NCBI RefSeq assembly: GCF_046105845.1 | Contig: NZ_CP151004.1 | Source: Escherichia coli | Lineage (GTDB): Bacteria > Pseudomonadota > Gammaproteobacteria > Enterobacterales > Enterobacteriaceae | Length of the DNA stretch: 64,000 nt | Reading direction: 5' to 3' (one strand) | Shown here: positions 1-64,000 of the stretch, one piece after another | Position numbering within the stretch: position 1 is the first letter of the stretch | How the letters are laid out: the number at the start of each line of letters is the position of its first letter | Made by a program: the position numbers and the translations under genes | The notes under the pieces: model-generated | Told to the model about the DNA's origin: nothing | What the model saw: the letters and a program-made list of their open reading frames with translations, nothing else | Database searches by the model: none

Positions 1-922
1 GCGGTTTATCCACCGCCCACATGTGTGCTTCTGCCATCGTGTCCATCAGCACCTGCGCCGTGCGGGTGTAGTTTTCGAAGGCAAAGAGCGGGTCATCACT
101 CAGGCAGCGGGAACCCCAGAAGCGGAAACCGTCTTTACGCACAAGCGTGGTGACGTCGTTCTGGTTCAGCAGACCTGCATCGGTTGCCGGGTCCTGCAGA
201 TCCCAGAACACATCTGCAGAAATTCCGGTGACACCGTTCACGCCCACGTTGGACAGGCTTTTGTGCCATCCGGTCTGCTCGTCAATTTTGGCGCGCAGAC
301 CAAGCGCACGGGCGGTGGCATATGCCGTTGCTTCGGCATTCAGCACCGTGTCCCAGCCAGTAAAGTCAGGCCAGATCAGCATCCCTTCGCGCTGGCTGAA
401 GTTTTCGCGGTAAGTGATCGCCTCCTGCACTGTCTTGCAGCCATACGCTGACAGGTAAGCAAATCCACGCAGGCTTTGCGCCACGCTCAGCAACTCAGTC
501 GCAACGGCTTTGTTATCGTGACCTGGCACGCCGAGAATGCGCGGTTTAACGCCGAGCTGTGTCTGGGCAGATAACAGGGCTTTCATGCCTGTTTTTTTAC
601 CTTCAGCAGTCACTGCGCCGATGATATTGGTCGTGGTTTCTTCTTCCGTTTCACCCTGCGGCACACGCACAACAACGGTCACGGGTTTTGCCTGGTCAGA
701 GATGGCATCCAGCGAACGGGCCAACGTGCCGGACTCACCCGCTTTACCGCTGGCAGTCAGCACATCAGTGATCAGCACGGGTTTATTAAGAGGAAACATT
801 TTTGCATCGGCATCATCGCCCGTGCAGACCATGCCCACGATGGCGGTGCTCACCGTGGTAATGGATCGGGTACCTTCGTTGACTTCAACAACGCGCACCC
901 CGTGGTGGTAATCCTGAGCCAT
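1..922 (-). CDS. FI: Tail sheath protein (P2 gpFI-like), 3' end beyond window
   Basis: Minus-strand ORF with ATG at 920-922 preceded by AGGAGG; translation MAQDYHHGVRVVEVNEGTRSITTVSTAIVGMVCTGDDADA... resembles P2 FI N-terminus; no stop before position 1. Confidence 0.85.
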   Translation of the reverse strand, partial: MAQDYHHGVRVVEVNEGTRSITTVSTAIVGMVCTGDDADAKMFPLNKPVLITDVLTASGKAGESGTLARSLDAISDQAKPVTVVVRVPQGETEEETTTNIIGAVTAEGKKTGMKALLSAQTQLGVKPRILGVPGHDNKAVATELLSVAQSLRGFAYLSAYGCKTVQEAITYRENFSQREGMLIWPDFTGWDTVLNAEATAYATARALGLRAKIDEQTGWHKSLSNVGVNGVTGISADVFWDLQDPATDAGLLNQNDVTTLVRKDGFRFWGSRCLSDDPLFAFENYTRTAQVLMDTMAEAHMWAVDKP

Positions 923-1064
923 AGTGGCGAACCTCCTGATTGGATTAGGCTTCGCCCTATGTTGAAGTGATTGTGCCTGACAAACAGCTAAGCGCAGTTG
1001 TACCGTTATTCACACAAAATGACGGTATTTGTCTGCTTGCAGGGATAATCAAAATAATGCTGAT

Positions 1065-1631
1065 TCAGGGGGATTCATTACTCTTATTTGCCGGAAATTT
1101 TCTATAAATTGTGGAAACACCCACATCAAAAATCAGTGCAATACGCTGTCTTGATTCTCCGGCCTCGAGTAAGCGTCCAATCTGTGCCCACTGTTCGGTG
1201 GTCAACTTAGGACGGCGTCCACCTACTCTGCCTTTGTCGCGAGCTGCAGCAATCCCCGCCCTGGTACGTTCAACTATCAGTTCGCGTTCCATTTCAGCCA
1301 GGGCACCCATGACATGAAAAAAGAAACGGCCCATTGGGGTACTGGTATCAATACTGTCAGTCAGGCTTCGGAAATTCACGCCACGCTGGCGCAACTCTTC
1401 TATCAGCGTAACAAGATGCCGCATACTGCGTCCCAACCTGTCCAGCTTCCAGACAACCAGCGTGTCTCCTGCCGATAGTGTCCTGAGTAGTTTTTTCAGC
1501 CCCGGTCTGTCGGACTTAGTGCCACTGATTTTATCCTCAAAAATCCGCTCACATCCCGCGCAGTTCAGTGCATTACGTTGCAAATCGGTGTTCTGGTCAT
1601 TTGTTGACACGCGTACATAGCCAATAAGCAT
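1065..1631 (-). CDS. Serine DNA invertase (Gin/Cin/Pin/Hin family)
   Basis: Translation from internal start MLIGYVRVSTNDQNTDLQRNAL...; resolvase catalytic N-terminus with Ser in YVRVST motif and C-terminal HTH; lies next to the invertible segment. Confidence 0.9.
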   Translation of the reverse strand: MLIGYVRVSTNDQNTDLQRNALNCAGCERIFEDKISGTKSDRPGLKKLLRTLSAGDTLVVWKLDRLGRSMRHLVTLIEELRQRGVNFRSLTDSIDTSTPMGRFFFHVMGALAEMERELIVERTRAGIAAARDKGRVGGRRPKLTTEQWAQIGRLLEAGESRQRIALIFDVGVSTIYRKFPANKSNESP

Positions 1632-1658
1632 GATCAATCCCCTGAATAAAAACCGTGG

Positions 1659-2060
1659 ATGATGCCAGTTAGCCATTATCTCTGCATTTTCATAAACGTT
1701 GGTTTGGGAGAAGCGGCGAAAAGGGATGTGGGCACAGGAGAAAATCAGATACCGGATATGTCAGCCTGGAAAAGAAATCCGAGTTCTAATCGCTGGAGAA
1801 AATTGCCTGATGGAACCATCATTCAAATGGGAATATCAGCATCAGGACCATTAGGCTCACCTGTAAATATCACCCTGCCGATATCTTTCAGCAATACCAA
1901 TTATTGTGTTGTTGCATCGTACGATAATGCACGGTCAGGTGTGTCAACAATGGTTAGTTTTGCAGCATTGCCTGTTTCACCATCGCAATTTTCCCTGATG
2001 TCATCTGTGACTGAGCAAGGAATAAATCCTTTTGCTTACTGGATTGCTTTTGGAGATTGA
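1659..2060 (+). CDS. Alternative tail-fibre C-terminal variable segment, silent in the present orientation
   Basis: ORF whose residues NVGLGE (1695-1712) are encoded by the crossover site and match LGLGE at residue ~350 of gpH; inversion would fuse it in frame to the constant part of H. Confidence 0.6.
   Translation: MMPVSHYLCIFINVGLGEAAKRDVGTGENQIPDMSAWKRNPSSNRWRKLPDGTIIQMGISASGPLGSPVNITLPISFSNTNYCVVASYDNARSGVSTMVSFAALPVSPSQFSLMSSVTEQGINPFAYWIAFGD
1687..1712. repeat. gix/hix-like inversion crossover site (left)
   Basis: TTTTCATAAACG-TT-GGTTTGGGAGAA, two 12-bp half-sites around a 2-bp core as in Gin gix; 14 nt (1699-1712) are the exact reverse complement of 3537-3550. Confidence 0.65.
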
Positions 2061-2063
2061 TAA

Positions 2064-2483
2064 ATGGACAGATACTTCTATTCACAAAAAGAAAATGGTT
2101 TTTTTACCGATTTAAATAAAGCACCTTCAGATGCTGTTGAGATAACCACGGATGAATGGCTGTTACTACTGGATGGTCAGGATAATGGCATGAAAATAGT
2201 CAGCAATCAGGAGGGATATCCGGTTTTGATAGAGCAACCACCTTTATCAAAAGAAAACCTTATTGCATTGGTGGAGTTGAAAAAAAGAAAACTTATTAAT
2301 GAAGCCAACGAGCACATGAACAGCAGACAATGGCCAGGTAAAGCGGCTATTGGTCGTCTGAAAGGTGAGGAACTGGCGCAATATAATTTATGGCTGGATT
2401 ATCTGGACGCACTGGAACTGGTTGATCCCTCCAGTGCTCCAGATATTGAATGGCCTACGCCTCCGGCAGTTCAGGCCAGATGA
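2064..2483 (+). CDS. Alternative tail-fibre assembly chaperone (Tfa-like), partner of the silent fibre segment
   Basis: 139-aa ORF directly after the alternative fibre segment; C-terminus ...NLWLDYLDALELVDPSSAPDIEWPTPP parallels the active tfa C-terminus ...LDYIDAVTATDTSTAPDVIWPELP. Confidence 0.7.
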   Translation: MDRYFYSQKENGFFTDLNKAPSDAVEITTDEWLLLLDGQDNGMKIVSNQEGYPVLIEQPPLSKENLIALVELKKRKLINEANEHMNSRQWPGKAAIGRLKGEELAQYNLWLDYLDALELVDPSSAPDIEWPTPPAVQAR

Positions 2484-3057
2484 CATCCGGTGCGGTGCTG
2501 GTATCTGTTGCCGTCACCGCGTCAATGTAATCCAGCGCAGCGTTAAGTCGGGCGGTTTCTGCCTGCGTCAGATTCCGTCCGGCCTGTAATTTCAGTTGAA
2601 TCAGACTGATAGAAGCCATTGCTGTATCAATCAGCGACTGGCGCTGTGCTTCTGCTGCATCTACTACGGCGCTATGCTGTGCCTCGGTATCCGTCACCCA
2701 TTTCTCACCATCCCATTTATCGTATGGCGTTAACGGGGCGATAGTGGTTGTATTATCAGGGTAATCACCCGGTGCTGTGATTTCTTTTGATTCTCCTGTT
2801 TCGGTGCTAAAGACAATTTCACCGCGATGGTCTGGTACATATTCCCATGAGTTAAAATCTGCAGAGCGGCAGATTGCATAACCAGCTTTGTAGGTGCCTG
2901 GAGCATCTAAACAGGAATATGCCGGAATGCCGACACCAACAGCAAGATATTCAGTTGAAGCTGAAATATACTCCCGACTCATGACGTCAAAGTTATAAAC
3001 AGTAATTTCTCCTGCCATAGTGGCAATTAATTCACTGTTTAATTCTGCGTTATTCAT
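2455..3057 (-). CDS. G: Tail-fibre assembly protein (P2 gpG/Tfa-like)
   Basis: 200-aa ORF immediately downstream of H; Tfa-type C-terminal motif. Confidence 0.8.
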   Translation of the reverse strand: MNNAELNSELIATMAGEITVYNFDVMSREYISASTEYLAVGVGIPAYSCLDAPGTYKAGYAICRSADFNSWEYVPDHRGEIVFSTETGESKEITAPGDYPDNTTTIAPLTPYDKWDGEKWVTDTEAQHSAVVDAAEAQRQSLIDTAMASISLIQLKLQAGRNLTQAETARLNAALDYIDAVTATDTSTAPDVIWPELPEA

Positions 3058-4598
3058 TATGCAGCCCTCACAATATAGTTAAAAGCGACATTTCGTGGGC
3101 GTGTTTCATTCGCACCTGCAGGTTTAGTCGTTGCCGCAACAACACCACCCTCTGTAATAGCCGGGTTAGGAATTGGGTAATTATCGAAGTCAATGGCCGG
3201 AGACAGGGGCGTGATTTGTTTTAAAATCGTGGTGCCTGTAAAACTTTCCAGAGTCTGGTCGTTAGTTCGTGAAGTCCAGATTCCCCAATAGTGGTTATGA
3301 CTGACAATCGCACCGTCCTGAAGCGTTAATAATCCCCTTCCGTTATCCACTCCACGTCCGTCATCCCAGCCACGAATAAACTCACCGCGTAAATCAGGCA
3401 ATTTATTTGTCGGGTAAGCCTTTGCCAGTTCCGGGTATTCTTCAGCAGAAAAAGCCGCACCATTGCATTTCAGCCAGCCTGTCGGCGGAGTGGCGGAAGG
3501 CCACGGAACAGGCACACCAACAGGTAATGCAGAGCCTTCTCCCAAACCAAGGTATGCGAGAAGACCAGCTACATCCTTTCCACTCAAATTGGTAAGCGTA
3601 TTGTCCAGCGGTTGTTTACCTGCCAGCGCATTAAGCATTGTCGTGGCAAAGTTCGGATCATTCCCCAGTGCCGCCGCCAGTTCGTTCAGTGTATCCAATG
3701 CCGCGGGTGCAGAACCCACCATTGCTGCAATCGCTGATTTTACAAAAGCTGTAGTGGCAATCTGTGTATTGTTGACCGACTGTGCCGCAGTAGGTGCTGT
3801 TGGCGTTCCGGTGAGTGCCGGACTCGACAGTGGCGCTTTCAGTGCCAGCGCATTGTTAATGGTGGTACTGAATTTCGGATCATTGTTAATGGCTACGGCT
3901 ATTTCTTTCAGCGTGTCCAGCGTGGCTGGCGCACCATTAATAAGAGCCGTCAGTGCCGCCTGAACAAATGCGGTGGTCGCAAGCTGCGTGGTATTATTCC
4001 CCGCCGCTGGCGTTGGCGCTTTGGGGGTTCCGGTAAACGTTGGACTTTCTTTGGGTGCATACTGTGAATGCGGGTCCGGCGCGGCAAGATGTTTTGCCAT
4101 CAGGTCATCCACGTACACCTTCAGCTCCAGTGCCTTGTCATCCACATACTTGCGGGTTGCCAGCACTACTGCAGGGTCGATTTTCAGGGTGATATTGTCC
4201 GTGCTGCTGGTAATCAGCACCATGCGCACGGTCTGGGTGCGCCCGCTGCCTTCAGCCAGTTGCGGCTTATAGCTTTCCGGGCAGTTGCCCACGGCAATCA
4301 ATGCACCTGATTCATCAAACAGGCCCACTTCACGTATCCACCAACCGCCCTCGTTTTCAGGGATCACCTGTTCAGCAATAATCTGGCTGCTGTTCTGCGG
4401 GTCGATATAGAGCATATTCAGCGCAGCCCGGCGTTTCTCATTTACCAGTGCCGTCTGCTTTGCGTCCGGCGTTGGCAATGTTCCGCCGCCATCGCCGACC
4501 GCCATATGGGTAATTTTTAAAGGCACACCGAGCGCGGCGGCGCTGGCAAGTTTCGCCGCGCCAATATCCGTCAGCAGGGTATAAAATTTTGTGCTCAT
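3057..4598 (-). CDS. H: Tail fibre protein (P2 gpH-like) with a Mu S / T4 gp37-like C-terminus
   Basis: 513-aa ORF; N-terminus MSTKFYTLLTDIGAAKLA... typical of P2 H; internal repeats (TTQLATTAFVQAAL / NTQIATTAFVKSAI); C-terminus ...RPRNVAFNYIVRAA. Confidence 0.9.
   Translation of the reverse strand: MSTKFYTLLTDIGAAKLASAAALGVPLKITHMAVGDGGGTLPTPDAKQTALVNEKRRAALNMLYIDPQNSSQIIAEQVIPENEGGWWIREVGLFDESGALIAVGNCPESYKPQLAEGSGRTQTVRMVLITSSTDNITLKIDPAVVLATRKYVDDKALELKVYVDDLMAKHLAAPDPHSQYAPKESPTFTGTPKAPTPAAGNNTTQLATTAFVQAALTALINGAPATLDTLKEIAVAINNDPKFSTTINNALALKAPLSSPALTGTPTAPTAAQSVNNTQIATTAFVKSAIAAMVGSAPAALDTLNELAAALGNDPNFATTMLNALAGKQPLDNTLTNLSGKDVAGLLAYLGLGEGSALPVGVPVPWPSATPPTGWLKCNGAAFSAEEYPELAKAYPTNKLPDLRGEFIRGWDDGRGVDNGRGLLTLQDGAIVSHNHYWGIWTSRTNDQTLESFTGTTILKQITPLSPAIDFDNYPIPNPAITEGGVVAATTKPAGANETRPRNVAFNYIVRAA
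3537..3562. repeat. gix/hix-like inversion crossover site (right), inside gene H
   Basis: TTCTCCCAAACC-AA-GGTATGCGAGAA; inverted relative to the 1687-1712 site. Confidence 0.65.
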
Positions 4599-5200
4599 GG
4601 ATTCACTCTCATTGTGTCAATAACATGGACCGCCCCGCCTTCATGCGCGGTGCCACCGGAAATAATCGTTTCGTTGATATACGGATAGATCGTGATTTCT
4701 TCGCCAAGATAGCTGGCGGCTCCCACCCAATGCGGGCCGCTGGTCTGCAGATTGATGGACATGCCGATCATGTGACGGCTACATGGTTTGGCATCGCTTA
4801 TCAGTCGCTCAAGTTCCAGATAGGTATCTTCAGTGATGCCCTGGTCCTGCACGCCGATATCCAGGCGAAACGTGCCCGGTGCCTCTCCGGTCTGCCACCA
4901 CTCAATAATGCGGATCAGAAAGCCGAACGGCTCCACCACCCGCCGCACGGCACTGGTGGTCCCTTTATGCTGATGAATATAAAAAGCATCCTTCACTACC
5001 TGGCGTTTGACGCTTTCTGTCCAGCCCTCGTCCCAGCGATCCACAGAGAACGCCCAGGCGAGATAAGGCAGGAAACTGACCGGACAGGTTGCCGGATTCC
5101 ACAAGTCACGCAGCGGCACCTGCAGATCAGAAATCCCGCTGCAGGTTTGCGCCAGTCGGCGCTCCAGTGGCGTTGAACCCGGTGGCAGCAGACTATTCAT
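4595..5200 (-). CDS. I: Baseplate protein (P2 gpI-like)
   Basis: 201-aa ORF in conserved J-I-H order; ...WNPATCPVSFLPYLAWAFSVDRWDE... motif. Confidence 0.8.
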   Translation of the reverse strand: MNSLLPPGSTPLERRLAQTCSGISDLQVPLRDLWNPATCPVSFLPYLAWAFSVDRWDEGWTESVKRQVVKDAFYIHQHKGTTSAVRRVVEPFGFLIRIIEWWQTGEAPGTFRLDIGVQDQGITEDTYLELERLISDAKPCSRHMIGMSINLQTSGPHWVGAASYLGEEITIYPYINETIISGGTAHEGGAVHVIDTMRVNP

Positions 5201-6101
5201 CCGTTCCTCCGTTGGTTACGCTCCACTGCGTACATGATGCCGCCTGTGTTTTGTTCAGGACCACATCCGCCAGAGGAGAAGCCAGCTCCACACGCTGCAC
5301 ACCCTCAACATGCAGGGCGGCAAAGATGGCGCTACGGCGAATATCCCGACCAAGACGCGTCTGACTGGCGATGTACTTCTGCAGGCTGGCTTTTGCCGCT
5401 GCCATTACCGGCTCTGCTTCCGGTCCCGGATAGAGAAAAATGGTGGCTTCCACGCGATACGGGATGATTTCTGCGCTGCGAACCGTCAGACGGTCAGCCA
5501 CCGGGCGGAAGTTCTCACTGTTCAGAGCTTTTTCCACCACGTCCAGCAGGTCTTTTTCTGCAGTTCCATCGCCTTCGCGGCTAAGGACAGTCAGCACCAC
5601 CTCTGCAGGTGCCGGGCTGGTTGCACTGGCATCCGCCACCCGACCGTCGGCGCTTCGGGCATGAAATTCATAAGCTGCAGTTGGCCCCGCAACAGAAAGC
5701 CCTTCAAAGGCTGCAGGCACACGCAGGCGTAACGCTTCATCGCTTTCCATCACAGCCGCAATGGGTGGCACAGCGTCATTATCAGCAGGCGTCACCGTCA
5801 GGCGTTTCACGTTGTAGTTGGCAGCGAGCTGGTCAAGATCGCCGCCCATCGCGTAAGCCACCATCACAGCCTGCGCGGCTTCGTTAATGCGCTGGCGCAG
5901 AAGCAACTCACGGTAAGCGTTCTCCTGCAGCAATTTGGTGACGGGTTCAGATTCCAGTTCCAGCGTGCGGATCACTGCTTCCTGCTCATCTTTCGGATGA
6001 AGCGCAACAAATTCGGCCTTGCGTTCGGCAAGCAGCGTCTCAAAGTCCGGCACATCCACAATCTGCGGCGCAGGCAACTGCGAAAGGTCAATCACTGCCA
6101 T
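5193..6101 (-). CDS. J: Baseplate protein (P2 gpJ-like)
   Basis: Start placed at internal Met (MAVIDLSQLPAP...) by comparison with P2 J; ORF track gives 5193..6140. Confidence 0.85.
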   Translation of the reverse strand: MAVIDLSQLPAPQIVDVPDFETLLAERKAEFVALHPKDEQEAVIRTLELESEPVTKLLQENAYRELLLRQRINEAAQAVMVAYAMGGDLDQLAANYNVKRLTVTPADNDAVPPIAAVMESDEALRLRVPAAFEGLSVAGPTAAYEFHARSADGRVADASATSPAPAEVVLTVLSREGDGTAEKDLLDVVEKALNSENFRPVADRLTVRSAEIIPYRVEATIFLYPGPEAEPVMAAAKASLQKYIASQTRLGRDIRRSAIFAALHVEGVQRVELASPLADVVLNKTQAASCTQWSVTNGGTDE

Positions 6102-6447
6102 TCTCTGCTCCTGTTGATACGGAAAGGGAAACAGGCACACCGTTATTACGCCGCCCGGTCAGCTCCACCACCATTGAACCGTCAAAATTGCTGTTAATGG
6201 TGATGGAATCCAGCGTCAGCCGTGGCTCCCAGCGACTCAGCGCCACATACACTGCCGACATGACCTGCAGGCGTAATGCCGGATTTTGTGGCTGGTCTAT
6301 CAGTGCCGACAGCAGGGAACCATATTCCCGACGGGCAATGCGGCTACCCTGCGGCGTCAGCAAAATGTCCCGCACCGACTGGCGCAGATGGTCAATATCA
6401 GTAATGGCTTTACCGCTGGTATTGTTCATCCCGCTATAAAGCGTCAT
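6088..6447 (-). CDS. W: Baseplate wedge protein (P2 gpW / gp25-like)
   Basis: 119-aa ORF MTLYSGMNNTSGKAITDIDHLRQSVRDILLTPQGSRIARREYGS... Confidence 0.85.
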   Translation of the reverse strand: MTLYSGMNNTSGKAITDIDHLRQSVRDILLTPQGSRIARREYGSLLSALIDQPQNPALRLQVMSAVYVALSRWEPRLTLDSITINSNFDGSMVVELTGRRNNGVPVSLSVSTGAENGSD

Positions 6448-7022
6448 ACCGGGCCTCCGGTTGTATCGCCGCCTTTCAGGACGCCAGTATGCTGATGCGC
6501 ATCAACCACGATCCCGTTAGAACTCATCGCTCCGCCGCCCTGAGTAACGCCACCATTGACCACCACTTCGCTGTTAATACGCGTGCACTCAGCCTCCAGC
6601 ACAAACTCACTGGTTTTCAGGGTGATGTTATCGGCAGCCTCAATGACCATGGATTTGATGCCCCTGACATACCAGCGCCCGGTGGCAGGTTCGTATTCAA
6701 ACCAGCCACCGTCAGGATGTTCTGTCACGCAGGCGTCCGCCGACGTCGACGGTGGTGCGAACTGATTCGAATAGATGGCGGGCAGCGCAAAAGCTGTTTC
6801 CAGATTACCGCCCATACTCAGCAGCACCACCTGCTCACCTTCCGATGGTCGCCACCATGTCCGGGCATTCCCGGCACGCAGCGTCAGCCAGCTGATCCAG
6901 TTGGTTTCAAGGTCGCCCGTTTTCACCCGGCAAAGCCAGTTTGTCCTGTCCACTTCGGTGACTACCCCAGTGCGGATCAGGTTGGTGATAAGGCGCATGA
7001 TTTCGGTTAATTGTGCGTTCAT
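6444..7022 (-). CDS. V: Baseplate spike / assembly protein (P2 gpV-like)
   Basis: 192-aa ORF, synteny V-W-J-I. Confidence 0.8.
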   Translation of the reverse strand: MNAQLTEIMRLITNLIRTGVVTEVDRTNWLCRVKTGDLETNWISWLTLRAGNARTWWRPSEGEQVVLLSMGGNLETAFALPAIYSNQFAPPSTSADACVTEHPDGGWFEYEPATGRWYVRGIKSMVIEAADNITLKTSEFVLEAECTRINSEVVVNGGVTQGGGAMSSNGIVVDAHQHTGVLKGGDTTGGPV

Positions 7023-7090
7023 AGTGAAAGGTTGCCATCAGGGGAAGAAAGGCGGCAGTGCTGCAACTTGTATCAGTGCTGATACAAAAA

Positions 7091-7537
7091 TCACCCCGCC
7101 AGCCATTGCAGAATCATGTCGCGGGTCATTGCCTCAACATCATCATTTACACCCAGAAGGCGACGCTCTGCGTAACGGACCTCCGGTCCTTTGCGGCTGA
7201 CGCGATCACGTAAGCCGTAGTGATGAACACGGGCAATGCGCTGTACCTTGCCTTCAAACTGCACGCTGGCAGAGTCGGCGCTGGCGGAAGTTTTCAGGTA
7301 TTTTGTGGTGCGCAGCTTTGCAAACATCTGACGTTTGATACGGCCTTTTTTACTGCGTGCTGTTACCCGTCGCGGTTCATAACTGCTGCCATCTGGATTG
7401 CGCTGCATTCTGATATTTTGCTGCTGTGTCCGGCGTAGTTCCTGCGCCAGCTGGCGCATCATGCGGCTTCTTGCGGCTGGCTCCAGATTCGCCAGCAAGG
7501 CACTCAGCCAGTCGTCCACTTTCTGCAGTTCAGCCAC
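7091..7537 (-). CDS. S: Tail completion protein (P2 gpS-like)
   Basis: 148-aa ORF, synteny R-S-V. Confidence 0.8.
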   Translation of the reverse strand: MAELQKVDDWLSALLANLEPAARSRMMRQLAQELRRTQQQNIRMQRNPDGSSYEPRRVTARSKKGRIKRQMFAKLRTTKYLKTSASADSASVQFEGKVQRIARVHHYGLRDRVSRKGPEVRYAERRLLGVNDDVEAMTRDMILQWLAG

Positions 7538-7982
7538 GTTTCACCGTCCACATTTCTTCAGGTTCATCAGGTTCCGCTATAGCTTCAACGCTCGACACAC
7601 TGCCGTCAGTGCTGACCAGCACACGCTCCGTCAGTTGCAGGTTGAGGCTGATATCACAGACATCGTTGCGCAGAATATCCACCTCAAAGGTGAATAGCTT
7701 TTCCCGTAACGCCGGGTTATTGATGGCATCGGGCTGGTTATCACGCAGCCACAGCAAAACCGGGGCCATCAGCAGATTCTGGTCGCCGCTGAAATCCTCA
7801 ATCACCACGTTCAGGGTGTAGCGGTACTCCCATGACATGGAGCTGGCCCCCGTGGCAACCAGCGAACCGTTATCCACAAACAGATGCAGTTTGTCCGGGT
7901 TATTTCGGACATAAGGCACCGCTTTATTGAGGGCGTGGCGCAGGGATTGTGGTTTGTTCACTGTTTCGCTCCTGACACGCAA
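7530..7982 (-). CDS. R: Tail completion protein (P2 gpR-like)
   Basis: 150-aa ORF; ...RYTLNVVIEDFSGDQNLLMAPVLLWLRDNQPD... resembles P2 R. Confidence 0.8.
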   Translation of the reverse strand: MRVRSETVNKPQSLRHALNKAVPYVRNNPDKLHLFVDNGSLVATGASSMSWEYRYTLNVVIEDFSGDQNLLMAPVLLWLRDNQPDAINNPALREKLFTFEVDILRNDVCDISLNLQLTERVLVSTDGSVSSVEAIAEPDEPEEMWTVKRG

Positions 7983-8214
7983 TAATCATGTCCACTTTGT
8001 CTGCACAGACCGCCCAGGCGGCCTCCGTTTCATCCAGCAACTCGTTCAGGTCACCGTTAGTGCGCGGCGCTGCCTGCCCCAGCCGACACGGCGTCACTCG
8101 CGGACAACCACTGACGGTAAGCTGCACCTCCGGTGAGTGCCGGACGTTCCCGCAGCCGGATAATGTCAGCAGGCAAAGGAGTATCAGCCCAGCGGCGTAA
8201 ATCCTCGTTCTCAC
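7924..8214 (-). CDS. Outer-membrane spanin lipoprotein (LysC/Rz1-like), overlapping the 3' end of the i-spanin gene in another frame
   Basis: 96-aa ORF with signal peptide and lipobox-like LTLSGC, Pro-rich; overlaps 8057-8214 of the LysB-like gene. Confidence 0.6.
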   Translation of the reverse strand: MRTRIYAAGLILLCLLTLSGCGNVRHSPEVQLTVSGCPRVTPCRLGQAAPRTNGDLNELLDETEAAWAVCADKVDMIIACQERNSEQTTIPAPRPQ

Positions 8215-8485
8215 GTTTCAGTTCCTCGATCCGGCGTTGTCGTTGTCTCAGCTGTGCGCTGGTCTGTTCTGCTTCGGCATAGAGCCGCGCCTGCTCCCGG
8301 TTATTGGTTTCAGTCAGAATGGACAGGCTGATAAGCTGGCTGTTGCTCTTTGCCAGTGCCTGGCTTTTGCTCTGCAGCTCGTCTGCCTGCGTGCTGATGG
8401 TCTGGCTGGCATCAGCCAGCCGCCACGTCTGCCAGCCCAGCGCCGCCAGTAATAACGCCAGCACAACCAGCAGCAACCGGTTCAT
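8057..8485 (-). CDS. Inner-membrane spanin (LysB/Rz-like)
   Basis: 142-aa ORF with N-terminal transmembrane helix then coiled-coil-like, charged region. Confidence 0.7.
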   Translation of the reverse strand: MNRLLLVVLALLLAALGWQTWRLADASQTISTQADELQSKSQALAKSNSQLISLSILTETNNREQARLYAEAEQTSAQLRQRQRRIEELKRENEDLRRWADTPLPADIIRLRERPALTGGAAYRQWLSASDAVSAGAGSAAH

Positions 8486-8859
8486 GCTGCTACCTGTTGC
8501 GCCATCTGATTACGGGTGATCCAGAAGGCAATAACGGTCAGTAGATAAAAGACCAGGGTAATAGCCCACCCCGTCCAGGCGAGACTTACAACAATCAGCA
8601 ATCGCATCACCCAACTGGTAAATACGTTTTCTTTTCGGGTAATTGTCTTCAGCAAAGATGCCCTTAACTCCTGCCAGAGCGGGCCATTCTTAATTAACGC
8701 AGCCAGTGCTACCGGAATTACCGCCCATGTCAGCAAACAGGCTACCCAAACGCCGGACGCTGCCAGTACCGGAAAAATCCCCTGCGGATACACCATTGCT
8801 GCGATTAACAGCGCCATCCATAACATCAGAAACAGTCCGCTGATTAATTTCTTTTTCAT
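8482..8859 (-). CDS. Lysis-timing membrane protein (P2 LysA-like)
   Basis: Multi-pass hydrophobic protein from MKKKLISGLFLMLWMALLIAAMV...; ORF track start 8931 is probably an upstream extension. Confidence 0.6.
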   Translation of the reverse strand: MKKKLISGLFLMLWMALLIAAMVYPQGIFPVLAASGVWVACLLTWAVIPVALAALIKNGPLWQELRASLLKTITRKENVFTSWVMRLLIVVSLAWTGWAITLVFYLLTVIAFWITRNQMAQQVAA

Positions 8860-8860
8860 T

Positions 8861-9373
8861 TCAGTTTGCTCCCTGTAAGCACCAGGCCATCTCCCGCGCA
8901 CGGCGGTTATCCAGCCCCTGATTAAAAACACCTTTCACATAAACCCAGCGCGGCAACTGTCGGCACGCATCTGCCCAGCGCCGCTGATTGAGTAATTTCA
9001 CCAGCGTGGAACTGCAGGCATTGCCCGTTCCCACGTTGAAGGCAAACGACACCGCAGCGTCATACACCTTCTGCGGCGGCTGTTGCTTCACACACCTTTC
9101 CAGCGCCCGCTCCACACGCAGCACGTTGGAGATCAGCCCTTCTGCTGCCTGTCGCTCCGTAATGGTTTTGCCGGGAATGACGCCTGACGTATTACCAATG
9201 CCGTCGGTCCAGACACCCGCGCTGCACTGATACGGCTGCAGACGACAACCTTCGTAATCAGCAATCAGTTTCAGCCCCTCCACGGAGGTGTGAAGCTGCT
9301 GAAAACCCGGCAGCGTGGCAGCAATAGCCAGCACGGCCCCGACAAGGCAGCGTTTAACGATTGATGGATTCAT
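8861..9373 (-). CDS. Endolysin (lysozyme family) with N-terminal signal-anchor-release-like segment
   Basis: 170-aa ORF; hydrophobic N-terminus CLVGAVLAIAATLPG then LKLIADYEGCRLQPYQCSAGVWTDGIGNT, lysozyme catalytic region. Confidence 0.85.
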   Translation of the reverse strand: MNPSIVKRCLVGAVLAIAATLPGFQQLHTSVEGLKLIADYEGCRLQPYQCSAGVWTDGIGNTSGVIPGKTITERQAAEGLISNVLRVERALERCVKQQPPQKVYDAAVSFAFNVGTGNACSSTLVKLLNQRRWADACRQLPRWVYVKGVFNQGLDNRRAREMAWCLQGAN

Positions 9374-9569
9374 AGTCCTCCCGCGTGATCTGCCCGTCGC
9401 GCAGAAGCTGGTAGGCTTTGTGTTTGTAGTACCAGTTGATAGCCAGCATCAGCACACCAATCATCAGGCCGCCCAGCGTTGAGGCATCCTTGATGGACAA
9501 ATCGCCCAGCCAGGCCAGCACAACGGCGATGCAGTACGTGATAAAGGCGCTGATTCGCTCAAGCGTCAT
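9354..9569 (-). CDS. Holin
   Basis: 71-aa protein with two hydrophobic helices and a charged C-terminus, directly upstream of the endolysin. Confidence 0.7.
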   Translation of the reverse strand: MTLERISAFITYCIAVVLAWLGDLSIKDASTLGGLMIGVLMLAINWYYKHKAYQLLRDGQITREDYESINR

Positions 9570-9572
9570 AAT

Positions 9573-9776
9573 TCAGTCCCATAGCTGGACGGTCTGCACG
9601 GTGGTGGTAGTCGGAATGTCCGGCAGCTCCACCTGCAGCCCGTGAGGTAAAAAGGGGCCGTATTCGGCAAGCCCCGGATTTGCCTTCAGTACCTGCTCCG
9701 TGACACCCTGCGTGCGCCCGTAATGACGCCAGCAAAGCGCGTCCACCGTGTCATACTGATGCGCACGCACTTTCAT
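9573..9776 (-). CDS. X: Tail protein (P2 gpX-like)
   Basis: 67-aa ORF MKVRAHQYDTVDALCWRHYGRTQGVTEQVLKANPGL..., LysM-like, conserved between L and lysis genes. Confidence 0.8.
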   Translation of the reverse strand: MKVRAHQYDTVDALCWRHYGRTQGVTEQVLKANPGLAEYGPFLPHGLQVELPDIPTTTTVQTVQLWD

Positions 9777-10303
9777 CAGATAAGCTCCACTGTGCAGTGC
9801 GGCGCGTCCTGTACCCGGCTGATGGCCCAGCGGGCGTCACGCCATAAATTACCGCTGGCTTCTGCCAGTTCTTCGCCCCGCTTCACACCGGATGCCGTGG
9901 CGTCATAGTCCTGGTAACGTTCGTTGAGCATGGCGCGTGCCCAGCAGTAAACCGCGTTGAAATAGTGCTGAATGCGCTCGCTTTTGCCGTCCAGATGTTC
10001 TGCCGGAACCTCTGCCAGCGAGGCATACCCCAGCATCTGCTGGCGTCTGCGAAACTCATACAGCTCTGCGTTGACCTCCGAAATTGCCGACAGCGCAACC
10101 TGCTTTAAACGCGGCTGCGTCACCGTGCCATCAGTGCGCATCACGCTGCGAAACTCCGACAGGTCCACATCAGGCCAGAACGGCGTATTTCTGATGATTT
10201 CCGCCTGTTCCGGTGCCTGTTCTGGCGCAACAAACTTCATGCTGCTTTCTCCTGAAATAAAGGGCGGTGGACGGGGTTTTGATGTGGCAGTGCCTTTCGC
10301 CAC
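9776..10303 (-). CDS. L: Head completion / stabilisation protein (P2 gpL-like)
   Basis: ORF in conserved M-L-X order; true start may be the internal Met at 10240. Confidence 0.75.
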   Translation of the reverse strand: MAKGTATSKPRPPPFISGESSMKFVAPEQAPEQAEIIRNTPFWPDVDLSEFRSVMRTDGTVTQPRLKQVALSAISEVNAELYEFRRRQQMLGYASLAEVPAEHLDGKSERIQHYFNAVYCWARAMLNERYQDYDATASGVKRGEELAEASGNLWRDARWAISRVQDAPHCTVELI

Positions 10304-10335
10304 CCCGTGCCGCCCGTGCGCGGGGGCACGTTCTG

Positions 10336-10986
10336 TCAGCGGCTGTCATTGCGCAGTCTGCGCTCCAGCTGCTGTTTGTCTTTTTTCACGCCACAGCGGG
10401 GATCGAGCTGTAACGCATGGTTGAGATGATTAAGGGCGGAAGCCGGATTGCTTTCACTCAGAACAGCGCCAATCGCTTTATGCAGACGCGCCCGTGACTG
10501 GTCCGGCATATCCAGACCGTCTGTCAGCTCCAGCGTCTGCAGCAACAGATCGGCATCAAAGCCGGTGGCGGCAAGCATTGCGCTCTGCGCTGCATCTGCC
10601 ATTTCCTCTGCCAGCACGGTCTGCACATTGCGGTTACCCAGCGGCATCACCCAGCCATGACGCAGGGCATGACGCCCGATCTCCAGCGCCCCGGCATAAT
10701 CTCCGGCATCAATACGCCACAGCATCACGTACATCAGCACGTCATCCTGTTGAGCGCCTCCGGCAGCCAGAACACCCTCCGCCCAGGCGGCGTACTTCGG
10801 CAGCAGCTCCACTTTGATTTCCGCTTTTTTGACCGTGGACTGAACGCCCTTGAGACGGCGTCGGTCTTCCGCCAGTTGCAGCAGCATCAGGTCATAGCCC
10901 GACGCGTGGCGAACGCTGCCGCCCTCGCGGGCGGCCTGTTCAGCCTGAACGCGCAGGCGATGCTGCCGTGCGGGACTCAGGCTCAT
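10336..10986 (-). CDS. M: Terminase small (endonuclease) subunit (P2 gpM-like)
   Basis: 216-aa ORF with ...DDVLMYVMLWRIDAGDYAGALEIGRHAL... motif. Confidence 0.85.
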   Translation of the reverse strand: MSLSPARQHRLRVQAEQAAREGGSVRHASGYDLMLLQLAEDRRRLKGVQSTVKKAEIKVELLPKYAAWAEGVLAAGGAQQDDVLMYVMLWRIDAGDYAGALEIGRHALRHGWVMPLGNRNVQTVLAEEMADAAQSAMLAATGFDADLLLQTLELTDGLDMPDQSRARLHKAIGAVLSESNPASALNHLNHALQLDPRCGVKKDKQQLERRLRNDSR

Positions 10987-10989
10987 GGT

Positions 10990-12045
10990 TTATGCTCCGG
11001 CTTCTACGGCGACGCTGAAGTCGCCAATCTGGATGTTTTCCACCAGTGCTGCGCAGCGGTAGTCCTCAACCACATAGGCTTCGTTAACGGATTCAAAGTT
11101 TTCAATCCGGTCACGTTTCGGGTTGTCGATAACTGAACGGCGGCGGGTGTCTTCCTGCCAGTAGATGGACAGGTTATCCAGACGGGTGATCAGCAGCGCA
11201 TTCGGCGGGAAGAACGGCGCACGCACGGCCTGCAGGCCACCCATGCGTTTCTGGCTGATGATCATATCGGCAGCCAGTTTTTCACTGTTTTCCTGCTCTT
11301 TGTTGACCAGCGGGAAATACTTGTCAGACAACAGTTCACGACCGCAAATCACCACCAGATCGTCATCGTCCTGGTAGACCACGTCGATAAGCTCATTGAC
11401 GGCATCCATCACCACAGCGTCCAGGTTGGCATATTCGCCACCTTTCCCGACTTTCACCGCACCCGGTGTGGTTTCACCGCCCGTGGTGGTGCTGCCCATG
11501 ACGTGATCCGGTGCATCCTCACGGATTTTCTGCAGCCAGCCTTTATTCACATCCTGCAGCAGTGGGTTTTCGCTACGGTTTGAGGTTTTCGCACGCTTCA
11601 CGCCGTTAAAGCCGATCATGATGCGGTCCAGTGCCTGACGTTTCACGATCGCGTCACGAATACGCACCTGGAAATCCTGAAACTTCGCCCACAGGTCCAG
11701 CTTCGCGTAGGTCAGCACCGTGTCAAAGTTGGTCTGCTCGCATTTGTATTCCACATCGACCATCAGCGTCGGATCGACAGGCTCACGCTCTTTTGCGGTG
11801 GTATCAGTGGTTCCGGCAATGGTGCTGCCAACACCCAGCCCCAGCAGCTGACCAGACTGCTCGGTCACTGGCGTGACGTTAATCAGCGTAAGGAAAGCGG
11901 CGGATTGCTGGATCTGGTCTTCCAGCGTCTGCTGCACAGACGGCTCCACGGTGAACTTGCTGGACAGTTCTTCAACTGCCACACCGTTCAGACGCGCCAG
12001 CTGCTGCAGGTAAGCGTTAAAAGCAAAGCGGGTTTTCTTCTTCAT
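10990..12045 (-). CDS. N: Major capsid protein (P2 gpN-like)
   Basis: 351-aa ORF MKKKTRFAFNAYLQQLARLNGV...KFTVEPSVQQTL... closely resembles P2 N. Confidence 0.9.
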   Translation of the reverse strand: MKKKTRFAFNAYLQQLARLNGVAVEELSSKFTVEPSVQQTLEDQIQQSAAFLTLINVTPVTEQSGQLLGLGVGSTIAGTTDTTAKEREPVDPTLMVDVEYKCEQTNFDTVLTYAKLDLWAKFQDFQVRIRDAIVKRQALDRIMIGFNGVKRAKTSNRSENPLLQDVNKGWLQKIREDAPDHVMGSTTTGGETTPGAVKVGKGGEYANLDAVVMDAVNELIDVVYQDDDDLVVICGRELLSDKYFPLVNKEQENSEKLAADMIISQKRMGGLQAVRAPFFPPNALLITRLDNLSIYWQEDTRRRSVIDNPKRDRIENFESVNEAYVVEDYRCAALVENIQIGDFSVAVEAGA

Positions 12046-12061
12046 CGGGTTTTGTGCTCCA

Positions 12062-12895
12062 TCAGCAATTGGTCAGAGTGTCAGCGGGGGCGTTACCGCC
12101 TGTTGCACGCTGGCGGTAGTCCTGGCGGCTGTCTTCATGACTCAGCTTGTCCACCAGTTCGTTAAAGGCGGTTTGCTGTGCCTGCAGGGCAGTCTCCAGC
12201 TCAGACAGGCGTTCTTCCTGCTCAGACAGGGATTTTTCGGTGCGTGCGCTCAGGTTCTGCTGCTCAGTGGCGACCAGCTCCACGGCCTTATGCACATCAG
12301 AGAACCGGGCGTCATCGGACTGCTCTTTTTTGGTAAACAGCGCCGTGACACGGGCAAACAGGGACGGTTTGTCGTCCTGGATTTCTTCCAGTTCGATCAC
12401 CGTTTCCTCTGCAGCGGTAAAGAGATTGGCAGGATTCTGCTTGCGGTTTGCCAGTGGGTTATGGGCTGCACTGGCGCTGAATGTCAGCATTTCCGTACCC
12501 AGACTGGCAGGGTCATCAGTGGCAGCCAGGCCGACCAGGTAGGCTTTGCCCGTATCAGCGAACTTCGGGCTGACTTCCATAGAGGTGAATAATTTCTGGC
12601 CTTTTTTCACCAGTTCCACCAGGGACTCCGTTGGCTCAACGTCAGCATACAGCGCCATCTTGCCTGCCAGCGGACCTTCCGTGATTTCTTCAGCAAACAG
12701 CGCCGTCACCTTGCCGTAGCGGTTAAAGGTGCTGTCCGGCAGATAAGACTTGATGTGCTCAAGGTTAATCAGCGCGGTATACACCGCCGGGTTATAGCTG
12801 GCTGCCATCTGTTCCAGCCATTCACGCTGGATTTCGCGTCCGTCGGTGGTGGCACCTTCCACCCCGATGCGAAAACGCTTTGCTTTCACTGTCAT
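12062..12895 (-). CDS. O: Capsid scaffold protein (P2 gpO-like)
   Basis: 277-aa ORF upstream of N, divergent from P-Q. Confidence 0.85.
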   Translation of the reverse strand: MTVKAKRFRIGVEGATTDGREIQREWLEQMAASYNPAVYTALINLEHIKSYLPDSTFNRYGKVTALFAEEITEGPLAGKMALYADVEPTESLVELVKKGQKLFTSMEVSPKFADTGKAYLVGLAATDDPASLGTEMLTFSASAAHNPLANRKQNPANLFTAAEETVIELEEIQDDKPSLFARVTALFTKKEQSDDARFSDVHKAVELVATEQQNLSARTEKSLSEQEERLSELETALQAQQTAFNELVDKLSHEDSRQDYRQRATGGNAPADTLTNC

Positions 12896-13037
12896 GAGCC
12901 GTGCTCCGTTAGAAAAAACTTACTGGAGCCTTATGGTTGCGGTGATAGGGGCAGTGAAACAATGCGCGGTATTTGTACCGACAACCACACAAACCGCAGG
13001 CGGGGAAAGCCTTCATTCAAGGCTGTAGGTTTGTGCC

Positions 13038-14804
13038 ATGAACACCACACTAACACCCGCAGATCTCGATCCCCGTCGGCAGGCCATGCTGCTGTACTTT
13101 CAGGGATACCGCGTAGCCCGCATTGCTGAAATGCTGGGCGAGAAAGTTGCAACCGTTCACAGCTGGAAAAAACGCGACAAGTGGAGTGACTATGGGCCGC
13201 TGGATCAGATGCAGCTCACCACCGCCGCACGCTACTGCCAGCTCATTATGAAGGAGCACAAAGAAGGGAAAGATTTCAAAGAGATTGACCTGCTGGCGCG
13301 CCAGTCGGAGCGCCATGCGCGGATCGGCAAGTTTAACAATGGCGGCAACGAAGCCGACTTAAACCCTAACGTTGCCAACCGCAACAAAGGCCCGCGCCGT
13401 CAGCCGGAAAAGAACGTTTTCACCGATGAACAGATTGAGAAGCTGGAAGAAATCTTCCATTCCTCCATGTTCAACTACCAGCGCCACTGGTGGGAAGCCG
13501 GAAAAACCAACCGCATCCGCAACCTGCTGAAGTCACGCCAGATCGGCGCGACCTTCTATTTTGCCCGTGAAGCCCTGATTGACGCCCTGCTAACCGGGCG
13601 TAACCAGATTTTCCTTTCCGCCAGCAAGGCACAGGCCCACGTCTTTAAGCAGTACATCATCGACTTCGCCAAAGAAGTGGAGGTGGAGCTGAAAGGCGAT
13701 CCGATGGTGCTTCCTAACGGGGCCACGCTGTACTTCCTCGGCACCAATGCCCGCACGGCCCAGAGTTACCACGGCAACCTGTATCTGGATGAATATTTCT
13801 GGATACCGAAATTCCAGGAGCTGCGCAAAGTGGCTTCCGGTATGGCTATTCACAAGAAATGGCGACAGACCTATTTTTCCACGCCATCCAGTCTGACACA
13901 CAGTGCTTATCCGTTCTGGTCCGGTGCGCTGTTCAACCGTGGGCGCAACAGAGCCGATAAGGTGGACATCGACCTGTCCCACAGCAATCTGGCCCCCGGC
14001 CTGCTGTGCGCAGACGGGCAATACCGCCAGATAGTCACCGTGGAAGATGCGGTGCGCGGCGGCTGTAACCTGTTCGACCTTGACCAGTTGCGCATGGAGT
14101 ACAGCCCTGACGAATACCAGAACTTGCTGATGTGCGAGTTCGTGGACGATCTCGCGTCCGTGTTCCCGCTCAGCGAATTGCAGGCGTGCATGGTGGACAG
14201 CTGGGAAGTCTGGACCGACTTTCATGCACTGGCCCTGCGCCCGTTTGGCTGGCGCGAAGTGTGGATCGGTTATGACCCGGCAAAAGGTACGCAGAACGGC
14301 GACAGCGCCGGATGCGTGGTGGTGGCACCGCCAGCCGTGCCAGGCGGTAAGTTCCGCATTCTTGAGCGTCACCAGTGGCGCGGAATGGACTTTCGCGCCC
14401 AGGCTGACGCCATCAAAAAACTGACCGAACAGTACAACGTGACCTATATCGGCATCGACTCAACCGGCGTTGGTCACGGGGTTTACGAGAACGTGAAAGC
14501 GTTTTTTCCTGCCGTCCGGGAGTTTGTCTACAACCCCAACGTTAAAAACGCCCTGGTACTCAAGGCCTACGACATTATCAGCCACCGCCGTCTTGAGTTT
14601 GACGCCGGGCACACCGACATTGCGCAGTCATTCATGGCAATCCGTCGCGCCACCACCGCCAGCGGCAACCGCCCGACCTATGAAGCCAGCCGCAGCGAAG
14701 AAGCCAGCCATGCCGATCTGGCCTGGGCAACAATGCACGCACTGTTTAACGAACCACTGCAGGGCGAGTCCGCCAATACCAGCAATATTGTGGAGATTTT
14801 TTGA
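13038..14804 (+). CDS. P: Terminase large (ATPase) subunit (P2 gpP-like)
   Basis: 588-aa ORF MNTTLTPADLDPRRQAMLLYFQGYRVARIAEMLGEK... Confidence 0.9.
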   Translation: MNTTLTPADLDPRRQAMLLYFQGYRVARIAEMLGEKVATVHSWKKRDKWSDYGPLDQMQLTTAARYCQLIMKEHKEGKDFKEIDLLARQSERHARIGKFNNGGNEADLNPNVANRNKGPRRQPEKNVFTDEQIEKLEEIFHSSMFNYQRHWWEAGKTNRIRNLLKSRQIGATFYFAREALIDALLTGRNQIFLSASKAQAHVFKQYIIDFAKEVEVELKGDPMVLPNGATLYFLGTNARTAQSYHGNLYLDEYFWIPKFQELRKVASGMAIHKKWRQTYFSTPSSLTHSAYPFWSGALFNRGRNRADKVDIDLSHSNLAPGLLCADGQYRQIVTVEDAVRGGCNLFDLDQLRMEYSPDEYQNLLMCEFVDDLASVFPLSELQACMVDSWEVWTDFHALALRPFGWREVWIGYDPAKGTQNGDSAGCVVVAPPAVPGGKFRILERHQWRGMDFRAQADAIKKLTEQYNVTYIGIDSTGVGHGVYENVKAFFPAVREFVYNPNVKNALVLKAYDIISHRRLEFDAGHTDIAQSFMAIRRATTASGNRPTYEASRSEEASHADLAWATMHALFNEPLQGESANTSNIVEIF

Positions 14805-15832
14805 TGGGAAAGAGTAAGAAGAACCGCGCTGCGGCGACGAAACAGATCCAGCATAAAAACCAGACTTCAGCCGAAGCATTCAGCTTCGGTGATCCCGTTC
14901 CTGTTCTGGACCGCCGCGAACTGCTGGACTATGTGGAATGCGTACAGATGGACCGTTGGTATGAGCCACCAGTGAGTTTCGACGGCCTGGCGCGAACCTT
15001 CCGCGCCGCCGTACACCACAGCTCACCGATTGCAGTAAAGTGCAACATTCTGACCAGCACCTATATCCCTCACCCGTTGCTCAGCCAGCAGGCTTTTTCA
15101 CGTTTTGTGCAGGACTATCTGGTATTTGGTAATGCCTACCTGGAGAAACGCACGAACCGCTTCGGTGAAGTTATCGCCCTTGAACCTGCCCTGGCAAAAT
15201 ACACTCGACGCGGATTAGACCTGGATACCTACTGGTTTGTGCAATACGGTATGGCAACCCAGCCGTATCAGTTCACGAAAGGCAGCATCTTTCATCTGAT
15301 GGAACCGGATATTAATCAGGAGATCTACGGCCTGCCTGGCTATCTTTCTGCTATTCCATCCGCTCTGCTCAACGAGTCCGCCACGCTGTTCCGCCGGAAG
15401 TATTACATTAACGGCAGTCATGCAGGCTTCATCATGTACATGACCGATGCCGCGCAAAACCAGGAAGATGTGAACAACCTCCGCAACGCGATGAAAAGCG
15501 CCAAAGGTCCGGGCAATTTCCGCAACCTGTTTATGTACTCGCCTAACGGCAAAAAAGATGGCATTCAGATTATCCCGTTATCGGAAGTCGCGGCGAAGGA
15601 TGAGTTTTTGAATATCAAGAACGTGAGCCGGGACGACATGATGGCAGCACACCGTGTGCCGCCACAAATGATGGGGATTATGCCTAATAATGTTGGGGGA
15701 TTTGGGGATGTGGAGAAGGCGAGCTTGGTCTTTGTTCGTAATGAACTGATTCCTTTACAAAAAAGACTGATGGAAGTAAATGTCTGGCTCAATGAAGAAG
15801 TGATTGTATTCAATAGATACATTTTAGAGTAA
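14804..15832 (+). CDS. Q: Portal protein (P2 gpQ-like)
   Basis: 343-aa ORF; ATG at 14804 overlaps the P stop (TGATG); ORF track start 14801 is a TTG. Confidence 0.9.
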   Translation: MGKSKKNRAAATKQIQHKNQTSAEAFSFGDPVPVLDRRELLDYVECVQMDRWYEPPVSFDGLARTFRAAVHHSSPIAVKCNILTSTYIPHPLLSQQAFSRFVQDYLVFGNAYLEKRTNRFGEVIALEPALAKYTRRGLDLDTYWFVQYGMATQPYQFTKGSIFHLMEPDINQEIYGLPGYLSAIPSALLNESATLFRRKYYINGSHAGFIMYMTDAAQNQEDVNNLRNAMKSAKGPGNFRNLFMYSPNGKKDGIQIIPLSEVAAKDEFLNIKNVSRDDMMAAHRVPPQMMGIMPNNVGGFGDVEKASLVFVRNELIPLQKRLMEVNVWLNEEVIVFNRYILE

Positions 15833-15860
15833 AAAAATGGGCACCATGAGGTGCCCAAGT
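15831..15860. terminator. Hairpin terminator between the convergent portal and NTPase genes
   Basis: GGGCACC-atga-GGTGCCC stem-loop (15839-15856) flanked by an A7 run, which reads as a U-run for the minus-strand transcript. Confidence 0.5.
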
Positions 15861-15862
15861 TG

Positions 15863-17287
15863 TTACTTACGTGTTTCAACTATATTCAGCCCCTTATAAA
15901 GGCTTTGATGGATATATACAGAACCAGTATTTGGCAACATTAAATCAGCATCTTCACATCGGAATCTAGCCGTACCGGAATTGCCCAACCGGACACCAAT
16001 CACAGAAGCATTAAATAGAGTTTTCATCAATTCACGAGAAGTATAGCGCTTACAAAGGTCAGGCGCTTTCTCTTCAATCTTACTGATGAATTCTTCTGTA
16101 GAATTATATCTATGCTGCGTCTGACGTAAAGATTCCAATAGCTCACCAAAATGAGGGTAGAGCCTTTTGTATTCTTGTTTTAAGTCCTCAACTTTCCAAG
16201 CGCTGTACCGTTCTTCAGCTATTCTAATTATATCCTTTTTTATTTCAGAAGCATTAGCATCACAGCGTTTTTGGCATTCTTGCAAAAACTGAATAACTTC
16301 TCTTGGGCGCAAAAATGTGCGCTTCACCAAATAGTTAAACGGTGAAATACTCCCTCTCATTTCACCTTCCTCAAAAATATCATCTATAGTTATATTTTCC
16401 GGCAATCTGGCGTTCACCATATCTTTCAACAACTCTGGTGTCCAGATTATTTCTTCTTCAATTGCTCGGTGTTTATCTTTATCATCAAATTCCAGCCCTT
16501 GATAAATATCAGAGCGTAAAAATGTTACAATATGAATACCTTTGGCTCTAGTATCAGAATAACTATCATTAATATCTTTTGTTGCCTTCAACAAGCCAAT
16601 CAAAAGGCTTTTGGCATCATCCGATCCATCCCAAGAATCATCTAATCGATCAGTGGCAATTAGCACCCCAATATCTGTACAAATTTCTTTAAGCTCGTCA
16701 AGGATGATTTTTATTATTTGAGGTGTCAATGGTGCTTGCGAAGCATCCTTATTAAACCCCACAGCATATCCGAAAGCCTCAAAATTGAATGAACTTAATC
16801 CCGAGAGTAACTTCCTTGCAGTTCCCAAAGTAGTTGGCGATATACCACCATAGTTATCAGAAACAAATTTTTTAATTCTAGCAAGGGCCTCCCGAGGTCT
16901 TTTCTCTGAAAATTGCCTACCTGACCTAATAATTTCTGCCGCAGCCTCAACAGCTATTGCAAATTTCCAAGCATTACAATGTGCCTGTTCGGGTAACAAC
17001 CCTTGCTCTTGATATTGTTTTAATGCTCCCCAAGCATACTGGTCTGGGGTCATGACATTTACGATAACGTCCTGCCCATATTTTGCTCTTACCAACCTTG
17101 GGAGTTGGGTAAAGATGGATGATTTCCCAGCCCCCTTTCTTCCAAGAAAATGGGCACTATAGAAACTCAGAGCTTGCTCAACTTGAGGAGTATTGATGAA
17201 ATAATCAGCCAACCTTCTATCAGCTTCAGCATCGACAGTACCAAAGTTGAGTCCCTTAACTGTAAGGCCTAACGCATCTAACCGCAC
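15863..17287 (-). CDS. P-loop NTPase, divergent KAP-like (candidate anti-phage or accessory gene)
   Basis: 474-aa ORF with GTG start and AAGGA RBS; Walker A FLGRKGAGKSSIF; Walker B-like VLIATDRLDDSW; visibly AT-rich compared with flanking late genes; lies between the cos-like site and Q. Confidence 0.75.
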   Translation of the reverse strand: MRLDALGLTVKGLNFGTVDAEADRRLADYFINTPQVEQALSFYSAHFLGRKGAGKSSIFTQLPRLVRAKYGQDVIVNVMTPDQYAWGALKQYQEQGLLPEQAHCNAWKFAIAVEAAAEIIRSGRQFSEKRPREALARIKKFVSDNYGGISPTTLGTARKLLSGLSSFNFEAFGYAVGFNKDASQAPLTPQIIKIILDELKEICTDIGVLIATDRLDDSWDGSDDAKSLLIGLLKATKDINDSYSDTRAKGIHIVTFLRSDIYQGLEFDDKDKHRAIEEEIIWTPELLKDMVNARLPENITIDDIFEEGEMRGSISPFNYLVKRTFLRPREVIQFLQECQKRCDANASEIKKDIIRIAEERYSAWKVEDLKQEYKRLYPHFGELLESLRQTQHRYNSTEEFISKIEEKAPDLCKRYTSRELMKTLFNASVIGVRLGNSGTARFRCEDADLMLPNTGSVYIHQSLYKGLNIVETRK

Positions 17288-17374
17288 GATAATTCCTTAA
17301 TTGGTAAACTAAATTTGAACTTGATGCCAACAAAGATAATATCAATTTAATTAAAAAGAAAGCTGTTGCGCGCG

Positions 17375-17393
17375 CTCGTATCCCCGCCACGCC
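17375..17393 (-). other. cos-like cohesive-end site (P2/186 type)
   Basis: Minus-strand reading GGCGTGGCGGGGATACGAG; first 13 nt match my recollection of the 186 cos (GGCGTGGCGGGGAAAGCAT); flanked by repeated TTTCATGCA motifs. Confidence 0.5.
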
Positions 17394-17772
17394 TGCCCGC
17401 TTTATGCAGTGGTTTTCATGCACATGCATGACATGAGCAAAAGCCCGCCAGTTCTGGCGGATCTGAGCAAAGACGATCCTCAATCGATCATGCGATTTCA
17501 TGCAGCATAGTCATGCACTGTCAAAGAAGTAAAAATCCGTATCTGAATGGCCACTTGAAAAACGGATCATACGGGTTTACAAAGATGAATGTTCGCTGTG
17601 AACGGGAAGCGGAAGTTAACTTTCAGATAACATAATCCATATGCACGAGAACCTCTAAAATAGAATGGGACACCTAAGCGGGGTACTTACAACGATTCTT
17701 TCCATATTCACAGTTAACACTCTGTTTGGCGTATTTTTATTCAAATAGCAAACACCAATAAAAGGAGTTTCC

Positions 17773-18108
17773 ATGAACAATATTCCCCCTATACCACAGT
17801 TAGGAATTTATGTCTCAAAAATCGATCCCACCCTACGTATCACTGTAACCGATGTTGATATTGTTGATGGTGAGGATGATTCTCCTGATGATGAATTGTT
17901 TTATTTAGTCCACTGGATCGAGGGGGAAGATGAAAGTGATATGACAGCAATGGGATTTGAGCTAGACCCAGTAGAGTGGCAGGCTTTCGTTGAATCTGAG
18001 CAATTAGTGTTTGAGCGTGATCCGTACATGGATTCAATCCCCGAAAATTCAAACTTGGCAAAGATTCGGGATTTTCTCATGAAGACTAAACAGAATGATC
18101 ATTCGTAA
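17773..18108 (+). CDS. Small highly acidic hypothetical protein
   Basis: 111-aa ORF with strong AAGGAG RBS; Asp/Glu-rich (VDIVDGEDDSPDDELF, IEGEDESDM). Confidence 0.6.
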   Translation: MNNIPPIPQLGIYVSKIDPTLRITVTDVDIVDGEDDSPDDELFYLVHWIEGEDESDMTAMGFELDPVEWQAFVESEQLVFERDPYMDSIPENSNLAKIRDFLMKTKQNDHS

Positions 18109-18300
18109 GTGTAAGCATCCATCAGGAAAATGGTTTTGTAAGTGAATCATCAACTTTTAGAGAGTCTCAGACACTCCCACTTCTGCTTCTGACACAAAGC
18201 GGACGATCACTTATCAAAATAACCGCCCACCTTACGCCTTATTTCACTCATTGCCCAAACTAGCCCCCATCAGAATGAATCCTCCTGGGGGCAACATTTC

Positions 18301-18534
18301 TTAATGCAGCCAGCTGTCGTCCTCCCACACCTTCTGCATAATTTTCATCACTTGTTTTCTTTCTTCATCCAGTTGCAGTCCGGTTAGTTCCACACCGTTA
18401 GAGCTACCTTTGCGAATGCGAATTACCGTTTTGGGATACAGGGGGCGCAGATTGCGGTAAAGCTCGGATTCAAGGGCGTCCAGGGTAGACTGGCTAATCT
18501 TCTGCTCTTTATCGATCATTATTTCAATGCGCAT
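18301..18534 (-). CDS. DinI-family protein (186 Tum-like SOS antirepressor, C-terminal module)
   Basis: MRIEIMIDKEQKISQSTLDALESELYRNLRPLYP...KIMQKVWEDDSWLH aligns with the DinI fold; ORF track extends it to 18606 in the same frame. Confidence 0.7.
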   Translation of the reverse strand: MRIEIMIDKEQKISQSTLDALESELYRNLRPLYPKTVIRIRKGSSNGVELTGLQLDEERKQVMKIMQKVWEDDSWLH

Positions 18535-18544
18535 AAAAGTCACC

Positions 18545-18733
18545 TCAGCTGATGACATCCATTGAGCGGTTGTATTCGTGGCTTCTGATTTTTGCCATGA
18601 GTTCATCAGTCAATTCAGAAACCCACTGCAGAGCCAGCCCCTTCTCTTCATCACTACACTCACTAGCCGCTACAAGCTTAAGAAAAAAATCAATGCGCTG
18701 GAGCTTCAAAGACTCCAAAAAATAGTCCTGCAT
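18545..18733 (-). CDS. Small hypothetical protein, first gene of the LexA-boxed operon
   Basis: 62-aa ORF directly downstream of the LexA box, upstream of the DinI-like ORF, in a different frame. Confidence 0.5.
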   Translation of the reverse strand: MQDYFLESLKLQRIDFFLKLVAASECSDEEKGLALQWVSELTDELMAKIRSHEYNRSMDVIS

Positions 18734-18764
18734 CTTTCCTCCTATAACACCAAAACAATACTGT

Positions 18765-18780
18765 ACACATAACCACTGTT
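18765..18780. promoter_or_regulatory. LexA (SOS) box
   Basis: CTGTTTATATTTACAG, a perfect CTGT-N8-ACAG box about 30 bp upstream of the 18733 start. Confidence 0.6.
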
Positions 18781-18885
18781 TATATTTACAGTATATAATA
18801 ATCTTACTGATGTAAAACGTTTTTTTACGTTCATCGGCCTGATATGCCTGGTATTATTAAGAGCACGAATTGTTAACCCGCGTAA

Positions 18886-21300
18886 TTAATATAGGTTCCG
18901 CCACTTATCATCTTCCTTCAGACGCTGGTTCCGATAGAAGATACGCAGGCCTGCTCCTGACGGAATACTGCCGCCGCGAAGGAGCAAATCGACTTCTTTC
19001 TCGCTGCCATCAAATCCCCTGGACTTCAGTTCATAGACGAGCTGCTGTCGCTGATGGTCTGTAATTCGCTGTTTGTAGTCTTTACGCCGTTTCGGTTTCA
19101 CCTGGCGTAACCTTGCAGCCAGTTCCCGGCGCTCTTTTTTGCTCATACTGTGCAGGTAATCGTGCAACTCCTTGTCATTCATACGGGTAATATCCGTTCT
19201 GGAGTCCGCATCAGCTGATTTGTCTTTCCCTTGTTGGTTCAAATTTTCAGCAAGGGGACAGTTATTGCCACGAGTCCAAGGGGCGCAAGCGCCCTGGTCG
19301 GCTGCCGCCTCCTGAACGTCAACGACCTTACGAACCATTTTCCATTTCATTGCATGAGTGCAGATCTTGCCCTGTACAATGGGTGACCAGATGCCATAAA
19401 TACGAATACCGTGATCGCCATAAGCGGTCGGCTCTTCGTTAATTTCATAAGCTGTTCTGATAAGGTGATATTTGCGGGGAACCAGTACGCCGCCCTGCTT
19501 CATGATGTAGGTGGCAAAACAGCCAGCATCAGCGGCAGCCAGGATGGCATCAAGGCGCGGGTCATCCAGTACCGGCGCACCTGCTTTTTTGTCACCCTGT
19601 TGCCTTGCCGCCTGACCAGCCAGCAAGCGAAGTTCACGGTACGCCTGACGCCCCGGAATACCAAAGAAGCGGAACTGCTGAACACGATGCAGAGACGCCC
19701 AGGCATTAACGTATTCGGCGTTATCACGCAGGGATTTACCCGTTTCCTTGCTGATCTCGCCAGCCAGACCACGTCCGTCAATGTTCTTACTGATGTATTT
19801 CGCGATGTAGCTTGTCGGCGTTCCTTTGCGCGGGTTTATCAGCTCAGACTTAAAGCGTGGACCCGTGTTATTGCCCAGTTCCTCGCGGTCTTCACGGATG
19901 GCAAACTTACGCAACAATGCAGTAATGGCGCGGCGGTCTTTTTTGCGCATGAAACACATGAGATGCCAGTGCACAGTACCGTCATGGTGCGGCTCAGCCA
20001 CCCGCACGCCATACCAGCGCAACCCGGCTTTGTGCATAGCCTTACGAAATGCAGCAAACATGCCGACCAGATAATCGCTGCTTTGTCTTACCGTCGCATT
20101 TGTCCAGGTTGGGTTTGGTCTGCCGTTATTGAGCGTAGAATGGAAACGTGACGGACAGGTAATGGTGTAGAAAACGGCGCAGTCACCACGCATTTCCGCG
20201 ATAAGCTCCAGACCTTTAACACAGGCCATCATCTCATTGCGGCGGTGCGCCGGGTTGCTGCTGCTGGCGTTTACCACGTCTTCCATATCCAGCGTGTCGC
20301 CGTCTTCGTTCACCAGTTCATGAGAACGGAAAAACTCCAGCGACTTGCGGCGCTGCTCACGTTTATGCGTCACTGCTTCATAGCTGACATAGGGAGATGC
20401 TTTTTTGCTGACCAGGCAGACAGCACGCAACTGCTCTTCCCGCCATTCGCAACGTATCTTCCACAATTTTCGATACCACCAGTCGGCGCAAAGCATACGT
20501 GCCAGCGAACCCGGTATGAGTTCATAGGGCACGGGTTTGCGGCGGTTTCTTTTCCGACGGAGTTTCTCAAACGCAGGCGGGATAACATCCAGACGCAGGG
20601 TTTCCGCTGCCACCTTTTCCCATGTCTTGCGGATTTCTTCTGGCTTAACGTCATCGGTGGCATACAAATCACCACAAGCGGCCTCAAGACACATGCTCAT
20701 ATGCGCTGCTACCAAGGTGGACAGGCGTTTTACCTGATCCTGACTCATTTCAGGCAGGATCAGCAGGCCCTCAAGCCCTTGATGGCTTGCCATAAAACGG
20801 AAAGAAGCGGATAGCTGACTGTCGCGTACATACTCCAGTCGCTCCAGACATGACTTAATCGTCTCACGCAAATAGCGGGAATAAGCCTTTGGCCTGCCCA
20901 GGCTGCTGAAGTATTCGATACGTTGCATCAGCGGCTTGCTGATGTGGGTGGGCTGGGCGCTGACGTCCGCCAGAATGACCATGTCCGGGTTAAAACGCTG
21001 CTGCTCATGCGCCAGCTTTGCCCGACTAATGAGATTATCCTGCTCCATTTCGCGCTGGACAGGATCACGGGATTCATTAAAGAAATAACGCTCCCAGACC
21101 TGCTCACTCAGTGCATCGCGGCGCAGCTGTTCCTGCTCGTTATCGGCAGCGTACAGAGTGATCATGTTTGAAAGTGCAGACTCCGGCGCAACTTCCGCCG
21201 GGTCCAGATAAGGGTTAATGGCCTTTTTCGGGCCGTTCCATGAAAATGCTGCAGCGGCCTCGTTAAAGCCGCTAGAGTTGCTCATATCATCATGACTCAT
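18886..21300 (-). CDS. A: Replication initiation endonuclease (P2 gpA-like, rolling circle)
   Basis: 804-aa ORF, characteristic size and position. Confidence 0.85.
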
Positions 21301-22154
21301 ACACGCACCTCGTACACAGCAGAACTATCCACGCCACGCGAAGGATCAAATCCCACCCAGCAGCGCGCCCCGGAAACAGCAATGATTTCTGTTGCAGATT
21401 TACTCTCGCCAGCCGACACGCCGATGCTGCGTTTTGCCTTGATGTAGTGGTGAGTGAAATTGCGATACAGCGAACGAATCAGGGATGTGTCACTGTTAGA
21501 AACAATGACCGGATGACCTTCAGATGATCGATGTTCAAGAACGGATGCCAGGTGATACTGGTCATCCTCAGTGAAGCCATCAGTGTGATAGCCGGAAAAC
21601 GTACCGTCATAAGGCGGATCGCAATACACCACATCCCCCGCCTTCAACATCGCCAGCGTTTCATCAAAGCTGGCGCAGATAAACGTTGCTCGCTGGGCTT
21701 TTTCTGCAAATTTGCGAATTTCTTTTTCAGGGAAATACGGATTTTTATAATTCCCGTAGGGAATGTTGAAATGCCCGCTCTTGTTATAGCGACATAACCC
21801 ACGGTAACCATGACGATTGAGATACAGGAAATATACCGCTTTCATGAAATCAGTAATTTCAGTGGAGTAATTAAACTCCTGCCTTATGTTGTAATAAGCC
21901 ACCTCCCTGTTTGCTTCCTCAAATAAAGCTCTGGCACGAGATATAAACGCCTCGCAATCAGCAGCAACCTTTTTATAGAGGTTGATTAAATCAGGATTAA
22001 TATCCGCAACAAGATAGCTGGGGTAATCCGTCTCTATCATCACAGCACAAGAACCCGCGAAAGGTTCAACCAGTCGCGGGCCAGCAGGAAGGTATTTTTT
22101 CAGTTCTGGCATAATGGCGGTTTTATTACCCGCCCATTTCAGGATGGTGCTCAT
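21297..22154 (-). CDS. DNA adenine methyltransferase (Dam family)
   Basis: From internal start [11 protein letters not shown]...; motifs LVEPFAGS and DPPY; stop overlaps the A start. Confidence 0.85.
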
Positions 22155-22378
22155 ACAGCACCTCCGTTGTAATGTTTGCCTTTCAGCTCTGCGATTTCCT
22201 GACAGGTAATGCAAAGCTGCACACCCGGAATGGCGCGACGTCGTGCTGGCGGAATTGGTGCTTCACACTCAATGCAAAGCACGCGGGATACGCCCGGCGT
22301 TTTGGCGCGGGCAGCACGGATATGACGCTGGCGTTCTTCTTCAACGCGCTGCTGTACGAGATCCATTGCATCAGCCAT
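22151..22378 (-). CDS. DksA/TraR-type C4 zinc-finger protein
   Basis: 75 aa, CIECEAPIPPARRRAIPGVQLCITCQ. Confidence 0.7.
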   Translation of the reverse strand: MADAMDLVQQRVEEERQRHIRAARAKTPGVSRVLCIECEAPIPPARRRAIPGVQLCITCQEIAELKGKHYNGGAV

Positions 22379-22617
22379 CAGTGGATCTCCTGCGCTTCGT
22401 TCTGGATTGCTTCAGCAGTCACACGCAGCAGTTCTGCCGCTTCGACGTGGTTTAGCTGGCGGGATGTGATATGAGACGCCAGGCTATCAAGGCGAGCTGC
22501 CATTGCTTCAGCCCTTGCCCGGCGTTCTTCCAGACGAGCCTCTGTCAGTAAAATATTAAGCCCTGCATCATCCGGTCCGGTTTTAGTCATGAGGGTTTCA
22601 ATATTACGCATAATCAA
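22378..22617 (-). CDS. Hypothetical phage protein
   Basis: 79-aa ORF in the early operon, tightly packed with neighbours. Confidence 0.5.
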   Translation of the reverse strand: MIMRNIETLMTKTGPDDAGLNILLTEARLEERRARAEAMAARLDSLASHITSRQLNHVEAAELLRVTAEAIQNEAQEIH

Positions 22618-22678
22618 TTCTCCTGAATTTAGATAAAGGGATGCCTGGCGGGTTTACGCCATGAATTTCATTAGTTGG

Positions 22679-23020
22679 TTAATTCGGCATGGTTAGCCGT
22701 CTGGGAAATAAGCTCACCACTGCACGAAAATGATTCATTGCTTTAATCAGCTCCCGCTTTTCGTCAGTGGTCAGCTCATTAATGCTGATGCTATGACGTT
22801 CAGCTGGAATTTTTGCCATAAAGAATATGGCAGCCAGTGCCCGTTTATTTTGTTCATTATTGATATCCCGTGGATCACGCATATCTTTAATAAACCGCTC
22901 AAGCTCTGACTCAATATTCAGGCCAAAAACTTTCGCTCTTAATTCCGCAATATGATTAAGTCCATTCAGGCGTTCACCGGGGCTTAATGGAACAGTCGCC
23001 GCAGCGCCTTCAATAGCCAT
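22679..23020 (-). CDS. Hypothetical phage protein
   Basis: 113-aa ORF in the early operon. Confidence 0.5.
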   Translation of the reverse strand: MAIEGAAATVPLSPGERLNGLNHIAELRAKVFGLNIESELERFIKDMRDPRDINNEQNKRALAAIFFMAKIPAERHSISINELTTDEKRELIKAMNHFRAVVSLFPRRLTMPN

Positions 23021-23214
23021 TGGTTCCCCCGTTTTTTCGTTGATAGTTCTGCCAGCAATTCATCTTGTGAACGGCACGGATGCCAGCGTTTACCATCCTC
23101 ACCCATGATCCAGCCGTGACCGTAGTGCATTGCCGGACTTTGTTTTACCAGCAGCGATGCAAATGATGGTTCTTTCGTCAGCATAAGCACCTCACAGCAA
23201 ACCGAATGAAGCAC
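22984..23214 (-). CDS. Hypothetical phage protein
   Basis: 76-aa ORF overlapping neighbours by a few codons; start uncertain. Confidence 0.4.
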   Translation of the reverse strand: MLHSVCCEVLMLTKEPSFASLLVKQSPAMHYGHGWIMGEDGKRWHPCRSQDELLAELSTKKRGNQWLLKALRRLFH

Positions 23215-23701
23215 CGAGGCCAGTCACGGTATCAACTGCACTCGCCATCGCAGGATTAGCCTGTAAACGGGCCTGCAATGAAACAGCAGCCAGCGCCATC
23301 AGTCGTGTAACAGAGTTAATGCTGCTGATCGCATCACGACGGCCTGCACTGGTTTTTACATCGCCAGAAACCGCACCTGCCGCGACACGCCCTATCTCTG
23401 CAGTTGCACTCATGACGTAATGCGGCAGTTTCTCTTTTGCCACCTCATTAATCGGTACACATGGCAGGCAGTGAATCTGTGCCAGAAAGCCATCTACCAG
23501 CGTTGAATCTTCAGTCAGATCGGTAAGCAGCCAGATTTCTGGCGCATTGAGCTGATGCGGTTGATCTGGGTTGAGTTTGTTTCGCAGAGTCTGGACATTC
23601 ATTCCTGCACGTTCTGCCAGCTTCGCCATATTGTGACGAAGTGCAAAAGCTCTACAGGCTTCATCAAAATGCGGGTGTTTGGAAACTTGGTAATCAAACA
23701 T
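23192..23701 (-). CDS. cII: Lysogeny establishment regulator CII (186 type)
   Basis: [50 protein letters not shown]... resembles 186 CII. Confidence 0.85.
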
Positions 23702-23733
23702 GGTCAATGCCTCTGATGTATTTCAGAATCGAA

Positions 23734-23955
23734 CTAATTAAGGTTTAGATTGCATTCTGAAAGCGCATCAACGGTCATGGCTGCTATGTTGATCATCACT
23801 TTTTCGCGTTTTTTATCTTTCCGCAGACGGTGACGGATAAGACGTCCATCAGCCAACATGTCATTGATAGTATCGATGGATAGCCCTGTCAGCTCGCTAT
23901 AACGTTCAATAGTCACATGAGGCGTGGTAAGAGTGATTGAAATGTTAGGTTTCAT
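23734..23955 (-). CDS. apl: Apl/Cox-like excisionase-repressor
   Basis: 73-aa HTH protein, first gene of the lytic operon, divergent from cI. Confidence 0.65.
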
Positions 23956-24080
23956 GATGCAACATTCCTCGTTTAATGTTGATTAATCAGGACGAATACG
24001 GATCGTTTGTATTTTGTGAACATCATAAACATACGATCGCATAATGAAATCGTCAAGACAAAAGTTCACTTGGAGTGACC
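23956..24080. promoter_or_regulatory. Lysis-lysogeny switch region (face-to-face pR/pL type, inferred)
   Basis: ~120-bp AT-rich interval between divergent apl and cI with short repeats (ATACGGATCG / ATACGATCGC). Confidence 0.45.
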
Positions 24081-24650
24081 ATGAATTTGGAGAAAGGCGG
24101 ACGAGGCGCTATAGAGCGCATGGTAGAAGCATATGGCTTCAAGACTCGACAGGCGTTGTGCGATCACTTAGGAATCTCTAAAAGTACTCTCGCCACACGC
24201 TATATGCGTGACTCATTCCCTGCTGAATGGGTAATCCAGTGCGCACTTGAAACGGGCGCCTCGCTTAACTGGCTCACGACCGGACATGGTTCAAAGCAAA
24301 CTTCAGGTAATACAAATACTATGGAAGTCGTTAAATATGTATTATCTGATGGAACCTTGCAGGAAGATGGTTTTTATATTTTCGATAAAGAATTTCTACC
24401 ATCTACGCTCAAAAATCCGTTTGTAATCACCGATAACAATTCCGTTTTTATTTGCGATAAAGAGTTTAACGATATTCGTGACGGCAAATGGGTAATAAGT
24501 ATTGATGCCGAAGTAACAATCCGCGATATCACTCGTTTACCTGGTGGAAGAATCTTAGTTGAAGGTGGAAATAGGGCTTTCGAATGTAAAAAAGAAGAAA
24601 TCGAAATTATTGGAAAAATTATAAGCATAACAGTTAAGTACTTTGAGTAA
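24081..24650 (+). CDS. cI: Immunity repressor CI (186 type)
   Basis: ATG at 24081 after a GGAG RBS; ...IERMVEAYGFKTRQALCDHLGISKSTLATRYMRD..CALETGASLNWLTTG...ITRLPGG...FECK... Confidence 0.85.
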   Translation: MNLEKGGRGAIERMVEAYGFKTRQALCDHLGISKSTLATRYMRDSFPAEWVIQCALETGASLNWLTTGHGSKQTSGNTNTMEVVKYVLSDGTLQEDGFYIFDKEFLPSTLKNPFVITDNNSVFICDKEFNDIRDGKWVISIDAEVTIRDITRLPGGRILVEGGNRAFECKKEEIEIIGKIISITVKYFE

Positions 24651-24700
24651 TATAGGAATGTTTTTATGCTTGGTAAAGCATTTGTTGTGGTGTAAAAAAT

Positions 24701-25624
24701 ATGTCAACTCAAAAATTAAAATTTAGCCATATCAAAAACGATCTGAAAGCAATAGTTATGCAGAATCGTGGAGGGCAAAAAGTTATTGAGCGTATACTCC
24801 TAGCCTATGGCTTCAAGTCACGACAGGCATTATGTAATCATCTAGGTATTTCCCAAAGTACTATGGCCAACAGATATGCACGTAATACCTTTCCTGCAGA
24901 TTGGGTTGTTATATGTTCCATAGAAACAGGAGCATCAATTGAATGGTTAGTTCTTGGTTCAGATACTGCTCCTTCATCAGAGCAATATTCTGAAAAACAT
25001 GCCGTTAATGGCCTTTGCAATGAAGTATACATTCCCACTATAAAGTTCGATAATGAAAAACTCATGAATTTTAACCGAGGGGGTAAGGCAACAATAGAAC
25101 GAATTGTCGAGGCTTACGGTTACAAAACGCGCCAAGCATTAGCTGATCACCTAGGTATTTCAAAAAGCACATTAGCCACACGATACATGCGTGACATTTT
25201 TCCTGCAGACTGGGTTTTGCAGTGTGCAATAGAAACGGGCCATTCTATTGAATGGATTTCATTTGGTACAGGAGAAATGAAAAACACAAAAAATAAAGAT
25301 ACTTTAACATTAGTGAAAAAAGTATTAATCAATGGCAAGTTAATAAATGATGGCTCATATTTATTTGACCCATGCTTTCTACCTTCCAATTTAAAAAATG
25401 CATTCGTAGTATCTACCGAAGACTCTGAATTAATATGTGAAATGGGTTTTAAAGATGTACATGATGGTAAGTGGCTAGTAAATATTGATGGAGAGAATTC
25501 ATTTAGAATGATAACTCGACTACCTAAAGGACGAGTTTATATTTCATCCCAAAATCACTCTTTTGAATGTTCGCTTACAGACATTGAGTTTATTGCAAAA
25601 GTTATTATAAGTTGTTTACATTAA
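24701..25624 (+). CDS. CI paralogue with tandem duplicated N-terminal HTH domains plus a CI-like C-terminal domain
   Basis: 307 aa; residues ~22-90 and ~125-190 each resemble the CI N-domain (the second carries ISKSTLATRYMRD, identical to CI); C-terminal FECSLTDIEF region parallels the CI C-domain. Confidence 0.8.
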   Translation: MSTQKLKFSHIKNDLKAIVMQNRGGQKVIERILLAYGFKSRQALCNHLGISQSTMANRYARNTFPADWVVICSIETGASIEWLVLGSDTAPSSEQYSEKHAVNGLCNEVYIPTIKFDNEKLMNFNRGGKATIERIVEAYGYKTRQALADHLGISKSTLATRYMRDIFPADWVLQCAIETGHSIEWISFGTGEMKNTKNKDTLTLVKKVLINGKLINDGSYLFDPCFLPSNLKNAFVVSTEDSELICEMGFKDVHDGKWLVNIDGENSFRMITRLPKGRVYISSQNHSFECSLTDIEFIAKVIISCLH

Positions 25625-25649
25625 GTAAATTTTTCATGGAGACTTCATA

Positions 25650-27167
25650 GTGAAATGTGGTGATTGTAATTGGAACTGGGATGAAGAAACTACCTTTATA
25701 TTAGACGACGAAGAGGAAATTCTTTCCAAAGACAAACTTAATCGGAGACACTATGCAGAATATCTATATTTTTATCTTAAGGAAAAGGGGCAAAAGAACA
25801 ACACGGTAATCAACCTTAATGCAGAATGGGGAGCTGGTAAAAGTTTTTTCATAAAGAGATTTTATAACTCAATAAAAGATGCACACCCATGCGTTTACAT
25901 TGATGCCTGGAAGCAAGACTTTTCTGATGATGCATTTTTAACCCTTTTTTCTTCTTTGTCACAACAATTGCAAACATATGCAGGAAAACTTGATGCTCGA
26001 TTGATACAAAGCGGCCATGCTATCGGACGCTTTACAAAAGGTGTTCTACCTGAAATCATATCTGGCCTAATCAAGACTTATGCAGGAGTAGATAACGTAG
26101 GTGATATAGCCAAAGAAGCCTCATTAATAATGCTGAAGGAACACCAGGAAAAACTGAAGAGCATTAAGGTATTAAAAAAAGAACTAACGTTATGGTCTAG
26201 GTTGGCATATGAAAATAGTTTTTCATGTCCTATATTTATCTTTATAGATGAATTAGACAGATGCAGGCCAGATTATGCAATTTCTCTTTTAGAGATTGTT
26301 AAACATATATTCGATATTAAAAATTTTGTCTTTATTATTGCTACTGACACAGATCAATTACAACATTCAATCAAGAATGTTTACGGTAATGATTTTTCCG
26401 CAAATGACTATTTAGGCCGTTTTTTTCATAGAAGATTTACTTTAAAACAACCTGAACTTAAAGATTTAATTAATGGTGTTATTGGTGATTATATTGGTAC
26501 CGATTTTGAAAATATCACATCAAAAACATACCCACTAACAGCAACATTAGAAGACTTTTCAATAAATATTTCCAACGTATTTGAAGCATTTGGGTTAAAT
26601 CTAAGAGACTCAATCCGAAATACTGAAAGGTTAATAGACATTCTTAAATCTGATTTAGTCAAAAAGAAAGTAGATTATATTTTTATAATTTCGCTAATGA
26701 TTATATATGATAAGGATCGTCAAATTATAGATGGACTAATTGGTCGAAGAAATGCAGCACAACGTTTCACTGATTCGATAAAGCAAAGCTCCAATTTAAA
26801 AGGTGTTTCTCAAGCCATCCTTGAATTAAATCTTGATACAAATCAGCAAAGAATAGGTGTCAATTATATCTATAGAACGGCGAGCAGTAGATTATTCATC
26901 TCACAGATCGAGCCCAAAATAAATTTAACATTAATAAATTACTTAGATGTTGCATTGTATTTTATTAATAATATAAACATGCTTAAATCAAGTATAAAAA
27001 ACAATGGGCAAAATTCACTAATGATTATATCTCAACAAGGCCCTATTGATGGTGATACAGCTATAAAGTATTTGCAAGGAGCCCTTATAGAGAATGGTCT
27101 GAATACATCTTTTTATGCCTTACATAATTACATTGAATTAATTGAACTGGCCACATCATTTGATTAA
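25650..27167 (+). CDS. KAP-family P-loop NTPase
   Basis: 505 aa, GTG start with GGAGA RBS; NLNAEWGAGKSFF (Walker A), IDAWKQDFSDDAFLTLF, IFIFIDELDRCRPDYAISLLEIVKHIF (Walker B), all hallmark KAP motifs; AT-rich. Confidence 0.85.
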   Translation: MKCGDCNWNWDEETTFILDDEEEILSKDKLNRRHYAEYLYFYLKEKGQKNNTVINLNAEWGAGKSFFIKRFYNSIKDAHPCVYIDAWKQDFSDDAFLTLFSSLSQQLQTYAGKLDARLIQSGHAIGRFTKGVLPEIISGLIKTYAGVDNVGDIAKEASLIMLKEHQEKLKSIKVLKKELTLWSRLAYENSFSCPIFIFIDELDRCRPDYAISLLEIVKHIFDIKNFVFIIATDTDQLQHSIKNVYGNDFSANDYLGRFFHRRFTLKQPELKDLINGVIGDYIGTDFENITSKTYPLTATLEDFSINISNVFEAFGLNLRDSIRNTERLIDILKSDLVKKKVDYIFIISLMIIYDKDRQIIDGLIGRRNAAQRFTDSIKQSSNLKGVSQAILELNLDTNQQRIGVNYIYRTASSRLFISQIEPKINLTLINYLDVALYFINNINMLKSSIKNNGQNSLMIISQQGPIDGDTAIKYLQGALIENGLNTSFYALHNYIELIELATSFD

Positions 27168-27229
27168 AAGCATTGTTTGAATAAACTAAACCATACATTG
27201 ACCACTGGTCAAACATACAGTTAAATTTA

Positions 27230-27253
27230 GCCCTCTGATATGAGGGCTTTATT
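27230..27253 (+). terminator. Weak hairpin upstream of int
   Basis: GCCCTC-tgatat-GAGGGC followed by TTTATT. Confidence 0.35.
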
Positions 27254-28306
27254 ATGGCAGTACGAAAACTCACCACAGGAAAATGGCTTTGCGAATGTTA
27301 CCCCGCCGGACGTAGTGGGCGTCGTGTGCGTAAACAATTCGCCACCAAAGGCGAAGCACTGGCTTTTGAGCGTCACACGATGGAAGAAACCGAAGCAAAG
27401 CCCTGGCTGGGTGAATCAGTGGATCGTCGAACACTGAAAGACGTGGTTGAGCTATGGTTCAAACTACATGGTAAATCTCTGACTGCTGGGCAGCATGTCT
27501 ATGACAAATTGCTGCTGATGGTTGACGCTCTGGGCAATCCCCTTGCAACTGATCTAACCTCTAAAATGTTTGCCCACTATCGAGATAAACGCCTGACAGG
27601 TGAGATCTACTTCAGTGAGAAATGGAAGAAAGGAGCAAGCCCGGTCACCATTAACCTGGAGCAAAGCTATCTAAGTAGTGTTTTTAGCGAACTATCCCGC
27701 CTGGGCGAATGGTCGTATCCGAACCCACTGGAGAACATGCGAAAATTCACCATCGCAGAAAAAGAGATGGCATGGCTTACCCATGAGCAGATTGTTGAAT
27801 TACTAGCTGATTGCAAACGTCAGGACCCAATTCTGGCACTGGTAGTTAAGATATGCTTAAGCACAGGCGCACGCTGGCGAGAAGCCGTAAATCTTACCCG
27901 CTCACAGGTGACCAAATACCGAATTACCTTTGTAAGAACGAAGGGGAAGAAAAACAGAAGCATCCCTATCAGTAAAGAGCTTTACGAAGAGATCATGGCG
28001 CTTGATGGGTTCAATTTCTTCACAGACTGCTATTTTCAATTTTTATCCGTGATGGAAAAAACGTCTATCGTGCTCCCTCGCGGTCAACTCACACACGTTC
28101 TGCGCCATACGTTTGCGGCGCACTTCATGATGTCGGGTGGAAACATTCTGGCTTTACAAAAAATTCTCGGACACCACGATATAAAAATGACTATGCGTTA
28201 CGCACATCTGGCACCGGATCATCTGGAAACGGCGCTCCGTTTCAATCCTCTGGCAACGCTGCCAAGTGGCGACAAAGTGGCGGCAGCGGTTGGCATTACC
28301 CCGTAA
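27254..28306 (+). CDS. int: Tyrosine integrase (P2/186 Int family)
   Basis: 350 aa; C-terminal catalytic region ...HVLRHTFAAHFMMSGGNILALQKILGHHDIKMTMRYAHL. Confidence 0.9.
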   Translation: MAVRKLTTGKWLCECYPAGRSGRRVRKQFATKGEALAFERHTMEETEAKPWLGESVDRRTLKDVVELWFKLHGKSLTAGQHVYDKLLLMVDALGNPLATDLTSKMFAHYRDKRLTGEIYFSEKWKKGASPVTINLEQSYLSSVFSELSRLGEWSYPNPLENMRKFTIAEKEMAWLTHEQIVELLADCKRQDPILALVVKICLSTGARWREAVNLTRSQVTKYRITFVRTKGKKNRSIPISKELYEEIMALDGFNFFTDCYFQFLSVMEKTSIVLPRGQLTHVLRHTFAAHFMMSGGNILALQKILGHHDIKMTMRYAHLAPDHLETALRFNPLATLPSGDKVAAAVGITP

Positions 28307-28442
28307 TAACCACCACTGACCACCAACCCAACTTATTGTTTTTACTCTAAGTTATTGTTTTCATTAACCCGTTTACATAAATGGGTAATTTGTATTGTTG
28401 AATAGCATCTGATGAGAAATTGATGCTAATATTATAAACATA
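28307..28442. other. Junction between the P2/186-like prophage (int side) and the lambdoid element; expected position of the P2-type att core
   Basis: AT-rich 136-bp interval between the int stop and the first lambdoid gene. Confidence 0.4.
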
Positions 28443-28616
28443 CTAGATTAAATCAATCTTGATATCATAGCTTTCAAGACCAGTCATTTTTTCCCGTGCA
28501 GTAAACTGGATACTGGTAACTTCTTTCCCGGTCTTTTTCTTAAGCTCAATGATTTTTTTTGTTATATATTCAGAAATATCTGCTTCTGTTTTTGTTTTTA
28601 ACTCTTCAATGTTCAT
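28443..28616 (-). CDS. GnsA/GnsB-family protein
   Basis: MNIEELKTKTEADISEYITKKIIELKKKTGKEVTSIQFTAREKMTGLESYDIKIDLI resembles E. coli GnsB. Confidence 0.7.
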   Translation of the reverse strand: MNIEELKTKTEADISEYITKKIIELKKKTGKEVTSIQFTAREKMTGLESYDIKIDLI

Positions 28617-28788
28617 CATTTCCTCTTTTAGTCTGTTATGACTTTCCTGGTACACAGTAGTGTCAATTATATGGAGCAAACGTATAAAAGATAAGATGAA
28701 ACATCGCAATAATCAACATACGACGGTCTAAATTTCACACAAACAGATAAAGATGATTATCATTTATTATCAATGCATTAGAATCAAA

Positions 28789-29019
28789 TCAATTCAAGAG
28801 TCTCATTGCTGCTTCCAGAATTTCTTCTGAAGTTACATGTCGATCCGCTGCTACATAAATGACTTTATGATCTCCGGTCAGAGATGGAAACCCTGCAGCC
28901 ATTACAGTGAGGTGTGTTGTTTCGCCATTTGGATATTCACGCATGATGGTGTTAACTCCGGTCATCACTGGCACTACCATTGCTGGTTCAGAGTTAAAAA
29001 AAACTATTATTTTTTTCAT
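28789..29019 (-). CDS. Hypothetical small protein
   Basis: ORF MKKIIVFFNSEPAMVVPVMTGVNT...; start uncertain. Confidence 0.4.
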   Translation of the reverse strand: MKKIIVFFNSEPAMVVPVMTGVNTIMREYPNGETTHLTVMAAGFPSLTGDHKVIYVAADRHVTSEEILEAAMRLLN

Positions 29020-29290
29020 AATGTTACCGTAATATGTGAGTATCCATCGACTAGACACTAAGCAAAAAAGCTCCCGAAGGAGCCTTCATTTTCACTTTCT
29101 TAAATCTAACGACAGACGGCTAACATTTAAGTATTGTGAAATATTATCAAATGTAATCATCATTGATTTACAAAAGATACATTTTGCCCCGAAAGGATTC
29201 CTGTCAGAAACATCAAAAGATGATGTTCTATACTGAGAACCATGGCAACACGGGCATCTAAAGTGAATATGGTTTGTAATATTTTCTACC

Positions 29291-29506
29291 TCAAAGTGCC
29301 ACTACATGAACAGCCGCGGGGCCTTTAGGTCCGTTCTCAATACCAAATTCGACTTCCTGATTCTCAGTTAACGTTTTGAAATCGTTGCTCTGAATAACTG
29401 AGAAATGGACAAACACATCTTTGCTACCATCTTTCGGCGTGATGAAACCAAAACCTTTTTCAGGGTTAAACCATTTCACTAAACCAGTCATTTTGTTAGA
29501 CATCAT
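29291..29506 (-). CDS. Cold-shock protein (CspA family)
   Basis: [23 protein letters not shown]...VFVHFS, RNP motifs. Confidence 0.85.
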
Positions 29507-29866
29507 TATTACCTTTTGAAGAAGTTAGCCCTTGGGCAGAATGGTCCGAAAAAAAATATCAGAGAGAAAAACCAACAAGGAGATCTCAAGAGGTACAAAT
29601 AATAAAATTATAACAATGACTGCTTCAGATAATTTTGTAACAAACCAGAACACCATTAACGCATGATTAACCAACCATAGCAAGGATTACTTTTGTAAAG
29701 AAAAACACACGAATGAAACAATAGCTTTATTTATTAATAAAACGTGTCATTCTGTCTAATGACCTTTTATCTTACCCTTAAGATTTCAAGGATTTTGACT
29801 CATGGAAGAGTCCTTTTTATTTAAATTTCACATTCAGCGCTAAAAATAATCCGATTTAATATTAAT

Positions 29867-30894
<1,028 letters not shown>

Positions 30895-31215
30895 GGATAT
30901 TTATCAGGATTTATCGGCTTCAAATCCCCGGATATGTTAAATCTTACCTCACCAGTGATGGGCACTGGCGGGAGGAGGATGTCAATCTGATAAACACAGA
31001 GGTGACTATGGATTACACAAATCTACCAAAACAAACTTTTGCTGATTTAATCGCACTCAGGCAAGCAGTCGTAGCTCTAATCAACTTGTTGCCGGAGAAG
31101 GAAAAGGAATTAGTTAAAGCGCTTCTTAACAGAACTGCCGCCGATTTTTCATCATATCCACTGACAGATGACCTTGCGGACCTTCCTGAATTAATTGCAG
31201 CGTCCGCCATTAAGC

Positions 31216-31767
31216 TTACTGAAGAGATTTACCCTCCTCAAAAATCTTCACAAAATTCCTGCGAGTAACTTCAATGCAATAATCGTAAAACGCCGCAAAC
31301 TGCTCATCGCGGCGTTTTTTTTCATCTTCAGAAGGGATCAGCACCGACAATTTTTTATTCAGATCAGCGACGCTGCCCTCCAGTTTTTCAATGGGCGATT
31401 CAATATCATCTTTTTCTGACCGCAATGCCGTCGGTGGCGTCTTCAGAGAACCAGTAATTCTTCCCGGTAGCTTTCCTTTGTAGGTTATCCACACATTCTG
31501 CGCCTCTAAAATTATGGGGCGCTTTTCCGGCGACTGCTCATCCCCTACACATAACCCGGCAGCAACATCCAGGAATACCTGTCTGATTCTCATTCTGGCT
31601 GCTGCCTCATAAAACTCCAGCGCGGCACCTTCAACACGGTCCAGCGAGATGTCCAGGTCAAAAATTTCACCGTCAAAGCGTTTTTTGTCCCGTAAGGCTA
31701 CAGTTACCGCCACTTTATTCTCAAAATTGCGGACTCCTTTCACAACCAGTTCATAGTCTTGTGTCAT
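31216..31767 (-). CDS. YdfR-like protein (DUF1327-type), between holin and lysozyme
   Basis: Position matches Qin essQ-ydfR-rrrQ; family assignment from memory only. Confidence 0.5.
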   Translation of the reverse strand: MTQDYELVVKGVRNFENKVAVTVALRDKKRFDGEIFDLDISLDRVEGAALEFYEAAARMRIRQVFLDVAAGLCVGDEQSPEKRPIILEAQNVWITYKGKLPGRITGSLKTPPTALRSEKDDIESPIEKLEGSVADLNKKLSVLIPSEDEKKRRDEQFAAFYDYCIEVTRRNFVKIFEEGKSLQ

Positions 31768-31771
31768 TGGA

Positions 31772-31987
31772 TTACTCTCTTCTCGCAACCTTACGCCTGT
31801 CTTCTTTAATCTTGAAATAAAGGTTTGTCAGATACGTCAGCAGGCCAAAAACCAGACTACCCAGCACACCGATTGCAGCCCACTGTGACGGAGTTACTTT
31901 ATCGAGTAACTGCAATGCCCAGAAACCAGCATTACCAGCCGATGTGCCATAGGCGATACCTGTTGTTAACTTATCCATTGATTTCAT
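31772..31987 (-). CDS. Holin (EssD/EssQ-like)
   Basis: [66 protein letters not shown]. Confidence 0.85.
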
Positions 31988-32205
31988 ATCCTCACCCCGA
32001 TGTACACAGATGGTGCAATATGTTTGAAAAGATCGGAGTCTATGGGTTAGTTTTTATAGCAAACGTTGTTCTCAACGGCGCTAAAAAACAGACACATTAA
32101 AAATGTGGGTAATTATTTTAAAAGAAAATCATATATTAAATAATAATACGAGATATGTTTTCATATTTAGTGTACTGTATACGGCCATTTATACAGGAAA
32201 AGCCT

Positions 32206-32376
32206 ATGTCAGAACGTAAAGACTCAAAATCACGCCGTAATTATCTCGTTAAATGTTCCTGCCCAAACTGCACCCAAGAGTCAGAACACAGTTTTTCAAG
32301 AGTACAAAAAGGTGCCCTTTTGATCTGCCCTCATTGCAACAAAGTATTCCAGACAAATCTTAAAGCTGTAGCTTGA
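32206..32376 (+). CDS. Small zinc-ribbon protein (hypothetical)
   Basis: ATG at 32206 after an AGGAAAAG RBS; CSCPNCTQ...CPHCNK, two CxxC pairs. Confidence 0.5.
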   Translation: MSERKDSKSRRNYLVKCSCPNCTQESEHSFSRVQKGALLICPHCNKVFQTNLKAVA

Positions 32377-32739
32377 TTGATTTTATTCGTAACAAGTATT
32401 TTTTATATTTTAATAACATATTTAAAGCAGATAATAAAAAACCCGCCTGAGCGGGTTTAATATTGTGGTACTTTTTGTGGGAGTCATCCACTTACGCACT
32501 TTGTTTTGCTATGCCAGCAGTTAGCTTCTGCTGTAAAACTATTCATGCAGCAAACCTGCACTTCACCACAATGGTTAGCATACTTTTCCTGATTAAGTTA
32601 TTGCCAAATATGCTGGCCATTGTTTCATGTATTGGACCTCCTTACTATTTATTAAAGAGATCCAATATTCACCACTCTGTCTGTATCTCCACTCAGGCAT
32701 CAGCCTTCTTCGTTATCGTATACAGACAAACTATGAATT

Positions 32740-32955
32740 TTAATCAGTAATTATGACATTTGCTGCTGCAGGACCTTTAGCACCACTCTCTACAGAGAAG
32801 GTAACCTTTTGACCTTCAAATAAGGTTCGAAAATTATCATTCTGAATCGCAGAAAAATGCACAAACACATCTTTACTACCATCAACAGGAGAAATAAAGC
32901 CAAAACCTTTATCAGCGTTAAACCATTTTACTAAACCAGTCATTTTATTTGACAT
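32740..32955 (-). CDS. Cold-shock protein (CspA/B/G family)
   Basis: [23 protein letters not shown]...VFVHFSAI. Confidence 0.85.
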
Positions 32956-33255
32956 TCTACATTCCTTAACTTGAGCCTTTCGGCATAAATGGCTTGTATA
33001 ACAGAAACGACTTCGTACTTAATTGGAGAGACTCAAAGAAGGAATAAGTGAATAACACCTGAAATGAGAACTGCTTTAGTAAACTACTTCGTATATCGTC
33101 TGTTCTTCAAACCGACGCAATCATTAACGCATAGTTGAACATATGAAGCAATGTTTATTTTAGACATCCAGCCATCTTCAACCCCATCAAAAAACTATAG
33201 CTTTCTTCAGGAACGTGTGTATAGTGCGCCCAGTTATCAGTATTAAGGAATTTTT

Positions 33256-33468
33256 TTGTCCCGTAAAATGACAGGAATTGTCAAAACCTTTGACGGCAAA
33301 AGCGGCAAGGGTCTTATCACCCCATCCGATGGTCGTATCGATGTCCAGCTTCATGTTTCAGCGCTCAATCTCCGCGATGCAGAAGAAATTACCACCGGAT
33401 TACGCGTGGAATTTTGCCGGATAAATGGTCTGCGTGGCCCTTCAGCTGCCAATGTTTACCTTTCATGA
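33256..33468 (+). CDS. Cold-shock-like protein (CspF/CspH type)
   Basis: [37 protein letters not shown]...[16 protein letters not shown]. Confidence 0.8.
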
Positions 33469-33883
33469 GCTATATTAAAGCTTTAATTTCAGGCCCCATC
33501 GAATCAAACATGGAGAGTTTTCATGAATAACCCCGTCTGTCTTGATGACTGGTTGATTGGCTTTAAAAGCTTATGCTGTACTTTGACCGTAATAGCTCTG
33601 CTAATAATGTAATATGCAGACTCATTGTATCTAGGGACATAGTACTGGAAGAAAACATTTTAAACATCAGGCAAAGTCACCCGATAAATAATAAGTAAAC
33701 AAACATGAATCCCGGAATGAGATTCAACATCTCTATTACCCTATTTAAAGCACAAAAACCCGCTCATCAGCGGGTTTTCTACTTTTTCTTAACGTCGGGT
33801 ATATAAAGCCCATCGTTGAAAAAATTTTATCCATATTTTTTGAAAAATGCAAGCATTACGTCGCCATCTTCGGCGAAAATCAT

Positions 33884-34636
33884 TTATCTCGTCACTTTTC
33901 TTAATTGCACCTCAGCATATGCTTCTTCCTGCCAGCACTTTGTAACCAGTTTATCAATGACATCTGCATATCCTTTGTACCACTGATAATCAGTCAGGTC
34001 TGGTACCAGCTTCTGGACATGACACCGCGCCAGTGTCGTTGGTAAACGACTAAACCGGTTTCCATTGCAACGCCCACAAATCTTATAAACAGGCGCGCCA
34101 TGAAGCCGGGTCCTTTTTTCATCCAGGACAATACCTTTACCCTTACACCCTCTGCACGCTGTGCTGACTTCTCCCTTACCATGACAATGCTGACATAGTT
34201 CCTTCACCCACTCTTCCTTGATAACAGACTCCCCGCTTCTGGAGTATTTCACCACTTCGCGCAATACATTATGAAATCCAGTACCAGCACAAGGCTCACA
34301 GCGAGCCTTACTTGCCGCAGACCTGGAATAATCAGCAAAGGCAAAACTCACAAGGTAAGGGATGATCTGTAACCGGATTTCTTCACTCAATTTGTTCAAT
34401 GTCGGGTTATCCAGTGCCATCGCGTAATTGAGCAGACCTTCAATCGCAAACTGAGGATCCTGAACGCCAGCTTTTGCCAGGAATAAGGCAAACCCAAGCG
34501 GTGCTTTCGACTGCACCATCCCCTGCGCAGCCATCACATCCGTAATCGTTAAACCACCTGAGCCTGTCGCCGGTGCGGCATCACTCAATTTTGGAGATTT
34601 TGGGGAGTAATATTTTGGTAAGGCTTCAAGGTTCAT
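33884..34636 (-). CDS. Late-gene antiterminator Q (QuuD/QuuQ type)
   Basis: From MNLEALPKYY...; Cys-rich zinc-binding region CEPCAGTGF...CQHCHGKGE...CRGCKGKG...CGRCNGN. Confidence 0.8.
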   Translation of the reverse strand: MNLEALPKYYSPKSPKLSDAAPATGSGGLTITDVMAAQGMVQSKAPLGFALFLAKAGVQDPQFAIEGLLNYAMALDNPTLNKLSEEIRLQIIPYLVSFAFADYSRSAASKARCEPCAGTGFHNVLREVVKYSRSGESVIKEEWVKELCQHCHGKGEVSTACRGCKGKGIVLDEKRTRLHGAPVYKICGRCNGNRFSRLPTTLARCHVQKLVPDLTDYQWYKGYADVIDKLVTKCWQEEAYAEVQLRKVTR

Positions 34637-34649
34637 GCTCGTTCTCCAC

Positions 34650-35645
34650 TTACGCCAGTACGCCAATTGCCAGCGCACGATCGATAAAACGAAATATCAG
34701 CTCCAGTTGGGAGCCATACTTCTCTTCAAATGTCACGGTATCCGCATGCAGCTCGTCGTGATGCTTTCTGCACAAAGGCAACACAAAGAGATCATGCGCT
34801 TTTGTACCCATTCCACCCTGACCGTGGCCTATCAGGTGGTGGGGATCATCAGCTGGCTTTCCACAACATGCGCACGGCTGCGTCTTAACCCAGCGCGTGT
34901 ACTTTTCATTAACCCAGCGGCGACGTTTGGGGCGTAACATAAAAGACTCCGGCGACTCCGGATCCACTTTCAGCGCCAGCACCTTTTTCGCTTTATCCTG
35001 GATGATGCTGGTGGCAGGAACCGAAGGCACAAGGTCACTTTCCCGGGTGACAGATGGCACAACAGGCTTCGGTAATCTCAGTGCCTTACGGGCTGCACTT
35101 TCCGGTAAGGCATCCGCCAAATCATTACGAACCAGCCACCAGCACAGTTCCGGCATTGTCACAACGTGACTGTCATCAAAACCGAGATCCCGACGCACGA
35201 CAGACAACACCCAGCGGGCACAGTTATCCGTTGCCATTGATTCCAGCCGTTCCGTGAACTGGTCACGCAGCTGGTTATCGCAGTGCCAGCACAGACGAAT
35301 TGCTCCCGGAGCGTGCCGCATTGTGGTCATGTTCTCGCTGTGCCAGTCGGAATGAGGCCACTGACAGCCCTTTTCACGAAGTAACCAGCTTTCAAGACAT
35401 TCCACGCCACCAGCACGACGGATCACTGCCTCATTGCGGAACACGGCCCGAACGGCAGGATCATCCGCCAGCGGTTGTGATGCCGCCGGAACGGCACCAC
35501 TGGCGAAAGATGAATAACGTTCCGGCTCAGGCTCCAGCAGGACACGCCCCTGCATAAACAGGGGCATCAGCTCTGAACCTGGCCTGAACAATACAATCCC
35601 CATACGCGGGGCAATTTCAGGGGTCAGTAGTGCTCTCACGGTCAC
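34650..35645 (-). CDS. YdfU-like protein (DUF968)
   Basis: 331 aa; C-terminal ...CACCGKPADDPHHLIGHGQGGMGTKAHDLFVLPLCRKHHDELH; Qin-like position upstream of Q. Confidence 0.75.
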   Translation of the reverse strand: MTVRALLTPEIAPRMGIVLFRPGSELMPLFMQGRVLLEPEPERYSSFASGAVPAASQPLADDPAVRAVFRNEAVIRRAGGVECLESWLLREKGCQWPHSDWHSENMTTMRHAPGAIRLCWHCDNQLRDQFTERLESMATDNCARWVLSVVRRDLGFDDSHVVTMPELCWWLVRNDLADALPESAARKALRLPKPVVPSVTRESDLVPSVPATSIIQDKAKKVLALKVDPESPESFMLRPKRRRWVNEKYTRWVKTQPCACCGKPADDPHHLIGHGQGGMGTKAHDLFVLPLCRKHHDELHADTVTFEEKYGSQLELIFRFIDRALAIGVLA

Positions 35646-35646
35646 C

Positions 35647-36444
35647 TCAATGAACGGTATCGAGCAGCTTTAACAGCTCAGGGAATCGGGATTCGAAGAA
35701 ATGCGGCTGCGTCTCGCGCGGATTTGCAGGACTGGTGATGTTCTTGCCGAACATGCAGCCTTTCGCCGTCAGCGACCAGAATTTTTTGATGTTGTTAATC
35801 GCGGTACGGCTGTATCGTTCGCGTTGTTCAACGATCCCCAGCTTCACCATCTGGTGATATGCCTGATTAGCCGTCAGGCGGATACCATACTGCCTCAGCA
35901 GTGCACTCAGAGACAGCGTGGGGCGACTTGAGCCATCGTGTGCATCAGCAGGAGCATCAATGGCATAGCGCGGTGCCAGATTCGGTAAGCCAACAGCCTC
36001 CTGGAGTTTCTGGCAGGCACCAAGCACTGAAGAGTTAGACAGGTTTAATTCCCGGCGCATAAAGTCCAGCAGAATCACACCAGCCTGCATCTTGTCAGCA
36101 GCCTGTCCGGATAATTTTTCCGGTGCGCTGGTTACCATGTCGAAAGTACGGATCACCTTCAGATGGAATGACGGGCTGATCCACATTGCATAGGCATACA
36201 CCAGTTCTTTGCAGACATACGTCCCCTGGTTATTTCCGCCACGAATAACGTTAACTGGCTCTATATTGACCGAGTTGCAAATCTGCAACTCGCTTATTAA
36301 ACGCTCAGTTTGCTCATTGCGGAGCCAGAATGCGGGCTTATGCTTATCCAGAGAACCAGCAGCCCTGTGCAGATCGTTCAGGCTGTAACGCCCATAAGCA
36401 TCACGACGAACTTCAATACCATCAATAACCATCAGATTATTCAT
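35647..36444 (-). CDS. KilA-N domain protein (antirepressor-like)
   Basis: N-terminal VIDGIEVRRDAYGRYSLNDLHRAAG...KPAFWLRNEQTERLISEL. Confidence 0.75.
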   Translation of the reverse strand: MNNLMVIDGIEVRRDAYGRYSLNDLHRAAGSLDKHKPAFWLRNEQTERLISELQICNSVNIEPVNVIRGGNNQGTYVCKELVYAYAMWISPSFHLKVIRTFDMVTSAPEKLSGQAADKMQAGVILLDFMRRELNLSNSSVLGACQKLQEAVGLPNLAPRYAIDAPADAHDGSSRPTLSLSALLRQYGIRLTANQAYHQMVKLGIVEQRERYSRTAINNIKKFWSLTAKGCMFGKNITSPANPRETQPHFFESRFPELLKLLDTVH

Positions 36445-36463
36445 ACTTCGTTTCTCCTCTTAA

Positions 36464-36853
36464 TCAGGCGGCTGCACCCGCCGTTTTCTCGTACTTACTG
36501 ATAGTGATCTCGACCTTCCCTTCCGGGATAACCGGTCCCCACTCCACCAGCATTCTTTTCACCTGACTGTCGTCTTCCCACACACCCGCGTGGGTCAGGG
36601 CGTCAAACAGCGCCTTGTTATAGTTGTCCAGATCGCGGATCCGGTTATCCGGAGGAAACAACACGATCTCCACTGAAGCAGGTGCCGACGTTGGTTTTGG
36701 CAGACGACGTAACTGCTCAAATATTGCTGCACACGCCGCGCTCTGGAATTTGCGCCCCGCCGCGCTTATCAGGCTCTTACCAGCAAACGCCCCTTTGTTG
36801 GGGTGTCGCCAGTACGTGTTCACGCTGGGCGGGAAAGGCAGGATCAGCTTCAT
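36464..36853 (-). CDS. rusA: Holliday junction resolvase RusA
   Basis: MKLILPFPPSVNTYWRH...DLDNYNKALFDALTHAGVWEDDSQV. Confidence 0.85.
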   Translation of the reverse strand: MKLILPFPPSVNTYWRHPNKGAFAGKSLISAAGRKFQSAACAAIFEQLRRLPKPTSAPASVEIVLFPPDNRIRDLDNYNKALFDALTHAGVWEDDSQVKRMLVEWGPVIPEGKVEITISKYEKTAGAAA

Positions 36854-37176
36854 ACTTTCAGGCCCCTCTCATGTAACCAGTGGGCTGCACGCAGTCTGGC
36901 GTTTTCCTCACCGGCAAGCAGTGCGCGGATAATCCCGGCTGCCTCGCTGTCGTCGTCCTTCACTGTGGTATGAAGCGTGATACCCCGGGCCACGCCACGC
37001 TTTATCGTGATGACGCCTTTTTTCTCCAGTGCGCGAAGATGCTCCACCGCTGCATTCACCGAACGGTATCCCAGCATGGCTGCCACCTCCTGATTGGTTG
37101 GCGGGAAACCACGTTCTTTCTGATAAGAAATCAGCATATCCAGCACCTGCTGCTGGCATTGAGTTAACGTCGTCAT
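36850..37176 (-). CDS. LexA-N-terminal-like winged-helix DNA-binding protein
   Basis: LTQCQQQVLDMLISYQKERGFPPTNQEVAAMLGYRSVNAAVEHLRALEKKGVITI parallels the LexA DNA-binding domain; no S24 peptidase domain. Confidence 0.6.
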   Translation of the reverse strand: MTTLTQCQQQVLDMLISYQKERGFPPTNQEVAAMLGYRSVNAAVEHLRALEKKGVITIKRGVARGITLHTTVKDDDSEAAGIIRALLAGEENARLRAAHWLHERGLKV

Positions 37177-37664
37177 TAAGCCCACACGTAATTCCCTGAC
37201 AGATACCACTCATCACCCGATACAGCGCGCTTGCTGCTTTTCCGTAAGCACCGCTCACGGCGCGCCAGAAAATTGTTTCGTTCTGACTGGGAGTGGCTTT
37301 CACGGAATGCCGCCATCCACACGGTTGCAGCACGACGGTATAAGCCCCTGGACTCCAGTTCTTCAGCCTGGCGGGTCAGGCACAAAATTACCCGGGGATC
37401 GTTAGTGCCGACATAGAAATTGCGCACAGGTCTGGTTTCACGAACTGGTTGTGGTTCCGGCTCCTGCGCTCTCTCAGTCAGGCGCGGGAAATGTCTGCGT
37501 GTATTTCCTTCACAACGGTGAGCCACACGCCCACTCTGACGTAACTTGCTTGCTGACTGCAGAACGCGCTGCCGTGAGTAACCTGCAAAAGCATCTGCAA
37601 TGTCTCCGGAAGTACACCCCGGATGGGCTTCAATGAATTTCTGAACTTCATTCAAAAGACTCAT
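37176..37664 (-). CDS. PerC/ANR-like small regulator (hypothetical)
   Basis: C-terminal ELESRGLYRRAATVWMAAF resembles the PerC-family signature. Confidence 0.5.
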   Translation of the reverse strand: MSLLNEVQKFIEAHPGCTSGDIADAFAGYSRQRVLQSASKLRQSGRVAHRCEGNTRRHFPRLTERAQEPEPQPVRETRPVRNFYVGTNDPRVILCLTRQAEELESRGLYRRAATVWMAAFRESHSQSERNNFLARRERCLRKSSKRAVSGDEWYLSGNYVWA

Positions 37665-37666
37665 GA

Positions 37667-38485
37667 TTACCCCCTGAATCCTGCCGGGATCTGGCTGTAG
37701 TCCACGTTGTCGTAACTGGCTTTGAAGTACGGGTCCTCGCGTCTGGCTGCAGATACCGCAGGAACTTCCCAGGATTCTTCGAAATGACGATCCGGACCAA
37801 AGAACGTGACAGCCTGTTTCACAAATTGTGTGCCGCTGTTACCCATCGCAGATACCCAGCCCGCGTAGCGTTTCACACCTTCCAGCATGGTTTCGGGTTT
37901 TACCCCCTCATTCAAACGGGCTTTCCAGGCTTTGAAGGCTGCAGATTTTGAATTGCCACCAGCACGTTTGGGGTATGCCAGCCATGCCTGCTCAAACTCC
38001 GGAGAGTATTCCGGTCGGTTTGAACGAACTCGCACAGACTCATCAGCAGATGCACCAACAGCTATTGGTTCATTGACTGGTTCTTTGACTGGTTCAAAAG
38101 AGTGACTGGTTCTGGGTGAATCTCCTGCACCACCCCCTGGTGCAACTCCTGCACTACCTGGTGAATTTGCTGCACCAGATAGTGAATTATTTGCACTACC
38201 CCCTAGTGAATCTCCTGCACCATCAAGATGAAGGAGATAGATATTACTTGAGTTACCTTTTTCACCTTTCCGGGTGACTTTTTTTACCAGCCCGGAATCA
38301 CAAAGGGCCGCAATATGATTCATCACAGAACGTTTGCTAATCTCGCACTGGTCAGCAATATGCTGGTAGCTGGGCCAGCACTCACCCTGATCGCTGGCAT
38401 TATCAGCCAGCTTGATCAGAACCAGTTTTCGCAATGGATTACCCACTCGAATTTTCATCGCTTTAACCATCAGCTCCATACTCAT
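37667..38485 (-). CDS. Replication initiator (lambda O-like) with N-terminal winged HTH and DnaT-like C-terminal tail
   Basis: Start at 38485 after a GGAGG RBS; low-complexity middle encoded by iterons; C-terminus ...DYSQIPAGFRG matches host DnaT ...[10 protein letters not shown]. Confidence 0.7.
   Translation of the reverse strand: MSMELMVKAMKIRVGNPLRKLVLIKLADNASDQGECWPSYQHIADQCEISKRSVMNHIAALCDSGLVKKVTRKGEKGNSSNIYLLHLDGAGDSLGGSANNSLSGAANSPGSAGVAPGGGAGDSPRTSHSFEPVKEPVNEPIAVGASADESVRVRSNRPEYSPEFEQAWLAYPKRAGGNSKSAAFKAWKARLNEGVKPETMLEGVKRYAGWVSAMGNSGTQFVKQAVTFFGPDRHFEESWEVPAVSAARREDPYFKASYDNVDYSQIPAGFRG
38040..38230. repeat. Iteron-like direct repeats inside the initiator gene (putative replication origin)
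   Basis: Repeated TTGACTGGTTC units and ~21-bp units ending in ...CCTGCAC or TTTGCAC (e.g. CCCTGGTGCAACTCCTGCAC, TACCTGGTGAATTTGCTGCAC, CAGATAGTGAATTATTTGCAC, CCCTAGTGAATCTCCTGCAC). Confidence 0.6.
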
Positions 38486-38718
38486 GCTGCACCTCCGAGA
38501 TGCTTCATGTTTTTTCCGGAGCAAAAGGCTATAAGCGGCATACTGATGCGGTAATTACGGCCCAGCGGTTCACAAATCACCTTCTGACATTCACGGTCAA
38601 CCAGGCTAACACGTAGAACATGCCCTGCAGGCGTGGTGTACCACTGCCCAACTGTAGGAATTGATGTTTTTTTACGCTGAAGCAAACGGCAAATATTGAG
38701 GATCAACGGATTAAGCAT
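38482..38718 (-). CDS. Hypothetical protein
   Basis: 78-aa ORF translationally coupled to the initiator. Confidence 0.4.
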   Translation of the reverse strand: MLNPLILNICRLLQRKKTSIPTVGQWYTTPAGHVLRVSLVDRECQKVICEPLGRNYRISMPLIAFCSGKNMKHLGGAA

Positions 38719-39547
38719 GACGATGCCCTCCGCTGATATTCAGGAGACGGTGAATATGAAAATTAGCCTTATCCGCCAGACGAATACGTTCAGCCTGCAA
38801 GTTAAGAAGGGTTTCTACCAAAACCTGATGCGCCTGCGGATCCGAAAGAGTTACCTTGCGCAGAGCACGTAGTGCAGTTGTTACATAACTGAGTTTATGT
38901 AAGTCTTCATCATTCAGACGAGTGAGGGCTGGGACAGTAGCCATGATGGCAGCCTCCGATAACAGTGAATTACCTTCACCACCGGAAACGCCAATTTCGC
39001 TGGTGGTGAACTGAACGGGGTTGGCGTAACCGGCGTTATCGGAAACCGGCGCACCTTTCGGTGCCCCCGTCCAGCCCACCATAATTTGGGTGTGCACAGA
39101 CACAGACGATAAAAAAGACGCTGGCGCGTCATATATCGCCGATAACATTTCCAGGACGCCAATCCCGTCACCCGCTTTATAAGGTGCCTGAACAGTGTAA
39201 CGTCCCGGAATGGCAGAATCAATGTGCTGGTGGTCCTTCACACTCAACAAAATCACGCCTGAATTTCCACAAAGGACTAAAGCACTCATGCGGGTAGTCT
39301 TTGCGAAGATAGATAACGCGCTGTGTTTCTGGTTCCCAACGAATAACATGGACATAAAGCCCTCTTCCGTCACGAAACCAGCGGTTAAGTTCCCGCACAA
39401 CTCGCCCCCCACAGTCAGGTAAAGTTCTCTGTGGTTACTTACAGCCAGGTGATTTGGTAATCTGCATTCATGCCGTAACAACAGGTGTTCAGCGACACTG
39501 ACCACCAGCTGTTGCGACAAACGGTTATTTGCCGTTAAACTGTTCAT
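38711..39547 (-). CDS. Hypothetical phage early protein
   Basis: 278-aa ORF in the cro-proximal early-right operon. Confidence 0.5.
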   Translation of the reverse strand: MNSLTANNRLSQQLVVSVAEHLLLRHECRLPNHLAVSNHRELYLTVGGELCGNLTAGFVTEEGFMSMLFVGNQKHSALSIFAKTTRMSALVLCGNSGVILLSVKDHQHIDSAIPGRYTVQAPYKAGDGIGVLEMLSAIYDAPASFLSSVSVHTQIMVGWTGAPKGAPVSDNAGYANPVQFTTSEIGVSGGEGNSLLSEAAIMATVPALTRLNDEDLHKLSYVTTALRALRKVTLSDPQAHQVLVETLLNLQAERIRLADKANFHIHRLLNISGGHRHA

Positions 39548-40107
39548 GCGTTAGTTTCTCCACAGACACAAAACGCCACGACGCCCGGAGCTGCACACTC
39601 GCGGGCGTCACTCTTTTCTGGAGCGCAAAAGATTTTGTAGACCAGTGCTGCATGCTCTTGGAGCTTCGAAATTGACAGATACAACTCATCATTAATTGCT
39701 GTCTGCTCGTGTGGCTCCACGACCCCATCTTCGATTGCCGAACGAATCTGCTTTGAGTAATTCCCGATCTGTTCGATGACTTCCAGCAGGCGCTGGTTTA
39801 TATCGGCGTTCTCTACTTCCTCAATTTCAGGAAGCGATACGAACACCCCACCAGCAGACTGTGCGACAGCATCCGCAATGTAGTGAGTGTCAGCCGCGCG
39901 CTGTAAAACCATTGCCCATCCCAGCGGGAAAATCTGATCGCCATCGGCACGAAGGCGGTTAAATAATGCGTTCTCTGTTACATCCAGCCAGTCAGCTGCT
40001 TCAGCGTAACCACCCGGCAACGCTGCGATAGTTTTTCTGACAGCTTTCACGTACCACTCAGGCTGTTTTTCTACTTTCCAGTGATACTTACCCACGGTTA
40101 GCCTCAT
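39544..40107 (-). CDS. Hypothetical early regulator (YdaT/CII-like position)
   Basis: 187-aa ORF immediately downstream of cro; family not confirmed. Confidence 0.45.
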   Translation of the reverse strand: MRLTVGKYHWKVEKQPEWYVKAVRKTIAALPGGYAEAADWLDVTENALFNRLRADGDQIFPLGWAMVLQRAADTHYIADAVAQSAGGVFVSLPEIEEVENADINQRLLEVIEQIGNYSKQIRSAIEDGVVEPHEQTAINDELYLSISKLQEHAALVYKIFCAPEKSDARECAAPGVVAFCVCGETNA

Positions 40108-40138
40108 CGTTCTGTGGTTAAAAATTGAAGGTGTTCTG

Positions 40139-40339
40139 TTAATCTTTCGGATAGATATCCGGTCTTAAGTCAGATTTCGTAATTGCACCTGACGTGCATT
40201 GCTCAAGTTTTTTCGCCAGCACAAAACTGGCTTTTTTATAACCATTGAAAACCAGCCGTAAGTAGCCAGGTGTTGAGCCAACTTTTCCGGCCAACTCGCC
40301 CTGCTGTTCTTTGGTTAAAGAGTCCCAATACGCTTTCAT
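40139..40339 (-). CDS. Cro-like HTH repressor (YdaS-type)
   Basis: From MKAYWDSLTKEQQGELAGKVGSTPGYLRLVFNGYKKASFVLAKKLEQ with GGAGG RBS; divergent from cI. Confidence 0.6.
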   Translation of the reverse strand: MKAYWDSLTKEQQGELAGKVGSTPGYLRLVFNGYKKASFVLAKKLEQCTSGAITKSDLRPDIYPKD

Positions 40340-40429
40340 ACAATATGTACCTCCAGTATACATATTACATGATTGAAATGAACCTTCAAGATACTTGTAC
40401 CTTATCGGTACAAAGGTTTTAATTTCGTT
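40340..40429. promoter_or_regulatory. cro-cI intergenic switch with palindromic operator-like sites
   Basis: Imperfect palindromes ATATGTAC-ctccag-TATACATAT and CTTGTACC-ttatc-GGTACAAAG sharing a TGTAC core. Confidence 0.5.
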
Positions 40430-41104
40430 ATGAAAACAATCCATGACATCCGGCGGTCTAACGCCAGAAAACTGAGAGATGGTGTTGGCGGAAATTCATC
40501 CTTTGCCACCATGATTGATCGCGAGCCAACCCAAACCAGCAGGTTTATGGGGGATGGCGCTACTAAAAATATCGGTGACAGCATGGCACGGCACATCGAA
40601 AAATGTTTCGACCTGCCTGTCGGATGGCTTGATCAAGAACACCAGACAACGAACATCACAAAAAAACCTGATGTTTCAATCACTAACAAACAAATAACGT
40701 TAGTCCCTGTCATATCATGGGTACAGGCCGGAGCATGGAAAGAAGTTGGCTATTCTGAGGTTGATTTGAGCACAGCAGAAACGTATCCCTGCCCTGTACC
40801 CTGTGGCGAAATGACTTATATCTTGCGGGTGATTGGTGATTCAATGATTGATGAGTACCGCCCTGGAGACATGATTTTTGTTGATCCCGAAGTCCCTGCC
40901 TGCCACGGTGACGACGTTATTGCATTGATGCACGATACAGGCGAAACCACCTTCAAGCGATTGATAGAAGATGGAACACAGCGTTATCTCAAAGCATTAA
41001 ACCCAAACTGGCCTGAGCCTTACATTAAGATTAACGGTAATTGCTCTATAATTGGTACAGTGATTTTCTCGGGAAAACCAAGAAGATACACAATAAAGGC
41101 CTAA
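40430..41104 (+). CDS. CI-type repressor (HTH plus S24 LexA-like peptidase domain)
   Basis: C-terminal ...VISWVQAGAWKEV...LRVIGDSMIDEYRPGDMIFVDPE...TFKRLIEDGTQRYLKALNPNWPEPY... closely parallels the lambda CI C-domain with Ser and Lys catalytic pair. Confidence 0.85.
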   Translation: MKTIHDIRRSNARKLRDGVGGNSSFATMIDREPTQTSRFMGDGATKNIGDSMARHIEKCFDLPVGWLDQEHQTTNITKKPDVSITNKQITLVPVISWVQAGAWKEVGYSEVDLSTAETYPCPVPCGEMTYILRVIGDSMIDEYRPGDMIFVDPEVPACHGDDVIALMHDTGETTFKRLIEDGTQRYLKALNPNWPEPYIKINGNCSIIGTVIFSGKPRRYTIKA

Positions 41105-41116
41105 TCAATATTTATG

Positions 41117-41140
41117 AACCTGCTTCGGCAGGTTTTTTTA
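41117..41140 (+). terminator. Rho-independent terminator after cI
   Basis: AACCTGC-ttcg-GCAGGTT followed by TTTTTT. Confidence 0.65.
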
Positions 41141-41589
41141 TACTTGACAATGTACCTATGAGATACATAATGTATCCAAAAGAAACATGAGGCAGGCAAG
41201 ATTCAAACAAAATTTGGTTGTAACACGGCGTATGGCACATGCGTCGTTAGCGGTCTGGGGACGTTAAAGGGGACAATCCACTCCTTGCTAGGGCAAACAA
41301 ACCAGGTAGCCGGAATGTGCAAGTCAATGATGATGCTGATAAGACGCCTAACCAGCGTGGCGATCCGGTTTGACGCCTGGGAAGAGACCAGGGTGCAACG
41401 ATGAGGGCATTTATGGAGCCGCGACAAAGTGTGGTGCCGTAACTGGCTAAGTGCTCTCAGCGTTGTGGTCATCCGCGAAATGGCGCGGCGGTAAGTATGG
41501 CTGGGTTACTCTTTCCCCGTTGAGGACACCGGATTGTCAGGTTGACCATACGCCTGAGTGACAACCCCACCACAACAGCCACTGCTTTG

Positions 41590-41635
41590 GCGGTACCAGT
41601 TTGTACACTTGCTTCCGGCTGGTACCGCTCTTTTT
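41590..41635 (+). terminator. Rho-independent terminator-like hairpin in the cI / early-left intergenic region
   Basis: GCGGTACCAG (41590-41599), 19-nt loop, CTGGTACCGC (41619-41628), then TCTTTTT. Confidence 0.5.
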
Positions 41636-41724
41636 ACAAAACAGAGAAGAGCATCACCGGACGACGGGCTCATAACCCAATCCATCCGGGCGGCTGCCAC
41701 CGCAGGTGTTCTTCTCTGTTTTGT
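41636..41724. repeat. Perfect 15-bp inverted repeat with 59-bp spacer
   Basis: ACAAAACAGAGAAGA (41636-41650) and TCTTCTCTGTTTTGT (41710-41724). Confidence 0.6.
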
Positions 41725-41772
41725 GGAGAAACCAACCGACCTTGCAGGGTCGATATGATGAGGAGCAGCAAA

Positions 41773-42135
41773 ATGGCTAGCGAACGCAGTACTGATGTGC
41801 AGGCATTTATCGGGGAGCTGGACGGCGGCGTATTTGAAACCAAAATCGGCGCAGTTCTCAGTGAAGTCGCTTCCGGTGTGATGAACACGAAAACCAAAGG
41901 TAAGGTCTCACTCAACCTGGAAATCGAACCATTTGATGAGAACCGTGTGAAAATCAAACACAAACTCTCATATGTTCGCCCGACTAACCGCGGGAAAATT
42001 TCCGAAGAAGACACCACCGAAACGCCGATGTATGTCAATCGCGGTGGTCGCCTGACTATTCTGCAGGAAGACCAGGGACAATTACTGACTCTTGCCGGTG
42101 AACCTGACGGAAAACTACGCGCAGCAGGTCATTAA
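41773..42135 (+). CDS. YfdP-like early protein (hypothetical)
   Basis: Start at 41773 after an AGGAG RBS, 120 aa; upstream part of ORF track 41542..42135 spans the terminator hairpin. Confidence 0.55.
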   Translation: MASERSTDVQAFIGELDGGVFETKIGAVLSEVASGVMNTKTKGKVSLNLEIEPFDENRVKIKHKLSYVRPTNRGKISEEDTTETPMYVNRGGRLTILQEDQGQLLTLAGEPDGKLRAAGH

Positions 42136-42200
42136 TATCGTTCTTAATTAACTGATTATTTATCTCATCACTGAATATCTTTATATAGTGAGGACTTATT

Positions 42201-43025
42201 ATGTCTCAGAACTTAGACGCAACCGCAATTAATCAAATCCATGCCCTTATTTCTGCTCAGGGTGTTAATGAAATTATCAGTAAGATTGGTGCCGATGCTG
42301 TGGTATTGCCTGAGAATTTCCGCATTCATGATCTGGAAAAATTTAATTTAAATCGCTTCCGTTTCCGTGGTGCGCTTTCCACTGCCAGCATCGATGACTT
42401 TACCCGTTATTCTAAAGATCTTGCAGATGAAGGCACCCGCTGCTTTATCGATGCTGATAATATGCGTGCCGTCAGTGTACTTAACCTGGGTACTATTGAT
42501 GAACCAGGTCACGCAGATAACACCGCCACTCTCAAACTGAAAAAGACAGCACCGTTCTCTGCCCTGTTGTCTGTTAACGGCGAGCGTAACTCCCAGAAGT
42601 CACTGGCAGAATGGATTGAAGACTGGGCCGACTACCTTGTGGGCTTTGATGCTAATGGTGACGCTATTCAGGCAACAAAAGCGGCTGCGGCAGTCCGTAA
42701 AATCACGATTGAAGCAAACCAGACCGCTGATTTTGAAGATAATGACTTCAGCGGCAAACGCTCCCTGATGGAATCTGTCGAAGCGAAGACCAAAGACATT
42801 ATGCCAGTGGCATTTGAAATTAAATGCGTTCCGTTTGAAGGTCTGAAAGAACGTCCGTTTAAATTACGCCTCAGCATTATCACTGGCGATCGTCCTGTAC
42901 TGGTTCTGCGCATTATTCAGCTGGAAGCGGTGCAGGAAGATATGGCTAACGAATTTCGTGATCTGCTTGTTGAGAAATTCAAAGACAGCAAAGTAGAAAC
43001 CTTTATTGGTACTTTCACCGCCTGA
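42201..43025 (+). CDS. YfdQ-like protein (DUF2303-type)
   Basis: 274-aa ORF; family assignment by recollection of CPS-53 synteny yfdP-Q-R-S-T. Confidence 0.6.
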
Positions 43026-43152
43026 TTTCATTACTGCAAATGCCCCTGCGGGGGCATTTATGGAAACGTAATTAACTCAATAATCACCGGATGGTGAGGG
43101 CTTCCTTTTACCCAAACTCAGCGCGGTGCAGCGCATATACGTGGAGAACAAA

Positions 43153-43689
43153 ATGTCATTTATTAAAACTTTTTCCGGGAAGCATTTTTATTATGACAAG
43201 ATAAATAAAGACGACATCGTGATTAACGATATCGCGGTTTCCCTTTCAAATATCTGCCGCTTTGCCGGTCATCTTTCTCACTTCTACAGTGTCGCCCAAC
43301 ATGCGGTGCTTTGCAGCCAGCTGGTGCCGCAGGAATTTGCTTTTGAAGCGTTAATGCATGATGCAACAGAAGCGTATTGCCAGGATATTCCCGCTCCACT
43401 GAAACGCCTTCTTCCTGACTATAAACGGATGGAAGAAAAAATTGACGCCGTAATCCGTGAGAAATACGGGTTACCCCCAGTTATGAGTACGCCCGTGAAA
43501 TATGCCGATCTTATCATGCTGGCAACCGAACGCCGCGATCTCGGGCTTGATGATGGCTCTTTCTGGCCTGTACTGGAAGGCATCCCGGCAACAGAGATGT
43601 TCAACGTGATTCCACTGGCACCTAGCCATGCCTACGGGATGTTTATGGAACGTTTTAACGAGTTATCGGAGTTACGCAAATGCGCATGA
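43153..43689 (+). CDS. HD-domain phosphohydrolase (YfdR-like)
   Basis: ATG at 43153 after a GGAGA RBS; HD-type metal-binding motifs ...SVAQHAVLCSQ...ALMHDATEAY. Confidence 0.75.
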   Translation: MSFIKTFSGKHFYYDKINKDDIVINDIAVSLSNICRFAGHLSHFYSVAQHAVLCSQLVPQEFAFEALMHDATEAYCQDIPAPLKRLLPDYKRMEEKIDAVIREKYGLPPVMSTPVKYADLIMLATERRDLGLDDGSFWPVLEGIPATEMFNVIPLAPSHAYGMFMERFNELSELRKCA

Positions 43690-44042
43690 ATGTTTTCGAA
43701 ATGGAAGGGTTTCTTCGCGGTAAATGTGTACCGCGAGATCTGAAAGTGAACGAAACAAATGCTGAGTACCTGGTACGTAAATTCGACGCGCTTGAAGCTA
43801 AATGTGCGGCACTGGAAAACAAAATAATACCAGTGTCAGCTGAACTGCCACCAGCAAATGAAAGTGTTCTGTTATTTGATGCTAACGGAGAAGGCTGGCT
43901 GATTGGCTGGCGTTCTCTCTGGTACACCTGGGGACAAAAAGAAACCGGAGAATGGCAGTGGACATTTCAGGTCGGGGACCTTGAAAACTTCAATATCACT
44001 CACTGGGCAGTAATGCCAAAAGCGCCGGAGGCTGGAGCATAA
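43680..44042 (+). CDS. YfdS-like hypothetical protein
   Basis: 120-aa ORF overlapping the previous stop; synteny. Confidence 0.55.
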   Translation: MRMNVFEMEGFLRGKCVPRDLKVNETNAEYLVRKFDALEAKCAALENKIIPVSAELPPANESVLLFDANGEGWLIGWRSLWYTWGQKETGEWQWTFQVGDLENFNITHWAVMPKAPEAGA

Positions 44043-44662
44043 TGACCACATTTACCAATAAAGAACTGATTAAAGAAATCAAAGAACGAATCAGCAGCCT
44101 AGAGGTTCGAGACGATATTGAGCGCCGTGCTTATGAAATTGCTCTGGCATCGCTAGAAGAGGAGCCGGTGGCATGGCTGCATTCAGAAAATGGCTTAGGT
44201 ATTCCGGCAATAACGAGGAGTAAAAACATTGCTGACAGTTGGTTATCAAAGGGCTGGTATGTTCAGCCGCTATATATAGCCAAGCCAGTGCCGGTGGTGC
44301 CAGATGCTCGTCCGTCTTTAAATAATGGCATAGTCGGCTTTGATGAAGGCTGGAACGCCTGCCGCGCCGCCATGCTTAATGGTGCCGAACCTGTAAGCCA
44401 GACTTACAAGTTGAACGAGCTGTCGGGCAACTCTCCGGTAACTCCGGATGGTTGGATAAGCTGTAGTGAGCGAATGCCGAACGATAAACAGTATGTTTGG
44501 TGTTGGGGTAAGTCTTACGGCTGGACTGAGTACGATACCTTCGAAGGGTATTACGATTGTTCGAGAAACAAATGGTGGGCAGTTACTGACAATGGGGAAG
44601 AACCGGCATCGAAAGTAACCCACTGGATGCCGCTACCGGAGCCGCCGCAGGAGGTGAAGTAA
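44042..44662 (+). CDS. DUF551-domain protein (YfdT-like)
   Basis: C-terminal ...DGWISCSERMP......THWMPLPEPP typical of DUF551. Confidence 0.7.
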   Translation: MTTFTNKELIKEIKERISSLEVRDDIERRAYEIALASLEEEPVAWLHSENGLGIPAITRSKNIADSWLSKGWYVQPLYIAKPVPVVPDARPSLNNGIVGFDEGWNACRAAMLNGAEPVSQTYKLNELSGNSPVTPDGWISCSERMPNDKQYVWCWGKSYGWTEYDTFEGYYDCSRNKWWAVTDNGEEPASKVTHWMPLPEPPQEVK

Positions 44663-44856
44663 TGAACAACTTAATGACAACTAAACAAGTCGCCGATTTC
44701 TGTGGTGTTTCAGTATCGACAGTTCTTCGCTGGAACAGCGTAAACAGGAGAACTGGCCAGAAATACAGGCCTGACTTTCCAGATCCTGATATTAAATCCT
44801 GCCCAAATAAATGGGCATCACACAAGATTTACAGATTTGCGGGAGTGATTGATTAA
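44662..44856 (+). CDS. AlpA/Xis-like excisionase HTH protein
   Basis: MNNLMTTKQVADFCGVSVSTVLRWNS..., MerR-type HTH, int-proximal. Confidence 0.6.
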   Translation: MNNLMTTKQVADFCGVSVSTVLRWNSVNRRTGQKYRPDFPDPDIKSCPNKWASHKIYRFAGVID

Positions 44857-45138
44857 TATGTATTAGCTTAGATGTGAGCTGACACATCTATGATTAGATG
44901 CCAAACCAAATCTGAGCGTCCACTCTTTAACAAGAGCGGACGTTACCAATGACCATATGACATGAATCGATAAGATCAAAACATTATCGCCAAGAAATGT
45001 CATACCATTGATACAAATAAAATTGATTACCCCCTTACTCTTGTTGAAAAGTTAGTCGTAGAGTACCTATCGCAATGTAATCAGCTTTAATCATCTGAAA
45101 ATTACTCCTTAAAAATTAGCTTTTATATACTGAACAAA

Positions 45139-45858
45139 TTAAATCTCTGTTTCTTTTCCTGTTCGGCTCAACCAATACTCCATTGTTTGAGTATGAATCT
45201 TTTCAGCGTATATTTTATCAATTAATTTATCTCGTTTTTCTTTAATGACTTTACGCAGTGAATCATATAACATAAAAAAACGTTCATCATCTTCCTCATT
45301 ATTACCATAATTTATTTGATTGAGTTCTGAAAAAATATGATAGCACCTTTTTTTCTTGGTCCCCGGCAATATTAAAACCAAGCCACATTGATCATATTCA
45401 AATTCACCTTTATGGGCAGCAAAGTTATGTCTAACATTCATAATAGAATCATGTAAATCTCTGTATTTTTCTGGCACATGCTTTCTCTGCAATGTGAATC
45501 GACGCCCTTTCGCCTCTGTAAAACACTTACCGTAAGTAACAACTTTTGATATAAATAAAGACTTTAATATTAGATTCTTTTCTAAATCAGGATAAATAAA
45601 GTGTTGTTCTCTATTAATGTTATTACAAATGTTTTTTATTATATTCTCCCAACCAATAACATTCCGAAGATCTTTATCCAGCAACTGTAAGGCCACATAT
45701 TGTTCTACAAAGCGGCCTTTTAAAGGTATTCGTGGTAATATTACACCTTTCTGCTTATAAACTCTTTCTATCGTATTATCTGGATATTGGATCTTCCTTA
45801 TTTCTATTCCGTCTTCTTCTGATACCCTTACTAATGGTTCATTTTTTAACTTTGACAT
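45139..45858 (-). CDS. AT-rich hypothetical protein between xis and int (candidate accessory or defence gene)
   Basis: 239-aa ORF in a very AT-rich stretch with GAGGG RBS and ATG at 45856-45858; no motif I recognise. Confidence 0.6.
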   Translation of the reverse strand: MSKLKNEPLVRVSEEDGIEIRKIQYPDNTIERVYKQKGVILPRIPLKGRFVEQYVALQLLDKDLRNVIGWENIIKNICNNINREQHFIYPDLEKNLILKSLFISKVVTYGKCFTEAKGRRFTLQRKHVPEKYRDLHDSIMNVRHNFAAHKGEFEYDQCGLVLILPGTKKKRCYHIFSELNQINYGNNEEDDERFFMLYDSLRKVIKEKRDKLIDKIYAEKIHTQTMEYWLSRTGKETEI

Positions 45859-46143
45859 GTTAACCCTCTTAAATAAAAAACTAACTTTATCCAGATAGTG
45901 TCCGTTAAGAAGTTTTCGTTACAACTAAGTTTCTAGGTAAATCATGAATCAACCTATAGTATCAAAAACATTTGGTGGTAAACATCTGCATTTATCAAAT
46001 AGCAGGAGCGATTTAGGGGCATAGGGATAGTGATGATATCTATACCCGTGCCCTCTTATGTCAACACAATGGCGTAAACTTAACGCTCACATCTCGCTCA
46101 AAGTGTGCTAGGAGATTTGGTTATGTTCAGGTGATACAAACCG

Positions 46144-47367
46144 TCAGTTTGAATCAGAGATAGTACAATTAACAATCGATTCAACCCTCTTCCACCATGC
46201 CAGGTAAGCTTTACGCTGTTCTTCTAGATAATCGCTCTTATCATAAACTTGCCATACCCCTGGCAGCTTATGACCAAGCATAATTTCTGCGATATGAGGC
46301 GCAGTAAGATCAGAAAAATTTGTTCGTGCTGTCCGTCTCAAGTCATGAAGAGACCAATGAGGGAATTGATATCCTAAACGCCGCCACGCGTACTGCATTA
46401 AATTGTAAGGCAGCGACTGTAATGATGTCCTACCGACTGGCTCCCTGCTTCCTTCCTTAGTAAAAAGCATATCGGAACCGTTGTTCATAGAGATAACGTA
46501 TTTTATAAGCTCTTCAACCGGTTCAATAATGGGCCGCTTTAGCGGTTCGCCTGTTATGTCCCCTGTCTTATGTCGTTCAGGTGGTACAGTCCATACCTTA
46601 TTTATGAAATCAAAATCACCCACCCTAGCAGTAATTAGCTCCGAACTACGGCAACCAAAATGCAGTAATAGTTTAATGAAGGCCCGGTATTTGGGAACCA
46701 TTCTAGAGCCATCGATCGCAGCATAAAGAATTTTAATTTCATCGTGTGTCAGAAACCGTTTCTTCTGACCTTTACGGATATCCATATCTTTACCCGTGAT
46801 ATCCGACAGCGGGCGAGTTTCAATAAGCTTTCTCTTATACGCCCAGACATGGGCCTGCTTTGCGTTAATTAGCAATCGGTCTGCTATTGCTGGAGTCTTA
46901 GTGCTAAGAGGCTCCAGGACTTCTAACCAATCATGCAATGTAGCTGCATCGTGAGGGATATTCCCGATTTTAGAGAACAGGTGCAGCTCAAACGAGCGGA
47001 GTATCTGTTCAGAACCCTTTTTATTTTTTACACAATATGCTTCATACCAGGCACGGATCACAGACTCTACCGTCATGGCTTCAGTAGCTTTTCGTTTTTC
47101 AGCCTGCTTGACCAATCGTGGATTACGGTTTGACTCGAGTTCACCACGGAGACGGATAACTTCTTCTCTGGCCTCTTTTAATCCAGTTGCCGGGTAAGTT
47201 CCGATATCAAGACGCTCACCTTTCCCTGCCCATTGATAACGATATTGAAACACTACGCGACCTTTCGGTGATACTCTGACAGACAGACCATCACGATCGG
47301 ATTTAACCAAAACCTTATCACGTTCCTTTCCAACGACTGAACGCAACCACGCATCAGACAGCGCCAT
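46144..47367 (-). CDS. int: Tyrosine integrase (P4-like, arm-binding N-domain)
   Basis: 407 aa; N-terminal ...LSVRVSPKGRVVFQYRYQWAGKGERLDIGTYPATGLKEAREE; C-terminal ...HDLRRTARTNF...IMLGHKLPGVWQVYDKSDY. Confidence 0.9.
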   Translation of the reverse strand: MALSDAWLRSVVGKERDKVLVKSDRDGLSVRVSPKGRVVFQYRYQWAGKGERLDIGTYPATGLKEAREEVIRLRGELESNRNPRLVKQAEKRKATEAMTVESVIRAWYEAYCVKNKKGSEQILRSFELHLFSKIGNIPHDAATLHDWLEVLEPLSTKTPAIADRLLINAKQAHVWAYKRKLIETRPLSDITGKDMDIRKGQKKRFLTHDEIKILYAAIDGSRMVPKYRAFIKLLLHFGCRSSELITARVGDFDFINKVWTVPPERHKTGDITGEPLKRPIIEPVEELIKYVISMNNGSDMLFTKEGSREPVGRTSLQSLPYNLMQYAWRRLGYQFPHWSLHDLRRTARTNFSDLTAPHIAEIMLGHKLPGVWQVYDKSDYLEEQRKAYLAWWKRVESIVNCTISDSN

Positions 47368-47376
47368 TACTCACCT

Positions 47377-47433
47377 TGTACAAATCGCAAAACACCTCTG
47401 CTGCTTTGTACATTATGTACAAGCATATGTACA
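47377..47433. repeat. Cluster of four TGTACA hexamers upstream of int (possible arm or operator sites)
   Basis: TGTACA at 47377, 47407, 47416 and 47428. Confidence 0.4.
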
Positions 47434-47587
47434 GATTTTTGATGAAAGCAACCTGATCGATTTAAAGTTACATGAAAGAATTTTCAATTAAAGAAGCCAC
47501 ATAACTATATGTATTTAAATGAGTTATATAACCAGACCTCAATTAACTGAAAGGATTTTGAAAGAGTAAAAGAGCTTTAATTTGGGA

Positions 47588-47662
47588 TTAATTATTGGGG
47601 TGAGAAATAATGGCAAAAGTGCGGCGCTTCGCCACCTCTTGCAAATAAGGAGACAACGTCAT
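47588..47662 (-). pseudogene. prfC: prfC (peptide chain release factor 3) 5' fragment, truncated at the prophage junction
   Basis: Minus-strand ATG at 47660-47662; [22 protein letters not shown] then NN-stop; the host reading ...HPDAGKTT is lost at ~47597. Confidence 0.8.
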
Positions 47663-47752
47663 AATTCTTTCTTCTTGAGTAAGCGGCATCGCGCCGCGCT
47701 TGTTGAAAACGAAAAATTGCGGCTATTTTACCCATCAACGGGGGGGAGGCAA

Positions 47753-48430
47753 TCAGTGTTTACACAGGAGCTGCTCCAGTTCGTGCAACGAAGAAACTGT
47801 CCAGGTGGGCGCGATGCCTTCTGGTTGCTCGCGATTGTGCGCATTCAGCCAGCAGGTCGCAAGCCCGGCGTTGATGCCACCGAGAATATCGGACTCGGCA
47901 GTGTCGCCAACCATCAGCACGCGTGAACGGTCAGGATTGCCCGCCTGTTCCAGCGCATAATCGAAAATTTTCTTATTCGGTTTGGCAACGCCAACTTCTT
48001 CGGAAATCACCAGCAAATCGAAATAATCACGCAGGCCCGTGCGTTCCAGACGCACTTGCTGCAAAGCGCTAAAGCCGTTGGTGATGATGCCAATTTTAGC
48101 ATTGCCACGAATGGCGTTAAGCAGAGAAACCGCGCCCGGCAGCGGCGTACAGATTTCCGCCATCGCATTAATAAAGGCTTCGTTGAGTTTACCCGGCTCG
48201 ACGTTCAGCCGTTCGGCCCAGCTCTCAAACCGCCCGTGCTGAAGCTGTAATGAAGTGATCGCGCCGTTTTGATAATCCACCCACAGTGGCTTGTTAACGG
48301 CCTGATAGTCCTGAAAATCTTCAGCGGTAAAGGTGACGCTGTAATCAAGAAACATCCGCTGCAGGCCGGTGAATGAGTCAAAGGTAAACAGCGTTTCATC
48401 GGCATCAAAGAAAATCCAGTCCCACTTCAT
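47753..48430 (-). CDS. yjjG: Pyrimidine 5'-nucleotidase YjjG (HAD family)
   Basis: 225 aa, [15 protein letters not shown]... Confidence 0.9.
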
Positions 48431-48444
48431 TATTCCACCTTGTC

Positions 48445-48891
48445 TTACATACTGATTGGCAACGCCATGATGATGGCGTCTTCGCGACCGTCCGTGGTGG
48501 GGTAGTAATTGCGGCGAATCGTCGCCTCGTTAAAGCCTAAACTTTCGTACAGTGCAATGGCGGCAGCGTTTGAGGCACGGACTTCCAGCCATAGCGTCGC
48601 CACGCCGCGTTTTTCCAGTTCGTCGATCAGATGTTCCAGCAGCGCCCTTCCCAATCCCTGACGCTGATAGTCAGGATCGACCGCAATATTGAACAATGTA
48701 GCTTCATCCAGCACCACTTGCGTAATCGCAAACGCCGCCATTTTGCCGTTTTGCGTTAACTGAAAGTTGAGATAACGCTCGCCCTGGTTGCTGGCAAAGG
48801 TTTTTTCACTCCACGGAAAGGCGTGGGCGCGTTGTTCAATGTGGTAAGCCGCTGGTAAATCAGTCGTTTCGAGGGAAGAAATCGTGTTCAT
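48445..48891 (-). CDS. rimI: Ribosomal protein S18 alanine N-acetyltransferase
   Basis: 148 aa, GNAT motifs ...[13 protein letters not shown]... Confidence 0.9.
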
Positions 48892-49273
48892 ATGTGCAAA
48901 TTTGTTGCCATAACGCGGCGCGTGCCGTTGGGTTTGCCCGTAATTCGGTGAGCGCCGGTGATGCCACCTGAGCGCCTTCCAGTGATAGCGGTTCGTCAGT
49001 ACCCAACCGCCAGCTGTTGCAGCGACTGCCTTGCGGCAGCATCGCGATTTTTTCTGGCGTCAGTTGCAGCACTTGATCGGGGCTGACGGTTAATGCGCGC
49101 AGAACATCGCTCACTAAAGGATCAGTCAGGGCGGGAAGATCGTTTGCCACCATCACCAGACGGACGTGTGCCGGGATCGCAATGGCAATCTCCCCCTGCA
49201 ACGCGCCAGGGCGACGCAGCGACCACTGGGTAATGCCCAGTTGCTGTAACTGCCAGTCTCGTCGGGATGTCAT
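48860..49273 (-). CDS. holD: DNA polymerase III psi subunit
   Basis: 137 aa, MTSRRDWQLQQLGITQW...; overlaps rimI start as in E. coli. Confidence 0.9.
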   Translation of the reverse strand: MTSRRDWQLQQLGITQWSLRRPGALQGEIAIAIPAHVRLVMVANDLPALTDPLVSDVLRALTVSPDQVLQLTPEKIAMLPQGSRCNSWRLGTDEPLSLEGAQVASPALTELRANPTARAALWQQICTYEHDFFPRND

Positions 49274-49375
49274 AGCGAATCGCTCCTGTTGTCAGGGGCG
49301 CAAATATAGCAAATTCGTCGATACCGCGCCAACATATGGCTATAATCGCCGCCAGTATCAATTGAGGAGCATTCC

Positions 49376-50407
49376 ATGTCTGCATTTACCCCGGCAAGTG
49401 AAGTCTTGCTGCGTCACAGTGATGATTTCGAACAAAGCCGTATTCTTTTTGCCGGAGACTTACAGGATGACCTGCCCGCGCGTTTAGATACCGCGGCCAG
49501 CCGTGCTCATACCCAGCAATTCCACCATTGGCAGGTGTTAAGCCGCCAGATGGGGGATAACGCCCGTTTTAGTCTGGTCGCCACGGCGAATGATGTCGCA
49601 GATTGCGATACGTTGATTTACTACTGGCCGAAGAACAAACCGGAAGCCCAGTTCCAGTTGATGAATTTACTTTCTCTGCTGCCGGTGGGCACGGATATTT
49701 TTGTCGTTGGCGAGAACCGCAGCGGCGTGCGCAGCGCCGAACAGATGCTGGCAGATTATGCGCCGTTGAATAAAGTCGACAGCGCCCGTCGCTGTGGCCT
49801 CTATTTTGGTCGTCTGGAAAAACAGCCGGTGTTTGATGCCGATAAATTCTGGGGCGAATACAGCGTCGATGGCCTGACGGTCAAAACGCTGCCGGGCGTG
49901 TTTAGCCGCGACGGTCTGGATGTCGGTAGCCAGTTGCTGCTCTCGACGTTAACTCCGCACACGAAAGGTAAAGTGCTGGATGTCGGCTGTGGCGCGGGCG
50001 TGCTTTCTGTTGCCTTTGCGCGCCATTCGCCGAAAATTCGTCTCACTCTGTGCGATGTCTCTGCGCCAGCGGTAGAAGCCAGCCGCGCAACACTTGCCGC
50101 CAACGGTGTTGAAGGTGAAGTCTTTGCCAGTAACGTCTTTTCCGAGGTGAAAGGTCGTTTTGATATGATCATCTCCAACCCGCCGTTCCACGATGGGATG
50201 CAAACCAGCCTCGATGCGGCGCAAACGCTGATTCGCGGCGCGGTGCGTCATCTTAATAGCGGCGGCGAGCTGCGAATTGTAGCGAACGCCTTCCTGCCTT
50301 ATCCGGACGTGCTGGATGAGACATTTGGCTTCCACGAAGTGATCGCGCAAACCGGGCGCTTCAAGGTGTATCGCGCCATTATGACCCGCCAGGCGAAGAA
50401 AGGTTAA
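49376..50407 (+). CDS. rsmC: 16S rRNA m2G1207 methyltransferase
   Basis: 343 aa, ...[12 protein letters not shown]...IISNPPFH... Confidence 0.9.
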
Positions 50408-50420
50408 GTATCTGATATCT

Positions 50421-50460
50421 GTCGCCGCATACCGTGTCGGATGCGGCGTACACGCCTTCT
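50421..50460. repeat. REP-like palindromic element
   Basis: CGCCGCAT-accgtgtcgg-ATGCGGCG then TACACGCCTTCT. Confidence 0.4.
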
Positions 50461-50606
50461 CTGACCGACAAACGAATTATCCACAATCCGCTGATGGACA
50501 TTTTTCCAGCAATTACACCTCCGGCGATAATTAACTATTGACGAAAAGCTGAAAACCACTAGAATGCGCCTCCGTGGTAGCAATTCTTTTTAAGAATTGA
50601 TGGTAT

Positions 50607-50693
50607 GCGAAGGTGGCGGAATTGGTAGACGCGCTAGCTTCAGGTGTTAGTGTCCTTACGGACGTGGGGGTTCAAGTCCCCCCCCTCGCACCA
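50607..50693 (+). tRNA. leuQ: tRNA-Leu (anticodon CAG)
   Basis: GCGAAGGTGGCGGAATTGGTAGACGCG...CTTCAGGTG...GGTTCAAGTCCCCCCCCTCGCACCA; long variable arm; first of three tandem copies. Confidence 0.95.
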
Positions 50694-50721
50694 AAAACCA
50701 CGTTGATATTGCTCGCACTGG

Positions 50722-50808
50722 GCGAAGGTGGCGGAATTGGTAGACGCGCTAGCTTCAGGTGTTAGTGTTCTTACGGACGTGGGGGTTCAAGTCCCCCCCC
50801 TCGCACCA
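50722..50808 (+). tRNA. leuP: tRNA-Leu (anticodon CAG)
   Basis: Second tandem copy, one substitution in the variable arm (GTGTTC vs GTGTCC). Confidence 0.95.
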
Positions 50809-50842
50809 AACGAGGCGATATCAAAAAAAGTAAGATGACTGT

Positions 50843-50929
50843 GCGAAGGTGGCGGAATTGGTAGACGCGCTAGCTTCAGGTGTTAGTGTCCTTACGGACG
50901 TGGGGGTTCAAGTCCCCCCCCTCGCACCA
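50843..50929 (+). tRNA. leuV: tRNA-Leu (anticodon CAG)
   Basis: Third tandem copy, identical to the first. Confidence 0.95.
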
Positions 50930-50967
50930 ATTATCTTTACTTCCTTTCTTGTTGCTTCCCTGTTTTA

Positions 50968-51204
50968 TCATCCCTGCTTCAAATTCATTATCATCAGCAT
51001 GATGCCAGCAATAAGCGCCAGGCACGATGGCAGCAAAACGTAATGCCGCAACTGTTTGTGATACAGCATCACCGGCGTCAATACTAATCCCATCAGAATG
51101 ATAATCCGCCATTGATCCGGCGATAAATCCGCATACATCAGCCCTGCAATCAGCAATCCCGGCAGCAACACTCCCCAGCCACTGCCCAGCGTACGTTGCA
51201 ACAT
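50968..51204 (-). CDS. yjjZ: Small inner-membrane protein YjjZ
   Basis: From MLQRTLGSGWGVLLPGLLIAGLMY..., 78 aa; divergent from fhuF. Confidence 0.7.
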   Translation of the reverse strand: MLQRTLGSGWGVLLPGLLIAGLMYADLSPDQWRIIILMGLVLTPVMLYHKQLRHYVLLPSCLALIAGIMLMIMNLKQG

Positions 51205-51220
51205 GGTTTCATCTCTTTCA

Positions 51221-51262
51221 TTGATAATGATAACTAATATCATATGATAATTTTTATCATTT
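51221..51262. promoter_or_regulatory. Fur boxes (iron box) in the yjjZ-fhuF divergent promoter
   Basis: GATAATGATAACTAATATCATATGATAATTTTTATCATT, overlapping GATAAT hexamers. Confidence 0.6.
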
Positions 51263-51310
51263 GCAAGCCAGAGAAATCCCTTGCTATCGGGTAAACCTAT
51301 CGCTAGGATT

Positions 51311-51328
51311 AGCAATCATTATCATTTA
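51311..51328. promoter_or_regulatory. Second Fur-box-like site proximal to fhuF
   Basis: GCAATCATTATCATTTAG. Confidence 0.5.
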
Positions 51329-51344
51329 GATTACTATCCCGATT

Positions 51345-52133
51345 ATGGCCTATCGTTCCGCACCGCTCTATGAAGATGTTATCTGGCGAACGCATCTCCA
51401 GCCGCAGGATGCTGGGCTTGCACAAGCCATACGGGCGACGATCGCCGAACATCGTGAACATTTGCTCGAGTTTATCCGCCTGGATGAACCCGCTCCGCTT
51501 AACGCCATGACGCTGGCGCAATGGTCATCAACGAATGCGCTAAGTTCTCTACTCGCGGTCTATTCCGATCATATCTATCGCAACCAACCAACGATGATCC
51601 GCGAGAACAAACCGCTGATCTCACTATGGGCGCAATGGTATATCGGCCTGATGGTGCCACCATTAATGCTGGCGCTACTGACGCAGGAAAAAGCATTAGA
51701 TGTGTCGCCGGAACATTTCCACGTTGAGTTTCACGAAACCGGACGCGCCGCCTGTTTCTGGGTCGATGTGTGTGAAGATAAAAACGCAACACTACATTCG
51801 CCGCAGCAGCGAATGGAAACGTTAATCAGCCAGGCGCTTGTTCCGGTTGTGCAGGCACTAGAAGCGACGGGAGAGATCAACGGCAAACTTATCTGGAGTA
51901 ATACCGGTTATTTGATCAACTGGTATCTCACTGAGATGAAGCAGCTGCTTGGCGAGGCGACGGTTGAATCGCTGCACCATGCCCTCTTTTTTGAGAAAAT
52001 GCTCACGAACGGTGAAGATAATCCACTCTGGCGTACCGTGGTACTGCGCGACGGCCTGCTGGTGCGCCGCACTTGCTGCCAGCGTTATCGCTTACCGGAT
52101 GTGCAGCAATGTGGCGATTGTACGCTGAAATGA
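51345..52133 (+). CDS. fhuF: Ferric-siderophore reductase FhuF
   Basis: 262 aa; C-terminal Cys cluster CCQRYRLPDVQQCGDC. Confidence 0.9.
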   Translation: MAYRSAPLYEDVIWRTHLQPQDAGLAQAIRATIAEHREHLLEFIRLDEPAPLNAMTLAQWSSTNALSSLLAVYSDHIYRNQPTMIRENKPLISLWAQWYIGLMVPPLMLALLTQEKALDVSPEHFHVEFHETGRAACFWVDVCEDKNATLHSPQQRMETLISQALVPVVQALEATGEINGKLIWSNTGYLINWYLTEMKQLLGEATVESLHHALFFEKMLTNGEDNPLWRTVVLRDGLLVRRTCCQRYRLPDVQQCGDCTLK

Positions 52134-52170
52134 AAGCACTGCCGGGGAAGTAAACCCGGCATCATGCGGA

Positions 52171-52848
52171 TTAATAGGGATGCAACACATTACTTGCTTC
52201 GCAATGCCGCATACATAACAGAATATCTGCGGCCTCCAACAACCCTGCGTCAGAACTTACGCCCAGTTTCGACATCACATTAAATTTATGTGCACGGATC
52301 GTTTTGATATTGCGTTTAAGCTGCTCGGCAATTTGTGTCATTGAGTAGCCACGCGACATAAAGCGCAATATTTCTCTCTCCGTCGGGCTTAGCGTCCGGC
52401 TTTGGTTAATGTACCACTGATTGTTCAGTCGGTCGGTCGCCTGACGTACACCATTTAATGACAAAAAGAGTTCCTGATGAAAAATCTCCAGCGTTGACGC
52501 TTTACTTAATACACCGTCCAGCGGTGATGGCGACAATGAACCAATCAGCCGAGCTTCAATATCATCATCCGCAATAACTAAACGCCGGGTACGCGGAAAC
52601 TTAATCGCCAGTTCAGTCAGGCAAGATAATCCCTCTCTGCGCTCACTTCTCATGGCAGAAAAAGAAAAAATGACCGCCGCAAACGAGATCCGCGACATGG
52701 CATCCTGAAATGACTCCTGACTGGTATAGGTATGGAGCTTATAAGGGTTACCCGCAAACTTTCTGAATAAACTCTCAATACCGATACTACTCATGACGCA
52801 TTTTTCTATGAGTGCGACATTTCTCTTCTTAATTCGGCTGTGTTCCAT
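52171..52848 (-). CDS. bglJ: LuxR-family transcriptional regulator BglJ
   Basis: 225 aa, C-terminal LuxR HTH ...[25 protein letters not shown]. Confidence 0.85.
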
Positions 52849-53531
52849 TCTGCGGCATCTCCATAAACAGAAGGCAAGTTAAGTTCTCTTGCACCCTGCG
52901 CGCTATTTATCCATGCATACATTTCAGCGTTGCTGTGAATTGCCAGTCGACGCATCGCACTGTTTTTTTGGGCGCTGATAGTTTTATTACTTTTCTTAAG
53001 CAATGAAGCTATCTGGTTGATGCCCCATCCTTTACCTAATAGCCGCAGTACCTTGCGCTCTGAAAGAGTGAGAATGACGGAGCGATAGCTAAAATCATGA
53101 GTTTCAATCATTGCCGGAGAGGTCAGCATGGCGCTGATACGCTCTGAGTGCGTATTGCCGGAACGTACGGTCTTGACCAGATTCTCAATGGGTTCAACAT
53201 CAGACAATAACGTCGCCGTAGGGCACATGAGCATTTCTACTGCCTGGGAATACCAGGAACGTGACACCATGAAAACCCAGTGAATTTCCCGATATTGTGA
53301 GATTAAAGAATAATAATGTTCACAAACAGAACGTGGATCTTCACTTTCACCGGCTAAATCAGCAATGACTAATCCGGAACGACGTAATTGTAATAAGGTA
53401 AGGTCCTCCGCAGAGGCGCTGGATATTATTTCATATTCAGGGAAGTGAGTCCTCATGACCTCTTTTAACCCTGCTTGCATAACAGGTATTTTACTGATAA
53501 CAATTCCATTTTTGCAGCATCCTGGCAACAT
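52806..53531 (-). CDS. yjjQ: LuxR-family regulator YjjQ
   Basis: 241 aa, ...[23 protein letters not shown]; overlaps bglJ start. Confidence 0.85.
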
Positions 53532-54150
53532 ATTTCCTCCACATCCACTGTCTATAAATCATGATGGTTTATTCAGGATATTCATCCCTTAAATATTTTC
53601 AGCAAATTAATAGATTAAGCGAATAAATTATCCTTTGCATTCACTTTTATATCAGCATACTCCTGCTGCACATTAACTCCACTGCATGTGTCAGAAGGTT
53701 AGCATCAAATGATAACCTGGTGAAATAGCCTGGAGACATTTAAAATATCTACATTAAGTTGTTAGAAATACTTAATGAAAAACAGAAATCTCATTCATTT
53801 AATTTATAATTAAATGATATCTCTTCTCGCAGAATGCGGGAATCACACAATCAATATTTATTCAATAAAATCTAATGGTTTTAACTTGTTAACATTAAAA
53901 AACGCGCCCAGCTATCTATTATCCTGACTCGTAAAGGTCAAACAATAAATTCATTATAGTGATAATATTCATTCGATAGTTTGTTTACGGCGAGAGATAA
54001 TTCGCTTTTTATCACCAAGCGTCTCCCGATAACCAGGATTAATCAGCGCAATTTTGATCTTAACCTACCGCAAAACAGCCGTGCTTCATGATACAAATGG
54101 ATTCTCATTATCTGAACAATACGCAGCACGTCTATGACAAAGGGCGAGTT

Positions 54151-54921
54151 ATGCAAACTGAGCAACAGCGAGCCGTAACACGGCTTTGTATCCAGTGTGG
54201 ATTATTTCTTTTGCAACATGGTGCGGAAAGCGCGTTGGTTGATGAGCTTTCCTCACGACTGGGTCGGGCGCTGGGAATGGACAGCGTCGAAAGTTCTATC
54301 TCTTCGAACGCCATAGTGCTGACAACTATTAAAGATGGGCAATGCCTGACATCGACACGAAAAAATCAAGATCGCGGCATTAATATGCATGTGGTGACTG
54401 AAGTCCAGCACATTGTGATTCTGGCGGAGCATCATCTGCTGGATTACAAAGGTGTAGAGAAACGATTTAGCCAAATTCAGCCATTACGTTACCCGAGATG
54501 GCTGGTAGCCTTAATGGTCGGCCTTTCTTGCGCCTGTTTCTGTAAACTCAATAAAGGTGGCTGGGATGGTGCCGTCATCACCTTCTTTGCCAGTACGGTC
54601 GCGATGTATATCCGCCAGCTACTGGCACAGCGTCATCTTCATCCACAGATCAACTTTTGCCTCACCGCTTTCGCCGCCACCACCATTTCCGGATTGCTTT
54701 TGCAACTTCCCACTTTCAGCAATACCCCCACCATCGCGATGGCCGCCAGCGTTCTGCTGCTGGTGCCGGGCTTTCCGTTGATTAATGCCGTCGCCGATAT
54801 GTTTAAAGGCCACATCAATACCGGACTGGCACGCTGGGCGATCGCCAGTCTGCTGACACTGGCTACCTGCGTCGGCGTAGTGATGGCACTGACGATTTGG
54901 GGGCTACGCGGATGGGTGTGA
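54151..54921 (+). CDS. yjjP: Inner-membrane protein YjjP (ThrE/succinate exporter family)
   Basis: Start chosen at MQTEQQRAV...; ORF track begins 54088. Confidence 0.8.
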
Positions 54922-55385
54922 TCGAATTTCTGTTAGCGTTGGCGCAGGATATTATCCTCGCCGCCATTCCTGCGGTCGGCTTTGCGATGGTGTTCAACGT
55001 TCCCGTGCGGGCGTTACGCTGGTGTGCGCTGCTTGGCGCGATTGGTCATGGTTCACGAATGATCTTAATGACCAGCGGGCTGAATATTGAGTGGTCAACC
55101 TTTATGGCCTCCATGCTGGTCGGCACCATTGGTATTCAATGGTCGCGCTGGTATCTGGCGCATCCGAAAGTGTTTACCGTGGCGGCTGTTATCCCCATGT
55201 TTCCGGGCATATCGGCTTATACCGCAATGATTTCGGCGGTAAAAATCAGCCAGCTAGGTTACAGCGAACCGTTGATGATTACCCTGTTAACCAACTTTCT
55301 TACAGCTTCATCGATTGTTGGTGCGTTATCTATCGGTCTTTCCATTCCTGGATTATGGTTGTACCGCAAGCGCCCTCGCGTATAA
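54912..55385 (+). CDS. yjjB: Inner-membrane protein YjjB
   Basis: From [13 protein letters not shown]..., 157 aa; overlaps yjjP stop. Confidence 0.8.
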
Positions 55386-55491
55386 AATTGCCTCGCTTAA
55401 GCACACGGATGAGAGACAGCCTCCTCTCCTCCGTGTGTTACTATAAAAGTTATCTCCCTTCTCGTTCATCGTTCCATATTTGAGAAACAGT

Positions 55492-56031
55492 ATGTCTTCC
55501 AGAGTTTTAACCCCGGACGTCGTTGGTATTGACGCCCTGGTACACGATCACCAAACCGTTCTGGCAAAAGCTGAAGGCGGTGTGGTTGCCGTATTTGCTA
55601 ACAATGCCCCGGCGTTTTATGCCGTCACGCCTGCACGCCTGGCTGAACTGCTAGCGCTGGAAGAAAAGCTGGCGCGTCCGGGAAGCGATGTCGCTCTGGA
55701 CGATCAACTCTATCAGGAACCGCAAGCTGCTCCCGTTGCTGTACCCATGGGGAAATTCGTCATGTATCCGGACTGGCAACCCGATGCCGACTTTATCCGC
55801 CTGGCGGCGCTATGGGGCGTGGCACTAAGAGAGCCGGTGACCACCGAAGAACTGGCCTCATTCATTGCCTACTGGCAGGCGGAAGGTAAAGTCTTTCACC
55901 ATGTGCAGTGGCAACAAAAACTGGCGCGCAGCCTGCAAATCGGTCGTGCCAGCAACGGCGGACTGCCGAAACGAGATGTGAATACGGTCAGTGAACCTGA
56001 CAGCCAAATTCCACCAGGATTCAGAGGGTAA
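55492..56031 (+). CDS. dnaT: Primosomal protein DnaT
   Basis: From [17 protein letters not shown]...; C-terminus ...[13 protein letters not shown]. Confidence 0.9.
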
Positions 56032-56033
56032 CG

Positions 56034-56771
56034 ATGAAAAACGTTGGCGACCTGATGCAACGCCTGCAAAAAATGATGCCTGCCCATATCAAACCTGCTT
56101 TCAAAACGGGTGAAGAACTACTGGCCTGGCAGAAAGAACAAGGGGCGATCCGCTCCGCCGCTCTCGAACGTGAAAATCGGGCGATGAAAATGCAGCGCAC
56201 CTTTAACCGCTCCGGTATTCGTCCACTGCATCAGAACTGCTCCTTTGAGAACTATCGCGTTGAGTGTGAAGGGCAAATGAATGCGTTAAGCAAAGCGCGC
56301 CAGTATGTCGAAGAGTTTGACGGCAACATCGCCAGCTTCATCTTTTCTGGTAAGCCAGGAACCGGCAAAAACCATCTGGCGGCGGCAATCTGCAACGAGC
56401 TGCTGCTACGCGGTAAATCCGTATTGATCATCACCGTGGCCGATATTATGTCGGCGATGAAAGATACCTTCAGGAATAGCGGTACCAGCGAAGAACAACT
56501 GCTTAACGATCTGAGCAACGTTGATCTGCTGGTGATCGATGAGATCGGCGTGCAGACCGAATCGAAATACGAAAAAGTGATCATCAACCAGATCGTCGAT
56601 CGCCGCTCTTCTTCCAAACGCCCAACCGGGATGCTGACCAACAGTAATATGGAAGAGATGACCAAGTTGCTGGGCGAACGCGTGATGGACCGTATGCGCC
56701 TGGGTAATAGTTTGTGGGTGATCTTCAACTGGGATAGCTACCGTAGTCGGGTAACGGGTAAAGAGTATTAA
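56034..56771 (+). CDS. dnaC: Helicase loader DnaC
   Basis: 245 aa, Walker A GKPGTGKNHL, Walker B LLVIDEIG. Confidence 0.9.
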   Translation: MKNVGDLMQRLQKMMPAHIKPAFKTGEELLAWQKEQGAIRSAALERENRAMKMQRTFNRSGIRPLHQNCSFENYRVECEGQMNALSKARQYVEEFDGNIASFIFSGKPGTGKNHLAAAICNELLLRGKSVLIITVADIMSAMKDTFRNSGTSEEQLLNDLSNVDLLVIDEIGVQTESKYEKVIINQIVDRRSSSKRPTGMLTNSNMEEMTKLLGERVMDRMRLGNSLWVIFNWDSYRSRVTGKEY

Positions 56772-56816
56772 TCTCCGTTTCTGGCGGTATACTGCGACAC
56801 AATTCCACCTTGAGTA

Positions 56817-57314
56817 ATGATGATGAAAACTGTTAAACACCTTCTGTGCTGTGCCATTGCCGCCAGCGCATTAATTTCCACCGGGGTGCATGCTGCGTCC
56901 TGGAAAGATGCGCTCTCCAGCGCCGCCAGCGAACTTGGCAACCAAAACAGCACGACACAAGAAGGCGGTTGGTCGCTCGCGTCATTAACTAACTTGCTTA
57001 GCAGCGGGAATCAGGCCTTAAGCGCAGATAACATGAACAACGCCGCAGGCATTCTGCAATACTGCGCGAAGCAAAAGCTGGCTTCGGTAACCGATGCCGA
57101 AAACATCAAGAATCAGGTACTGGAAAAACTGGGCCTGAACAGTGAAGAGCAAAAAGAAGACACCAACTATCTGGATGGCATTCAGGGTTTGCTGAAAACT
57201 AAAGATGGTCAGCAACTCAATCTGGATAATATCGGAACGACTCCGCTGGCAGAAAAGGTGAAAACCAAAGCCTGCGATCTGGTGTTAAAGCAGGGGCTGA
57301 ACTTCATTTCCTGA
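56817..57314 (+). CDS. yjjA: Periplasmic protein YjjA (signal peptide)
   Basis: 165 aa, MMMKTVKHLLCCAIAASALISTGVHA... Confidence 0.8.
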   Translation: MMMKTVKHLLCCAIAASALISTGVHAASWKDALSSAASELGNQNSTTQEGGWSLASLTNLLSSGNQALSADNMNNAAGILQYCAKQKLASVTDAENIKNQVLEKLGLNSEEQKEDTNYLDGIQGLLKTKDGQQLNLDNIGTTPLAEKVKTKACDLVLKQGLNFIS

Positions 57315-57567
57315 ACCGCGAAACGCCGCGTTTTAGCTGTTACCCGGCTGACGCGGCTCTCTCCTGCCCTTTTCCCTGCTCCTGGACGGTTTTCCCCCTG
57401 TTACACGGGAAGCGACCGTAATCAAAAAAGTCTGTTTATAAACTAATTCCTAACAACATCGCATTTTTTTGACACTAGAATTGCAGCAATATGGCGACGC
57501 CATTACATTGTGCTTCTCAAAAAGCTTAAACGTTGGCTAAACGGCCCGGTTTAGTGAGGATCGCCCG

Positions 57568-59859
57568 TTGTCAGAACTACTCTCTTTCGCCCTTTTTCTC
57601 GCCTCTGTGCTGATTTACGCATGGAAAGCGGGACGTAACACCTGGTGGTTTGCAGCCACATTAACGGTACTGGGGCTATTTGTCGTTTTAAATATCACCC
57701 TGTTTGCCAGCGACTATTTTACTGGCGATGGTATTAACGACGCGGTTCTCTATACCTTAACCAACAGCCTGACCGGTGCTGGTGTCAGCAAATACATTCT
57801 TCCGGGTATCGGCATTGTGCTGGGGCTGACGGCGGTGTTCGGTGCGCTGGGCTGGATCCTGCGCCGTCGTCGCCATCATCCGCACCATTTTGGTTACAGC
57901 CTGCTGGCACTATTACTGGCGCTGGGTTCAGTGGATGCCAGCCCGGCATTTCGTCAGATAACGGAACTGGTGAAATCCCAGTCACGCGACGGCGACCCGG
58001 ACTTTGCGGCTTATTATAAAGAGCCGTCGAAAACTATCCCTGACCCGAAACTCAACCTGGTTTATATCTACGGCGAAAGTCTCGAGCGAACCTATTTTGA
58101 TAACGAGGCTTTCCCGGATCTCACGCCTGAACTGGGCGCGTTGAAAAATGAAGGCCTGGATTTCAGCCACACGCAGCAGCTGCCAGGAACGGATTACACG
58201 ATTGCGGGCATGGTGGCTTCTCAGTGCGGAATACCGCTGTTTGCCCCATTTGAAGGCAACGCCTCCGCTTCTGTTTCCAGCTTCTTCCCGCAGAACATCT
58301 GTCTGGGCGATATCCTGAAAAACTCGGGTTATCAGAACTATTTCGTGCAGGGCGCGAATCTGCGTTTTGCCGGTAAAGATGTGTTCCTGAAGTCGCATGG
58401 CTTCGACCACTTATATGGCTCAGAAGAGCTGAAAAGCGTGGTGGCCGACCCGCACTATCGCAACGACTGGGGATTCTACGACGATACCGTTCTCGACGAA
58501 GCGTGGAAAAAGTTTGAAGAGCTTTCCCGCTCAGGTCAGCGATTCTCACTGTTTACCCTGACAGTCGATACCCATCACCCGGATGGTTTTATCTCGCGCA
58601 CCTGTAACCGCAAAAAATATGATTTTGACGGTAAGCCTAATCAGTCATTCAGCGCGGTAAGTTGCAGCCAGGAGAACATCGCGACGTTTATCAACAAAAT
58701 CAAAGCGTCACCGTGGTTTAAAGATACCGTCATCGTCGTCTCTTCTGACCATTTAGCGATGAACAACACGGCGTGGAAATACCTCAATAAGCAGGATCGC
58801 AATAACCTGTTTTTTGTCATCCGTGGCGACAAGCCGCAGCAAGAGACGCTGGCAGTGAAGCGTAATACGATGGATAACGGCGCGACGGTGCTGGACATTC
58901 TCGGTGGCGATAACTATCTCGGACTTGGTCGTAGCAGTTTATCCGGGCAGTCAATGTCGGAAATCTTCCTCAATATCAAAGAGAAAACATTGGCGTGGAA
59001 GCCGGATATCATCCGCCTGTGGAAATTCCCTAAAGAGATGAAAGAGTTCACCATCGACCAGCAGAAAAACATGATTGCCTTCTCGGGTAGCCATTTCCGT
59101 TTGCCGCTGCTGTTGCGGGTTTCAGACAAGCGCGTAGAACCGCTGCCGGAAAGCGAATACTCAGCACCGCTGCGTTTCCAGCTGGCCGATTTCGCTCCAC
59201 GCGACAATTTCGTCTGGGTTGACCGTTGCTACAAGATGGCACAACTTTGGGCTCCGGAACTGGCACTCTCCACCGACTGGTGTGTCTCGCAAGGGCAGCT
59301 TGGCGGTCAGCAAATTGTCCAGCATGTTGATAAAACAATGTGGAAGGGCAAAACGGCATTTAAAGATACGGTCATCGACATGGCGCGTTACAAAGGCAAT
59401 GTCGATACGCTGAAGATTGTTGATAACGATATTCGCTACAAAGCCGACAGTTTCATCTTTAACGTCGCCGGTGCGCCAGAAGAGGTGAAACAGTTTAGCG
59501 GAATTTCCCGTCCGGAGTCGTGGGGCCGCTGGTCCAACGCTCAGCTGGGCGATGAAGTAAAAATCGAGTACAAGCATCCGCTGCCGAAGAAATTTGACCT
59601 GGTGATTACCGCCAAAGCATACGGCAATAACGCCAGCCGTCCTATTCCGGTACGCGTAGGCAATGAAGAACAAACCCTTGTGCTGGGCAATGAAGTGACC
59701 ACCACCACACTGCATTTCGATAACCCAACCGATGCAGGCACACTGGTAATTGTGCCGCCGGAACCTGTCTCAACCAACGAAGGGAATATCCTCGGACACT
59801 CGCCGCGTAAGCTCGGGATCGGCATGGTGGAAATTAAAGTGGTAGAACGTGAAGGGTAA
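57568..59859 (+). CDS. opgB: Phosphoglycerol transferase I (OPG biosynthesis)
   Basis: 763 aa, N-terminal transmembrane helices plus sulfatase-like domain. Confidence 0.9.
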
Positions 59860-59865
59860 TTCCTG

Positions 59866-59915
59866 ACTGATGTGTAGGTCGCATAAGGTGCGACCTACAC
59901 ACCTTCTCCGGCCTA
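59866..59915. repeat. REP element
   Basis: GTAGGTCGCATAAGGTGCGACCTAC palindrome then CACACCTTCTCCGGCCTACAAAA. Confidence 0.55.
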
Positions 59916-59997
59916 CAAAACATCATTGAGAAACAGAAAAAAACAGCGCCCAACACTTCCCCGGACGCTGCATGGCAACTTTAATAATCTCGCCTTA

Positions 59998-61020
59998 TCA
60001 GAAAGTAATTACACCCTTAATCAACTCACGATTGTTAATCACATCGCGCTCGTAGGTTTCTGCCAGCGTGGCGAACGGATAGCGATGGGTTAACATCATG
60101 TCGGCAGTGATTTTCCCTTCCGCCATCAGTCGACCGACTTTAGCGAAATCTTCTGGCGTGGCGTTGCGGCTGCCCATCATCGTCGTTTCTTTTTTATGGA
60201 ATTCCGGATCGGAGAACTGCAACTCACCTTTAAACAGGCCGACAAATACCACCGTGCCGCCGTGACGAATCAGATTCACGGTGTTATTCATCGCATGTTG
60301 ATTACCTGTCGCGTCGATCACTTTCTGCGCCAGAGAACCACCAAACTGCGCCCGCAGCTGCGCGTCAAAATCTTCGGCTGACGGGTCCAGTACAGGTAAT
60401 TCCAGACGCGTTGCCACATGTTCACGGCGCGCCGGACTGGTATCCGCCACCACCACCTGTGCGCCATCGGCTTTAGCGATTGCCGCCGCGCCCAGACCGA
60501 TTGGCCCCGCCCCGACCACCAGCACCTGCTCGCCGGGAGCAATGGCTGCGCGACGCACCGCATGAGCGCTAATAGCGAAAGGTTCAATTAATGCTGCCGC
60601 CTGCGGGTCAATACCGTCTGCGGGCAAAATGTTCGCCACCGGCACGCTCAAATACTCACTAAAACCGCCATCCTGATGCACGCCAATGACTGAAATTTTT
60701 TCACAGCAATTGGTACGACCGCTTTTACATGCAGGGCATTGCTGACAGGCAACATAAGGGATCACAGCAACTTGCTGACCATTTTTAAGATCAGCAATAT
60801 TTTTACCCAGCCCAACAATCTCCCCACATATTTCATGGCCTAAAACACGTGGATAACTAAAAAATGGTTGATTTCCACCCCAGGCATGAATATCGGTACC
60901 GCAAATCCCGACAGACTTAATTTTTATTAATGCTTCATTGTCACCCGGAATAGGTATCTCGCGTTGTTTCCAGACTAATTCTTTCGGCTGCTGGCAAATT
61001 AAAACATTCATCGTAGACAT
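59998..61020 (-). CDS. lgoD: L-galactonate 5-dehydrogenase (Zn-dependent ADH family)
   Basis: From MSTMNVLICQQPKELVW...; GHEICGEI Zn motif, GAGPIGLG NAD fold. Confidence 0.85.
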   Translation of the reverse strand: MSTMNVLICQQPKELVWKQREIPIPGDNEALIKIKSVGICGTDIHAWGGNQPFFSYPRVLGHEICGEIVGLGKNIADLKNGQQVAVIPYVACQQCPACKSGRTNCCEKISVIGVHQDGGFSEYLSVPVANILPADGIDPQAAALIEPFAISAHAVRRAAIAPGEQVLVVGAGPIGLGAAAIAKADGAQVVVADTSPARREHVATRLELPVLDPSAEDFDAQLRAQFGGSLAQKVIDATGNQHAMNNTVNLIRHGGTVVFVGLFKGELQFSDPEFHKKETTMMGSRNATPEDFAKVGRLMAEGKITADMMLTHRYPFATLAETYERDVINNRELIKGVITF

Positions 61021-61158
61021 GATTCGGCTCTCCATTTTTTGTTGCCTTAGATATCAATGAAAATGAAAAATGGCAGCGGAACGGAAAATCTATTTTGTGA
61101 AAACACACGCATAAAAATGTTTTAAATCGGGTTTTAATGGACTCACAAGGAGGAAAAT

Positions 61159-62073
61159 ATGAGTCGTTCACAAAATTTACGCCACAATGTGATTAACCAG
61201 GTCATTGATGATATGGCGCGGGGTCATATCCCTTCCCCACTTCCATCGCAAAGTGCGCTGGCGGAAATGTACAACATCAGCCGCACTACAGTGCGTCATA
61301 TTCTCAGCCACTTACGCGAATGCGGCGTCTTAACGCAGGTTGGAAACGACTATGTTATTGCGCGTAAACCTGACCATGATGACGGTTTCGCCTGTACTAC
61401 CGCTTCAATGAGTGAACAAAACAAAGTGTTTGAGCAGGCTTTTTTCACGATGATAAACCAGCGCCAGTTACGCCCTGGGGAAACTTTTTCTGAACTGCAA
61501 CTGGCTCGGGCCGCGGGTGTCAGCCCGGTTGTAGTAAGAGAATATCTTTTAAAATTCGGCCGTTATAATCTTATTCAAAGCGAAAAGCGCGGCCAGTGGA
61601 GCATGAAGCAATTCGATCAATCCTACGCTGAGCAGCTGTTTGAGCTACGCGAAATGCTCGAAACTCATTCACTTCAGCACTTTCTCAACCTGCCTGATCA
61701 TGATCCTCGCTGGCTGCAGGCGAAAACCATGCTCGAACGTCATCGGCTACTGCGTGACAACATCGGCAATAGCTTTCGCATGTTCTCGCAACTTGACAGA
61801 GATTTTCACTCCTTACTGCTTTCAGCTGCCGACAATATCTTTTTTGATCAATCGCTTGAGATCATCTCAGTCATCTTTCATTTTCACTATCAATGGGACG
61901 AAAGCGATCTTAAACAGCGCAATATCATTGCCGTCGATGAGCATATGACCATTCTCAGCGCTCTGATTTGCCGCAGTGACCTTGATGCCACCCTTGCGCT
62001 CCGTAACCATTTGAATTCAGCTAAACAATCAATGATTCGATCCATTAATGAGAACACGCGTTATGCTCATTAA
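61159..62073 (+). CDS. lgoR: GntR-family regulator LgoR (YjjM)
   Basis: 304 aa, N-terminal GntR HTH ...SQSALAEMYNISRTTVRHIL. Confidence 0.85.
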   Translation: MSRSQNLRHNVINQVIDDMARGHIPSPLPSQSALAEMYNISRTTVRHILSHLRECGVLTQVGNDYVIARKPDHDDGFACTTASMSEQNKVFEQAFFTMINQRQLRPGETFSELQLARAAGVSPVVVREYLLKFGRYNLIQSEKRGQWSMKQFDQSYAEQLFELREMLETHSLQHFLNLPDHDPRWLQAKTMLERHRLLRDNIGNSFRMFSQLDRDFHSLLLSAADNIFFDQSLEIISVIFHFHYQWDESDLKQRNIIAVDEHMTILSALICRSDLDATLALRNHLNSAKQSMIRSINENTRYAH

Positions 62074-62287
62074 GTACGGATTAAAAACAGCAAACTATTA
62101 GCGGGTGCACGGTTTTATCAAAAGATAAATACCGGGAAATTCCCGCTTACCTATGCTCACAATCAGTCGACTAAAAATGTTTTTGTGAGCGGTAGTAAAG
62201 TCCTAAAACTTTAACCTGCCGTTAATGTCAACCTTGCGTAATGCACAATTACGTAAACAATTAAAATTATAAATACAGGAGTCCGGC

Positions 62288-63649
62288 GTGGAAAAAGAAA
62301 ATATCACCCTCGATCCGCGTTCTTCATTTACTCCATCTTCGTCGGCAGATATTCCCGTGCCACCAGATGGATTAGTTCAACGCAGTACCCGAATTAAACG
62401 CATTCAAACCACCGCCATGTTGTTATTATTTTTTGCGGCGGTAATCAATTATCTCGACCGCAGTTCGCTGTCGGTAGCAAATTTAACGATTCGTGAAGAA
62501 TTGGGATTAAGTGCCACCGAAATCGGCGCTTTGCTCTCCGTGTTTTCACTCGCTTACGGGATTGCGCAACTTCCTTGCGGCCCACTATTGGATCGTAAAG
62601 GCCCACGCCTGATGCTGGGACTGGGGATGTTCTTCTGGTCACTGTTCCAGGCCATGTCTGGCATGGTGCACAGCTTTACGCAGTTCGTGTTGGTGCGTAT
62701 CGGTATGGGAATTGGTGAAGCGCCGATGAACCCATGCGGTGTAAAAGTCATTAACGACTGGTTCAACATCAAAGAGCGCGGACGCCCGATGGGCTTCTTC
62801 AACGCAGCTTCTACCATTGGCGTTGCCGTAAGCCCACCGATTCTGGCGGCGATGATGCTGGTGATGGGCTGGCGCGGGATGTTTATTACCATTGGTGTAC
62901 TGGGGATTTTTCTCGCCATCGGCTGGTATATGCTCTATCGCAACCGCGAGCACGTAGAACTGACTGCCGTTGAACAAGCTTATCTCAATGCAGGTAGCGT
63001 CAATGCCCGCCGAGATCCGCTCAGTTTTGCCGAATGGCGCAGCCTGTTCCGTAACCGCACAATGTGGGGAATGATGCTCGGATTCAGTGGCATCAACTAC
63101 ACTGCGTGGCTGTATCTGGCCTGGCTTCCTGGTTACCTGCAAACAGCCTATAACCTGGATTTAAAAAGCACAGGGTTGATGGCGGCTATCCCTTTCCTGT
63201 TTGGGGCTGCCGGGATGCTGGTCAACGGTTACGTTACTGACTGGCTGGTCAAAGGGGGAATGGCTCCGATTAAAAGCCGTAAGATCTGCATTATTGCCGG
63301 GATGTTCTGTTCTGCCGCCTTTACGCTGGTCGTACCGCAAGCGACAACATCCATGACGGCGGTTCTGCTGATTGGCATGGCACTGTTCTGTATTCACTTT
63401 GCCGGAACATCCTGCTGGGGCTTGATCCACGTCGCAGTTGCTTCTCGCATGACGGCATCGGTGGGCAGTATCCAGAACTTTGCCAGCTTCATCTGCGCCT
63501 CTTTCGCGCCGATCATTACTGGTTTTATTGTTGATACCACCCACTCATTCCGTCTGGCACTAATCATCTGCGGTTGCGTCACTGCAGCGGGGGCACTGGC
63601 GTACATCTTCCTGGTTCGTCAGCCGATCAACGACCCGCGTAAAGATTAA
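62288..63649 (+). CDS. lgoT: L-galactonate:H+ symporter (MFS)
   Basis: 453 aa with about 12 transmembrane segments. Confidence 0.85.
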   Translation: MEKENITLDPRSSFTPSSSADIPVPPDGLVQRSTRIKRIQTTAMLLLFFAAVINYLDRSSLSVANLTIREELGLSATEIGALLSVFSLAYGIAQLPCGPLLDRKGPRLMLGLGMFFWSLFQAMSGMVHSFTQFVLVRIGMGIGEAPMNPCGVKVINDWFNIKERGRPMGFFNAASTIGVAVSPPILAAMMLVMGWRGMFITIGVLGIFLAIGWYMLYRNREHVELTAVEQAYLNAGSVNARRDPLSFAEWRSLFRNRTMWGMMLGFSGINYTAWLYLAWLPGYLQTAYNLDLKSTGLMAAIPFLFGAAGMLVNGYVTDWLVKGGMAPIKSRKICIIAGMFCSAAFTLVVPQATTSMTAVLLIGMALFCIHFAGTSCWGLIHVAVASRMTASVGSIQNFASFICASFAPIITGFIVDTTHSFRLALIICGCVTAAGALAYIFLVRQPINDPRKD

Positions 63650-63658
63650 ACTCCCTAT

Positions 63659-63691
63659 GCCCGATAACATTTTGCTTATCGGGCATTTTTA
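63659..63691. terminator. Bidirectional rho-independent terminator between lgoT and tsr
   Basis: GCCCGATAA-cattttgc-TTATCGGGC followed by ATTTTTA. Confidence 0.65.
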
Positions 63692-63697
63692 TGGCGA

Positions 63698-64000
63698 TTA
63701 AAACGTTTCCCAATTCTCGCCGCTATCTGCCACGGCCATTTTACGCGGCGTAGCTGGCGTCACGGTTTTTACTACAGCCGATGTTTCACGCTGCTGTTGC
63801 TGCTGTTGCTGAATCCGGAACACTGCCACAGCTTCGGTCAGGCGACTGGCCTGCTCTTCCAGCGCGGCGGCGGCGGCGGCAGATTCTTCCACCAGCGCGG
63901 CGTTCTGTTGAGTTACCCGGTCCATCTCAGCAACCGCTAAGCCAACCTGATCGATACCACGGCTCTGCTCATCAGAAGCAGAAGCAATTTCGCCCATAAT
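63698..64000 (-). CDS. tsr: Methyl-accepting chemotaxis protein Tsr, C-terminal part (5' end beyond window)
   Basis: Ends ...[40 protein letters not shown] with the NWETF pentapeptide. Confidence 0.85.

Follow-up and report, generated by a model that had tools for sequence, protein, structure and literature searches.

The stretch of DNA analysed here (the window) comprises 64,000 nucleotides of the Escherichia coli contig NZ_CP151004.1 and contains two prophages that meet in a short intergenic gap. Positions 1 to 28380 belong to a P2/186-like (Peduoviridae) prophage, 28.4 kb of which lie inside the window, as judged from near-identity to a prophage in GCA_048865225.1 and from the Pfam content. 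From the gap leftwards to base 1, all genes are of the P2/186 type. This part starts within the tail sheath gene and carries the tail fibre, baseplate, lysis, capsid, terminase and portal genes as well as replication gene A, followed by cII, apl, cI, cargo and finally int. The int gene (27254 to 28306, plus strand) encodes a 350-aa P2/186-type tyrosine integrase with the domains PF24624 (Int_N) and PF00589 (Phage_integrase) and reads towards the attachment site. Exact copies of this protein are widespread in E. coli, where they are named tyrosine-type recombinase/integrase, and in E2348/69 the gene is annotated as 'phage integrase'. About 6.3 kb of the P2-like prophage, comprising the rest of the sheath gene, the tube gene, E, T, U, D, ogr and the second att site, lie upstream of base 1.

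To the right of the gap, the right half of a lambdoid prophage occupies positions 28381 to 47797 on the minus strand. The last gene of this half is gnsB (28443 to 28616, minus strand), which encodes a 57-aa protein of the GnsA/GnsB family (PF08178, GnsAB_toxin). Its position was also recovered in a contig of the Logan assembly of SRR28309099, where a 57-aa GnsAB toxin at 12794 to 12967 (L038) maps to 28443 to 28616, and gnsB is annotated in the same place in the genome Ec1119. Besides gnsB, the half contains ynfN, cspI, rzpQ, rrrQ, essQ, cspB, an antiterminator gene, RusA, and replication, immunity and int genes. An earlier note on this DNA had listed int, immunity, replication, antiterminator and lysis genes for the lambdoid element, and all of them are present within 28381 to 47797; it had also remarked on the absence of lambdoid terminase, head and tail genes, and indeed no lambdoid terminase, portal, capsid or tail gene was found within the 64 kb. 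The lambdoid late genes read leftwards, that is, towards the P2-like insert. At the other end, the lambdoid integrase gene (407 aa, 46144 to 47367, minus strand) adjoins yjjG (47753 to 48430, minus strand), the host gene nearest to the composite on its right. The host DNA to the right of the lambdoid int gene contains yjjG, rimI, holD, rsmC, leuQPV (three tRNA-Leu genes), fhuF, bglJ and yjjQ.

The gap and the attachment core

The P2/186-type int gene ends at 28306 and gnsB starts 137 bp further on (28443 minus 28306), just as the earlier note had given it, leaving a gap of 136 bp from 28307 to 28442. That this gap might be ordinary host sequence had been considered at that time. Three homology searches found no host DNA in it; the gap consists entirely of a phage attP arm, a crossover segment and lambdoid DNA. 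Homology to P2-like sequences extends from int through position 28393 and then stops, as seen with 1,117 E. coli genomes at a coverage of at least 80% and with Peduoviridae phage records. Lambdoid homology begins at 28381 and thus overlaps the P2-like homology by 13 bp. This overlap is the crossover segment ATGGGTAATTTGT (28381 to 28393, plus strand), with which the att core of this phage group begins. The earlier guess of an att core within 28307 to 28340 was therefore slightly off.

The int-side attP arm of the P2-like phage (28307 to 28380, plus strand) is kept in the KP12 and 4LV2017 phage records and in prophages at the normal site. Positions 28307 to 28386 are base-for-base equal to the attP of KP12 and to the arm beside the annotated attL of 4LV2017. 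The arm contains two direct repeats AA(C/G)TTATTGTTTT, at 28330 to 28342 and 28349 to 28361, which may be arm-binding sites of the integrase. It also brings the rising half of the hairpin of the int terminator (28367 to 28386). Beyond the crossover segment, positions 28394 to 28442 are lambdoid DNA reaching from the pseudo-attachment site (pseudo-site) to the stop codon of gnsB. They are in register with positions 9014 to 9062 of the Ec1119 prophage locus (L001), with one mismatch at 28432. No tRNA is located in the gap, and the sole Rfam matches between 26 and 34 kb are two cspA thermoregulators.

The normal core of the phage, which starts with ATGGGTTTTTTGT, was defined by alignment of attachment sequences. 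ATGGGTTTTTTGT is common to the KP12 attP, to the attL annotated in 4LV2017 and to both kinds of junction at the normal site, int-side and ogr-side. The attP in the KP12 record reads ...ACATAA-ATGGGTTTTTTGTTGTCTGAAATTTAT-GCCG..., int-side junctions at the normal site read ...ACATAA-ATGGGTTTTTTGTTGCCTGAAATTTAT-CTACTACCC towards rcdA, and ogr-side junctions read, coming from ybjL, ...CAAGGTTG-ATGGGTTTTTTGTTGTCT.... The first run of bases common to attP and every attB-derived junction is ATGGGT. Compared with this normal core, the crossover segment in the window matches at 11 of 13 bases. The differing bases, 28387 and 28388, are AA, as in the lambdoid sequence, and TT in the prophage at its normal site. 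With two mismatches in 13 bases the core match is imperfect, which speaks against a nested integration, and use of the site by the integrase is read from the sequence.

Undisturbed counterparts of the two prophages

The closest phage records to the P2-like part are Peduoviridae, and a nearly identical prophage is located at the normal rcdA/ybjL site in GCA_048865225.1. Window positions 1 to 12483 differ from it by one mismatch in 12,483 bp. Positions 15650 to 28393 show two mismatches in 12,744 bp, both of which are the core bases 28387 and 28388. The full prophage at the normal site in GCA_048865225.1 measures 34.7 kb, as calculated from the record coordinates and the sequence. The P2-like prophage appears to be complete, its portion in the window being nearly identical to this full-length one. 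Pfam annotation of loci that are 99.9-100% identical to the window gave a late gene order of the P2 type (Q P, O N M L X holin lysozyme R S V W J I H G, sheath, tube, E, T, U, D, ogr) and an early region of the 186 type (CI, Apl, CII, Fil, A), with int beside att.

The phage normally attaches in the terminator region that separates rcdA (ybjK) from ybjL. This site is also used in E2348/69, in Ec1117, which has the best int match, and in all other contexts shown that reach a prophage end. When empty, the normal attB reads CAAGGTTGATGGGTTTTTTGTTGCCTGAAATTTATCTAC, or the variant ...GTTATCTAAAACTTATCT, and the ybjL-side sequence beyond ogr is CAACCTTGAACCGAAATGG. Past its 14th base the attB varies between strains (...TTTGTTGCCTGAAATTTAT in E2348/69 versus ...TTTGTTATCTAAAACTTAT in GCA_048865225.1). 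Alignment of these variants suggests that only ATGGGTTTTTTGT(T) is kept in common, which would make a match at 11 of 13 bases a plausible substrate for the integrase. Two P2-like copies in CP019256.1 (L009 and L010) were considered as an example of a secondary site and rejected; both are flanked by ybjL and lie at the ends of the record, where an untrimmed overlap is suspected.

The lambdoid half also has an undisturbed counterpart. Ec1119 carries a complete prophage of ~45 kb between prfC and yjjG, in which the site is uninterrupted (...CGAGGTTT-ATGGGTAATTTGT-ATTGTTG...). A comparison with a strain carrying an empty site had been proposed in the earlier note, and Ec1119 provides it: beyond the uninterrupted site follow a 68-aa ORF, DUF1441, the large terminase, portal, capsid, tail and tail-fibre genes, and then prfC. 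The lambdoid element thus has its own attachment site between yjjG and prfC. A match of 19,320 bp in one piece, with three mismatches, links the visible lambdoid half to Ec1119, and divergence starts at 47798, inside yjjG. From position 9001 onward, the Ec1119 locus equals the window from 28381 onward with one mismatch in 11,120 bp, so that nothing is lost on the visible side. The mismatches at 40391 and 42683 alter no protein tested. No IS elements, frameshifts or deletions were found in the visible 19.3 kb. Judged by the near-identity of each to an undisturbed prophage elsewhere, both partners are recent and undecayed.

The pseudo-site, AGGTTTATGGGTAATTTGT, separates the lysis/csp/gns module from the terminase genes and is located downstream of gnsB, at a distance of 50 bp. 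It is also present in the free lambdoid phages 2H10, mEp460_ev081 and HannyBb, which identifies it as native lambdoid sequence; in the 2H10 genome record, ~340 bp remain between it and the right end. Compared with the normal attB AGGTTGATGGGTTTTTTGT, the pseudo-site matches at 16 of 19 positions, the AGGTT flank included (AGGTTgATGGGTttTTTGT against AGGTTtATGGGTaaTTTGT). The pattern ATGGGTNNTTTGT occurs once in the 64-kb window, where 0.08 occurrences are expected. Local alignment of the normal attB and the lambdoid site, with 330 bp around each, returned the 19-bp stretch as the sole match, with no further flank homology. With only 16 of 19 bases shared and no flanking homology, a captured host attB was rejected as the source of the pseudo-site, which is a look-alike and not a copy of the rcdA/ybjL region. 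In both the normal attB and the pseudo-site, a T-rich run comes after a hairpin, and a further hairpin is supplied with the phage arm. The minus strand of Ec1119 has a terminator-like hairpin directly beside the pseudo-core. As we read the reconstructed attB, a hairpin at the end of ybjL would contribute its falling arm and T-run as the normal core.

Origin of the composite

It is likely that the P2/186-like phage was integrated by its own integrase at the pseudo-site inside the lambdoid prophage, which was thereby split, giving a nested composite. According to this reading, a temperate phage of 34.7 kb with its own tyrosine integrase would have recombined its attP with the pseudo-attB in a resident lambdoid prophage, the phage circle being either incoming or re-integrating. 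Strand exchange would have occurred inside ATGGGT or directly behind it, at the left core end, because core positions 7 and 8 of the int-side junction have the lambdoid AA. The int-side product would then be the attP arm followed by ATGGGT and the lambdoid AA-TTTGT onward. The resulting composite would measure ~80 kb and run from yjjG through lambdoid int to gnsB, then P2-like int to ogr, then lambdoid terminase to tail, and end at prfC. For the reciprocal junction the pattern CGAGGTTT-ATGGGTWWTTTGT-TGYCTGAAATT is predicted; written out it should read ...AAAACGAGGTTT ATGGGT[TT or AA]TTTGTTGTCTGAAATTTATGCCGTTT..., the ogr-side phage arm on the reverse strand being GCCGTTTAAAATCATGA. No plausible ORF spans this predicted junction.

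That the P2-like phage split the lambdoid prophage had been one of the options in the earlier note. It fits every testable feature, while the split itself is deduced, the ogr side being located outside the window. The break lies exactly at the left edge of the P2-like att core, and the arm is the attP arm of free phages. On its int side the guest is flanked by lambdoid DNA that resumes in register with the uninterrupted site. From the anatomy of the junction and the geometry of the chromosome we infer that the reciprocal junction and the lambdoid left half lie upstream of the window. The tandem arrangement that the note had also offered is contradicted by the attachment sites: the lambdoid sites are at yjjG and prfC, the primary attB of the P2-like phage is at rcdA/ybjL, and the two elements meet inside the lambdoid map and not at its att end.

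The junction is absent from all 5,426 complete RefSeq E. coli genomes. A search with the exact KAP NTPase led to the Logan contig of SRR28309099, which is 100% identical to window positions 15650 to 32944 (17,295 bp), across the junction. Because this is a separate assembly with an identical junction, the latter is not a one-off assembly chimera. The Logan contig ends at window position 11690, inside the capsid gene, as might happen if the genome contained a second, related P2-like prophage. P2 classically goes to secondary sites when its primary site is taken. If the normal site were occupied, this would fit the use of a secondary site by classical P2 behaviour.

The predicted reciprocal junction had no match in the collections viral_contigs, genome_contigs and metagenome_contigs. 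In an exact scan, the int-side junction likewise had no match in viral_contigs and genome_contigs, so that the absence of the reciprocal junction from these two is uninformative. Contigs were also read by exact protein matches. For both variants of the tape-measure protein, every contig read (for the commoner variant, the longer contigs) showed the normal ogr-ybjL context. The exact tail fibre protein H was located on 17 contigs, and every context shown was again ogr-ybjL. The exact large terminase of Ec1119 was found on no contigs besides Ec1119. The lambdoid capsid fusion protein gave 335 blocks in the collection, of which the 23 with the longest contigs were read. D, U and ogr proteins are each on at least 1,000 contigs, and the tail-fibre assembly proteins were too common or too collapsed for upstream walking. 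The ogr-side contig of SRR28309099 was not among the exact-protein matches read (H, tape-measure, large terminase and, for the capsid fusion, the 23 of 335 blocks with the longest contigs).

Other origins of the arrangement were weighed against nested integration. The lambdoid element could be a right-half remnant, truncated before the P2-like phage integrated or deprived of its left half later, in which case the ogr side would be flanked by non-lambdoid DNA. The window does hold no lambdoid structural gene, the reciprocal junction was found in no scan, and cryptic lambdoid remnants with a csp/gns end, such as Qin of K-12, are common in E. coli. However, the visible 19.3 kb argue against a remnant: they differ at only three positions from a complete 45-kb prophage, which occupies the same prfC/yjjG site, and are free of IS elements, frameshifts and deletions. 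The break matches the att core to the base and is not a deletion end point. A remnant that ended exactly at the pseudo-site before the phage arrived would be a coincidence, and a later deletion bounded exactly by the other att is unlikely within so short a divergence time. We therefore regard a remnant as improbable. The same near-identity, together with the presence of the site in free lambdoid phages, argues against the degraded cryptic prophage with a captured secondary site that the earlier note had proposed. An assembly chimera that joins P2-like and lambdoid prophages from elsewhere in the genome would explain why the junction is missing from every complete RefSeq E. coli genome, but it is extremely unlikely: at the join, just 6 + 5 bases are common to both partners, which is far too few to mislead an assembler, the break is exactly at the edge of the att core, and the separate assembly of SRR28309099 has the identical junction over 17.3 kb.

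A secondary rearrangement would have to arise by integrase-mediated recombination between a normal-site int-side att and the pseudo-site, or by homologous recombination between two P2-like copies, and would leave a rearranged chromosome or a duplication. Two observations are compatible with it: ogr lies beside ybjL in all contigs read with the tape-measure protein, and the break of the Logan contig at 11690 would agree with a second P2-like copy. The gene orders suggest that the P2-like prophage has the same orientation on the K-12 map here as at the normal site. The two sites are thus in direct orientation, and a gnsB-int junction together with an ogr-ybjL junction would imply a deletion of ~0.92 Mb of essential chromosome; the interval between prfC and rcdA on the K-12 map holds many essential genes. 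A duplication would create a new junction between rcdA and the lambdoid terminase side and not between gnsB and int, and an inversion would join gnsB to rcdA and not to int. The Logan contig also passes the int-side junction unforked, which argues against identical copies with different int-side flanks. A rearrangement is thus very unlikely, even less probable than a remnant. As deletion, inversion and duplication all fail to give the arrangement seen, simple insertion at the pseudo-site is the only viable route in one step.

Consequences and comparison with known systems

The insert would separate the lambdoid lysis/gns module from cos and the terminase genes and thus split the late operon. 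With 34.7 kb added to the 45-kb lambdoid genome, the composite would be too long to package unless the insert leaves first; 34.7 plus 45 kb is far above the packaging capacity of a lambda-type head. The lambdoid prophage is probably disabled for as long as it carries the insert. Excision of the P2-like prophage should be possible, since the hybrid att sites differ from the normal ones at only two core positions. By gene orientation, the lambdoid late operon runs into the insert, antisense to the int-KAP-CI operon and then sense to the early lytic operon (apl, cII, A). Normally the pseudo-site is followed by a terminator-like hairpin, which here is displaced to the far side of the insert. It is conceivable, though doubtful, that the nesting couples the two phages: induction of the lambdoid prophage and antiterminated transcription might derepress and drive the P2-like phage, whose excision would restore a packageable 45-kb lambdoid genome, so that the guest would act as a reversible switch.

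The case would be a rare example of two known things, secondary-site integration and a prophage within a prophage, rather than an element of a new kind. Lambda and P2 are both classical examples of phages that integrate at secondary sites. For P2, Barreiro and Haggard-Ljungquist reportedly described secondary attachment sites in E. coli in 1992 (locII, locIII, locH and others). As in those systems, a tyrosine integrase would have joined attP to a partly core-matching sequence, with the phage arm up to the core and the target beyond it, and the event is rarer than use of the primary site. Unlike in those systems, the target is not host DNA but the inside of another, apparently functional prophage, and the phage, a 186-like relative, uses another primary site (rcdA/ybjL) than P2 itself. 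Off-site integration of lambda is treated in PMC5605937 and in Shimada et al. 1975, as cited in PMC6379469. P2-like phages were located at 13 loci in E. coli and Salmonella genomes, many poorly populated loci being read as secondary sites (PMC3603311).

For STEC and EPEC, a prophage integrated site-specifically into an att-like sequence inside another prophage, giving a nested cluster, has been reported by Nakamura et al. 2021 (PMC8112680). In that study, the attBs inside prophages measure 21, 96 and 121 bp, were copied from the host loci yecE, ykgJ/ecpE and ompW, with flanks that are 81-87% identical, and are found again in many strains; the guests as well as the hosts are lambdoid, and every host prophage was defective (PMC8112680). 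As in those clusters, the guest in the window would lie at an att-like site within a host prophage. However, the site here is a chance look-alike at 16 of 19 positions without flank homology, the guest is a P2/186-like myovirus of another phage family than its lambdoid host, and the visible half of the host prophage is undecayed, with three mismatches in 19.3 kb to a complete prophage. In contrast to the recurrence in many strains, the event in the window is absent from the 5,426 complete genomes. Nesting could thus occur without a captured host attB or a defective host prophage, and could cross phage families.

As an apparently clean and very recent natural integration at a pseudo-att site, the junction is of use for mapping the crossover. 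Both partners are nearly mutation-free, which places the crossover within a few bases, to the left of core positions 7 and 8. Taken together with the natural variation of attB, this would narrow the stretch kept by this integrase family to ~13-14 bp, ATGGGTTTTTTGT(T). A prophage-calling tool would list the region as an 80-kb composite or as a lambdoid element that is 'truncated', where the correct reading would be two phages, one nested in the other. Tandem prophages likewise lie side by side without a host gene between them, but they join att end to att end at one attB, whereas here an int-side att meets the middle of the lambdoid map. The lambdoid half also resembles Qin of K-12, with which it shares the gnsB, ynfN, cspI and rzpQ module in gene names and order as annotated in many E. 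coli genomes. Qin is a decayed remnant at ydfJ, whereas the element in the window lies at yjjG/prfC and has a nearly identical counterpart in a complete prophage of 45 kb.

Attachment sites of the two phages

At rcdA/ybjL, the normal attachment site of the P2-like phage, the host-derived part of the site was compared by alignment between strains. The strains differ past the 14th base, reading ...TTTGTTATCTAAAACTTATCT in one (L031, 12732-12770) and ...TTTGTTGCCTGAAATTTATCT in the other (L002, 5129-5160). This difference places the region of obligatory identity of the P2-like att in its first 13-14 bp, and the crossover by the P2-like integrase probably also falls within this stretch.

For the lambdoid prophage, the comparison was made with Ec1119, a strain that carries a complete, uninterrupted version of it at prfC/yjjG. 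Identity to the Ec1119 prophage does not stop at the lambdoid int but reaches into the 3′ end of yjjG (from 47753). It degrades only from 47798, beyond which host mismatches are dense. Because identity runs into yjjG up to this point, the att site of the lambdoid phage itself and the 3′ end of yjjG seem to overlap. On this comparison, the window strain and Ec1119 carry the same lambdoid phage while differing in host background. The Rfam cspA thermoregulator (RF01766) gave two full-length matches, at 29245-29650 (117 bits) and 32677-33116 (157 bits), both located upstream of the lambdoid csp genes.

Accessory genes of the P2-like prophage

The stretch 1065-3562 of the P2-like prophage contains an invertible tail-fibre segment and, next to it, the gene of a 188-aa Hin/Gin-type invertase, encoded on the minus strand from 1631. 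Imperfect inverted repeats of 27 nt are located at 1687-1713 and 3536-3562, and alternative fibre C-termini and assembly proteins lie inside the segment, at 1659-2060 and 2064-2483 on one strand and at 2455-3057 on the opposite strand. In other assemblies of the same P2-like phage (L040, L061), the segment was found in reverse orientation, giving a fibre of 469 aa and a chaperone of 139 aa, compared to 513 and 200 aa otherwise.

A cargo region (24701-27167) separates int from the 186-type CI repressor (24075-24650). It encodes a second CI-like protein, which is longer (307 aa), and a P-loop NTPase of the KAP family (505 aa). The NTPase matched the PADLOC candidate defence family PDC-S20 (E = 9e-78), with weaker matches to PifA and QatA. 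The prophage of E2348/69 also has this pair.

Within 15863-18108, a 474-aa protein without a Pfam match and a 111-aa DUF8087 protein are encoded, with the portal gene on one side and a DinI-like gene and replication gene A on the other. In P2, old/tin occupy this position. PADLOC gave no match for either protein.

Related P2-like prophages in other assemblies

In CP019256.1, a related P2-like prophage occurs twice, at opposite ends of the 'complete' record (L009, 5326-25928; L010, 4769456-4790058), and the ybjL flank is present at both copies. An untrimmed circular overlap seems to be the explanation, not a double lysogen. The sole other assembly found with the int-gnsB junction was contig 101 of Logan SRR28309099, which ends in the capsid gene, at the position corresponding to window 11690, and in the cspB region, at that of 32944. 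The break at 11690 may reflect a second P2-like prophage in the SRR28309099 genome with late genes in common.

What the first reader, a model, noticed from the sequence alone, without database searches (positions are those of the whole stretch)
31002..31268. Possible plus-strand small gene in the gap between lysozyme and the YdfR-like gene
An 88-aa ORF runs opposite to the lysis genes in an otherwise ~320-bp intergenic gap. I see no motif or clear RBS, so it may be spurious, but the gap is unusually large for a lysis cassette.
Basis: inference. Interest (0 to 1): 0.2.

Follow-up and report, generated by a model that had tools for sequence, protein, structure and literature searches.

The report
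Real small antisense prophage gene
The small plus-strand ORF between the prophage lysozyme and the YdfR-like gene is a real, conserved but uncharacterised phage accessory gene, already catalogued as a hypothetical protein, that runs against the lysis genes and ends in a conserved hairpin inside the neighbouring gene.

Summary
The ORF exists as described (31002-31268, +). Length alone is not beyond chance (P about 0.15), but conservation is decisive.

- **Already catalogued:** RefSeq annotates it (WP_001306174.1, hypothetical protein), and it matches PHROG phrog_2572 over its full length.
- **Conserved frame:** Homologues of 38-50% identity and 89-93 aa occur in other E. coli and Salmonella lambdoid prophages. 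dN/dS is about 0.3 with dS above 1, and only this frame stays open.
- **Fixed anatomy in about 75 loci:** It runs antisense to the late operon. It converges on, and overlaps by 53-59 nt, a late-strand ORF tail ("B"). It is followed by a conserved hairpin (plus T8 here) inside B.
- **Insertion polymorphism:** K-12 Qin lacks the gene, and ydfR abuts rrrQ there.

The protein is acidic (pI 4.6) and predicted to form three helices. It has no Pfam, NCBIfam, PADLOC, PDB or fold match, so its function is unknown. The best reading is a moron-type accessory gene with its own terminator. Its promoter was not identified. Verdict: real and ordinary in kind, with modest interest.

The parts
31008..31268 (+). 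Gene A: 86-aa CDS including the stop codon, a member of phrog_2572.
   Evidence: PGAP CDS WP_001306174.1; phrog_2572, E 1.2e-53, 1-86/86; dN/dS about 0.3; the only open frame.
30998..31002 (+). Shine-Dalgarno-like AGAGG, 5 nt upstream of ATG 31008.
   Evidence: Sequence. The homologous position in other clades holds TAAGGA.
31287..31322 (+). Hairpin: arms 31287-31296 and 31309-31318, 12-nt loop, T8 run 31315-31322. It is the candidate intrinsic terminator or 3' stabiliser of gene A and lies inside the coding sequence of the convergent late ORF.
   Evidence: -14.6 kcal/mol, z -2.3; it folds in all A-carrying clades but not in the Stx phage without A; the 8-bp core is conserved in 7 lineages, with one compensatory GC to AU change.
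30893..30917 (.). Invariant 25-nt block ATGGATATTTATCAGGATTTATCGG, holding two ATTTATC direct repeats with a 10-bp period, at the left edge of the module. Its role is unresolved: an operator or promoter part for A, or a leader of the lysozyme gene.
   Evidence: invariant across 10 lineages, including Salmonella-type loci with no adjacent lysozyme; also present in H-19B, which lacks A.
30910..30938 (+). Weak candidate promoter for A: -35 TTTATC (30910-30915), 17-nt spacer, -10 TATGTT (30933-30938). This is inferred, not shown.
   Evidence: TATnnT and TTTATC are invariant in alignment A9, but the site scores only 7/12 to consensus. The scans found no promoter here or in homologous loci.
31216..31767 (-). 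Convergent late-strand gene: 183-aa YdfR-like protein from ATG 31767. It has an N-terminal DUF1327 domain and a C-terminal 'B' tail (about 31216-31400). Its last 17 codons overlap gene A, and its KRR...AA motif is encoded by the hairpin arms.
   Evidence: DUF1327, 1.8e-41; phrog_2091, 183/183; tail 65% identical to the N-terminus of an Stx-phage 213-aa protein; a B tail is present next to A in every locus.
30361..30894 (-). rrrQ-type lysozyme (phage 21 R-like). Its start codon abuts the module's left edge.
31772..31987 (-). essQ-type class II holin (S21 family), the first gene of the lysis cassette.

Best explanation
The ORF is a genuine protein-coding accessory gene of lambdoid prophages, here called gene A (86 aa from ATG 31008, PHROG family phrog_2572). 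It is inserted in the lysis cassette in the opposite orientation to the late operon.

**Shown:**
- The frame is under purifying selection across diverged E. coli and Salmonella prophages.
- It has a ribosome-binding site.
- It is absent from the otherwise homologous K-12 Qin cassette, so it is an insertion/replacement polymorphism.
- It is always followed by a conserved hairpin (with T8 in this clade) that sits inside the 3' coding part of the convergent late-strand ORF.

**Inferred:**
- It is a moron-type, separately transcribed unit. Its mRNA would start in the 113-nt spacer next to the lysozyme start and end at the hairpin.
- It would therefore be expressed mainly when Q-dependent late transcription is off, that is, in the lysogen.
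- The product is a small, acidic, soluble three-helix protein that most probably acts by binding another protein of host or phage. Its biochemical function is unknown.
For: - **ORF, SD and hairpin:** read directly from the sequence.
- **Annotation:** PGAP CDS in CFT073 and hundreds of genomes. Full-length phrog_2572 match.
- **Diverged homologues:** an exhaustive HMMER search and a profile search found homologues of 89-93 aa at 38-50% identity.
- **Selection:** dN/dS 0.28-0.38 with dS 1.0-1.5. Only the +1 frame is free of stops. Within the E. coli clade, 13 of 34 polymorphic sites are synonymous against 23% expected (p 0.036).
- **Intactness:** 54 of 57 IMG/VR loci.
- **Constant anatomy:** antisense to late genes and convergent with a B tail in about 75 loci in two different cassette positions.
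- **Insertion polymorphism:** K-12 Qin has ydfR abutting rrrQ with no gap.
- **Composition:** GC is 41% against 48.5% for the window.
- **Hairpin:** it folds in every A-carrying clade and is lost in the Stx phage that lacks A.
- **Active phages:** 2H10, PhiR63_1, PhiR12 and PhiR5 carry it.
- **Protein properties:** pI about 4.6 and charge about -5.5 in all three clades. Three helices predicted.
Against: - No promoter reaching the scan threshold lies upstream in any clade. The candidate scores only 7/12 to consensus.
- The conserved upstream block also occurs in phages without A, such as H-19B, so it may serve the lysozyme gene rather than A.
- No transcript, ribosome-profiling or proteomic evidence was found.
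- Selection within the E. coli clade is only modest.
- A sub-lineage has ATG changed to ACG at the start (7 IMG/VR loci and the P0002 cluster).
- The structure model is of low-to-moderate confidence (pLDDT 68, pTM 0.37).
- The first helix is borderline hydrophobic (Kyte-Doolittle 19-residue window maximum 1.6), so membrane association is not excluded.
- The T-run after the hairpin is strong only in this clade.
Confidence: 0.85

Rival explanations
1. The functional product is the RNA, or also the RNA. The plus-strand transcript is complementary to the last roughly 35 codons of the late-strand YdfR::B gene and to the untranslated stretch before the lysozyme gene. It could act as a cis-antisense RNA on the lysis-cassette mRNA, by RNase III cleavage or transcriptional interference. 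The geometry resembles lambda OOP RNA over the 3' end of cII. The ORF would then be secondary, or the transcript dual-function.
For: The convergent 53-59-nt overlap and the hairpin are conserved in every lineage. The hairpin arms are the only strongly conserved part of B, so the nucleotide-level element is what is constrained there. Antisense control of this kind is established in lambdoid phages (own knowledge: OOP/cII, P22 sar).
Against: dN/dS of about 0.3 along the whole ORF, a conserved start and SD, and conserved length and charge of the protein are not expected for a purely non-coding RNA. No Rfam match. No expression data.
Confidence: 0.15
2. A and the late-strand B tail form a functional protein pair, for example an inhibitor expressed in the lysogen and a late-expressed target. 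That would explain why they always travel together.
For: A co-occurs with B in all loci except one cut by IS3. The A and B clades match each other. B is standalone (73 aa, coupled to Rz) in Salmonella-type phages and fused to DUF1327 or other N-terminal domains elsewhere.
Against: The two genes physically overlap and share the hairpin, so linkage is largely forced. B shows almost no protein-level constraint between clades (pN/pS 0.8-1.0). B-like tails exist without A. An AlphaFold model of A joined to B by a linker was of low confidence (pLDDT 44.5, pTM 0.25). The genes are convergent, not co-transcribed as in toxin-antitoxin pairs.
Confidence: 0.12
3. The ORF is spurious: a chance open frame in the antisense of an untranslated spacer or of a decayed late gene, propagated by annotation pipelines.
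For: ORF length alone is not significant. There is no domain hit, the distribution is narrow, and no strong promoter was found. PGAP treats the neighbouring gene as a pseudogene. The last 11 codons are antisense to sequence homologous to an Stx-phage late gene.
Against: The frame, length, start, SD and charge are conserved at 38-50% identity with dS above 1 and dN/dS of about 0.3. All other frames are closed. Indels seen in variants are in frame.
Confidence: 0.04

Closest known systems
PHROG family phrog_2572 (phage proteins of unknown function); RefSeq WP_001306174.1 'hypothetical protein'
   Same: Full-length HMM match (1-86 of 86, E 1.2e-53). Identical to the protein annotated in CFT073, S88, APEC O1 and others.
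   Different: Nothing differs; this is the same family. The family has no assigned function. The antisense, overlapping anatomy described here is not part of its record.
Lambdoid-phage morons (for example lambda bor and lom, or stx downstream of pR')
   Same: An extra gene present in some but not all related phages, inserted between late genes, with lower GC and its own terminator-like hairpin.
   Different: A promoter has not been demonstrated. The gene sits inside the lysis cassette or just after Rz, reads against the late operon, and its terminator is embedded in a late coding sequence.
Lambda OOP RNA / cII (cis-antisense over the 3' end of a convergent gene)
   Same: Convergent transcription units whose 3' ends overlap by about 55 nt, with a terminator hairpin inside the partner's coding region.
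   Different: OOP is a 77-nt non-coding RNA (own knowledge). Here the transcript carries an 86-codon ORF under purifying selection. No antisense effect has been tested.
Plus-strand gene of Stx2 phage Stx2_12E129 (104 aa, phrog_1853) at the same position
   Same: Same slot (between the endolysin start and the gene after the holin), same orientation, same conserved upstream block, and a good SD.
   Different: No sequence similarity (BLASTP none, hhalign probability 0.1%). It does not overlap the convergent gene, and the hairpin is degraded there.
YdfR (DUF1327) of K-12 Qin, the neighbouring gene family
   Same: The convergent partner gene here starts with a DUF1327 domain 1.8e-41 to Pfam. K-12 YdfR residues 1-72 bind the RNase E catalytic domain (PMC13232886).
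   Different: Gene A is unrelated to YdfR. K-12 has no gene A, and its ydfR is 103 aa and abuts rrrQ.

Membership tests
PHROG phrog_2572 | Significant full-length match to the family HMM | tested here: met
   E 1.2e-53, residues 1-86 on profile 1-86/86. The Salmonella-type homologue P0020 also matches (3.5e-27).
Pfam DUF1823 (PF08853), as annotated for the PhiR12 phage copy | Score at or above the Pfam gathering cut-off (25 bits) | tested here: not met
   13.2-15.3 bits, E 0.02-0.1, partial match only. The GenBank label 'DUF1823 containing protein' is not supported.
Pfam ABATE (PF07336) | Score at or above the gathering cut-off (24.4 bits) | tested here: not met
   14 bits, E 0.07.
Phage moron | Present or absent between otherwise homologous phages (extra DNA between conserved genes) | tested here: met
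   K-12 Qin has ydfR abutting rrrQ. The window has about 640 bp in place of about 140 bp. H-19B also lacks it.
Phage moron | Own transcription terminator | tested here: met
   Met by sequence only: a 10-bp stem plus T8, 19 nt after the stop, with the stem conserved across clades. Termination was not measured.
Phage moron | Own promoter, expressed from the prophage | tested here: inconclusive
   No site reaches the scan threshold in the window or in three homologous loci. There is only a conserved weak TTTATC-17-TATGTT candidate.
Phage moron | Base composition different from the flanking genes | tested here: met
   GC 0.414 against 0.513 for the lysozyme gene and 0.485 for the window.
Type II toxin-antitoxin pair (A with B) | Two adjacent, co-directional, co-transcribed small genes | tested here: not met
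   A and B are convergent and overlap at their 3' ends. No toxin or antitoxin domain was found.
Known anti-phage defence systems (PADLOC-DB) | Match to a defence-protein HMM | tested here: not met
   No hit at E up to 0.1 for A, B or the neighbours.
Cis-antisense regulatory RNA (OOP-like) | Transcript complementary to the 3' part of a convergent target mRNA, ending at a hairpin within it | tested here: met
   Geometry only: 53-nt ORF overlap, and about 107 nt up to the hairpin end.
Cis-antisense regulatory RNA (OOP-like) | Non-coding transcript with a measurable effect on the target | tested here: not met
   The transcript carries an ORF with dN/dS of about 0.3. Any effect on the target cannot be tested with these tools.

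The most novel reading that the evidence does not exclude
Gene A, its embedded hairpin and the late-strand B tail could form one conserved bidirectional control module of the lysis region. In the lysogen, the plus-strand unit would make protein A. Its mRNA, or transcription from the conserved ATTTATC-repeat block next to the lysozyme start, would also antagonise stray late transcripts across the holin-to-lysozyme junction. This would act as a safety catch or timer for lysis, switched off by Q-dependent late transcription. Different phages would plug different cargo genes (phrog_2572, phrog_1853 and others) into the same antisense slot.
Probability: 0.1. Interest if true: 0.55.

Novelty: already known. 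Interest (0 to 1): 0.25.

Why it matters
The outcome removes doubt about one small ORF. It is a real gene carried by about 5% of complete E. coli genomes (including CFT073, S88, APEC O1 and HS) and by inducible phages, and some phage annotations omit or mislabel it (no CDS in 2H10, 'DUF1823' in PhiR12). Lysis cassettes are usually regarded as tightly packed and unidirectional. A conserved gene reading against them, with its terminator embedded in a late coding sequence, marks a recurrent insertion slot upstream of the endolysin gene. If the gene or its transcript affects lysis timing or lysogen fitness, that would be of practical interest for prophage biology in ExPEC and STEC. For now it is an uncharacterised accessory gene.

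Tried and rejected
- **Domain libraries:** Pfam, NCBIfam and PADLOC scans of A, B and the neighbours gave nothing for A. DUF1823 and ABATE were sub-threshold only.
- **Structure of A:** the AlphaFold2 model shows three helices at pLDDT 68. Foldseek against the PDB gave no match below E 6.8. A PDB sequence-profile search gave nothing below E 0.3.
- **A-B interaction:** an A-(GGGGS)6-B fusion model with a paired 8-row alignment gave pLDDT 44.5, so there is no support either way.
- **Link to the Stx cargo gene:** I noticed an 'LLPxExExVKA' resemblance to the Stx-phage 104-aa positional analogue. BLASTP and hhalign rejected it.
- **Distant relatives:** tblastn of A and of P0020 against GenBank phages found only the same 8 E. 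coli phages plus chance Streptomyces hits. In the exhaustive search, the two long repeat proteins (P0022, P0024) and the odd P0023 are not credible relatives.
- **RNA families:** Rfam gave only chance-level hits.
- **Promoters:** sigma-70 scans in four loci found no qualifying promoter. I looked by eye for sigma-54, PhoP, Fur and IHF motifs in the conserved block and found no convincing match. A GATAAAT core recalls the H-NS high-affinity motif, but that is from memory and is a lead only.
- **Hairpin covariation:** one compensatory pair, not statistically distinguishable from shuffles.
- **Literature:** searches for the accessions, phrog id and phage names returned nothing relevant. The Tree et al. 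prophage sRNAs lie near pR', not in this region.

Full report
**1. The observation**

The window region is a Qin-like lambdoid lysis cassette on the minus strand. It holds an S21-type holin (31772-31987), a DUF1327/YdfR-like ORF (31216-31788), an R21-type lysozyme (30361-30894) and an Rz homologue of the DUF2514 family (29867-30364).

The plus-strand ORF 31002-31268 (88 aa, GTG start) exists as stated. The distance between the lysozyme start and the stop of the YdfR-like ORF is 321 nt.

Three points need correcting:
- An AGAGG lies 5 nt before an in-frame ATG at 31008.
- The ORF's last 53 nt overlap the convergent YdfR-like ORF.
- A hairpin followed by eight T lies 19 nt after the stop codon (31287-31322, -14.6 kcal/mol). 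The scan tool missed it because the loop is 12 nt.

ORF length alone proves nothing. 15% of random 420-nt stretches with this composition hold a complete ORF of at least 86 aa.

**2. It is already annotated**

The 451-nt region is 100% identical to CFT073, S88, APEC O1 and many other genomes. PGAP annotates a plus-strand CDS equivalent to 31008-31268 as WP_001306174.1, 'hypothetical protein'.

The ORF DNA occurs in 313 of 5426 complete E. coli genomes, 293 of them at full length, in three allele groups (100%, about 95% and about 94% identity). It is also carried by isolated phages: 2H10, PhiR63_1, and the PhiR12 and PhiR5 series. The 2H10 record does not annotate it. The PhiR12 records call it 'DUF1823 containing', a label resting on a sub-threshold hit (15 bits against a cut-off of 25).

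The protein matches PHROG phrog_2572 (unknown function) over its full length (E 1.2e-53).

**3. Is the frame conserved?**

A word-indexed search found only near-identical E. coli proteins. The exhaustive HMMER search with a profile and a second profile search found diverged full-length relatives of 89-93 aa at 38-50% identity. These are P0020, P0021, P0025, P0027 and P0028, from metagenomes and Salmonella enterica.

| Test | Result |
|---|---|
| Nei-Gojobori, window against the distant clades | dN/dS 0.28-0.38, dS 1.0-1.5 |
| Same alignment read in the other five frames | pN/pS near or above 1, or (in the third-position-coincident antisense frame) 3-6 stop-containing codon columns; only +1 is open in all |
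| E. coli clade, 14 haplotypes | 34 polymorphic sites, 13 synonymous against 23% expected (p 0.036) |
| 57 IMG/VR loci found by tblastn | 54 with an intact frame; exceptions are an IS insertion, a frameshift and a contig end |

Observed indels are in frame. The start region is homologous between clades, with TAAGGA or AGAGG 5-8 nt before ATG or GTG. That places the start at 31008, not 31002. A sub-lineage has ATG changed to ACG, so not every copy need be functional.

I conclude the ORF encodes a protein (confidence about 0.9).

**4. Anatomy of the module**

Compared with K-12 Qin, where ydfR overlaps rrrQ by 4 nt, the window carries about 640 bp (roughly 30910-31555) in place of about 140 bp. 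This is an insertion/replacement polymorphism.

About 75 loci fall into two layouts:
- holin - DUF1327::B - [A, opposite strand] - lysozyme (E. coli clades)
- endolysin - Rz - B (standalone 73 aa) - [A, opposite strand] - small terminase (Salmonella type)

In every case A converges on, and overlaps by 53 or 59 nt, a late-strand ORF whose C-terminal about 60 codons I call B. In the window, B is the tail of a 183-aa protein starting at ATG 31767. That protein matches phrog_2091 end to end, although PGAP labels it an incomplete YdfR pseudogene. The tail is 65% identical to the N-terminus of a 213-aa Stx-phage protein.

B itself shows little protein-level constraint between clades (pN/pS 0.8-1.0). 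Its only well-conserved residues, KRR...AA, are encoded by the two arms of the hairpin. The 8-bp hairpin core is kept in seven lineages. It carries one compensatory GC to AU change that alters both encoded amino acids, and it has a mismatch in the Stx phage that has no gene A. The hairpin folds in all A-carrying clades (z -1.7 to -3.6) but not in that Stx phage (z +0.2). So the hairpin appears to belong to A, as terminator or 3' stabiliser, and B has to encode around it. Covariation alone is not statistically decisive.

**5. Upstream region**

A 25-nt block (30893-30917, two ATTTATC repeats one helical turn apart) is invariant in ten lineages. These include Salmonella-type loci where no lysozyme gene is adjacent. 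TATnnT at 30933-30938 is also invariant.

That gives a weak candidate promoter: TTTATC, 17 nt, TATGTT (7/12 to consensus). No site passes the scan threshold in four loci. The block also occurs upstream of the lysozyme gene in phages lacking A, such as H-19B and the Stx phages. Whether it serves A or the lysozyme gene is unresolved.

In Stx2_12E129 an unrelated plus-strand gene (104 aa, phrog_1853) occupies A's slot. The space upstream of the endolysin gene therefore looks like a recurrent slot for antisense cargo.

**6. The protein**

The protein is 9.5 kDa, with pI 4.6 and net charge about -5.5. These values are conserved in all clades. AlphaFold2 predicts three helices (8-27, 30-48, 56-74) at pLDDT 68 and pTM 0.37.

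It has no Pfam, NCBIfam, PADLOC, PDB-sequence or Foldseek relatives. Helix 1 is borderline hydrophobic (Kyte-Doolittle 19-residue window maximum 1.6) but carries conserved Asp, Arg and Gln residues. I read it as a bundle helix, not a membrane span (inference). An A-linker-B co-model was uninformative.

**7. Explanation and rivals**

Best supported: a moron-type accessory gene with its own SD and terminator, read against the late operon. It is probably expressed when late transcription is off, and it encodes a small acidic helical protein that acts by binding a partner. The coding status is shown. The independent transcription, the timing of expression and the mode of action are inferred.

Rivals:
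- An OOP-like cis-antisense role for the transcript. The geometry fits, but the coding constraint argues against a purely RNA function.
- An A-B protein pair. Co-occurrence is complete, but it is forced by the physical overlap, and B is poorly conserved.
- A spurious ORF. This is largely refuted.

**8. Context from the literature**

Nothing was found on this protein. The neighbouring family has one recent lead: K-12 YdfR residues 1-72 bind the RNase E catalytic domain, and YdfR may bind RNA (PMC13232886). Prophage anti-sRNAs described by Tree et al. lie near pR', not here (PMC4104026).

**9. Verdict**

The gene is real, but it is already catalogued as a hypothetical protein and PHROG family, and it belongs to a familiar kind: a small accessory gene in a prophage late region. 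The conserved antisense/overlap/hairpin architecture and the shared slot upstream of the endolysin gene are the only mildly unusual aspects. Interest 0.25.

Noticed in passing
window 31216-31767 (-): PGAP marks the YdfR-like gene as an incomplete pseudogene (31432-31767 only). However, the 183-aa ORF from ATG 31767 matches phrog_2091 end to end (183/183, E 5e-112). The long DUF1327::B form therefore looks like an intact family, not a truncation.
   Followed up: partly
window 30893-30917: An invariant 25-nt block with two ATTTATC direct repeats (10-bp period) is conserved across ten lineages. It occurs both with and without an adjacent lysozyme gene, and both with and without gene A. Its GATAAAT cores recall the H-NS high-affinity motif (from memory). 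Its function is unresolved.
   Followed up: partly
L006 1218-1532 (+); L023 1577-2278 (+): Stx phages carry other plus-strand ORFs in the same slot upstream of the endolysin gene. One is an annotated 104-aa protein (phrog_1853). The other is an unannotated 233-aa ORF that overlaps the tail of a 263-aa DUF1327 ORF and has no Pfam or PHROG hit.
   Followed up: partly
L022 1555-1902 (-) (phage H-19B, AF034975): A 115-aa DUF1327 ORF (E 4.7e-46) lies between S and R. It is not annotated in the H-19B record.
   Followed up: yes
window 30979-30990 (+): A tiny upstream ORF, ATG TCA ATC TGA, is preceded by GGAGGAGG in the putative 5' leader of gene A. Other clades have ATG TGA or a 5-codon mini-ORF at the aligned place. 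The leader folds well (z -3.2), with the SD partly paired.
   Followed up: no
L035, L036, L038-L041, L043 (IMG/VR) and protein cluster P0002: A sub-lineage of otherwise identical copies has the gene A start codon changed from ATG to ACG. That leaves only the poorly placed GTG 31002 as a possible start.
   Followed up: partly
window 29917-30213 (-): A 98-aa ORF embedded out of frame in the Rz homologue includes a lipobox-like LTSC motif. It looks like the Rz1/RzoQ o-spanin. No such CDS is listed in the CFT073 annotation of this region, while K-12 annotates rzoQ.
   Followed up: no
window 32206-32376 (+): This is the YnfU-like putative zinc-binding small protein (CxxC...CxxC). It is another plus-strand small gene, located just beyond the holin gene, and it is annotated in CFT073 and K-12.
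   Followed up: no
L010 1393-2593; L068: Gene A is interrupted by IS3-family insertions in some genomes (strain 2013C-3277 and one IMG/VR contig).
   Followed up: no
protein P0023 (95 aa): This database protein resembles the C-terminal half of A, but with systematic substitutions and a hydrophobic, garbled N-terminus. It may come from chemically converted or error-rich reads. I did not treat it as a homologue.
   Followed up: no

Follow-up and report, generated by a model that had tools for sequence, protein, structure and literature searches.

The window analysed here is a stretch of 64,000 nucleotides of Escherichia coli DNA, containing a prophage replication gene and the host dnaT and dnaC genes. 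The features considered in the text are the following, with the evidence for each in brackets.

37667..38485, minus strand: replication initiator gene, the equivalent of SfV orf39 (PHROG 270; identity to SfV and 2H10)
38216..38485, minus strand: predicted N-terminal winged-helix origin-binding domain, ~aa 1-90 (Pfam HTH_36)
38116..38220: five 15-bp iterons, GTGCAGGAGATTCAC-like on the coding strand, 21-24 nt apart (repeat and pattern search)
38074..38112: three GAACCAGTCA repeats adjoining the iterons (read from the sequence)
37751..38023, minus strand: C-terminal helical domain, aa 155-245, with the signature FxxxWxxYPxR...YVKQAxTFFGPDxHFxExW
37670..37711, minus strand: DnaT-type C-terminal tail DNVDYSQIPAGFRG, core IPxGFRG (BLASTP; alignment of SfV-type initiators)
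55492..56031, plus strand: host dnaT, 179-aa primosomal protein (Pfam DnaT, E 1.1e-20; NCBIfam NF002770, E 1.5e-104)
55972..56028, plus strand: tail of DnaT (conserved in 107 orthologues)
56034..56771, plus strand: host dnaC, encoding the helicase loader on which both tails are proposed to act, with or without DnaB (sole loader-like ORF of the window)

The ORF at 37667-38485 on the minus strand encodes a protein of 272 aa, followed by a stop codon, with the C-terminal end ...YFKASYDNVDYSQIPAGFRG. The family phrog_270, 'replication initiation protein', covers the whole of it (PHROGs, E 1.5e-88). The locus is 100% identical to phage 2H10 and ~97% identical to Shigella phage SfV, and the protein shares 100% identity with that of 2H10, 98.5% with SfV orf39 and 87% with ST64B Sb42. 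Its position is that of the early-right operon after cro/cII, with synteny as in SfV (cI-cro-...-orf39). A CII (CP76) gene (39544-40107) and an Ash-family gene (38711-39547) are located upstream and RusA and Q downstream; nearby ORFs also encode a PerC-like protein and a protein with a LexA DNA-binding domain. Both the initiator gene and the class to which it belongs have been described before in phages.

Within the protein, HTH_36 was detected at aa 17-67 (Pfam, E 2.8e-11) along with a weak match to DnaD_N (E 8e-5), and PHROG 8540 and 391, 'replication initiation O-like', were matched at aa 1-149 (E 3e-61 and 9e-39). The C-terminal part matched PHROG families annotated as replication protein or as DnaD-like helicase loader. 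AlphaFold2 modelled the C-domain confidently (pLDDT 86.8) as three long helices and one short helix. The family of this domain is very large, with 4473 clusters in a 50%-identity library, and the tail is absent from most members. As judged from the sequence, the gene in the window is a lambda-O-like initiator of an SfV-like prophage for which origin binding is predicted.

The iterons are situated within the coding region of the low-complexity linker of the initiator. Four of the copies carry two or fewer mismatches and the fifth (38182-38196) was obtained from the repeat finder. The iteron pattern has 9 matches in the whole window against 1.55 expected. These iterons are presumed to be the replication origin, by comparison with the lambda ori inside O, and the adjoining GAACCAGTCA repeats could possibly be part of the origin or its unwinding region.

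At the host locus, dnaC starts 3 nt past the stop codon of dnaT, so that tail codons and loader gene are arranged as in the phages with a DnaC paralogue. When the initiator was compared with DnaT by BLASTP, only the last 9 residues were aligned, 8 of them identical (SQIPxGFRG; pairwise E = 0.010). The original prediction had described the C-terminus of the initiator as nearly that of host DnaT, and this pairwise alignment bore it out, including the coordinates and the sequence strings. The tail in the window is a shortened variant, in which the core SQIPxGFRG is kept and the upstream 'PD' and 'RDxN' are missing. The DnaT-type domain that had been raised together with this likeness was not found in the initiator by profile search (Pfam, NCBIfam), and neither the N-terminal oligomerisation/PriB-binding domain nor the acidic linker of DnaT was detected in it by BLASTP or Pfam. 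In hhalign, a 140-sequence alignment of the C-domain scored 9% probability against an alignment of the DnaT CTD and 39% against the single DnaT sequence, both comparisons falling on the same 28 columns. The C-domain was therefore rejected as a homologue of the DnaT domain, and the likeness between initiator and DnaT is confined to the tail.

The absence of a helicase loader from the element, also part of the original prediction, was confirmed. A six-frame phmmer scan of the whole window was carried out with close and distant DnaC-like proteins, lambda P, TL-2011b P, P22 gp12, the Stx-phage DnaB-like helicase and a primase-helicase as references, and host dnaC was the sole match. The complete genomes of 2H10 and SfV each carry one annotated replication protein and no loader.

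Few parts of DnaT are as conserved as its tail. Across 107 orthologues, the RD, N, S, PD, IP and GFRG of RDxNxxSxPDxxIPxGFRG are each at least 98% conserved. By NMR, this tail of ~20 residues is flexible (PMC5778457). In the SfV-type set, 78/78 initiators keep I, P, G, F, R and G unchanged, while the flanks vary and x is A, E, V or T. Viral contigs of IMG/VR were then scanned with a degenerate DNA pattern for PDxxIPxGFRG. The scan, which selects for motifs of the conserved form, gave 120 loci, and in 119 of them the motif ends 0-9 residues before the stop of an ORF of 260-400 aa.

A tblastn search with the last 24 residues of DnaT located the tail on many enterobacterial phage replication proteins, the named carriers being Rac YdaU, Gifsy-1/2 'O', SPN1S gp46, Stx phage 75/02 gp15, mEp460 and Klebsiella phages. 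The domains that precede the tail in phages fall into five unrelated clusters. By Pfam, the architectures bearing it are Phage_rep_O, DUF1376+DnaT, DnaT and Phg_2220_C. Independently of the tail, a genuine DnaT CTD is present in the phage initiators SPN1S gp46, phiV10 and TL-2011b gp12. Plasmid initiators of the RPA family (IncX6/IncU pGN2-KPC) and of the Rep_3 family (a Serratia plasmid) end in the tail as well. In protein L077 the core is duplicated in tandem, IPPGFRGSKIPVGFRG, and some tails extend 1-5 residues beyond the core, as in GFRGAK and GFRGGPAP. A reading of QIPPGF as a clamp-binding motif was dropped, as the Q is not conserved.

A scan with the PDxxIPxGFRG DNA pattern over one genome per species gave 120 matches, 89 of which were C-terminal in real ORFs: 61 of the 89 were DnaT, each followed by a host-type dnaC; 21 were read as prophage initiators, 10 of them followed by a phage-type DnaC-like gene and 11 without a loader within 300 nt; and 7 had too little downstream sequence to judge. 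Among the 80 of the 120 matches with listed titles, the motif-terminal ORFs belonged to Enterobacteriaceae/Erwiniaceae, save one from an unclassified proteobacterial MAG. The remaining 31 of the 120 matches lay internally or in tiny ORFs, their listed titles were from other phyla, and their number is roughly at chance level. In phages of Vibrio, Burkholderia and Pseudomonas, proteins homologous to the C-domain are without the tail; these hosts use DciA and not DnaC. Chance does not account for the tail, a portable motif under selection that is strictly C-terminal in Enterobacterales initiators.

The relation between the tail and the type of helicase loader was analysed from both sides. Downstream of 112 informative tail-bearing viral ORFs, a DnaC-like gene was present in 70 and no loader in 42, which denotes no match to the reference set within 2.5 kb; lambda P and DnaB-like helicase were found in none. 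The 70 DnaC-like genes begin -28 to +6 nt from the stop of the tail ORF, and both states, 'DnaC-like' and 'none', occur in four of the five pre-tail clusters. Starting from the loader, a tail-ending ORF lay directly upstream of 77/77 YdaV-type and 75/75 Gifsy-2-type phage DnaC paralogues (the latter a frame-agnostic count). A tail-like ORF end was found in any of the six frames at 0/80 lambda-P loci and at 0/80 P22 gp12 loci. All these locus sets are redundant and mostly from E. coli/Salmonella, with ~5-10 independent lineages and not hundreds. The initiators linked to P end instead in the conserved ...LDLTNTDWIYGVDL-type (TDWIxGV) tail of lambda O (80/80).

Natural exchanges of one component in individual phages bring out the pattern more clearly. 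The gp12 of E. coli phage TL-2011b has a true DnaT CTD and the lambda-O-type end ...LDWNNTDWIEGV..., with a P-like gene downstream, an arrangement also seen in an Actinobacillus phage. Stx1_14040 'O' has the C-domain of the window initiator at 72% identity and no tail; downstream of it lie a distant IstB-like loader and the phage's own DnaB-like helicase. Counterexamples to a strict association were also encountered. Epsilon15 gp42 carries a DnaT CTD with neither tail nor loader, in Aeromonas phage pAEv1818 the end paired with a DnaC-like loader is no more than a degenerate '...EKPPGFN', and in Burkholderia BcepIL02 a distant DnaC-like loader lies beside a tail-less initiator. The x of IPxGFRG is P in 35/35 loci with a YdaV/Stx-type loader and often A, S, T or N with the Gifsy-2 type, a weak hint that this position covaries with the loader clade.

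In the sets sampled, the only loaders found in company with the tail are host-type DnaC and close phage paralogues of DnaC. Absence of a loader does not define the tail carriers, as ~60% of the tail-bearing phage initiators precede a close DnaC paralogue. The original prediction that the initiator mimics DnaT to recruit host components thus holds in part: the shared tail is real, selected and tied to DnaC-type loading, and what fell away was mimicry by a single phage, and recruitment through PriA/PriB is disfavoured. As a portable module the tail is spread widely over phage and plasmid initiators, and DnaT appears to be one carrier among these.

The explanation to which we give a little better than an even chance is that the tail is a portable peptide on which the DnaB-DnaC complex docks, sparing the phage a loader of its own. 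Lambda O, whose C-terminal end couples to P, provides the analogy for this reading. The initiator would bind its own iterons to form an initiator-origin complex, and the tail would bring DnaB6-DnaC6 to this complex, most likely through the DnaC-type loader. The tail of DnaT would play the equivalent role at restart forks. Docking of host DnaB6-DnaC6 by the tail would explain why one replication protein suffices for SfV-type phages, which bring no loader. The binding partner would be DnaC, DnaB or their complex; co-occurrence cannot separate DnaC from DnaB.

Several other explanations have to be weighed against docking on DnaB-DnaC. The tail could dock on host DnaB itself, for instance on a surface left free in DnaB-DnaC, and not on the DnaC-type loader. 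Such an invariant host target would explain why the core does not change between host DnaC and paralogues only 49-55% identical to it. The loss of the tail where a phage brings its own DnaB-like helicase fits as well, as does its presence on plasmid Reps, given that iteron plasmid Reps (pi, pSC101 RepA, TrfA) contact DnaB. Against this, lambda-P phages also use host DnaB, yet the tail is present in 0/80 of them and a P-specific end takes its place; moreover, a DnaC-type gene directly adjoins the tail codons in 152/152 phage loci and in every sampled dnaT operon. Docking on DnaB itself is regarded as unlikely. Far less can be said for the shared tail as a functionless relic of recombination between prophage and dnaT, or as a chance match. 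The prophage does lie only ~8 kb from dnaT in the window, and the pairwise BLAST E value is just 0.010, but the tail is found in 78/78 SfV-type initiators wherever they occur, on five other initiator architectures and two plasmid Rep families, and at the C-terminus in 119/120 viral matches, with an invariant core beside variable flanks. This explanation is effectively refuted.

The tail might instead act in cis or as a regulatory tag, by contributing to ssDNA binding and oligomerisation, or by keeping initiator levels down as a signal for degradation or chaperones. Initiators are often clients of proteases or chaperones, which would suit the latter. In favour of the former, DnaT lacking residues 154-179 and the N-terminal domain shows modestly weaker cooperative ssDNA binding (Kd 12.9 -> 27.1 uM; PMC4132743). 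A domain-specific role in cis is unlikely for a tail that sits on unrelated folds, including winged-helix plasmid Reps, and a degron is not expected to track loader type or to keep to Enterobacterales; we hold this explanation to be improbable. Recruitment of PriA, PriB or SSB by the tail, with the initiator as a DnaT surrogate that feeds origins into the PriA pathway, appears about equally improbable; recruitment of the host primosome was one option in the original prediction. DnaT does act together with PriA and PriB, and phiX174, ColE1 and Mu use the PriA primosome; this scheme, however, does not predict the link to DnaC-type as opposed to P-type loaders. In addition, the contacts of DnaT seen by cryo-EM are CTD-PriA and linker-PriB, and the tail is described in neither interface (PMC13377028). 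Recruitment of PriA/PriB by the tail is thus disfavoured.

Comparison with known systems places the docking peptide among related arrangements. In common with lambda O/P, the window has an origin-binding initiator in the early-right operon, with an N-terminal DNA-binding part, iterons within its own gene, and a C-terminal part that couples to the helicase-loading system, as is proposed for the window initiator. The C-terminal part of lambda O contacts P, a contact reportedly established by lambda hybrid-phage genetics and by Wickner & Zahn. Unlike lambda O, the window initiator has no Phg_2220_C (Pfam) and no P gene, it ends in IPAGFRG and not in TDWIxGV, and its proposed partner is host DnaB-DnaC where that of lambda is a phage loader. 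With E. coli DnaT (PF17948, NF002770) the initiator shares the C-terminal core SQIPxGFRG (8/9 residues), and both act, or are proposed to act, just ahead of DnaB-DnaC delivery. It differs from DnaT in being without the three-helix ssDNA-binding CTD and the N-terminal oligomerisation domain, and in its predicted recognition of an origin sequence where DnaT recognises a PriA/PriB-bound fork.

The SSB tail (...DDDIPF) is likewise short, disordered, strictly C-terminal and conserved, and recruits replication and repair partners. Its sequence is different, however, and the DnaT-type tail needs no free C-terminal Phe; the SSB tail has many partners, whereas that of the DnaT-type tail is only inferred. 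Against DnaD-like organisers (DDBH2; SPP1 G38P/G39P type), the C-domain of the initiator scores below significance and has no Pfam DnaB_2 match. A further related system is DopC/DopE of Cellvibrionales; the study describing it (Brezellec et al. 2017, PMC5509034) noted that 'DnaT_C' can be present in O-like proteins, as seen from a match to 2ru8 in HHpred. Like the window initiator, DopC combines an HTH_36 O-like N-terminus with a C-terminal element derived from DnaT (PMC5509034). In DopC this element is the DnaT CTD and the protein is paired with the P-like DopE, whereas the initiator has the tail only, with DnaC-type loading. The tail motif is not singled out in the DopC paper (PMC5509034).

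Structure prediction was carried out on a fusion of DnaC to the DnaT tail through a (G4S)6 linker, with an alignment of 22 cognate loader-tail pairs as input. With AlphaFold2 the tail reached a pLDDT of ~45 and the linker 28-36, without confident docking, on a DnaC that was monomeric and of mediocre model quality (mean 64). On the side of the loader, residue A84 of DnaC is invariant in host DnaC and phage DnaC paralogues, and A84Y (dnaC1331) blocks the PriA/PriB pathway. Because A84 is also kept in the tail-independent Burkholderia loader, it is only a lead. The allele dnaT822 was considered as a C-terminal mutation and rejected, the literature describing it as a deletion of codons 87-92.

The occurrence of a DnaT-like domain in some phage replication proteins ('primosomal protein I', 'DnaT-like ssDNA-binding domain-containing protein') is already known, as is DopC (PMC5509034). 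In the openly searchable literature, DnaT reviews included, no description was found of the tail as a separate portable motif, nor, in the same literature, of its spread on unrelated phage and plasmid initiators or its link to DnaC-type loading. What is new here is the proposed tail-based coupling without a phage loader, a variant of the initiator-loader theme. Nature provides the swaps, with the same initiator domains joined to a DnaT-type tail and DnaC-type loading, to a lambda-O-type end and P, or to no tail and a phage helicase. If the docking peptide is real, it would explain the single-gene replication modules of SfV, Stx2c-type, SPN1S and mEp460 phages and of IncX6/Rep_3 plasmids, and the loader dependence of an initiator would become predictable from its last 10 residues.

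The tail is not modelled in the structures of the PriA/PriB/DnaT preprimosome (PMC13377028). [quoted passage not shown] A 2026 structure paper suggests the N-terminal domain of DnaT as the recruiter, which counts against a role for the tail. The comparative pattern points instead to a very small and easily testable element, the conserved disordered tail. The last ~19 residues of DnaT may be the missing DnaB-DnaC recruitment element of the PriA-PriB-DnaT primosome, and the same peptide may have been grafted repeatedly onto enterobacterial phage and plasmid initiators; we put this forward tentatively, at somewhat less than even chances. Should docking prove wrong, the tail would still need another explanation, since it is among the most conserved parts of DnaT. 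With DnaT's tail as the recruiter, the host dnaT-dnaC operon would be a domesticated phage cassette of 'initiator/organiser + loader', and a phage origin for dnaT-dnaC would be supported. Present-day phages do have genes that join a DnaT CTD to the tail and directly adjoin a DnaC-like gene.

The DNA-binding domain of the initiators of phage TL-2011b and Actinobacillus phage pPE4 is of the genuine DnaT type. In both, the protein terminates in a lambda-O-like ...NTDWIEGV and a lambda-P-like gene comes next.

1485-3057 of L578 (phage TL-2011b): DnaT-domain initiator and lambda-P-like gene
1329-2907 of L575 (Actinobacillus phage pPE4): DnaT-domain initiator and lambda-P-like gene

The type of loader seems to be predictable from the last ~15 residues of the initiator, whatever domain precedes them. 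A contrast accounted for by none of the hypotheses considered is that between gp42 of Salmonella phage epsilon15 (1533-2210 of L577), which has the DnaT C-terminal domain (CTD) and lacks both tail and loader, and gp46 of SPN1S, from the same genus, in which the tail is present.

The DnaT-type tail is also found beyond phages. Since plasmid initiators of two families end in it, the tail is not restricted to phages.

1-1029 of L581 (IncX6/IncU plasmid pGN2-KPC): RPA-family initiator, ending ...EPDSEIPPGFRG
1625-2563 of L582 (a Serratia plasmid): Rep_3 (WH1-WH2) family initiator with a DnaT-type tail at its end

At the end of another phage initiator, which also carries the DnaT CTD, the tail core is doubled in tandem (...EPDSEIPPGFRGSKIPVGFRG). 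If the tail is a docking peptide, such doubling would agree with an avidity role.

ORF end near 6258-6320 of L077 (IMGVR_UViG_3300012195_000011): tandem tail core

On the loader side, A84 of DnaC is unvaried in host DnaC and in all 21 phage DnaC paralogues (alignment A2), and with the substitution A84Y (dnaC1331) in place the PriA/PriB/DnaT pathway is blocked when assayed in vitro. For these reasons A84 is a candidate docking surface, although the candidacy is weakened by the retention of A84 in a Burkholderia phage loader that works independently of the tail.

Host dnaT-dnaC (55492-56771) was compared with the phage cassettes of L003 (Rac ydaU-ydaV) and L075-type loci. It has their layout, in which an initiator with DnaT CTD and tail is abutted by a DnaC-like gene, and this match of operon and cassette suggests that dnaT and dnaC were domesticated as one unit. 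The host operon lies only ~8 kb from the prophage, and three tRNA genes sit between dnaT and the integrase end of the prophage (46144-47367). This closeness is apparently a coincidence.

50607-50929, plus strand: three tandem tRNA-Leu(CAG) genes

Within the prophage, the slot of the loader gene in other phages is taken by a PerC-family gene, which starts 3 nt past the initiator stop codon. A LexA-domain protein is also encoded nearby.

37176-37664, minus strand: PerC-family transcriptional activator, 162 aa (Pfam PerC, E 1e-9)
36850-37209, minus strand: LexA DNA-binding-domain-only protein, 119 aa (Pfam LexA_DNA_bind, E 4e-19; phrog_362 'transcriptional repressor')

As the 119-aa protein has no cleavage or peptidase domain, it could be an uncleavable LexA-like repressor or a decoy.

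Follow-up and report, generated by a model that had tools for sequence, protein, structure and literature searches.

A probable replication origin within the initiator gene of a lambdoid prophage of Escherichia coli

Within a stretch of Escherichia coli DNA of 64,000 nucleotides (NCBI RefSeq assembly GCF_046105845.1, contig NZ_CP151004.1; hereafter referred to as the window), an array of five iterons was identified inside a replication initiator gene. Very probably, a lambdoid prophage of the SfV / ST64B / 2H10 / Stx2c-phage type has its replication origin at this array, which is embedded in the DNA coding for the disordered linker of the initiator. The preliminary description of the region had proposed that it holds iterons and that, as in lambda O, the initiator gene contains the origin. 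Comparative evidence at the sequence level (the arrays of relatives, covariation with the recognition helix, shifts of frame and strand, and constraint on third codon positions) strongly supports this proposal. It is textbook knowledge that lambdoid initiator genes can contain iterons. A literature search, with older subscription papers on SfV and ST64B outside its range, found no paper on these iterons, on the conserved element next to them, or on the binding or origin activity of this type of initiator.

The initiator gene and its product

The gene is located in an early-right operon, with CII-like and Ash genes on one side and the Q antiterminator gene on the other. The gene and the segments coding for each part of its product are as follows.

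37667-38485, minus strand: replication initiator gene (272 aa, ATG at 38485, MSMELMVKAM..., from the ORF list)
38222-38485, minus strand: N-terminal winged-helix DNA-binding domain (residues 1-88; AlphaFold2 model, pLDDT >90)
38018-38209, minus strand: intrinsically disordered linker (residues 93-156; pLDDT <50, predicted disorder)
37751-38008, minus strand: helical C-terminal domain (residues 160-245; pLDDT >88)

The N-terminus matched HTH_36 in Pfam (PF13730; 2.8e-11, 43.5 bits against a cutoff of 25) and, weakly, DnaD_N as well, and residues 3-271 matched phrog_270 'replication initiation protein' (1.5e-88). Judged by these profile matches, the protein is a member of the HTH_36 (PF13730) winged-helix phage/plasmid replication initiators and of PHROG 270. 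The protein of Escherichia phage 2H10 is 100% identical, and the counterparts in SfV, cdtI, mEp460 and Stx2c phage, about 98% identical, are annotated there as replication protein. NCBIfam gave only HTH regulators below threshold, and a sequence search of PDB with the initiator found no relative. The model of the N-terminal domain shows helices followed by a beta-hairpin wing, with the recognition-helix segment SKRSVMNHIAAL at residues about 50-61. The Foldseek matches of this model were MarR/ArsR-type winged helices and the DnaD N-domain, generic winged-helix matches only.

The disordered linker lies between two confidently modelled domains, and its coding DNA carries iterons 2-5, part of iteron 1 and the conserved element. 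The C-terminal domain is presumed to recruit the host helicase or loader; PHROG families of DnaD-like helicase loader and primosomal protein matched residues 147-249. This domain matched no Pfam family, its model returned nothing in Foldseek, and a protein search gave mostly fragments without Pfam domains, the identity of the domain not being obtained. Genes downstream of the initiator include PerC-like, LexA-N-like, RusA, KilA-N, DUF968 and Q. Between the cII-like gene and Q of the prophage, no P, DnaC or helicase gene was detected with the ORF list, Pfam and PHROG. The relatives PhiR49_2, 24B, SI8 and MD8 do have a helicase/loader-type gene downstream of the initiator.

The iteron array and its counterparts in relatives

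Repeats were confirmed at 38040-38230, where the preliminary description had placed tandem units followed by at least four repeats. On the plus strand the units ending in CTGCAC or TTGCAC number five. The two sets of repeats differ in kind. The 15-mers, GTGCA-N5-TKCAC at 38116-38220, are variable, dyad-symmetric and apparently initiator-specific; the TGACTGGTTC units belong to an element conserved in DNA across the family and are not type-specific. The five 15-bp iterons are listed below.

38206-38220: iteron 1; plus GTGAATCTCCTGCAC; minus (coding) GTGCAGGAGATTCAC
38182-38196: iteron 2; plus GTGAATTATTTGCAC; minus (coding) GTGCAAATAATTCAC
38161-38175: iteron 3; plus GTGAATTTGCTGCAC; minus (coding) GTGCAGCAAATTCAC
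38140-38154: iteron 4; plus GTGCAACTCCTGCAC; minus (coding) GTGCAGGAGTTGCAC; perfect 5-N5-5 palindrome
38116-38130: iteron 5; plus GTGAATCTCCTGCAC; minus (coding) GTGCAGGAGATTCAC; 2 nt from the conserved element

The start-to-start spacing is 24, 21, 21 and 24 bp, and this range of 21-24 bp corresponds to about two helical turns. The array directly follows the DNA coding for the winged-helix domain, with the sites at residues 89-123. In the 64-kb window the pattern GTGMA-N5-TKCAC was found 6 times against 0.41 expected (0/100 shuffles reached 6), and 5/6 of the matches fall in the iteron array. Allowing up to 3 mismatches, GTGCAGGAGATTCAC gave 9 matches against 1.5 expected. The only tandem arrays detected by TRF in the whole window were the iterons/12-mers and one tRNA-Leu triplet.

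As had been described, the repeats encode a low-complexity peptide, the minus-strand translation being ...DGAGDSLGGSANNSLSGAANSPGSAGVAPGGGAGDSPRTSHSFEPVKEPVNEP.... The two 5-nt half-sites are conserved across the five iterons, with a variable 5-nt spacer between them, and the encoded peptides differ (GAGDS, SANNS, GAANS, SAGVA), indicating that the pattern of conservation fits a dimer-binding site and not a peptide repeat.

For comparison among relatives, the diversity sample was formed by tblastn of a phage collection together with a DNA-pattern scan; a first scan of viral contigs gave near-identical loci only, and served the analysis of polymorphism, not of diversity. All 13 of the 13 independently diverged relatives obtained by protein search carry a dyad-repeat array of their own, with one to seven copies, at the equivalent position, and about 30 further variants likewise carry dyad-repeat arrays. 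Such arrays were seen in diverged E. coli, Salmonella, Klebsiella, Vibrio, Psychrobacter and Pseudomonas phages. The repeats of relatives include GGGGCAGGAGCTGCCC in 24B, TATGCCA..GGCAC in Klebsiella and Salmonella phages, and GTGAY-N5-GTCAC in Vibrio D160. The helix S[KR]RSV[MI]NHI is paired with GTGCA/GTGAA half-sites, SRSTVKSHI with GGGGCAGGAGCTG, and DRSTVRKHI with CTGTAGGCC. The repeat type thus covaries with the recognition helix across about 30 variants, a correlation which suggests that it is specific to the DNA-binding domain of the initiator. In Vibrio phage 236O40-1, which has a similar helix, the same 15-mer is found on the opposite strand, and two identical 15-mers are read in two frames, as GESPA and VNLLH. 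The presence of identical 15-mers in other frames and on the opposite strand argues for a function of the repeats at the DNA level.

The copy number of iterons is polymorphic (alleles with 5, 6 and 8), with a family-wide range of 1 to 8. Since the linker is disordered, gain or loss of units, a shift of frame or a flip of strand can occur in the array within its coding DNA without harm to the protein. Among 65 unique alleles, segregating third codon positions amounted to 4/35 in the half-sites plus the element and to 101/222 in flanking coding DNA (Fisher p = 7.6e-5). Among close alleles, half-site polymorphism was not significantly below that of spacers plus inter-iteron DNA (6/50 versus 12/55, p = 0.21).

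Two other readings of the 15-mers were considered. The repeats might be a low-complexity Gly/Ser/Ala/Pro linker made by slippage, with selection acting on its length and flexibility and the DNA itself functionless. The predicted disorder of the region is in agreement with this, as is the codon phase, which is the same for all five iterons within the window, units being gained and lost in multiples of 3 as expected from unequal crossing-over in a linker. Nevertheless, we consider it highly improbable. The half-sites persist through changes in the encoded residues, dyad symmetry and covariation with the recognition helix are found in every array, third-position variation is lower than in the structured domains, and GAACCAGTCA is read in two frames in one gene; the finding that relatives carry the DNA site in other frames or on the other strand, with unrelated peptides, largely refutes this reading.

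The 15-mers might also be true initiator-binding sites that serve autoregulation or copy control, by roadblock or handcuffing within their own transcript, with replication starting elsewhere in the prophage. Plasmid iterons also have control functions. A sixth site matching the iteron pattern, at 38965-38979 and 745 bp promoter-proximal of the array, and the absence of an AT-rich stretch beside the array would both fit such a role. The sixth site, however, is not conserved, being present in just 20/73 near-identical loci. Moreover, the prophage part of the window is without any other repeat array, no DnaA box (TTWTNCACA) was found within 6 kb of the gene, and the layout is that of ori-lambda, where such sites are the origin. 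Copy control with a start elsewhere is accordingly judged improbable, and an origin at the array remains the preferred reading.

The conserved element and possible sites of unwinding

Beyond the iterons, three GAACCAGTCA units are aligned at 38074-38112 with spacing of 17 and 12 nt; in the window, exact matches to GAACCAGTCA were found at these three sites only. On the plus strand TGACTGGTTC occurs three times, at 38074-38083, 38086-38095 and 38103-38112, and a fourth, degenerate copy lies at 38062-38071. The features of this part and the least stable duplex are as follows.

38079-38113, minus strand: conserved 35-nt element AGAACCAGTCACTCTTTTGAACCAGTCAAAGAACC (same-codon use in relatives; contains GAACCAGTCA copies 1 and 2)
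38062-38096, minus strand: tandem 12-mers GAACCAGTCAAA / GAACCAGTCAAT / GAACCAATAGCT (TRF period 12; overlapping the 3' part of the element)
38201-38290, no strand: least stable duplex within the gene (40-bp nearest-neighbour dG -45 kcal/mol versus a regional mean of -55.9, sd 3.7; GC 0.40-0.42)

Copies 1 and 2 of GAACCAGTCA in the element are 17 nt apart and in different reading frames. The copy number of the 12-mers is polymorphic, from 3 to 5 ACCAGTCA units (alleles with 4 and 5 were seen). In a comparison with eight diverged relatives ascertained by protein search, identical residues were encoded by the same codon in 284/300 cases (95%) for the element, versus 518/1323 (39%) for the N-terminal domain; loci ascertained by DNA pattern are unusable for measuring conservation of the element. 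Of the element hits in viral contigs, 111/120 are in frame inside a recognisable initiator ORF, and the remaining 9/120 are cut at the end of the locus or have an unrecognised N-terminus, with initiator or linker sequence present. The element lies at a fixed distance of 1-3 nt from the last iteron. In distant relatives, tandem 12-mers of other sequence are located at the equivalent place, and variant 12-mers were found in Psychrobacter and Pseudomonas phages.

At least four unrelated types of C-terminal domain start directly after GAACC. Between 24B and SI8, of which the N-terminal domains are nearly identical and the C-terminal domains different, DNA identity stops exactly at the end of the element. 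Judged by these sequence breaks, the 35-nt element marks the joint where unrelated C-terminal domains are swapped.

The element may also be a DUE-like core of the origin. We tentatively propose, as a possibility and not as the expected outcome, that 38062-38113 is an undescribed, non-AT-rich origin core common to a large family of HTH_36 phage initiators of Enterobacteriaceae and Vibrio phages. It would act as a sequence-specific site of unwinding or helicase entry at a fixed distance, where either a host factor or the conserved part of the initiator binds the DNA in single-stranded form, and would double as the recombination joint. Alternatively, the element could be conserved solely as a joint for homologous recombination between the N-domain-plus-iteron and C-domain modules, with no direct role in initiation. 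The start of at least four domain types after GAACC and the break of identity between 24B and SI8 speak for this reading, and yet we regard it as rather doubtful. Exchangeability is a weak force to keep 35 nt invariant across Escherichia, Klebsiella, Salmonella and Vibrio phages in which synonymous sites are otherwise saturated. Neither the fixed distance to the last iteron nor the direct repeats inside the element, spaced 12 and 17 nt, follow from it, and the different 12-mers at the same place in distant relatives point to a structural or functional requirement.

Duplex stability was compared in the same region. The element has a 40-bp dG of -49.4 kcal/mol versus the regional mean of -55.9, about 1.7 sd less stable. 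The segment 38201-38290, on the promoter-proximal side of the iterons, may be an alternative unwinding site. A sigma-70-like site was absent from 37600-38800, and the one terminator-like hairpin in this range, at 38262-38277, is at chance level. An Rfam scan of 37000-39000 for an RNA element gave only mir-875 (22 bits versus a gathering score of 84, E = 0.1), a hit that was rejected, since the dyad-symmetric iterons account for it.

Comparison with known origins and implications

The preliminary description had called the gene O-like and its array an analogue of ori-lambda. The architecture and the genome position of the gene bear this out, and so does the layout in the comparison with ori-lambda. 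In both systems, several dyad-symmetric initiator sites with about two-turn spacing lie in the initiator ORF after the DNA coding for an N-terminal DNA-binding domain; ori-lambda has four 18-bp iterons at O residues 117-145 with spacing of 20, 24 and 23. As in the lambda/phi80/82 group, the gene follows cII in the pR operon, and a type-specific N-terminal half with its iterons is joined to an exchangeable C-terminal half. Protein family and details of the origin do not agree, however. The initiator belongs to HTH_36/phrog_270 with no detectable similarity to lambda O; it did not match Phage_rep_O (PF04492) at E <= 0.01, and hhalign of the family alignment against lambda O gave a probability of 0.7%. 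The lambda iteron, TCCCTC-N6-GAGGGA, is unrelated to GTGCA-N5-TTCAC. The iterons of lambda are followed by a stretch of 22% GC, while here no stretch of roughly 80% AT follows, and the conserved 12-mer element has about 42% GC. Lambda has the adjacent P gene, while no P/DnaC-type gene comes after the initiator in the prophage operon, which is without a loader or helicase gene.

In published comparisons, distinct iterons are described within the coding regions of lambda O and of gene 18 of both P22 and phage L; those of gene 18 are four repeats of about 20 bp in P22, and in phage L six 11-bp TGTCCAACGGA repeats (PMC8022706). The two gene 18 initiators, which are lambdoid, follow the same logic of iterons in the linker, with other repeat sequences and with a DnaB-type helicase gene 12 following. 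Closer are the phage initiators of HTH_36 type annotated as 'replication initiation O-like' (24B O, Pseudomonas MD8 gp56, Vibrio phages), which have the winged helix, the iteron-coding linker and GAACC-type 12-mers; they differ in that iteron sequence, copy number and C-terminal domain are particular to each, and in that a gene for a helicase, primase-helicase, DnaC or P comes after the initiator in most of them. The unwinding elements of RK2, F and oriC contain repeated motifs next to the iterons, with sequence and position critical and one strand bound by the initiator (PMC4081077). The GAACCAGTCAAA 12-mers occupy an equivalent place beside the initiator sites to the 13-mers of RK2 oriV, the 8-mers of F oriS and the 13-mers of oriC, but those elements are AT-rich and intergenic, in contrast to the translated and not AT-rich element described here. 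With Rep_3/TrfA iteron plasmids, the sole common feature is tandem short repeats beside iterons; no DnaA box lies within 6 kb here, and the double winged helix of Rep_3 contrasts with a single winged helix plus helical C-terminal domain.

As a model of initiation, dimers of the winged-helix domain would bind the five sites and form an O-some-like nucleoprotein complex. The abutting 12-mer element, with its precise position, would be the site of duplex opening and/or a single-stranded DNA contact for the initiator or a host factor, as a non-AT-rich analogue of the 13-mers of the oriC and RK2 oriV unwinding elements. The helical C-terminal domain would then bring host DnaB, with or without DnaC, and transcription from pR would cross the origin, as at ori-lambda. 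Some viable relatives, Salmonella phage SI8 among them, have only one recognisable iteron, and such single-iteron relatives fit badly with a multi-dimer O-some.

This type of initiator is carried by many Stx2c, Stx2a, cdt and SfV serotype-converting prophages of E. coli, Shigella and Salmonella. The dosage of toxin genes is driven by prophage replication after induction. A known origin with its specificity determinants would offer targets for replicon typing, for work on incompatibility and origin decoys, and for minimal replicons. The comparison of the family provides a natural table pairing recognition helices with iterons for a winged-helix initiator, and the conserved 12-mer element is a candidate for opening and host-helicase recruitment without an AT-rich stretch or a phage loader. 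If the element does serve as a joint as well, phages would be able to shuffle origin specificity and helicase recruitment independently.

Dyad repeats within the initiator gene

The prophage replication-protein gene (the initiator) is a minus-strand ORF of 272 aa at 37667-38485, and its ATG at 38485 is the start in all relatives (MSMELMVKAM...). Its coding strand carries five 15-mers (iterons) and, beginning two bases past the last of these, AGAACCAGTCACTCTTTTGAACCAGTCAAAGAACCAGTCAATGAACCAATAG, in which three exact GAACCAGTCA units are found in addition to a degenerate fourth.

38220-38206 (-), iteron 1, GTGCAGGAGATTCAC
38196-38182 (-), iteron 2, GTGCAAATAATTCAC
38175-38161 (-), iteron 3, GTGCAGCAAATTCAC
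38154-38140 (-), iteron 4, GTGCAGGAGTTGCAC, a perfect palindrome
38130-38116 (-), iteron 5, GTGCAGGAGATTCAC
38112-38103, 38095-38086 and 38083-38074 (-), exact GAACCAGTCA units

All five 15-mers fit GTGCA-N5-TKCAC, an imperfect 5-N5-5 inverted repeat, with start-to-start spacings of 24, 21, 21 and 24 bp. The preliminary description had placed the units correctly, and the peptide it quoted is the minus-strand translation of the repeats; its long repeats are present as well, but they number five rather than 'at least four'.

Matches to GTGMA-N5-TKCAC number six in the 64-kb window, where 0.41 would be expected; none of 100 shuffles gave as many, and five of the six fall within the array. With up to three mismatches, the consensus 15-mer gave nine matches (1.5 expected), while exact GAACCAGTCA matches in the window were confined to the array region. 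The lone sixth site, GTGAATTACCTTCAC at 38965-38979, falls within the Ash-family ORF, some 745 bp from the array on the promoter-proximal side; only 20 of 73 near-identical loci have it, and it goes with this upstream gene. The only further array that Tandem Repeats Finder detected in the whole window consists of three tandem tRNA-Leu(CAG) genes at 50607-50929; some 3 kb, with host genes such as that for a HAD hydrolase, separate them from the prophage integrase. Neighbouring iterons at 38138-38198 together form an imperfect inverted repeat of 24 nt with 79% complementarity, from which a spurious, sub-threshold Rfam match to mir-875 arises.

The 15-mers as DNA sites

The five copies retain both half-sites but differ in the 5-nt spacer and in the residues they encode (GAGDS, SANNS, GAANS, SAGVA). 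Diverged relatives were then picked by protein similarity only (tblastn) and their DNA was read. An own dyad-symmetric array of one to seven copies was found at the equivalent position in all 13 independently diverged initiators, and the repeat type tracks the recognition-helix segment (about 30 further variants).

Repeats in diverged initiators and their relation to the recognition helix
24B: GGGGCAGGAGCTGCCC, 3 copies
Stx2_EH2085: GGGGCAGGAGCTGACC, 7 copies
Klebsiella ST15-VIM1phi2.1: CCCTATGCCA-N6-GGCAC, 4 copies
Salmonella S107: CCCCTGTGCCGCCAGAAAGCAC, 5 copies
Vibrio D160: GTGAY-N5-GTCAC, 3 copies
Vibrio 252E42.2: GGTGACAGAGAGTCAC, 5 copies
Vibrio 381E49-1: ATGGCAGGAAATGGCA
Psychrobacter Y8A: GTGACAG-N3-GTCAC
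Pseudomonas MD8: CCGCAGNANATGCACC, 6 copies
Helix S[KR]RSV[MI]NHI: half-sites GTGCA/GTGAA
Helix S[KR][ST]AVRNHI: TATGCCA..GGCAC
Helix SRSTVKSHI: GGGGCAGGAGCTG
Helix [DN]RSTVR[KR]HI: CTGTAGGCC

In Vibrio phage 236O40-1 (helix SRRSVIDH), GGTGAATCTCCTGCAC is the window's iteron on the opposite strand, and its two identical copies are read in two frames, GESPAL and VVNLLH; the iteron is likewise inverted in the IMG/VR locus L165 (helix SRRSVINHI). Near-identical alleles mostly carry five iterons; the related locus L087 has six, and cdtI has eight, three units having been inserted there as a 66-bp segment. In a set of 65 unique alleles of equal length, sharing at least 86.7% identity, segregating third codon positions numbered 4 of 35 in the half-sites and GAACCAGTCA element, against 101 of 222 in the adjoining sequence that codes for the N- and C-domains (Fisher p = 7.6e-5); compared with spacer and inter-iteron positions, variability of the half-sites in close alleles was not significantly lower (p = 0.21). 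Several independent lines thus point to the 15-mers as DNA sites rather than a repetitive peptide, and they are probably the initiator-binding sites of the origin.

The conserved 35-nt element

The GAACCAGTCA units are an element of another kind than the iterons. Eight diverged relatives from the same tblastn protein search, with an RT[SY]HS[FL]EPV.EP junction, were compared past the last iteron. The 35 nt AGAACCAGTCACTCTTT(T/A)GAACCAGTCAA(A/T/G)GAACC are near-invariant, starting 1-3 nt past the last iteron in every case compared. Within the element, identical residues use the same codon in 284 of 300 cases (95%); for the conserved N-domain of these genes the figure is 518 of 1323 (39%). Moreover, GAACCAGTCA is read in two frames inside one gene, copy 1 in phase 1 (RTSH) and copies 2 and 3 in phase 0 (EPVK and EPVN), at spacings of 17 and 12 nt; the first copy in Vibrio 236O40-1 uses a frame different from both of these (PEPVT), and the spacing there is 15 nt. 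Codon identity and differing frames argue that conservation acts on the DNA (or RNA), not the peptide.

An IMG/VR pattern scan, ascertained on the element and used for context only, gave at least 120 loci, with the element in frame inside a family initiator ORF in 111; the other nine were cut by the locus end or had an unrecognised N-terminus, initiator or linker sequence being visible. Distant relatives show the same architecture with other tandem units: GAACCTATCAAT three times in Psychrobacter Y8A, GAACC four times at 11-13 nt in Pseudomonas MD8 and TCCTAACAGTAT three times in Vibrio 252E42.2. Alleles differ in how many 12-mers they have, from 3 to 5.

The element is also a mosaic joint, directly after which at least four unrelated C-terminal domains start; 24B and SI8, for example, have near-identical N-domains and different C-domains. 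We lean towards regarding it as a direct functional part of the origin, not merely a recombination joint. In RK2 and F, position-critical unwinding-element repeats lie beside the iterons, and their single strands are bound by the initiator (PMC4081077). Frame-independent conservation of the GAACCAGTCA element beside freely diverging iterons might surprise a specialist.

Initiator, operon and proposed origin

The initiator matches Pfam HTH_36 (43.5 bits, cutoff 25), weakly DnaD_N, and PHROG 270 'replication initiation protein' (1.5e-88). Its sequence equals that of the Escherichia phage 2H10 replication protein (100% identity); identity is about 98% with the counterparts in SfV, cdtI, mEp460 and many Stx2c/Stx2a phages and 87% with ST64B Sb42. 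The AlphaFold2 model shows a confident winged helix (residues 1-88), a disordered linker (93-156, pLDDT <50) and a confident helical C-domain (about 160-245); Foldseek returned only generic winged-helix proteins, the DnaD N-domain among them. On these boundaries, the DNA coding for the predicted linker holds iterons 2-5, part of iteron 1 and the GAACCAGTCA units, and the array's first few residues lie between the winged helix and the low-confidence stretch. In many E. coli records only a C-domain fragment of this protein is present, such as one of 122 aa annotated 'replication protein'; these fragments look like cryptic-prophage remnants that lost N-domain, iterons and element.

Gene order follows the canonical lambdoid early-right arrangement, with the operon on the minus strand.

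40430-41104 (+), CI-like repressor
between the CI-like and CII-like genes (-), Cro-like gene
39544-40107 (-), CII-like gene
38711-39547 (-), Ash-family gene
38482-38718 (-), 78-aa ORF (phrog_1153), directly upstream of the initiator
37176-37664 (-), PerC-like activator, directly after the initiator
36850-37209 (-), LexA-N-like gene (LexA DNA-binding domain without peptidase)
between the LexA-N-like gene and Q (-), RusA, KilA-N and DUF968, in that order
33884-34678 (-), Q antiterminator
46144-47367, integrase

The 78-aa ORF overlaps the initiator start by 4 nt (38482-38485), which suggests translational coupling; the identical overlap is annotated for orf45/orf46 of phage cdtI. No P, DnaC or helicase gene was found in the early-right operon (33884-40107, minus strand). 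In PhiR49_2 and the related locus L003, which share the N-domain and iterons, DnaC and helicase genes are present and the C-terminal tail is different.

We count as established the repeat anatomy, DNA-level constraint, recognition-helix co-variation, the (predicted) disordered linker and the lack of a loader gene. In the proposed mechanism, winged-helix dimers would bind the five 15-mers and assemble into an O-some-like complex, the 12-mer element alongside may serve as opening site and/or single-strand or host-factor contact, the C-domain would recruit host DnaB with or without DnaC, and pR transcription would run through the origin. Salmonella phage SI8 (L008) and the related locus L120 have one recognisable iteron ahead of the element, GGGGCAGGAGCTGACC, the unit carried seven times by Stx2_EH2085. 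For an isolated, plaque-forming phage, having just one site fits poorly with an O-some built from several dimers.

Distinct coding-region iterons have been described for lambda O, P22 gene 18 and phage L gene 18 (PMC8022706), and in Pseudomonas MD8 'repeats within the O-like gene' were taken as evidence (PMC8508860). Lambda has four annotated iterons (ATCCCTCAAAACGAGGGA and variants) at O residues 117-145, spaced 20, 24 and 23 bp in three different codon phases and followed by a stretch of 22% GC. The layout is the same here as far as the last iteron; the DNA beyond it, in contrast, has a GC content of about 42% and shows no more than moderate instability. The gene's least stable 40-mers lie at 38201-38290, on the side of the array opposite to the element. 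There is no detectable homology to lambda O, and no DnaA box lies within 6 kb. The preliminary reading of a lambda-O-like origin inside the initiator is essentially upheld by repeat arrays at the same place across relatives, but it drew the system too close to lambda, the protein being not detectably homologous and a comparable GC-poor stretch being absent.

Openly searchable literature yielded no description of the iterons or element of this initiator type. Iterons inside an initiator gene are a well-known kind of feature; the array is a so far undescribed member, located in an initiator of a non-O family that many Stx, cdt and SfV-type prophages share.
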